Notes: a model not told the origin generated them from the letters alone. 20,012 nt of DNA from Thermovirgaceae bacterium (GCA_046542505.1 JBKHBH010000031.1:1-20012), one strand, 5' to 3'. Shown: positions 1-20,012, counted from the first letter of the stretch. A program made the numbers and translations.

Positions 1-43
1 GGCACCTGTCCCTGTTGATGACCTGAAGCATCTTGACTCCCAT
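1..43 (-). CDS. 5' end of a gene running off the window, possibly a 4Fe-4S ferredoxin-type protein
   Basis: Read by hand: ATG at 43-41, preceded by GGGAGGGA (55-48) and a TATACT -10-like hexamer (91-86). It translates as MGVKMLQVINRDRC, which resembles the lead-in to a CxxCxxC ferredoxin motif. Only 14 codons are visible. Confidence 0.5.
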   Translation of the reverse strand, partial: MGVKMLQVINRDRC

Positions 44-155
44 GGTATCCCTCCCGGGTGAATCCATCTCGCTGTTTCTTACTCCAGTATAACGCCCGAA
101 CGGTTTTATGGCGCCTCCCGGCAGAACGCGGCAGGGCCAAGGTTCTGTCATGCCC

Positions 156-161
156 TATAAT
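156..161 (+). promoter_or_regulatory. Sigma70-type -10 element for the 188..1221 unit
   Basis: Perfect TATAAT at 156-161, upstream of an AAGGAGG RBS and the ATG at 188. No clear -35 element. Confidence 0.5.
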
Positions 162-187
162 AAAAGGAGTGGAAGGAGGCGAAAAAA

Positions 188-763
188 ATGTTGAAAGCCC
201 GGAAGCCTTCTTTTGTGTCGATCGCGGTCACAGTGATTCTGCTTTTGTCTTCTTTCGCGCAGGCCTTCGCGGCGGAATTCATTGCCGACCTCTACCAGGA
301 ACGGACAGGCAGCATCTCAAGCGGACGTGTCTTCGACAAGGGACACCTGATGCGAAAAGAGGTCCTTCACGCAGGGCTCGTGACGATCAGTATCCATGAT
401 CTCGAAAAGGGCACCACCTGGATCCTGAACGCCAAGGCCAGGACCTATGCAGAGGTTCCTTCAAAACTTGAGGAACACCCCGTCCTCATCGCGGAAAAAT
501 GGCAAGCCATGGGAGATTCACAGAAGGTCGGAACGGGGCGATTCGAGGGATACCAGAGCGACATTTTTCGTTTCGAACAGAAAAAGACACCCGACGGCCC
601 GCTCGTGCTGTGGGTAGCCAAAGACCTCGATTTCCCCGTCCGGATGGAACTGCCGGAAAAGCTCTACCTCCAGGAATACAAAAATATCCAGGAACGAACC
701 ATACCAGCAATGACCTTTTCCATACACCCTGGGTATCGCAGGGTCAAAGCGCCGGGACGATAG
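188..763 (+). CDS. Secreted/periplasmic protein, DUF4412-like (LolA-like beta fold)
   Basis: AAGGAGG RBS and a Sec signal ending AFA|AEF. The patterns AEFxAD, 'TWILNAKARTY', 'KVGTGRFEGY' and 'LWVAKDLDFPVR' resemble DUF4412 proteins. Confidence 0.65.
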   Translation: MLKARKPSFVSIAVTVILLLSSFAQAFAAEFIADLYQERTGSISSGRVFDKGHLMRKEVLHAGLVTISIHDLEKGTTWILNAKARTYAEVPSKLEEHPVLIAEKWQAMGDSQKVGTGRFEGYQSDIFRFEQKKTPDGPLVLWVAKDLDFPVRMELPEKLYLQEYKNIQERTIPAMTFSIHPGYRRVKAPGR

Positions 764-801
764 AAAGACCATTCAAATACACCTTCAAGGGGAGTGATAC
801 C

Positions 802-1221
802 GTGTCCCTGACGGATCGCGCCAGACAGTTCTACGAAGAATGTGGCATGAATTGCGCCGAAAGCGTCTTCGCCGCCGCTGACGATGAATATGGACTTCTC
901 AACGGCAAAAAAGCCCGAACCATGATGGCCGGTTTCGGTGGAGGGGCGGGCATTGAACATCTGTGCGGCGCCCTTTCAGGTGCTGTCGCCGCCATCGGCG
1001 CGGCTCTAACGGAAGAACGGGCCCACATGAGCCCGCAGGTGAAAGAAACCTGCAGGGAGTTTATGCACCGTTGGGAGGCCGAACGAGGCTTGTTCCTCTG
1101 CGCCCCCCTCAAGGAGCGGTATCGAGATGAGGAGAAAAAGTGCCTCCATGTGGTCATGGCTGCAGCCGGATTGCTTGAAGAGGTTCTCGGCAAGGCAATG
1201 AAGGACTCCGAAGGCCCTTGA
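802..1221 (+). CDS. C-GCAxxG-C-C family putative redox/metal-binding protein
   Basis: The real start is probably GTG at 802 after AAGGGGAG, in frame with ORF 499..1221. Motifs: NCAESV, GFGGG, CGALSG, plus two later Cys. Confidence 0.85.
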   Translation: MSLTDRARQFYEECGMNCAESVFAAADDEYGLLNGKKARTMMAGFGGGAGIEHLCGALSGAVAAIGAALTEERAHMSPQVKETCREFMHRWEAERGLFLCAPLKERYRDEEKKCLHVVMAAAGLLEEVLGKAMKDSEGP

Positions 1222-1228
1222 AACACCT

Positions 1229-1265
1229 GCCCCGAACCCTGGAAATCACTGGTTCGGGGCGTTTT
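1229..1265. terminator. Hairpin between convergent genes, probable intrinsic terminator
   Basis: GCCCCGAACC (1229-1238) pairs with GGTTCGGGGC (1251-1260) and is followed by GTTTT. Confidence 0.65.
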
Positions 1266-1266
1266 G

Positions 1267-1971
1267 TCAGGGCGCGCCCTCTTCCAGAGCTGCCTCTACA
1301 GCCGCCATGCAATGAAGCTTCATGGTGTCAAAAACAGGGATCCCGGTATATTTCTGCTGTACGAGGAGGGGAATCTCCGTACAGCCCAGGACAATCCCCT
1401 GAGCTCCTTTCTTCGAGAGCTTTTCAATAATCTCAAGGAACCTGTCCCTGGATTCCGGCACAATATTCCCGAAGGTCAGTTCTTCGTCAATGACGTGATT
1501 GATGAATTGCCTGTCTTCCTCATCGGGGATGACGGTCTCGATCCCGTGCATTACCCTGAGACGGGCCCTGTAAAAATCCTCTTCCATGGTGAATTTCGTC
1601 CCTAAAAGCCCCACGGTGTGAAACCCTTTCTCCTGTATCGACGCGGCAGTCGCGTCAACGATGTGCAACAGGGGGATCTTGACCGTACCATCCGCCGCCT
1701 CGGCTATCTTGTGAATCGTGTTGGAACAGATCAGAAGCAGTTCCGCTCCCGCCCTTTCCAGAATATCAGCGGCATCGGATACCTTTTCTCCGATACTCGC
1801 CCACTCGCCTGTGTTCATGTGATGGTCAAACTCCTGGAAATCAAAGCTCCACAGGATGATCTTCGCGGAGTGGGTCCCGCCGAGCTTGCGCGAAACGAGT
1901 TCATTGATGATCCGGTAGTACTCGACGGTGGATTCCCAGGTCAGTCCGCCGATCAGGCCAATGGTTTTCAT
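1267..1971 (-). CDS. Aspartate/glutamate racemase family protein (YgeA/RacX-like)
   Basis: MKTIGLIGGLTWESTVEYYR N-terminus, CSNTIH, LLGTKFTM and LGCTEIP motifs. Confidence 0.92.
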   Translation of the reverse strand: MKTIGLIGGLTWESTVEYYRIINELVSRKLGGTHSAKIILWSFDFQEFDHHMNTGEWASIGEKVSDAADILERAGAELLLICSNTIHKIAEAADGTVKIPLLHIVDATAASIQEKGFHTVGLLGTKFTMEEDFYRARLRVMHGIETVIPDEEDRQFINHVIDEELTFGNIVPESRDRFLEIIEKLSKKGAQGIVLGCTEIPLLVQQKYTGIPVFDTMKLHCMAAVEAALEEGAP

Positions 1972-2025
1972 CTTCCGTCACCGCCTTTCGAAGATTTCTT
2001 GCCCGTACGTCTTTTTTGGAACTCT

Positions 2026-3417
2026 TTATTCTTTCTGCAAGATCGCCCGTGCCGCAACGATTCCGCTTGCCGAAGCCTGTATGACCCCACGCGTCACGCC
2101 TGCTCCGTCACCGCACGCGTAAAGCCCGGGGAGGACCGTCTGGAGATATTCATCCAGAGCGAGCTTGAGACTGTAGAACTTGACTTCAACTCCGTAGAGC
2201 AGCGTGTGCTTTCCGTTGATTCCCGGGATGATGGAATCCAGTGCCTGGATCATCTCCAGGATGTCCACCAGGTGCCTGTAGGGAAGCGCAAAGGACAGGT
2301 CGCCAGGCTCCGCCGTCTTCAGGGTCGGGTGCACGAGCCCCCTCTCGATTCGCCCCGGCGTAGAGCGTCTCCCGTGCTTGAGATCCCCCAGCCTTTGAAC
2401 AAGGACTCCTCCGGAAAGCATGTTCGCCACCCGGGCGATATGACTGCCGTAGCCGTTGGGATCCTTGAAAGGTTCCGTGAACTCCGTGGAAACAAGAATC
2501 GCGAAGTTGGTGTTGTCCGTCTTCCTGTTTCCATCCTTGTTGCTGTGCCCGTTGACGGTCATGATGTCATGGCTCGCGACGAATTCAGTGGTCACCTCAC
2601 CGTGGGGACACATGCAAAAGGTTCGGACGCTGTCATCGAATGTGGGGGTATCCAGGACCGCCTTGACCTCGTAGAACTGGTCCGTCACCGTCTCGGCCCA
2701 TCCTGCGGGAATTTCCACCCTGACGCCGATGTCCACCGGCAGCGACTCGATCTCCAGGCCCAGGGCCTTCACGGTCTGTTCCATCCAGAAGGCGCCCTCC
2801 CTGCCGGGGGCGAGGATCACCCTGGGCGCCGAAAGGGTCCTTCCGTCATCGAGAAGGACTCCGGCGACGGCGTCTCGGGACGTCAGGACCTTTTCCACCG
2901 TCTTGTTCATGATAACGTCACACTGTCCGGAGATTTCTTCGTACATGCTTGACAGAATATCCCGCGAGCGGTCGGTCCCCATGTGGCGGATCGTCGCCGG
3001 AATGAGGCGCAACCCCGCCCCGCTCGCCCTGATGGCAAGATCCCTTGCAAACTGCGGGTCAGGTTCGAAAACATCCCGGCTCGCTCCATGCTCGACGAAG
3101 AGTCCATCAACTTCAGCGATCAAATCAAGCAGCCGCTGCCTGCCGATGTACCTGTTGAGGTTGCCCCCGAACTCCGGCGTGAGGGTCAGCTTGCCGTCAC
3201 TGTAGGCACCCGCCCCGCCCCATCCGCACATGACATTGCAGGGGTTGCAGTGAAGACAGTGGTCGACTTTGCCCTCTTTCAGGGGGCACCTGCGGTTTTT
3301 TATGGCCTTCCCCTTGTCTATGAGGGCGACTTGGAGTCCTCCCTGTATGAGCTCCCGCGCGGCAAAAAGTCCTGCGGGTCCTGCTCCGACGATAACGACA
3401 TCGTATTCAGATCTCAC
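2026..3417 (-). CDS. FAD/NAD(P)-dependent oxidoreductase with an N-terminal Cys cluster (COG2509-type)
   Basis: GAGPAG Rossmann motif, CP-x8-CLHCNPC Cys cluster, GGAGAYSDGKL, VRTFCMCP and GDGAG. Start placed at GTG 3417 behind AAGGGGAG, with TATAAT on the minus strand at 3457-3452. ATG 3447 is an alternative start. Confidence 0.85.
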   Translation of the reverse strand: MRSEYDVVIVGAGPAGLFAARELIQGGLQVALIDKGKAIKNRRCPLKEGKVDHCLHCNPCNVMCGWGGAGAYSDGKLTLTPEFGGNLNRYIGRQRLLDLIAEVDGLFVEHGASRDVFEPDPQFARDLAIRASGAGLRLIPATIRHMGTDRSRDILSSMYEEISGQCDVIMNKTVEKVLTSRDAVAGVLLDDGRTLSAPRVILAPGREGAFWMEQTVKALGLEIESLPVDIGVRVEIPAGWAETVTDQFYEVKAVLDTPTFDDSVRTFCMCPHGEVTTEFVASHDIMTVNGHSNKDGNRKTDNTNFAILVSTEFTEPFKDPNGYGSHIARVANMLSGGVLVQRLGDLKHGRRSTPGRIERGLVHPTLKTAEPGDLSFALPYRHLVDILEMIQALDSIIPGINGKHTLLYGVEVKFYSLKLALDEYLQTVLPGLYACGDGAGVTRGVIQASASGIVAARAILQKE

Positions 3418-3697
3418 GGTGCTCTCCCCTTTTCGGACGAATTTCATCCTTATTATACCTTTCAGCAGCGCCTCCGTTGTCCTTCGGGAGTTAAAGGAAG
3501 TCTCGCGGAGGGTTTGGGAGATATTCCGAGAACTCCCCCCCAAAATCCGGGACATACTTCGCTGAGCTCCTCTAGGCGGACTTTGCCCCGCCTCTCGCCA
3601 TTTGTAAGGGAGGGGTCAAACCTTTAGGGTTTTTACCAGCTTCGGATCTGGTATCAGAGGTGATCCAAAGCACAAAACCAGGAGGTGCACATACGAA

Positions 3698-5203
3698 ATG
3701 AGCGGCTTATTCGGCATATGGGGTGACAATGACGAGGTAACCTTTCATACCATGATGGAGGACCTGCGGCACAGGGGTTCTGACGCCACCGGAAGCGTTA
3801 CAGGCGAAGATTTCAGCATCGGGCATTGCAGGCTCGCCGTCATGGACCCTGAAAATGGTGACCGCCCCTTGTACAACGAAGACGGGAACTTCTCGATTGT
3901 TTCGGATGCACGGATCTACAACTCCCCTGCCCTTCGCGGCGAACTCTCGAAACGCCATGAGTTCAGGACCGGGAACGACAGTGAAGTGATCCTGCATCTG
4001 TTTGAGGAACATGGACCAAAAGCTGTGGAACAGCTTGACGGCATGTTCGCCCTTTGCATCACCGACGGGAATTCACTCTTTCTCGCGCGTGATCCACTTG
4101 GGATCAAGCCTCTCTACTACGGGAAGGATAAAAATGGCGTATTCCACTTTTCATCCGAAATCCAGAGTTTCCCCCACAACGTTGGCGAAATCAGGGAATT
4201 CCCCACAGGAACCTGGTACCACTCGGAACACGGGTTTCACACCTATTATGAAATTCCCGATGTCAAACCCCAACAGGATGCTGATGAAAAAGCCCTTGTC
4301 GGGGAAATCAGGGAAACTCTCGAAAAATCGGTGGAAAAGCACCTGATGAGCGACGTTCCCGTGGGAGTCTTCCTTTCCGGCGGGCTCGACAGCAGCATCA
4401 TCGCAGCCCTGGCGGCCAAAGGCCTTTCTCCCCTGCTCTCCTTCACGACGGGGACACCGGACAGCCATGACCTCAAAGCGGCGAAAGAGATGTCGGAACA
4501 CCTCGGAACGATCCATCATGTCTACGAACTCACCGAAGAGGATATCGCCGACCATCTGCCCATGATCATTTCAAGACTTGAATCCTTCGACCAGGACCTT
4601 GTGCGAACCTCGGTGCCCTGCTATTTCACCTCCATGCTGGCGGCACGCTACGTCAAGGTCATTCTCACCGGTGAAGGCGCCGACGAGCTCTTTGCAGGGT
4701 ATACCTACTACAAGGATATCGACAGGCCGGAAATCCTGGCCCAGGAGCTGCGGGTTTCTCTCGCAGGTCTTCACAACGTGGGGCTGCAGCGCATAGACAG
4801 GATGACCCTGTCCCATTCCCTGGAAGGGCGGTCGCCTTTCCTCGACGGAAAAATGATCGCCCTTGGCCAGCGGATCCCGCCCCAGCTGAAACTGAAAGGG
4901 GATCCGCCCATGGAGAAATGGATACTCCGGAAGGCCTTCGAGGAGGATCTTCCCGAAGGGATCGCCTGGAGAAAGAAGGAACAGTTCGACGAAGGAAGCG
5001 GTGTTATCGGCCTGCTCCAAAAAATCGCCCGAAAGTCTTTCCCGGGAGACTCCTGGAAGAAGTTCCGGGACGACAGGCCCCAGGTTCAGCTGCGATCCGC
5101 GGAGGAATGCTACTATTACAGCATTTTCGAAAAAGTATTCGAGGAACCTGAAACGGTGGCCGACATGGTCGCCCGGTGGAGCAAGCGAAAATTGCCGGCG
5201 TAA
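3698..5203 (+). CDS. Asparagine synthetase B-like ATP-dependent amide synthetase with a degenerate glutaminase domain
   Basis: AGGAGGTG RBS. Ntn-domain motifs HRGxD and RDPLGIKPLYY. Synthetase motifs FLSGGLDSS, GEGADELFAGY, RSPFLD, KWILRKAF and RKKEQF. The N-terminus is MSG, not MCG. Confidence 0.9.
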   Translation: MSGLFGIWGDNDEVTFHTMMEDLRHRGSDATGSVTGEDFSIGHCRLAVMDPENGDRPLYNEDGNFSIVSDARIYNSPALRGELSKRHEFRTGNDSEVILHLFEEHGPKAVEQLDGMFALCITDGNSLFLARDPLGIKPLYYGKDKNGVFHFSSEIQSFPHNVGEIREFPTGTWYHSEHGFHTYYEIPDVKPQQDADEKALVGEIRETLEKSVEKHLMSDVPVGVFLSGGLDSSIIAALAAKGLSPLLSFTTGTPDSHDLKAAKEMSEHLGTIHHVYELTEEDIADHLPMIISRLESFDQDLVRTSVPCYFTSMLAARYVKVILTGEGADELFAGYTYYKDIDRPEILAQELRVSLAGLHNVGLQRIDRMTLSHSLEGRSPFLDGKMIALGQRIPPQLKLKGDPPMEKWILRKAFEEDLPEGIAWRKKEQFDEGSGVIGLLQKIARKSFPGDSWKKFRDDRPQVQLRSAEECYYYSIFEKVFEEPETVADMVARWSKRKLPA

Positions 5204-5260
5204 GAGCATCCCTGTTACACTTCGCAGAAGCGTAGCATTTATGAAATAGAGCGAGTGGTA

Positions 5261-5269
5261 TGTTATAAT
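5261..5269 (+). promoter_or_regulatory. Extended -10 promoter of the osmoprotectant ABC operon leader
   Basis: TGtTATAAT is an exact TGnTATAAT consensus. Confidence 0.7.
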
Positions 5270-5304
5270 ATGAAGCGGCAGGAGTACTCCTGCCGGCTTC
5301 ATAT
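5268..5304. repeat. 37-bp inverted repeat with a perfect 20-bp palindromic core
   Basis: ATATGAAG-CGGCAGGAGTACTCCTGCCG-G-CTTCATAT. The core 5276-5295 is its own reverse complement. Confidence 0.9.
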
Positions 5305-5547
5305 GTCTTTTGCCGCCCCTTGTGCGTGCGCGACATGCATTCAAGAGCGCATAAGAGGACACTTATGGCGCTTCCTTTTCTACCACGAATCAACAACAAT
5401 TCCGCCATCCAGATCCGGATCCTCGCAGGCATACCGGCAGGAAGTGCCAGCCGTTTTTTGTCCTTTCAAGACAGCAGGAACCTCTGTTGTCGAGAATAAC
5501 CGGCTATGGGGCTCTTTTTCATTTCGAAACCAGGGGAGGCGATACCC

Positions 5548-6210
5548 ATCGAAAGCGTCCTGCTTTTTCTCAAATACTATAACGAACGCATTCTCTTCGA
5601 GTTCCTCCAGCACCTCAAGATCATCGCCATCAGCATTCCCGTTTCCATTTTAGTCAGCGTGCCCATCGGTATCTATATCTCGTCACGGCCGCGCATAGCG
5701 AAAACCGTGATCTACATTGCCGGCGTGCTGATGACCGTACCCAGCCTTGCCCTGTTCGGGATCATGGTGGTGGCCTTCGCTCCGTGGGGCATGGGACTGG
5801 GAATGGTCCCGGCGGTTACGGCCATTACCGTATATTCCCTCCTGCCTATAACCCGGAACACCTACACGGCGCTGAACAGCGTAGCTGAAGGCGTGCTCGA
5901 GGCAGCCAAGGGCATGGGCTTGTCGAAGCGGCAAACCCTGTGGAAGATCCGCATCCCTCTTTCCATCCCCGTTGTCATGGCCGGCGTCAGGACCTCGGTC
6001 GTCCTGGGCGTGAGCGTGGCTACCTTCGCCACCCTCGTGGGAGCCGGGGGACTCGGCTTTTTCATCTTTTCAGGCATCAGCAGGTCCAACTTCGCCATGG
6101 TACTCGTCGGGGCCATTCTCGTGTCGGCCCTTGGAATCGGCGTCAACTGGTTTTTCATGAAGCTTGAAGTCTGGCTGACCCCGCGCGGACTCAGAGCGGA
6201 CAGGGAGTGA
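5548..6210 (+). CDS. Osmoprotectant (glycine betaine/choline/carnitine/proline) ABC transporter permease
   Basis: Hydrophobic helices, TVPSLAL, EAAKGMG (EAA loop) and GAGGLG. The start is uncertain: ATG 5506 has no clear RBS, whereas in-frame ATC 5548 lies 8 nt after GGGGAGG. Confidence 0.9.
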   Translation: MESVLLFLKYYNERILFEFLQHLKIIAISIPVSILVSVPIGIYISSRPRIAKTVIYIAGVLMTVPSLALFGIMVVAFAPWGMGLGMVPAVTAITVYSLLPITRNTYTALNSVAEGVLEAAKGMGLSKRQTLWKIRIPLSIPVVMAGVRTSVVLGVSVATFATLVGAGGLGFFIFSGISRSNFAMVLVGAILVSALGIGVNWFFMKLEVWLTPRGLRADRE

Positions 6211-6219
6211 AAAGCGACC

Positions 6220-7335
6220 ATGATTGAATACAAAAACATTACAAAGCGTTTCGGCGAAAAAACAGCCGTCAACGACCTGACGATGACCCTCGAACAAGGC
6301 ACGATTACAATGCTGATAGGCCCATCAGGTTGCGGCAAGACCACATCTCTCAAGATGGTAAACCGCCTCGTCGACCCCGACGGGGGCGATATCCTCATCA
6401 ACGGGGACTCCATCTTCGACCTGGATCCGGTCACGCTGAGACGGGACATCGGCTATGTCATCCAGGAAATCGGCCTTTTCCCCCATTACTCGGTTTTCGA
6501 CAACATCGCAACCCTGCCAAGGCTCCACAAGTGGGACGAGAAAAAGATCAAGGACCGCGTACATGAAGTCCTCAACATGGTCACCCTGGACGAGACCTAC
6601 GCCGACAAGTACCCCAGGCAGCTTTCGGGAGGCGAACGACAGAGGGTCGGTCTTGCCCGGGCCCTCGCGGCGGATCCGGACGTGCTGCTCATGGACGAGC
6701 CTTTCGGGGCCATCGACCCGATCAACAGGCTTGTCCTGCAGCAGTCTTTCCTGGAGATCCAGGAAGAAATCAAAAAGACTATCATCTTTGTCACCCACGA
6801 TATCAACGAAGCCATCAAGTTGGGTGACAAGCTAGCGATCATGAACCAGGGCTCCCTGGTGCAGTTCGACACCGTCTCGGCAATCCTTTCGAACCCGGAA
6901 AACGAATTCGTGGAGAACCTGCTCGGCCAGGACCGGAACCTGAAGGCCCTTTCGTTGAAAAAGGCCAAGGACTACGCCGTCCAGGAAGGATACACCACCA
7001 TCAAGGGTGAAACCGACAAGGAAAAGATCCGGAAGGAACTGGAGGACAAGGACCTGGTTGTGGCCTATATCCTAGACTCCGGGGACCGCCTCAGTGGACG
7101 TTACTACATCGACAAGTCGGCGAAAAAAGTCGAGGACGCTTACCCCATTGTGCGGGAAACGAAACCCTACCGCGTCACGCGGAACACCAGTCTCACCGAA
7201 ACGCTTTCCAGGATGCTGGAGCATGGGGAAAAGAAATTGCCGGTGGTCACCCGTGAAGACCGTTTTACCGGCGTCATCGACCTGGACGCAATCTTCGAGG
7301 AAGTCGAGCAGGCCGGAACGCCGGAGGGGGCGTGA
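6220..7335 (+). CDS. Osmoprotectant ABC transporter ATPase with a C-terminal CBS-like region (OpuBA/OpuCA/OsmV-like)
   Basis: Walker A GPSGCGKT, signature LSGGERQR, Walker B LLMDEPFGAID and switch VTHD. The C-terminal LPVV...FTGVIDL is CBS-like. Confidence 0.95.
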   Translation: MIEYKNITKRFGEKTAVNDLTMTLEQGTITMLIGPSGCGKTTSLKMVNRLVDPDGGDILINGDSIFDLDPVTLRRDIGYVIQEIGLFPHYSVFDNIATLPRLHKWDEKKIKDRVHEVLNMVTLDETYADKYPRQLSGGERQRVGLARALAADPDVLLMDEPFGAIDPINRLVLQQSFLEIQEEIKKTIIFVTHDINEAIKLGDKLAIMNQGSLVQFDTVSAILSNPENEFVENLLGQDRNLKALSLKKAKDYAVQEGYTTIKGETDKEKIRKELEDKDLVVAYILDSGDRLSGRYYIDKSAKKVEDAYPIVRETKPYRVTRNTSLTETLSRMLEHGEKKLPVVTREDRFTGVIDLDAIFEEVEQAGTPEGA

Positions 7336-7339
7336 TAGC

Positions 7340-7978
7340 GTGGCATTCTTTACGTACATAGCAGGAAACACGGACCTGATCATGTCCTCCATCGTGCGGC
7401 ATTTCGTCCTCTTTTTGATTTCCATGGCCTTTGCCGTAACGGTGGGCACAGCCTTGAGCATTGTCATCACCAGGGAGGGGCACGAAAAGATGGGACAGGC
7501 CATCCTCTCCATAACGGGAGCCAGCCAGGCTGTGCCGTCAGTGGCGGTCATCGCCCTGGTTTTTTTGTTTATTGGAATCGGCATGAAACCGGCCATCATC
7601 GCGCTGATCATCTACAGCCTGGTTCCTATCGTCTTCAATGCAACATCAGGGATTTTGAGCGTTGATCCGGGAGTCATCCAGGCGGCCAAGGGCATGGGCC
7701 TGACGAGGACACAGAGGCTCTGGCGGATCAAGATCCCCCTGGCAATGCCCGTGATCATGTCGGGCATCAGGAGCGCCGCGACCATCAACATCGGGACGGT
7801 GACCGTCGCGGCCGTCATCGGAGCCGGCGGACTCGGCGACATCATCTATACGGGACTTAAGCTCAACAGGCCGGAAATGATCCTTATCGGCGCCGGTTTG
7901 TCGGCGATCATCGCCATCCTGGTCGATACGGTCCTGTTCTATGTGGAACAGAAAGTGATACCCAAGGGACTCGCCTAG
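7340..7978 (+). CDS. Osmoprotectant ABC transporter permease (second)
   Basis: GTG start at 7340 after GGAGGGGG, in frame with ORF 7094..7978. Motifs QAVPSVA, QAAKGMG and GAGGLGD. Confidence 0.92.
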   Translation: MAFFTYIAGNTDLIMSSIVRHFVLFLISMAFAVTVGTALSIVITREGHEKMGQAILSITGASQAVPSVAVIALVFLFIGIGMKPAIIALIIYSLVPIVFNATSGILSVDPGVIQAAKGMGLTRTQRLWRIKIPLAMPVIMSGIRSAATINIGTVTVAAVIGAGGLGDIIYTGLKLNRPEMILIGAGLSAIIAILVDTVLFYVEQKVIPKGLA

Positions 7979-8003
7979 AACAAATTTTGAAGGAGGTAGT
8001 GCC

Positions 8004-8894
8004 ATGCGAAAATTTCTGACTGTGCTTCTTGCGGTATGTTTTGTGGCGGTAGCAGCCTGGGGCGCCCTGGCGGCCGGAAAAATCAATGTGGGGGCGAAAA
8101 ACTTTACCGAACAGTACGTCCTCGGCCACATGATGGTCAAGATCCTGGAGGACGCCGGCTATGACGTGGATTCCACCATGGGGACGGGCAGCACAGTGAC
8201 GAGGAAAGCCCTGGAAACGGGACAGATCGACCTGTACCCGGAATACACCGGGACGGCGTGGATGGTCTACCTGAAACATGATTCCGTGCTTACTGACCCT
8301 GAAGAACTTTACCAGAAGGTCAAGGAAGAAGACCTCGAAAAAAACGGTATTGTCTGGCTCAAACCCTCGGAAGTGAACAACACCTACGCCATGGCCATCA
8401 CCGAGGACGCCACGGAAACCATGGGAACGAACCTCAGTGATCTTGCCGACTATGTCAACGAGAACCCGGAAGAAGTCGTTTTCGGGATCAACCAGGAGTT
8501 CTACGAACGCTCCGACGGGTTTTTCGCCATGGCGGAACATTACGGCATGGATGTCAAAAAGAAACAGGTGCGGGCCATGGACACGGGGCTGACCTTCGAA
8601 GCAATGGAGCGAGGGCAGGTGGATGTGACCATGGTCTTCGCCACCGACGGCAAGATCAGGAAATACAATCTCCATGTCCTTGAAGACGACAAACAGTTCT
8701 TCCCCGTCTACTCACTGTCCGTCTGCATCCGCAAGGACATTCTTGACGAAGATCCCGACCTGGAAGAGGTCCTTGCTCCCATGACCGAACTGACTGACGA
8801 AATCATGCAGAAGCTCAACTATCGCGTCGACGTTGAAGGTTTGCCCGAGGAAAAGGTCGCCGAAGAATACCTCAAGGAACAGGGAATCATCTAG
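8004..8894 (+). CDS. Osmoprotectant ABC substrate-binding protein (OpuBC/OsmF-like), copy 1
   Basis: AAGGAGG RBS and a Sec signal. Motifs KNFTEQ, YPEYTGT, NNTYA, EFYERSDG and DDKQFFPVY. Confidence 0.95.
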   Translation: MRKFLTVLLAVCFVAVAAWGALAAGKINVGAKNFTEQYVLGHMMVKILEDAGYDVDSTMGTGSTVTRKALETGQIDLYPEYTGTAWMVYLKHDSVLTDPEELYQKVKEEDLEKNGIVWLKPSEVNNTYAMAITEDATETMGTNLSDLADYVNENPEEVVFGINQEFYERSDGFFAMAEHYGMDVKKKQVRAMDTGLTFEAMERGQVDVTMVFATDGKIRKYNLHVLEDDKQFFPVYSLSVCIRKDILDEDPDLEEVLAPMTELTDEIMQKLNYRVDVEGLPEEKVAEEYLKEQGII

Positions 8895-8912
8895 CCGATA
8901 CGAACCGAAGCA

Positions 8913-9000
8913 AGCAGCGGTGCGTCCATGACAGAGAGGCACCGCTGCTGTTTCTCAAATCGTCCTGAAAGCCCCGCATATCGGGAACCGGGAGCTTTCT
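8913..9000 (+). terminator. Two hairpins between the tandem binding-protein genes (attenuator or mRNA stabiliser)
   Basis: AGCAGCGGTGC (8913-8923) pairs with GCACCGCTGCT (8939-8949) and is followed by GTTTCT. A second stem, GAAAGC-CCCG...CGGG-A-GCTTTC, lies at about 8967-8999. Confidence 0.5.
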
Positions 9001-9029
9001 AAAAACACACCAAATTCAAGGGAGGTCAT

Positions 9030-9920
9030 ATGATGAAGAAACTGCTGATGGTGCTTCTGGCAATATGCATGGTCTCCGCGGCGGGCAGCGCCATGGCCGC
9101 AGACCAGATCAAGGTGGGAGCCAAAAACTTTACCGAACAGTACATTCTCGGCCACATGATTACCAAGCTCCTGGAAGAAGCCGAGTATGACGTGGAAACC
9201 AAGATGGGTACGGGCAGCACCGTGACGAGGAAGGCCCTTGAAACGGGGCAGACGGACCTGTATCCCGAATACACCGGGACGGCGTGGATGCTGTTTTTGA
9301 AGCACGATTCCGTCATTACCGATCCGGACGAACTCTACAGGAAGGTCAGTACAGAGGATCTCGAGAAAAACGGTATTGCCTGGCTCAAACCTTCCGACGT
9401 GAACAATACCTACGCCATGGCCATCACCCAGGAAGCCACCGAGACGATCGGCACCAGCCTCAGTGATCTCGCCGAGTATGTCAACGCAAATCCCGGCGAA
9501 GCGGTCTTCGGCATCGACCAGGAGTTCTACGAACGCTCCGACGGGTTCTTCGCCATGGCAGAACACTACGGCATGAATGTCGACAAGGACCAGGTCCGGA
9601 CCATGGAAGTGGGCCTGACCTTCGAGGCCATGATGAATGACCAGGTGGACGTGACCATGGTTTTCGCCACCGACGGCAAAATCAAGAAATACAATCTCCA
9701 TGTCCTTGAAGACGACAAGCAGTTCTTCCCCGTCTATTCACTTGCCGTCTGCATCCGGAAAGAGACCCTCGACGCCTTTCCGGAAATCGCCGATGTCCTC
9801 GCCCCGATTTCCAAACTGACCGACGAGGTCATGCAGGAGCTCAACTACCGGGTCGACGTTGAAGGGCTCCCGGAAGAAAAGGTGGCGGAAGAGTATCTGA
9901 AGGAAAAAGGGCTTATATAG
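9030..9920 (+). CDS. Osmoprotectant ABC substrate-binding protein (OpuBC/OsmF-like), copy 2
   Basis: AAGGGAGG RBS. Same length (296 aa) and same motifs as copy 1. Confidence 0.95.
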   Translation: MMKKLLMVLLAICMVSAAGSAMAADQIKVGAKNFTEQYILGHMITKLLEEAEYDVETKMGTGSTVTRKALETGQTDLYPEYTGTAWMLFLKHDSVITDPDELYRKVSTEDLEKNGIAWLKPSDVNNTYAMAITQEATETIGTSLSDLAEYVNANPGEAVFGIDQEFYERSDGFFAMAEHYGMNVDKDQVRTMEVGLTFEAMMNDQVDVTMVFATDGKIKKYNLHVLEDDKQFFPVYSLAVCIRKETLDAFPEIADVLAPISKLTDEVMQELNYRVDVEGLPEEKVAEEYLKEKGLI

Positions 9921-9952
9921 TCTGAAGCAAGCCTTTGAAAACACCTTTTGAC

Positions 9953-9981
9953 AGGGCGCGCTCTCCGGGGCGCGCCTTTTT
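9953..9981 (+). terminator. Intrinsic terminator of the ABC operon
   Basis: GGGCGCGCTC-TCCG-GGGCGCGCCT followed by a T tract. Confidence 0.8.
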
Positions 9982-9987
9982 GCATCC

Positions 9988-9996
9988 TGCTACAAT
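9988..9996 (+). promoter_or_regulatory. Extended -10 promoter for the 10041-13700 operon
   Basis: TGcTACAAT immediately after the terminator and upstream of the GGAGGAGG RBS. Confidence 0.6.
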
Positions 9997-10040
9997 GTAC
10001 CTGCAGATAATCGACATTCTCCCGGAGGAGGTCGAGAAAG

Positions 10041-11048
10041 ATGAGAACTGTCAGGATTCAAAAAACGGGAGGACCGGACTCCCTCATCGCGGAAAGCCTT
10101 CCCGACCCGAAACCGGCACGGGGCGAAGCGCTCGTGAAACTCGAATACTGTGCCGTGAATCACCTGGATATCTGGGTCCGGATGGGGAATGTCCCGATTT
10201 CGCTGCCAAGGATTCCCGGCTCGGAGGGAGTCGGTGTCCTGGAAGCCCTCGGTCCGGAAACGTCCTGGGACGGCGGAACCTCTGTTATCGTCACACCCTG
10301 GATCTATCCCGGCGACCACCGCCATCACCCCATGAACGCCTACGCAGGAGTGCTTGGCGTCGCCAGGGACGGCTGCTACGCGCAAAAAGCCGTCGTCCCC
10401 GTATCATGCCTGCGCCCGCTTCCGAAGGACATGGAAAAGGAAAACGCAGCCGGCCTGACTTTGACTGCCGCGACAGCCTATCACATGGCAATATCCCTGG
10501 CCGGGGTCAAACCTGGAGACCGGGTCTTTATCGCCGGAGCCGCAGGCGGCGTGGGCCTTGCCGCCATCCAGATCTGCCGCGCCACAGGGGCGACAGTTTA
10601 CGCCGCCTCGAGAAGCCCCGAAAAACGGCATCGCCTGAAGGAATGGGGTGCTCATGAAGCCTTCGATACCTCCGGAGCCTACGACAGGGATGTCCGGGAC
10701 GCCACAGGCGGCCTGGGCGTCGATGTCGTACTGGAAACAGTGGGGGAGAAAACCTGGGAAAAGAGCCTCTCCATTCTGAAACCCGGCGGACGCCTGGCTT
10801 TTTGCGGATCCACATCTGGCCCTGAAGTAACAATGAACCTTCAGCGTATCTACAGGAATGAACTGTCCCTGCTTGGTTCCTACGGGGCGACGCAGGTGGA
10901 GACGGACGCCGTGCTGCGCCTCGCCGAAGAGGGGCTCCTCGAAAGCGCCGTTGACTGCACCCTGCCCCTGGAACAAGCCGCCGACGCCCACAAGCTGATG
11001 GAAGAGGCCGGCCACTTCGGCAAGATCCTGCTGTCAATACCGGAATAA
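10041..11048 (+). CDS. Medium-chain dehydrogenase/reductase, NAD(P)H:quinone oxidoreductase-like
   Basis: VNHLD, PRIPGSEGVG, nucleotide-binding GAAGGVG, GVDVVLETVG and C-terminal HFGKILL. No structural-zinc Cys cluster. Confidence 0.88.
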   Translation: MRTVRIQKTGGPDSLIAESLPDPKPARGEALVKLEYCAVNHLDIWVRMGNVPISLPRIPGSEGVGVLEALGPETSWDGGTSVIVTPWIYPGDHRHHPMNAYAGVLGVARDGCYAQKAVVPVSCLRPLPKDMEKENAAGLTLTAATAYHMAISLAGVKPGDRVFIAGAAGGVGLAAIQICRATGATVYAASRSPEKRHRLKEWGAHEAFDTSGAYDRDVRDATGGLGVDVVLETVGEKTWEKSLSILKPGGRLAFCGSTSGPEVTMNLQRIYRNELSLLGSYGATQVETDAVLRLAEEGLLESAVDCTLPLEQAADAHKLMEEAGHFGKILLSIPE

Positions 11049-11064
11049 CAGGTGGAGGTTTTCG

Positions 11065-12168
11065 ATGAAAGAAAAGGGCCGTTACGATGAACGGGACACC
11101 CTGTTTGCGCGAATGGCATGGCGGGAGGGAAGCCCCGCGTGGGAAGATTACTACAGACGCAATCCGGAAAAGAAGGCCACCGATAACGCCCTGCGCAGGA
11201 TGCCGTATCTCGGCGGCCCCGAAACCCCGACATGGAATCCGCTGGCCTCGGCCGTCATCGACGGGGTTTTTCGTCTTCTCGCCGACTGGCACCCCCAGGT
11301 GGACCGTCATCCAGACGGCCCCGGCCTCGACCTCCCTCCAGAAGACCTGCGCCGCTGGGTGACAGGGGCGGCCCTTCACCTTGGAGCCGACCTGGCGGCC
11401 ACGGTTCGCATGAAACCCGAACACTACTACAGCCACAGGGGCAGGAAAGAGGAATTCTACGGCAAACCCGTGGAGGACATGCTGCCCTGGGGCGTGGTTG
11501 TCGCCGTTTCCATGAATCCTGAAATGGTCCACTGCGCTCCCCTGGCCCCACAGACTGCAGAGACCGTCCGCGGGTATCTTCGGGCGGCGGTCCCGTCCCT
11601 CGCCCTGGCCTACGCCATCGAATCCGCCGGGTACAGGGCCCGGGTGCACATGGACGGGAATTATCTCGTCACCGCCACACGGGTGGCCGAAGACGCCGGA
11701 CTGGGCGTCAGGGGACGGCATGGACTCTTGATAACCCGACCGTACGGCCCTTCGGTTCGATTGGGCGTCATCACCACCGACATGCCGTTGACGGCTTCAG
11801 AGTTGGATCCCGCTGCTAAAGCCGTCAGGGCATTTTGCTCCGTCTGCGGGAGGTGTGCCAGTCTCTGCCCAGGAGGAGCCATAGCAGCCGACGGTAAAGA
11901 GGAAGCCTCTTTCATGCCGGAAGCCTGTTACAAAATATGGAGGACACTCGGTACCGACTGCGGCGTCTGCATCAGCGCCTGCCCTTTCACCGAAGGGGCT
12001 GTGGATTGGGATACACTGGAGAGGGCGGAAGACCCTGTCGGTTTTGCCAGACACGCCGTCGCCGGTCTGGGCGACCGGCCCTTCAGGAAAAAACCGCCTG
12101 CCTGGCTTGAGGCCCGCGGTGGAGACATTTCCCTGGAACCTGGGAACAGGCAAAAAAGAACCTCCTGA
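11065..12168 (+). CDS. Reductive dehalogenase-like (RdhA/QueG superfamily) cobalamin and 2x[4Fe-4S] protein
   Basis: RYDERD, HYYSH and AGLGVRGRHGLLITRPYGPSVRLGVITTDMPL, plus the Fe-S motifs FCSVCGRCASLCP and C-x10-CGVCISACP. Confidence 0.8.
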   Translation: MKEKGRYDERDTLFARMAWREGSPAWEDYYRRNPEKKATDNALRRMPYLGGPETPTWNPLASAVIDGVFRLLADWHPQVDRHPDGPGLDLPPEDLRRWVTGAALHLGADLAATVRMKPEHYYSHRGRKEEFYGKPVEDMLPWGVVVAVSMNPEMVHCAPLAPQTAETVRGYLRAAVPSLALAYAIESAGYRARVHMDGNYLVTATRVAEDAGLGVRGRHGLLITRPYGPSVRLGVITTDMPLTASELDPAAKAVRAFCSVCGRCASLCPGGAIAADGKEEASFMPEACYKIWRTLGTDCGVCISACPFTEGAVDWDTLERAEDPVGFARHAVAGLGDRPFRKKPPAWLEARGGDISLEPGNRQKRTS

Positions 12169-12176
12169 CGAAAGGA

Positions 12177-13058
12177 ATGATACCTTTGGCCGAAATCGCA
12201 CCTGAGCTTCGGGAAGCCCTCCTGAAACTTCAAAAAACGGAGATCACGGAATACCGGATTTACATGCGCCTCGCCCGCAAGATGGACGGGGAAAACCGGA
12301 AGGTCCTGGAACGAATCGCCGACGACGAGAAGCGCCACGCCGACACCTGGCGCCGCTACACGAAAACCGAATTGAAACCAAATTCCCTGATGGTCGCTTT
12401 TTACATGTTTTTGGCCTTTCTTTTCGGCATCACCTTCGCCATCAAGATCATGGAACGGGGCGAGGAATCCGCCGAAGAGGCCTATGATTCCATCGGCGAC
12501 GAGATCGCAGAAGCCCGGACGATCATGCACGAGGAAGAGGAACACGAGGAAGCTTTGGTCAATCTCGTCGACGAGGAACGACTCAAGTACATCGGTTCCA
12601 TGGTCCTGGGCCTCAACGACGCCCTGGTGGAACTCACCGGGGCACTGGCGGGTTTCACCTTCGCCATGGCGAACAGCCGCCTCGTGGGCGTGGCGGGACT
12701 CATCACCGGAGTGGCGGCCACTCTCTCCATGGGGGCTTCGGAGTACCTCTCCCAGCGCTCCGACGAAGGGGAGCTCCACCCTCTCAAGGCCGCCGTCTAC
12801 ACTGGTGTGGCCTATCTTGTGACTGTCACCCTTCTTGTAGCACCCTACTTTCTCGTATCCAACGTGTACATGGCGCTTTTGTGGACGCTCTTCGACGCCT
12901 TTTGTGTCATCCTTTTCTTTTCTTTCTTCGTTTCCGTCGTCAAGGATGCGCCCTTCAGGCCGGCCTTCCTGGAAATGGCCTTGATCAGTTTCGGCGTCGC
13001 AGCCGTATCATTCGCCATCGGCCTGATAGCCCGCCGGTTTTTGCCGGTGGATCTTTAG
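12177..13058 (+). CDS. Rubrerythrin/ferritin-like domain fused to a VIT1/CCC1 transporter (MbfA-like iron exporter)
   Basis: Diiron ligand patterns EITEYRIY, DEKRH, ERGE and EEEH. VIT1 motifs GLNDALVE and LSMGASEYLS, with several transmembrane helices. Confidence 0.88.
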   Translation: MIPLAEIAPELREALLKLQKTEITEYRIYMRLARKMDGENRKVLERIADDEKRHADTWRRYTKTELKPNSLMVAFYMFLAFLFGITFAIKIMERGEESAEEAYDSIGDEIAEARTIMHEEEEHEEALVNLVDEERLKYIGSMVLGLNDALVELTGALAGFTFAMANSRLVGVAGLITGVAATLSMGASEYLSQRSDEGELHPLKAAVYTGVAYLVTVTLLVAPYFLVSNVYMALLWTLFDAFCVILFFSFFVSVVKDAPFRPAFLEMALISFGVAAVSFAIGLIARRFLPVDL

Positions 13059-13088
13059 AGACATAACGTTCGAGGAGGTCCATATTTC

Positions 13089-13700
13089 ATGCCCGGATGT
13101 GCCATTTCACCTGAAGTCATCACAGCAGCCCAAAAGTTTCACGGTCACTGGTGCCCCGGCCTGGCGACGGGAATCCGCATCGCCGAAATGGCCCTGCGGG
13201 AAGTCGGTTCGAGCACCGACGAAGAGATCGTTGCCGTCGCCGAATGCGACAATTGCTCCGTCGACGCCGTCCAGTTTCTGACGGGTTGTACCGTGGGGAA
13301 GGGAAACCTGAGGATCGAGAACGTGGGGAAAACGGCCTTCCGCTTCTACAGGCGGAGCGACGGCAAGGCCGTCAGGATCGTCCGGAAACCCCGCCTCAGA
13401 AAACGGGAAGACCCGCAAGAAACCTCCCTCAGGGATAGTTACGCTTCGGGGTCGCTTACACCGGAGGAACACGATGAGTATGCCCGGATGCGCAAAAGGC
13501 AGTGTGATTCGATCATGGCCGCAGAGCTCGATGACCTCCTGGAGTGCAAGGACTGCGGCGTGCCGATGCCGTCCAGGGCCCTCATGACGGACAGCATCGT
13601 CTGCAGCAGGTGCGGCGAGGAGGTCATGGAGACGAAAACTCGCAACTTCAGAGGCTGCGTGCTTTGTGTTCCCTGTTTCGAAAAAGAAGGCGGCCTCTAG
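13089..13700 (+). CDS. FmdE family protein with a C-terminal C4 zinc finger
   Basis: FHGHWCPGLATG, ECDNCSVDAVQFLTGCTVGKGNL and CSRCGE...CVPC. Confidence 0.9.
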   Translation: MPGCAISPEVITAAQKFHGHWCPGLATGIRIAEMALREVGSSTDEEIVAVAECDNCSVDAVQFLTGCTVGKGNLRIENVGKTAFRFYRRSDGKAVRIVRKPRLRKREDPQETSLRDSYASGSLTPEEHDEYARMRKRQCDSIMAAELDDLLECKDCGVPMPSRALMTDSIVCSRCGEEVMETKTRNFRGCVLCVPCFEKEGGL

Positions 13701-13709
13701 ACGGCGACA

Positions 13710-13738
13710 GGGGCGCAGCCTCCAGAGGATTGCGCCCC
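13710..13738. terminator. Hairpin between convergent genes
   Basis: GGGGCGCA (13710-13717) pairs with TGCGCCCC (13731-13738), with an inner CCTC/GAGG stem. No clear U tract. Confidence 0.5.
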
Positions 13739-13790
13739 GAAAGGTCTCGGGCCGTCTGCAGTCAGGAATTTCGTGCCTTTTTCCCTGCCT

Positions 13791-14165
13791 TCAGTCCACG
13801 GCCTCGACTCTCACGTCATCACCTTCGGCGATTTCCTTCAGGGCCGAAAGATCCCCGGCCATGCGGCCGACCACAGTTACAGGGCCTGCGGGACGGATTT
13901 CCCCCGGAGCGCTCATGGGCGTCGCTCCGAAAAACAGGCACAAGGCGTTTCCAGGCGGCCAGTAGCCGATGTCACCCATTTCCACCGTTTCCTGACCGTT
14001 TTCATTTTCCTGCTCCAGTGGAATGGGAAAGTATATCTCCTCTCCCCAGGTCCTTGCCTTCCCCTCGAGGGGAAGCAACTCCCCTATGGAAGCAGCAATT
14101 CCTGAATCTGAAAGACTCCCCTCCACAACGATGTCGCCAGATGTGATACGGATGCGGGATCCCAT
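13791..14165 (-). CDS. Cyclophilin-like fold protein (DUF369/TM1367-like)
   Basis: WGEEIYF and GDIGYWPPGNALCLFFGATP motifs, with an AAAGGGGG RBS. Confidence 0.88.
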   Translation of the reverse strand: MGSRIRITSGDIVVEGSLSDSGIAASIGELLPLEGKARTWGEEIYFPIPLEQENENGQETVEMGDIGYWPPGNALCLFFGATPMSAPGEIRPAGPVTVVGRMAGDLSALKEIAEGDDVRVEAVD

Positions 14166-14220
14166 GTGGCAACCCCCTTTCGTTCAACGTGCCTTTGTGT
14201 TTTACAATCAGTATAGGAAC

Positions 14221-14241
14221 TCTTCTGACAGTGTCAAAAGA
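14221..14241. promoter_or_regulatory. Palindromic candidate operator between divergent genes
   Basis: TCTTCTGACA-G-TGTCAAAAGA has 9 of 10 arm positions paired. It lies downstream of TACAAT (14203-14208) and abuts the AAAGGAGG RBS. Confidence 0.45.
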
Positions 14242-14254
14242 AAGGAGGCACAAA

Positions 14255-14860
14255 ATGAAAAAGCAAGCCGTCACGCGGTATCCCGTTCACGAACTGGTCA
14301 GGAAACGCTGGAGTCCCAGGGCGTTCACAGACGAACTCCCCTCCACGGAAGATCTGGGATCGATGCTTGAAGCCGCCAGGTGGGCGCCAAGCTGTTTCAA
14401 CGGCCAGCCCTGGCGGTTTCTCATCGGCCGGAAGGATCAGAAAGACCTCTATGAAAAAATCCTCTTCTGCCTGAGGGAGAAAAACCAGATGTGGGCGAAG
14501 CAGGCGCCGGTCATGGGAATTCTCGTTATCCGGCAGGATTTCGAGTACAACGGCAAGCCCAACCGCTGGGCCAACTTCGACGGAGGCCTCGCCATGGCAC
14601 AGTTCATCCTGCAGGCCGAAGCCCTTGGCTGGTCCGCTCATGTCATGGCCGGGCTCCACAGGGACAAGGCGAGGGAAGTCTTCGCAATCCCGGACAATTT
14701 CGAACCCCACGTCGCTTTTGTCGTGGGCAAAAAAGGAGATCCCGATACGCTCCCTGAAGATTTTCCCGAGCAGGAACGACAGAAGCGGGAAAGAAAACCT
14801 CTCGAGGACATCGTCTTTTCGGGAGTATGGGAGGAACCTGCCGACTGGCTGTCCTCCTGA
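14255..14860 (+). CDS. Nitroreductase family flavoprotein
   Basis: ATG 14255 after AAAGGAGG. Motifs RWSPRAF, WAPSCFNGQPWRF, LQAEALG, HVMAG and a C-terminal RERKPL. Confidence 0.92.
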   Translation: MKKQAVTRYPVHELVRKRWSPRAFTDELPSTEDLGSMLEAARWAPSCFNGQPWRFLIGRKDQKDLYEKILFCLREKNQMWAKQAPVMGILVIRQDFEYNGKPNRWANFDGGLAMAQFILQAEALGWSAHVMAGLHRDKAREVFAIPDNFEPHVAFVVGKKGDPDTLPEDFPEQERQKRERKPLEDIVFSGVWEEPADWLSS

Positions 14861-14869
14861 AGGATGCAC

Positions 14870-14898
14870 TTGACGCGAAGCCCCAAAAGCCCTATTTT
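14870..14898 (+). promoter_or_regulatory. Sigma70-type promoter of the riboswitch-receptor transcript
   Basis: TTGACG (14870-14875), a 17-bp spacer, then TATTTT (14893-14898). Confidence 0.55.
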
Positions 14899-14958
14899 TA
14901 GATACGTTCCGCCGCTTCGGAAGAATTTCGCGTGCGGCGGAAAAACAGATACATGACG

Positions 14959-15132
14959 GGAGAAGTCCTTCGGGAAGCCGGTGAAAATCCGGCACAGCCC
15001 CGCTACGGTGAGGATGACGACGCATGCACAAGCCACTGGCCTCAAGAGCCGGGAAGGCGCATGCCGAGGGTGACTCCGAGTCCGGATACCGAGCCTTCTC
15101 CAGGCGCCTTTACCTCCGCGAGGGCCAGGAGG
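14959..15132 (+). ncRNA. Cobalamin riboswitch (long, class I/AdoCbl-type aptamer plus P13)
   Basis: GGGAAGCCGGTGAAAATCCGGCACAGCCCCGCTACGGT, GCCACTG...GGGAAGG and B12 box GAGTCCGGATACC. P1 is GGAGAAG (14959-14965) with CTTCTCC (15095-15101), and P13 is CCTCC/GGAGG (15113-15132). It lies upstream of a TonB-dependent receptor. Confidence 0.93.
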
Positions 15133-15148
15133 ATGGCAGCTTGCACGG

Positions 15149-15179
15149 AATGGGCCCGAGAGGGTCCATTTTTTTTTTT
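15149..15179 (+). terminator. Riboswitch-controlled intrinsic terminator
   Basis: AATGGGCCC-GAGA-GGGTCCATT followed by T's to 15179 (11-T run), 32 nt before the start codon. Confidence 0.9.
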
Positions 15180-15211
15180 GGCCCCAAACCACCTTTCAGG
15201 AGGGGCGGAAC

Positions 15212-17071
15212 ATGTTCTGGAAAAAAGGGAAAAAAGCGGTGATACTGGTTTCGGTGCTTGCGGCCGTACTGGCCGCAACGGGAGCATGGGCTGAGGACGT
15301 AGTAGTCCTCGAACCCGAGGTCGTGACTGGCTCGAGGATTTACGCAGACCTTGACGAAATCCCTTCGGCCACGTACGTAATTGACAGGATGGAGATTGAA
15401 AAAAGCGGAGCCAGGGAATTGAACGAAATCCTTGCTGAAATCCCGGGAATCTACACACCTTCACGGAACGCGAAATCCCAGCAGGTGGACGTCAAGATCC
15501 GGGGCCTTGCCACGGAGCTTCTGGTGCTGGTCGATGGTGCACCATACCATACCGGAACATACATTTCCCCTGGAGCAGCAACGGATCTTCGCTCGATTCC
15601 CCTGGAGGAAATCGAGCGGATCGAGATCGTCAAGGGGGCTGGTTCGGCATTGTACGGCTCCATGGCGGCTGCCGGCGTCATTAATATCATCACGAGGCAA
15701 ATGGAAGGTTCAGGAATATCGATCCTGGGCGAAACCGGGACCAACGACTGGAAAAAGGGCTCCATCAGCGGCTGGACGACGGAGGGCGACTTCGGCGTAA
15801 GGGTCTGGTATTCGAAATCCGAAGAAGGGGAAACCCCTTTGTCGGTCTACAACCCTTCAGGAAGGCCTGCATCAGCAAACGACGGCGTCGTTGACAAGAG
15901 CCTCGAGTACGATGAACAATCCACCGGACTGAAACTTCGGAAAGGACCTTTGACATTCGACGCCTCCTGGGGAGAATACGAATCCAGGTGGACATATTGG
16001 CTAGCTCCCAACAGACAGGAAAACACCTTCTCCAGGTTCAACCTGAAATGGGAAGACGGCCGGAACAATTTCATGGTCTATCATCACAAGCATGAAAGGG
16101 ACCAGTGGGACAGTTGGGGGCAATACAATTATGACAACAAGGCCTGGGGTGCGGAATTCTCGCAGAGGACGACTTGGGGGGACTCCCTGGTCTCCTGGGG
16201 AACAGCGTTCCGGAAGGAAGACATCTCTTACGACGAGGGCATCCCGATCAGCCGTGACCGGACGAACTATGCCCCCTTCGTCGAAGTCTCCAGGCCCGTA
16301 GGTGACCTTCTCCTGAATCTGGGACTCCGTTACGAGATCTGGGACCAAAACGACGCCGAGAACTACGAGGAGTTCATCCCCAAGCTGTCGTTGCAGTACC
16401 AGACACTCCAAGGTTCCACCTGGTACCTGTCGGCGGGACGGTTCTTCGCCATGCCTAGTGTGTACCAGCTTTTCGGCAGCCCCGTCTACGGCATCGATCC
16501 AAATTACGACCTCAAGCCGGAAAAGGGGTACAGTTATGAATTCGGAGTCAAGGGCACCGACGAATCAGGCCCCTGGAACGTGGGACTCTTTTACATGACC
16601 ATGGACGACAAGATCCGCTGGAAGGCTACATCACTCTTTGAAAGCCGTTATGAAAACGTCGATGACTATCGGGCCTGGGGAATCGAGGCGACAAAGACAT
16701 GGACTCTCAACGAGCTTTGGGACCTTTCCCTCGGTACCACATGGATGCGCGCCGAAGAAAAGACGGAAACAAGCAGCATCTGGACCAGGTCGACAGTTCC
16801 GGAATGGGATGTGAACGCCACCCTTGCCTACGGCAGGGGGCCATGGGCCGGAGAGGTGACGGTCAAGTATTTCGGAAACCGCAATGAGGGCAACGTGGAA
16901 TCTGACGTAACCACTGTCGACGCGCTGCTGGAATACAAGTTCGATGACTCTACTCTCCGCCTTTCAGTGTACAACCTCTTCGACGAGGAATACTGGCAGA
17001 CGGAAGCAAGCAACACGTATTACCACGGGCCCGAACAACAGATCTACCTCACTTGGGAACATACCTTTTAA
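15212..17071 (+). CDS. btuB: TonB-dependent outer-membrane receptor, probable corrinoid receptor
   Basis: Signal peptide, TonB-box-like EVVTGSR, plug motifs KIRG, VLVDG and IERIEIVKGAGSALYGS, then LKPEKG, NLFDEEY and a C-terminal Phe. The substrate is inferred from the cobalamin riboswitch. Confidence 0.88.
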   Translation: MFWKKGKKAVILVSVLAAVLAATGAWAEDVVVLEPEVVTGSRIYADLDEIPSATYVIDRMEIEKSGARELNEILAEIPGIYTPSRNAKSQQVDVKIRGLATELLVLVDGAPYHTGTYISPGAATDLRSIPLEEIERIEIVKGAGSALYGSMAAAGVINIITRQMEGSGISILGETGTNDWKKGSISGWTTEGDFGVRVWYSKSEEGETPLSVYNPSGRPASANDGVVDKSLEYDEQSTGLKLRKGPLTFDASWGEYESRWTYWLAPNRQENTFSRFNLKWEDGRNNFMVYHHKHERDQWDSWGQYNYDNKAWGAEFSQRTTWGDSLVSWGTAFRKEDISYDEGIPISRDRTNYAPFVEVSRPVGDLLLNLGLRYEIWDQNDAENYEEFIPKLSLQYQTLQGSTWYLSAGRFFAMPSVYQLFGSPVYGIDPNYDLKPEKGYSYEFGVKGTDESGPWNVGLFYMTMDDKIRWKATSLFESRYENVDDYRAWGIEATKTWTLNELWDLSLGTTWMRAEEKTETSSIWTRSTVPEWDVNATLAYGRGPWAGEVTVKYFGNRNEGNVESDVTTVDALLEYKFDDSTLRLSVYNLFDEEYWQTEASNTYYHGPEQQIYLTWEHTF

Positions 17072-17121
17072 GGATTCAGGCCCCCGCAGGATTTCATAGA
17101 ATACAGCTCCGTTGCGAAAAA

Positions 17122-17166
17122 CAGAAAGAAAAGAGGCGCTCTGGCAGAGCGCTTCTTTTCTTTCTG
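17122..17166. terminator. Long bidirectional terminator hairpin between convergent btuB and ybaK
   Basis: CAGAAAGAAAAGAGGCGCTCTG-G-CAGAGCGCTTCTTTTCTTTCTG: 22-nt arms with a single G.T mismatch and A/T-rich outer ends. Confidence 0.85.
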
Positions 17167-17288
17167 AATCGGGCTGATAACCGTTTTTTGGAAAAGCCTT
17201 CAACGGGATATCCTGTCGGCCGTTCCCGCCTTGGCAATCACTCTTTCGGATTCCGGGATTCTCCTTTTTGCTTTCCCGAAATGCCCGA

Positions 17289-17780
17289 CTATTCCTTTTT
17301 GACGGAAAGCGGCGCGAAAACGCCCCCTGTAGTTTCAGCCAGATCTTTCGGGGCGATGAGAAGCTGCAGACCCCGCATGCCGGCACTGATACAAATCTTC
17401 TCGAAACCGAGGGCGCTTTCGTCGATGATGACAGGATAATCCTTTTTCGTTCCCACGGGGGAAACGCCCCCCCTGACGTACCCTGTGAGTGGCTGTATCT
17501 CCTTGAGATGGGCCATCTCGGCTTTCTTGTCACCACAGGCGGCGGCAAGGGCCTTGAGGTCCAGTTCGGCGTCTCCAGGGACACAGGCCAGATGTACCCC
17601 GGTCCTGTCACCGCGGGCCACGAGGGTCTTGAAGACCTGTTTCGGCGGAAGCCCGATCTTGGCTGCCACGGCCTCTGCTCCCGGATCGGAGGGATCGACG
17701 TAATAGGCCATCAGTTCGAAGGGAATGCCCTTGCTCTCAAGGATCCTGACGGCATTGGTCTTCTTTACGTCTTTTCCCAT
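17289..17780 (-). CDS. ybaK: Cys-tRNA(Pro) deacylase
   Basis: KTNAVRIL, VFKTLV, GYVRGGVSPVG and ISAGMRG motifs. Confidence 0.93.
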   Translation of the reverse strand: MGKDVKKTNAVRILESKGIPFELMAYYVDPSDPGAEAVAAKIGLPPKQVFKTLVARGDRTGVHLACVPGDAELDLKALAAACGDKKAEMAHLKEIQPLTGYVRGGVSPVGTKKDYPVIIDESALGFEKICISAGMRGLQLLIAPKDLAETTGGVFAPLSVKKE

Positions 17781-18874
17781 GCCCGGAAAGTCCTCTCCGC
17801 GAACGAGCAGCCGATTGCCGTGTCGATTCCCTTCTCAAAAGAGAACCCCTGTCCGAAAAGTTCCATGCACGCTTCGGCAGTGTCCCTGTCGTACAGCCGG
17901 CCCGCGTTTTCCGAAATCTCCACGATAGCCGCTTCGATCCCCAGGGCGGGTCTGTAGGGCCGGTGGGAGGACATGGCTTCTACCACGTCTGCCACGGCCA
18001 GAATACGGGCTTCGGGAAGAATCTCGTCGCCGGAAAGTTGGCGGGGATATCCTGAACCATCGAGTCTTTCGTGGTGCTGGTGAACGATCTCCGCCACGGG
18101 CCAGGGGAAATCGATGTCTTCCAGGATCTGCGCGCCGATTTCGGGATGCCGTTGAATCAACCCCCGCTCCACCGGTGAGATTTCCCCCGGCTTGCTCAGG
18201 ATCTCCCCGGGGATCTGGATCTTGCCGATATCATGGATCATGGAGGCAAGATATACTCCCTTTTGAAGATCATCGGGAAGCCCCATGACGTGTGCGAGCT
18301 CGAAAGAGAGCCTGGCAACCCGCCGCTGGTGCCCCGACGTATAGGGATCCTTGGACTCGACTGTCCTGGCGAGAACATAGACGGTCTGTTCCAGGGCTCT
18401 CGCCAGCGCCTCGTTGCTCCTTTCGAGCTCCCGTGTCCTCTCGGCGACGACGATTTCAAGTCCCGCCTTCTGCTTCTGGAGTTCCTGCTCGCTCTGGCGC
18501 ATCCGGACCATGGCTCTCATCTGGGCAAGGAGTTCGCTCTCATCTACGGGTTTGTTCAACAGTGCATCCGCTCCGGCTTCGAGGGCCTTGACCTTCATCT
18601 GTGTCTCCGTCTCGGCGGCGGTTATCATGACGATGGGAACTGTTTCATAATAGGACCTGGAGCGGATGCGCCTGGCGACCTCCAGACCGTCCATACCCGG
18701 CATAAAAAGGTCGAGCAGAACAATGTCCGGGGATTCCTCTTCCAAAAGCTTCAGGCCTTCTTCTCCGGAAAAGGCCGCAAGCAGTTCAGCCGTCGGCATG
18801 ATTCTCTTCAGCATCGCACGGTATACAAAAATGTTGTCTTTCCTGTCATCAACGGCGAGAATTTTCATCTTCAT
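17765..18874 (-). CDS. Response regulator with an HD-GYP cyclic-dinucleotide phosphodiesterase domain
   Basis: REC domain (ILAVDD, LLDLFMPGMDG, KP), coiled coil, KDPYTSGHQRRV, HDIGK, HHERLDGSGYP and HRPYR. Start placed at ATG 18874 (or 18868). Confidence 0.93.
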   Translation of the reverse strand: MKMKILAVDDRKDNIFVYRAMLKRIMPTAELLAAFSGEEGLKLLEEESPDIVLLDLFMPGMDGLEVARRIRSRSYYETVPIVMITAAETETQMKVKALEAGADALLNKPVDESELLAQMRAMVRMRQSEQELQKQKAGLEIVVAERTRELERSNEALARALEQTVYVLARTVESKDPYTSGHQRRVARLSFELAHVMGLPDDLQKGVYLASMIHDIGKIQIPGEILSKPGEISPVERGLIQRHPEIGAQILEDIDFPWPVAEIVHQHHERLDGSGYPRQLSGDEILPEARILAVADVVEAMSSHRPYRPALGIEAAIVEISENAGRLYDRDTAEACMELFGQGFSFEKGIDTAIGCSFAERTFRAWEKT

Positions 18875-18914
18875 GCCCCCCCCCGAAGCCTTGTCATCTT
18901 TCGTCAGTATCAAA

Positions 18915-20012
18915 TTATCCTTTGCTGCCAAGGTATTTCTCGACGATTGTTTCCAACTGATCCCTTTCGATCGGTTTGGCAAGATATTCGTCGCATCCCG
19001 CCTTCAGGGCTCTTTCCATGTCACCTTTCATGGCATGGGCCGTAACTGCCACGACAGGGAGACGCCCGCTTTTCTCGCATCGGCGGATTTCCTTCACCAG
19101 GTCATAGCCGTGCATGTCTGGAAGTTTCAAGTCAAGAAACACCAGTCCCGGGGAAGCCTTCCTGATTTTTTCGAGCCCTTCTTTGCCTGTGGCCGCTTCG
19201 GCCACCTTGAGGCCCGGCGGAAGAAGAGCCTTGAGAACCAGAAGATTGTCCGGATTATCCTCCACAATGATTACGTCAGCCCCCCCTGGAACCTTTTCAA
19301 AAGGCTCTTCAGGGCACGGGGGCGCAACCGGCTCCGGCGGCTCGAGAATCTCCCGCACCTTTGAGACCAGGCCCTCCCTGTCAATATCCCCCTTGATCAC
19401 GTACTGCCTGACGTGGTTCGTGCTGAGGCGGCTTCTGTCCGTTGCGGTCAGGTCCTTGGCGGTGATCACCAAAACGGGAAGCTCCCGTGTTTCAGGTTTT
19501 GACCGGATCTTTTCAAGGACGGCAAAACCATCCACTCCGGGCATCATGAGATCCAGGATCATCGCGTCGGGGGTTTTCGACTCCACATATCGCAGGGCCT
19601 CTTCCCCGTTTGACACGACATCGACGGAGGCAAGGCTTTCATCCTCCACAAGGGCCTTGACCTGCAAGGCGGCGATCTCATTGTCCTCCACGAGAAGGAT
19701 TCCAGGTATTGCGGCTTCTCTTCCATATGCTTCAATCGCCGAAGCGATCTTTTCGTAACTGGTTTGTGATTTTTGCAGCACTGCCAGGGTACTTCCCTTG
19801 AGCCTGTCCTTTTCCTCAGCCGAAAGGTCCCTGGCGGTCACGACGATGACCGGGAGGCTTTTCGTCCTTTGATCCCGCCGGATCCTGTCGAGGACTTCGA
19901 AGCCGCTCATATCGGGCATCATCAGGTCCAGAATCACAAGATCAGGCTTGATGACCGGAATTTTCTGCAGGCATTCTCCGCCTCCATCTGCCTCCACGGC
20001 GGTGAACCCCTT
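18915..20012 (-). CDS. C-terminal part of a multi-receiver protein, probably a hybrid histidine kinase (5' end outside the window)
   Basis: The frame stays open to the window edge (KGFTAVEADGG...). Three REC domains: ILDLMMPDMSG, ILDLMMPGVDG and FLDLKLPDMHG...AKP. The kinase core is not visible. Confidence 0.85.
   Translation of the reverse strand, partial: KGFTAVEADGGGECLQKIPVIKPDLVILDLMMPDMSGFEVLDRIRRDQRTKSLPVIVVTARDLSAEEKDRLKGSTLAVLQKSQTSYEKIASAIEAYGREAAIPGILLVEDNEIAALQVKALVEDESLASVDVVSNGEEALRYVESKTPDAMILDLMMPGVDGFAVLEKIRSKPETRELPVLVITAKDLTATDRSRLSTNHVRQYVIKGDIDREGLVSKVREILEPPEPVAPPCPEEPFEKVPGGADVIIVEDNPDNLLVLKALLPPGLKVAEAATGKEGLEKIRKASPGLVFLDLKLPDMHGYDLVKEIRRCEKSGRLPVVAVTAHAMKGDMERALKAGCDEYLAKPIERDQLETIVEKYLGSKG

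Follow-up and report, generated by a model that had tools for sequence, protein, structure and literature searches.

An AsnB-type protein without the catalytic cysteine, encoded beside an OpuC-type betaine importer in a genus of Synergistales

Asparagine synthetase B (AsnB, EC 6.3.5.4) joins an N-terminal class II (Ntn) glutaminase, whose nucleophile is the cysteine exposed by removal of the initiator methionine, through an ammonia tunnel to a PP-loop synthetase domain that adenylates aspartate. Titles of studies on human ASNS reportedly refer to ammonia-dependent activities of Cys-1 mutants, and the ammonia-dependent activity of Cys-1 mutants is said, in the title of a 1993 study by Sheng, to be inhibited by glutamine, an effect that would give a reason for selection against glutamine binding. 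Other members of the AsnB family, namely beta-lactam synthetase (beta-LS), CarA and the lasso-peptide cyclases, operate without a working glutaminase. AS-B can take its nitrogen from ammonia or glutamine, according to one study (PMC3854871). In E. coli PurF, replacement of the cysteine by alanine or serine abolishes the use of glutamine while ammonia still serves, and AsnB function is also lost on the equivalent replacement; the same report covers PurF' of the Crenarchaeota, a natural Cys-less class II amidotransferase homologue that was proposed to be ammonia-dependent (PMC3261824). Our literature searches, which covered sources outside the subscription journals, found no paper describing a natural Cys-less AsnB.

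The gene described here lies in a stretch of 20,012 nucleotides from a Thermovirgaceae bacterium (GCA_046542505.1 JBKHBH010000031.1:1-20012), the whole of which is called the window below; all features are on its plus strand. The coding sequence (3698..5203) specifies a 501-residue AsnB homologue, P0001. The first-pass annotation had proposed a full-length ORF with a strong ribosome-binding site, and this stands: the ATG begins at 3698, a coordinate check places the stop directly after codon 501, and a Shine-Dalgarno sequence, AGGAGG (3680..3685), is found 12 nt 5' of the ATG, with GGAGG retained before the start codon in five genomes of the genus and in that of a sister genus (G088). The protein scores 534.7 bits against the NCBIfam AsnB equivalog NF006949 (cut-off 499) and 385.2 bits against TIGR01536 (cut-off 267.1), and its AF2 model (pLDDT 94.2) has the two-domain AsnB fold, with 1ct9 as the best match (TM 0.90, rmsd 2.5 Å).

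The N-terminal glutaminase-like domain (residues 2-195; 3701..4282; Pfam GATase_7/GATase_6) reaches a pLDDT of 88-98 per 10-residue block in the predicted model, and is predicted to be folded yet catalytically disabled. Ser2 (AGC, 3701..3703) replaces the Cys-1 nucleophile. Arg56-Pro57 (CGC-CCC, 3863..3868) replaces Gln-Pro, with Arg at the position of E. coli Gln60 and Pro57 as the equivalent of a cis-proline of the human and E. coli structures. Asp70-Ala71-Arg72 (3905..3913) replaces Asn74-Gly75-Glu76, the residues of the oxyanion hole and of glutamine amide recognition, within a DARIYN motif that reads GAT GCA CGG ATC TAC AAC (3905-3922). Two ligands of the amino-acid backbone of glutamine are retained in the pocket: Arg45 (3830..3832; E. 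coli Arg49, human Arg-48), which corresponds to the residue binding the alpha-carboxylate, and Asp94 (3977..3979; E. coli Asp98, human Asp-96). The positions given earlier for Ser2, RP and DARIYN proved exact when the DNA was re-read. An HRGSD variant listed with them is present in the window gene (3770-3784) but private to this genome, since its clade relatives carry HRGPD and in one case HRGLD. GlmS (MCGIVGY) and a PurF-like protein (MCGVFGAF) of the same genome retain their cysteine, so that within this genome the loss is specific to the AsnB-type enzyme.

Among the best 120 database relatives, P0001-P0007 (79-100% identity) all read MS[GA]LFG...DRP...[DE]ARIYN, whereas the remaining 113 comprise 110 MCG proteins (two after a short N-terminal extension) and three that are N-terminally truncated. 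Every one of the 114 canonical rows, that of the sister genus included, has the Asn and Glu of NGE (100% conservation). Eleven distinct sequences make up the Cys-less clade, a genus of Synergistales, and all 11 have Ser2, Arg56, Ala71, Arg72, Gly362 and Ser379; position 70 is Asp in eight and Glu in three. Synonymous codons vary at the new residues (AGC/AGT, CGC/CGT, GCA/GCG, CGG/AGG, GGG/GGC, TCG/TCA/TCT). The changes are fixed and under purifying selection in the clade, which bears out both the proposed inactivation of the glutaminase site by several substitutions and the suggestion that MSG/DARIYN marks a conserved clade. Trees of both domains place the clade as sister to G088 plus P0008 with a support of 100. 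The syntenic orthologue of G088 is MCG...NGEIYN in the same context of FAD protein, AsnB, permease and ATPase genes. The locus is a young and clean natural experiment in Cys loss: the sister genus still has a Cys-type orthologue with the same neighbours, and the changes that followed the loss can therefore be read directly.

The C-terminal PP-loop synthetase domain (residues 196-501; 4283..5200; Pfam Asn_synthase, 2e-68) keeps the ATP pyrophosphatase motif SGGLDS (4376..4393, within LSGGLDSS at 4373-4396), TGEGADE with Glu326, Asp329 and Glu330 (4667..4687), Arg365 (4790..4792), PFLD (inside 4823-4846) and WRKKEQF (4967..4987; RKKEQF at 4970-4987) with the conserved catalytic Lys427, which is human Lys-466 by motif position. 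The residues reported for beta-aspartyl-AMP in the human enzyme are Glu-364, Asp-367, Glu-368, Asp-400 and Arg-403; by positions mapped by hand from HMMER alignments, four of them are kept as Glu326, Asp329, Glu330 and Arg365, and the equivalent of Asp-400 (E. coli Asp384, Asn in close relatives) is Gly362 (4781..4783). In models of human ASNS this position belongs to the pocket for the substrate amino group, and the acceptor may thus differ from plain aspartate. Ser379 (4832..4834) replaces Val (E. coli Val401). The claim that the ATP and adenylation motifs are intact holds for every motif but not for the domain around them: of 155 columns with at least 90% conservation among canonical relatives, 17 are altered throughout the clade, among them Gly362, Ser379, Ile366 (E. 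coli Ala388) and the loss of Arg at 353 (E. coli Arg375), a position that is unconstrained. The C domain is accelerated too, with clade tips at 0.507 from the shared node versus 0.241 for the sister.

We tentatively favour, at a little under even chances, an ammonia-dependent AsnB-type amide synthetase that uses an aspartate-like substrate and acts with the adjacent importer. The glutaminase domain would be a structural pseudo-domain of a two-domain amide synthetase. Removal of methionine would expose Ser and not Cys, at the oxyanion hole Asn has given way to Asp or Glu, and Arg stands where Glu would recognise the amide of glutamine; hydrolysis of glutamine would thereby be lost, and its binding probably too. 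Salt bridges made by Asp/Glu70, Arg72 and Arg56, one candidate partner being the conserved interdomain Glu376, probably seal both the pocket and the entrance to the ammonia tunnel. One study puts the pocket no more than 5 Å from the conserved Glu-414 (PMC6748925), and in another the tunnel-mouth network consists of Asn-74, Glu-76, Glu-414 and Arg-142 (PMC11615228). The PP-loop domain would still adenylate the side-chain carboxylate of the aspartate-like substrate, and free ammonia, entering without the glutaminase and aided by Gly362, with the tunnel altered at Ile366 and Ser379, would attack the acyl-adenylate to yield asparagine or an asparagine-type amide. In the cell, the enzyme and the OpuC-type betaine importer next to it would form one functional unit. 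Free ammonia, one of the nitrogen sources first put forward, would be the most economical choice by analogy with the Cys replacements in PurF and AsnB and the use of ammonia by AS-B. What counts against a plain ammonia-dependent asparagine synthetase is that it would not readily explain why betaine importers and MttB operons recur beside such genes, as described below.

The distribution of the gene bears on its role. The genome (93.5% complete) has AsnRS, and neither AsnA nor a second AsnB was found in it. Across 18 other genomes of the family AsnRS is present in 14 but an AsnB-like gene in only five, and AsnA was found in none of the 151 genomes of the order. The argument that a sole asparagine synthetase must be a housekeeping enzyme is thereby weakened, since most family members have neither AsnB nor AsnA and evidently manage without any asparagine synthetase. 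The AsnB subfamily of about 500 residues is found in 10 of 151 Synergistales and four of 301 cyanobacterial genomes, a patchy spread that looks accessory and not housekeeping. The real job of the AsnB-type enzyme may be a new one.

It is possible, if somewhat unlikely, that the protein is a novel amide ligase coupled to the importer, with an imported betaine-type compound as acceptor or amine nucleophile. Such a compound might be an aspartate-like solute carrying N-methyl groups: amidation of its additional carboxylate would leave a compatible solute without net charge, and Gly362, in the amino-group pocket of an accelerated domain, would enlarge the space that normally holds the alpha-amino group. 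The importer (5506..9920) comprises a permease, an ATPase with a CBS domain, a second permease and two OsmF/OpuAC-type binding proteins (8004-8894 and 9030-9920), and it keeps its place beside the AsnB-type gene across the genus and in G088. In flanks of mostly 1.5 kb, a betaine-type transporter, MttB-system or long-methyltransferase gene was found at 15 of 64 loci of the 500-residue AsnB subfamily (Cys-less 10/19, Cys-type 5/38, N-terminus unknown 0/7) as against none of 102 E. coli-type AsnB loci; Fisher p values for these contrasts are 0.003 and 2e-7, uncontrolled for relatedness. The pairing recurs in unrelated phyla. The earlier suggestion of an organic amine or a non-aspartate acceptor gains strength from this setting, on which the first-pass annotation had not drawn. 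An Atribacterota locus (L215) has importer and Cys-less AsnB on the same strand, and its transporters are 56-67% identical to those of the window but its AsnB-type protein only 33%; a Nitriliruptoraceae locus (L216) shows the same strand and gene order. These two operon-like units have no other enzyme in common. In Brevibacterium yomogidense (L214) the two are adjacent and convergent. All four Cys-less metagenome loci with a 'MAGIAGI' start lie within operons for MttB, corrinoid protein and pterin functions, and the long methyltransferase of one MttB operon is 38% identical (E 1e-97) to one fused in a cyanobacterial cassette of AsnB, methyltransferase, ATPase and permease-OpuAC. The DNA of the stretch was found only in metagenomes of microbial mats and a hypersaline lake (two studies, one of which may be the source sample), which is also in keeping with such a solute; no RNA data set containing the stretch was listed.

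Several observations speak against a ligase of this kind. The reported beta-aspartyl-AMP residues are all kept save the Asp384 equivalent, and the AsnB equivalog cut-off is passed. The genome has no match to MttB (PF06253) and no homologue of the long methyltransferase (tblastn, 1e-3), so that these two leads do not apply directly to this organism. The Cys-type orthologue of the sister genus adjoins the same transporter, which makes the pairing independent of Cys loss. In the window a gap of 300 nt parts the gene from the transporter and holds a promoter-like site, ATGAAA-17-TATAAT with TG (5241..5269), by consensus match only. Literature searches found no papers joining MttB with asparagine synthetase, and we know of no amidated betaine-type solute of the proposed sort. 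At further loci of the 500-residue type, two cyanobacterial (L209, L210) and two from other Synergistales (L211, L212), neither transporter nor methyltransferase appeared in the flanks examined. A metagenome scan, which returned mostly E. coli-type relatives (33-49% identity), gave no window-like OpuC neighbour at any of 80 loci (blastp, 1e-15), the closest relatives, of 53-57% identity, lying outside those 80. As to other neighbours, an Asp/Glu racemase (1267-1971) was considered as a partner and set aside; it occurs close to the gene in G092 but did not turn up in the 19.9 kb examined of the complete genome G029. Neither the 5' region nor the 300-nt gap that precedes the transporter matched any Rfam family, and searching 3400-5600 by E-value yielded a single miRNA match at chance level. 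The only Rfam gathering match is a cobalamin riboswitch at 14946-15113.

A more specific joint claim, which we regard as unlikely, is that the OpuC-type importer and the Cys-less AsnB form a minimal two-part module, repeatedly assembled in Synergistota, Atribacterota and Actinomycetota, that imports an aspartate-like betaine or amine-bearing quaternary compound from hypersaline mats and amidates it with ATP. Were it true, the net-neutral amide-bearing solute would be the same molecule that the cyanobacterial AsnB-methyltransferase-OpuA cassettes make and the MttB operons of anaerobes demethylate, and the loss of Cys1 together with Gly at Asp384 would let the N-methylated substrate or an external amine reach the adenylate. 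In broader terms, the repeated presence of betaine importers, MttB operons and a long methyltransferase around members of this AsnB subfamily suggests that an amide-bearing osmolyte or quaternary amine has an uncharacterised pathway, and two or three proteins would suffice to test it.

It is improbable that Ser2 is itself a working Ntn nucleophile in a remodelled pocket that hydrolyses glutamine, another amide or a gamma-glutamyl donor and feeds the tunnel. Ser and not Ala most often replaces the cysteine (36 of 58 non-Cys rows), purifying selection acts on the N domain, and AsnB relatives with other nitrogen donors are present in the PDB, such as the hydroxyamidotransferase TsnB9 (7ylz). The replaced pocket residues Ser2, Arg56, Ala71 and Arg72 are invariant in the clade and not drifting, and with the retained Arg45 and Asp94 this would also fit a pocket that binds another ligand. 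Against such a nucleophile, an acidic residue (Asp or Glu) in the oxyanion hole should repel the oxyanion, and the interchange of the two at position 70 points to a role of charge and not to precise catalytic geometry. Cys-to-Ser replacement abolishes glutamine use by E. coli PurF and costs AsnB its function (PMC3261824). Position 2 can also be occupied by Ala, Gly and others, and an older Cys-less clade has mostly lost the backbone-binding Arg and Asp, an indication that the pocket degenerates over time.

The AsnB-type gene is very unlikely to be a decaying or non-catalytic copy, even though its nucleophile is lost and 141 of the 151 genomes searched in the order have no AsnB. Relaxed selection, raised at the outset as an alternative, is opposed by dN/dS values of 0.04-0.20 over both domains (N domain 0.07-0.20, C domain 0.04-0.09); for pairs with unsaturated dS the figures are 0.136 and 0.094 for the N and C domains of G000-G092, 0.198 and 0.062 for G057-G104, and 0.069 and 0.079 for G000-G057. 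The ORF is full-length in five genomes of the genus with its ribosome-binding site retained, the PP-loop and catalytic residues are intact and the model is confident (pLDDT 94.2). Selection, codon variation and the kept synthetase residues largely refute this reading. A sequencing or assembly error at codon 2, for which a single base change from TGC to AGC would suffice, or a wrong start codon has a negligible chance and is refuted, as had been anticipated: 11 distinct sequences from several assemblies share Ser2 and the other changes, AGC and AGT are both used, AGGAGG precedes the ATG, the genome has no in-frame start upstream, and a Cys four codons 5' of the ATG falls in the ribosome-binding region, unaligned with the CG[IL] motif.

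The protein is one of many Cys-less AsnB-like proteins. Position 2 is not Cys in 58 of 142 full-length relatives, and the tree shows no fewer than 14 changes of state; Ala, Gly and others occur besides Ser. Asn at position 70 is absent from 53 of 57 non-Cys rows but present in 81 of 84 Cys rows. Among 10 independent well-supported pairs, position 70 changed in the same direction in 6 and in the opposite direction in 0, the figures being 6.5 and 0.3 for position 362 and 6.5 and 0.4 for position 379 (median p about 0.03 each); the Gly362 and Ser379 changes recur across Cys-less lineages. Flavobacterium pectinovorum even carries a Cys and a Cys-less AsnB in tandem. Databases name such proteins 'asparagine synthase (glutamine-hydrolysing)', although glutamine hydrolysis is not expected of them. 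Much older Cys-less lineages show changes matching those of the window gene, and this match singles out E. coli Asn74, Glu76, Asp384 and Val401 as candidates for residues linking the glutaminase site with the ammonia tunnel and the adenylate site.

One of these lineages, a large and uncharacterised Cys-less clade of 36 representatives at 50% identity that often sits in MttB operons or beside OpuC importers, resembles the window protein in having Ser, Ala or Gly at position 2, Asp at Asn74 and Gly or Ala at Asp384 with the synthetase residues kept, and Arg is its commonest residue at the Glu76 position (11/36). Of 47 C-domain columns at least 90% conserved in Cys-type rows, 36 are kept in both Cys-less groups, among them the PP-loop, Glu326, Asp329, Glu330, Arg365 and Lys427. 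The two differ in that identity is only 33-45%, that the large clade scores 376-476 bits with the AsnB equivalog, below the cut-off that the window protein exceeds, and that it has mostly lost the backbone-binding Arg and Asp that the window's clade keeps. The window protein thus shares the residue signature and transporter neighbourhood of the large group but does not descend from it; its clade is nested among Cys/NGE sequences, and the signature of Ser2, Asp70, Arg72 and Gly at E. coli Asp384 was reached independently, by convergence.

Compared with AsnB, CarA and the NAGGN amidotransferase, as had been advised, the protein sides with AsnB. It aligns structurally with E. coli AsnB (1CT9) at 36% identity (phmmer E 2.6e-93) and with human ASNS (6GQ3) at a TM of 0.84-0.88, and it keeps the PP-loop, the equivalents of Glu348, Asp351, Glu352 and Arg387 and the catalytic Lys. 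It departs from E. coli AsnB in Cys1 to Ser, Asn74-Gly75-Glu76 to Asp-Ala-Arg, Gln60 to Arg, Asp384 to Gly, Val401 to Ser and Ala388 to Ile, in being about 50 residues shorter, in its accessory, patchy distribution and in its betaine-importer neighbourhood. A resemblance to beta-LS, CarA and the lasso cyclases had been suggested and was not borne out. These proteins and the NAGGN amidotransferase are AsnB-family adenylating enzymes like the window protein, but beta-LS (phmmer E 1.7e-19) and CarA (1.2e-15) are much more distant than AsnB, the TM to beta-LS, CarA and TsnB9 is 0.71-0.75, and the scores for the lasso-peptide cyclase NF033535 (150.3 bits, cut-off 525) and the NAGGN amidotransferase TIGR03104 (228.2 bits, cut-off 570.1) fall far short; the beta-aspartyl-AMP residues are largely held, and no clavam, carbapenem, lasso-precursor or ngg gene was found among the window ORFs scanned. 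With the laboratory C1A and C1S mutants of AsnB, human ASNS and PurF the protein shares the loss of the nucleophile, but here the loss is natural, fixed and accompanied by changes in the pocket and at the tunnel exit, and the further pocket changes should also abolish glutamine binding. The crenarchaeal PurF', finally, belongs to a different enzyme family and is a paralogue beside a Cys-type copy, whereas the window gene is the sole AsnB-type gene of its genome.

The AsnB-type protein P0001 (501 aa, ORF 3698-5203, plus strand) starts with MSGLFGIWG, and all motifs that the first-pass annotation named in this ORF were found: the Ser2 codon AGC (3701-3703), HRGSD (3770-3784), Arg56-Pro57 (3863-3868), DARIYN (3905-3922), LSGGLDSS (4373-4396), TGEGADE (4667-4687), PFLD (within 4823-4846) and WRKKEQF (4967-4987), all on the plus strand and preceded by AGGAGG (3680-3685) 12 nt upstream of the ATG. 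P0001 matches the Pfam families Asn_synthase (2e-68) and GATase_7 (8.1e-36), scores 534.7 bits on the NCBIfam AsnB equivalog NF006949 (cut-off 499), and has E. coli AsnB (1ct9, E 2.6e-93) as its best solved relative. The AF2 model is confident along its whole length (pLDDT 94.2, pTM 0.93) and resembles both 1ct9 (TM 0.90, rmsd 2.5 Å) and human ASNS (TM 0.84-0.88).

The proposal that Ser2 and the altered pocket define a conserved clade was borne out. P0001 and its near relatives P0002-P0007 (79-100% identity, each 501 aa) have MS[GA]LFG, DRP and [DE]ARIYN in common; the remaining 113 of the best 120 database relatives read MCG (110) or are truncated at the N-terminus (3). HRGSD is seen in the window's genome alone, its relatives having HRGPD or HRGLD. 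The Ser-type gene is present in five genomes of the window's own genus (G000, G029, G057, G092 and G104), and the 63% identical gene of a sister genus (G088) encodes MCG...DNP...ANGEIYN. Because the order FAD-dependent protein (minus strand), AsnB, permease, ATPase is common to the genus and G088, the Ser-type gene is the positional orthologue of the Cys-type gene.

Eleven distinct clade sequences were compared with 114 canonical relatives, among which 81 N-domain and 155 C-domain columns show at least 90% conservation; the clade departs from 10 of the former and 17 of the latter. The N-domain replacements (E. coli numbering) include Cys1 to Ser, Gln60 to Arg, Gly75 to Ala and Glu76 to Arg, with Asp (eight sequences) or Glu (three) at the Asn74 position; Arg49 and Asp98 are retained as Arg45 and Asp94. 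The C-domain keeps the PP-loop, Arg303, Glu326, Asp329, Glu330, Arg365, Glu376 and the catalytic Lys. Gly362 occupies the E. coli Asp384/human Asp-400 position, where close relatives have Asn, and Ile366 the position of the tunnel residue E. coli Ala388/human Ala-404, a human mapping that we infer by hand from HMMER alignments (index = published number + 1). Ser379 replaces E. coli Val401, Thr251 replaces Val272, and position 353 (E. coli Arg375) has become variable. According to PMC6748925, the glutamine pocket lies within 5 Å of the conserved C-domain Glu-414, and PMC11615228 describes a network of Asn-74, Glu-76, Glu-414 and Arg-142 at the tunnel mouth.

Cys-less AsnB-like proteins are common, and the window's clade has converged on the same signature. 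An exhaustive search of 50%-identity representatives was used to gather relatives; in the best 150 matches plus P0001 and P0008, a relative grouping with G088, Cys and NGE coincide in 71 of 152 aligned rows. For the tree, 147 rows were used (representatives 440-560 aa long, sampled close relatives and the window's clade), 142 of them aligned at position 2, with 84 Cys and 58 non-Cys residues (36 Ser, 8 Ala, 7 Gly and others). At least 14 state changes are required at this position (FastTree, trait columns omitted). FastTree errors may inflate this number, and wrongly called starts may account for some of the unusual N-termini. The non-Cys sequences form 15 maximal clades, one of them large (36 tips). 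The window's clade (7 tips) is nested among Cys/NGE/Arg-Asp/Arg-Asn-Val sequences as sister to G088 and P0008 (support 100), and is monophyletic in separate trees of both domains.

The E. coli Asn74 position follows the nucleophile, being non-Asn in 53 of 57 non-Cys rows and Asn in 81 of 84 Cys rows. Across 10 independent, well-supported pairs on the tree, changes ran in the same and opposite directions 6 and 0 times at position 70, 6.5 and 0.3 times at 362, and 6.5 and 0.4 times at 379 (median p ~0.03 each), and 5 and 0.1 times at position 72 (p ~0.06); positions 56 and 353 showed no significant association with Cys loss in these pairs. At positions 2, 56, 70, 72 and 371 the canonical residue is gone from the large clade and from the window's clade alike, Arg being the commonest residue at 72 in the former (11/36). 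Of 47 highly conserved C-domain columns, 36 are retained in the two groups. The backbone-binding Arg and Asp are mostly gone in the older large clade, whereas the window's clade keeps both. Ten large-clade members bear generic names only and score 376-476 bits on NF006949, under the cut-off. Brevibacterium yomogidense and an Atribacterota MAG have the Cys-less form only. Flavobacterium pectinovorum DSM 6368 encodes a Cys-type AsnB (1501-3165 of the fetched locus, 945 bits on NF006949), followed after 246 bp by a Cys-less MSG...HDGEIYN paralogue (3415-4986, 686 bits).

Judged from these residues, the glutaminase function of P0001 is predicted to be gone and its synthetase half to be intact for an aspartate-like substrate, and for these reasons we tentatively favour an ammonia-dependent AsnB-type synthetase. 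The invariance of the new residues, the Asp/Glu swap at position 70 and the proximity of the conserved Glu376 in homologous structures suggest a salt-bridged, closed N-domain pocket rather than random decay. Glutamine reportedly inhibits the ammonia-dependent activity of Cys-1 mutants (title of Sheng 1993), so its exclusion after Cys loss would be advantageous. An ammonia path that is lost or re-routed is the best explanation for the changes that recur where E. coli has Asp384 and Val401.

The window's own genome (93.5% complete) encodes AsnRS, GatB and glutamine synthetase; neither AsnA nor a second Asn_synthase gene was found in it, beyond two weak PP-loop matches. Its GlmS (MCGIVGY) and PurF-like protein (MCGVFGAF) retain Cys; thus glutamine is used as nitrogen donor and Cys loss is specific to the AsnB-type enzyme. 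Of the 151 Synergistales genomes scanned, 67 have AsnRS and 10 have AsnB-like genes, and AsnA was found in none; the 18 other family members include 14 with AsnRS and 5 with AsnB-like genes. From this distribution the AsnB-type enzyme is not obviously essential.

Downstream on the same strand lies an OpuC-type importer (Pfam/NCBIfam): a permease (5506-6210), an ATPase with CBS domain (6220-7335), a second permease (ending at 7978) and a tandem pair of OsmF/OpuAC-type binding proteins (8004-8894 and 9030-9920). The pair is ~77% identical judging from cross-matches; G057 has two copies and the stretch fetched from the complete genome G029 one. The 300 nt that separate the AsnB-type gene from the first permease (5204-5505) match no Rfam family and contain a promoter-like site with a TG-extended -10 (5241-5269), a perfect hairpin (~5272-5300) and a T-run (near 5455); they may serve the importer as a regulatory leader.

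This importer raises a second reading, less probable than an ammonia-dependent synthetase, in which P0001 amidates an imported betaine-like compound or uses such an amine. Plain asparagine supply explains neither the OpuC-type importer pairing, repeated in four lineages, nor the links of the AsnB subfamily to MttB and methyltransferases, and these keep the betaine reading alive. In an Atribacterota MAG (L215), one strand carries the order MarR, permease, ATPase, permease, OpuAC, Cys-less AsnB-type gene. Identity to the window's proteins is 56-67% for the transporter components and just 33% for the AsnB-type protein. This order recurs in a Nitriliruptoraceae MAG (L216), and in B. yomogidense (L214) the importer and the AsnB-type gene lie next to each other in convergent orientation; longer flanks of the three loci hold no other enzyme in common. 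All four Cys-less 'MAGIAGI' metagenome loci (L144, L159, L173, L190) lie within MttB/corrinoid-protein/pterin-methyltransferase operons. Cyanobacterial L208 combines AsnB, a long methyltransferase, an ABC ATPase and a permease-OpuAC fusion on a single strand, and L207 pairs AsnB with the long methyltransferase. This SAM-methyltransferase (~416 aa) is common to an anaerobe's MttB operon holding a Cys-less AsnB-type gene (L144, 16611-17870) and the cyanobacterial AsnB-OpuA cassette (L208, 5340-6590; 38% identity, E 1e-97). In the window's own genome, neither MttB nor a homologue of the long methyltransferase was found.

For a census, 166 fetched loci were sorted by best tblastn reference, which put 64 with the ~500-aa type and 102 with the E. 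coli type, and a betaine-type transporter, MttB-system or long-methyltransferase gene was sought in flanks of mostly only 1.5 kb. Such genes accompany 10 of 19 Cys-less, 5 of 38 Cys-type and 0 of 7 N-terminally undefined loci of the ~500-aa type, and 0 of 102 E. coli-type loci (Fisher p = 0.003 and 2e-7, with kinship ignored, six loci hand-chosen and flank lengths unequal). Gly362, placed by human ASNS models in the pocket for the substrate's amino group, would fit either reading.

Elsewhere in the window, a COG2509-like FAD-dependent protein (2026-3555, minus strand) is encoded divergently to the AsnB-type gene, and the two are conserved together in the genus and G088. An adjoining Asp/Glu racemase (1267-1971, minus strand) recurs in G092 and was not found in the G029 stretch. 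A plus-strand run of redox/corrinoid-flavoured genes (10041-14860), most of them conserved in G057, includes a zinc-type dehydrogenase, a reductive-dehalogenase/QueG-like Fe-S protein (11065-12168), a rubrerythrin-VIT1 fusion, FmdE with a zinc finger and a nitroreductase-family protein. Directly downstream of a cobalamin riboswitch (RF00174, 90.7 bits, 14946-15113, plus strand) lies a TonB-dependent receptor (15212-17071, plus strand), which among NCBIfam models best fits the vitamin B12 receptor family, with a score under the cut-off. Contig C62 of the same genome (~13500-18850) encodes an MtmB-family protein (PF05369), a B12-binding corrinoid protein, a URO-D-type methyltransferase and the corrinoid activator RACo; together these make up a system for corrinoid methyl transfer in a genome of the Synergistales without MttB. 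Sequencing runs containing the window's DNA bear only microbial mat or hypersaline lake labels (two studies, one possibly the source sample).

Within the clade, dN/dS ranges over 0.07-0.20 in the N domain (residues 2-195) and 0.04-0.09 in the C domain (residues 196-501; NG86, saturated pairs with dS > 2 set aside). Codons vary synonymously between genus genomes at Ser2 (AGC/AGT), Arg56 (CGC/CGT), Ala71 (GCA/GCG), Arg72 (CGG/AGG), Gly362 (GGG/GGC) and Ser379 (TCG/TCA/TCT), and by this variation the new residues are themselves under selection. Sequencing error, already doubted by the first-pass annotation in favour of a change of function, is ruled out, and the decay of a lone copy under relaxed selection largely so, by clade-wide sharing, low dN/dS and the synonymous codons at the new residues.

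P0001 is a natural, convergent AsnB, predicted to be glutaminase-dead, within an uncharacterised betaine-linked AsnB subfamily; in searches of the open-access literature, no report was found of natural Cys-less AsnB enzymes or of an AsnB-MttB link. The suggested likeness to beta-lactam synthetase and CarA did not hold, since these and TsnB9 reach a TM of only 0.71-0.75 to the AF2 model, versus 0.90 for 1ct9. The closest parallel is PurF' of the Crenarchaeota, a Cys-less protein proposed to be ammonia-dependent (PMC3261824).
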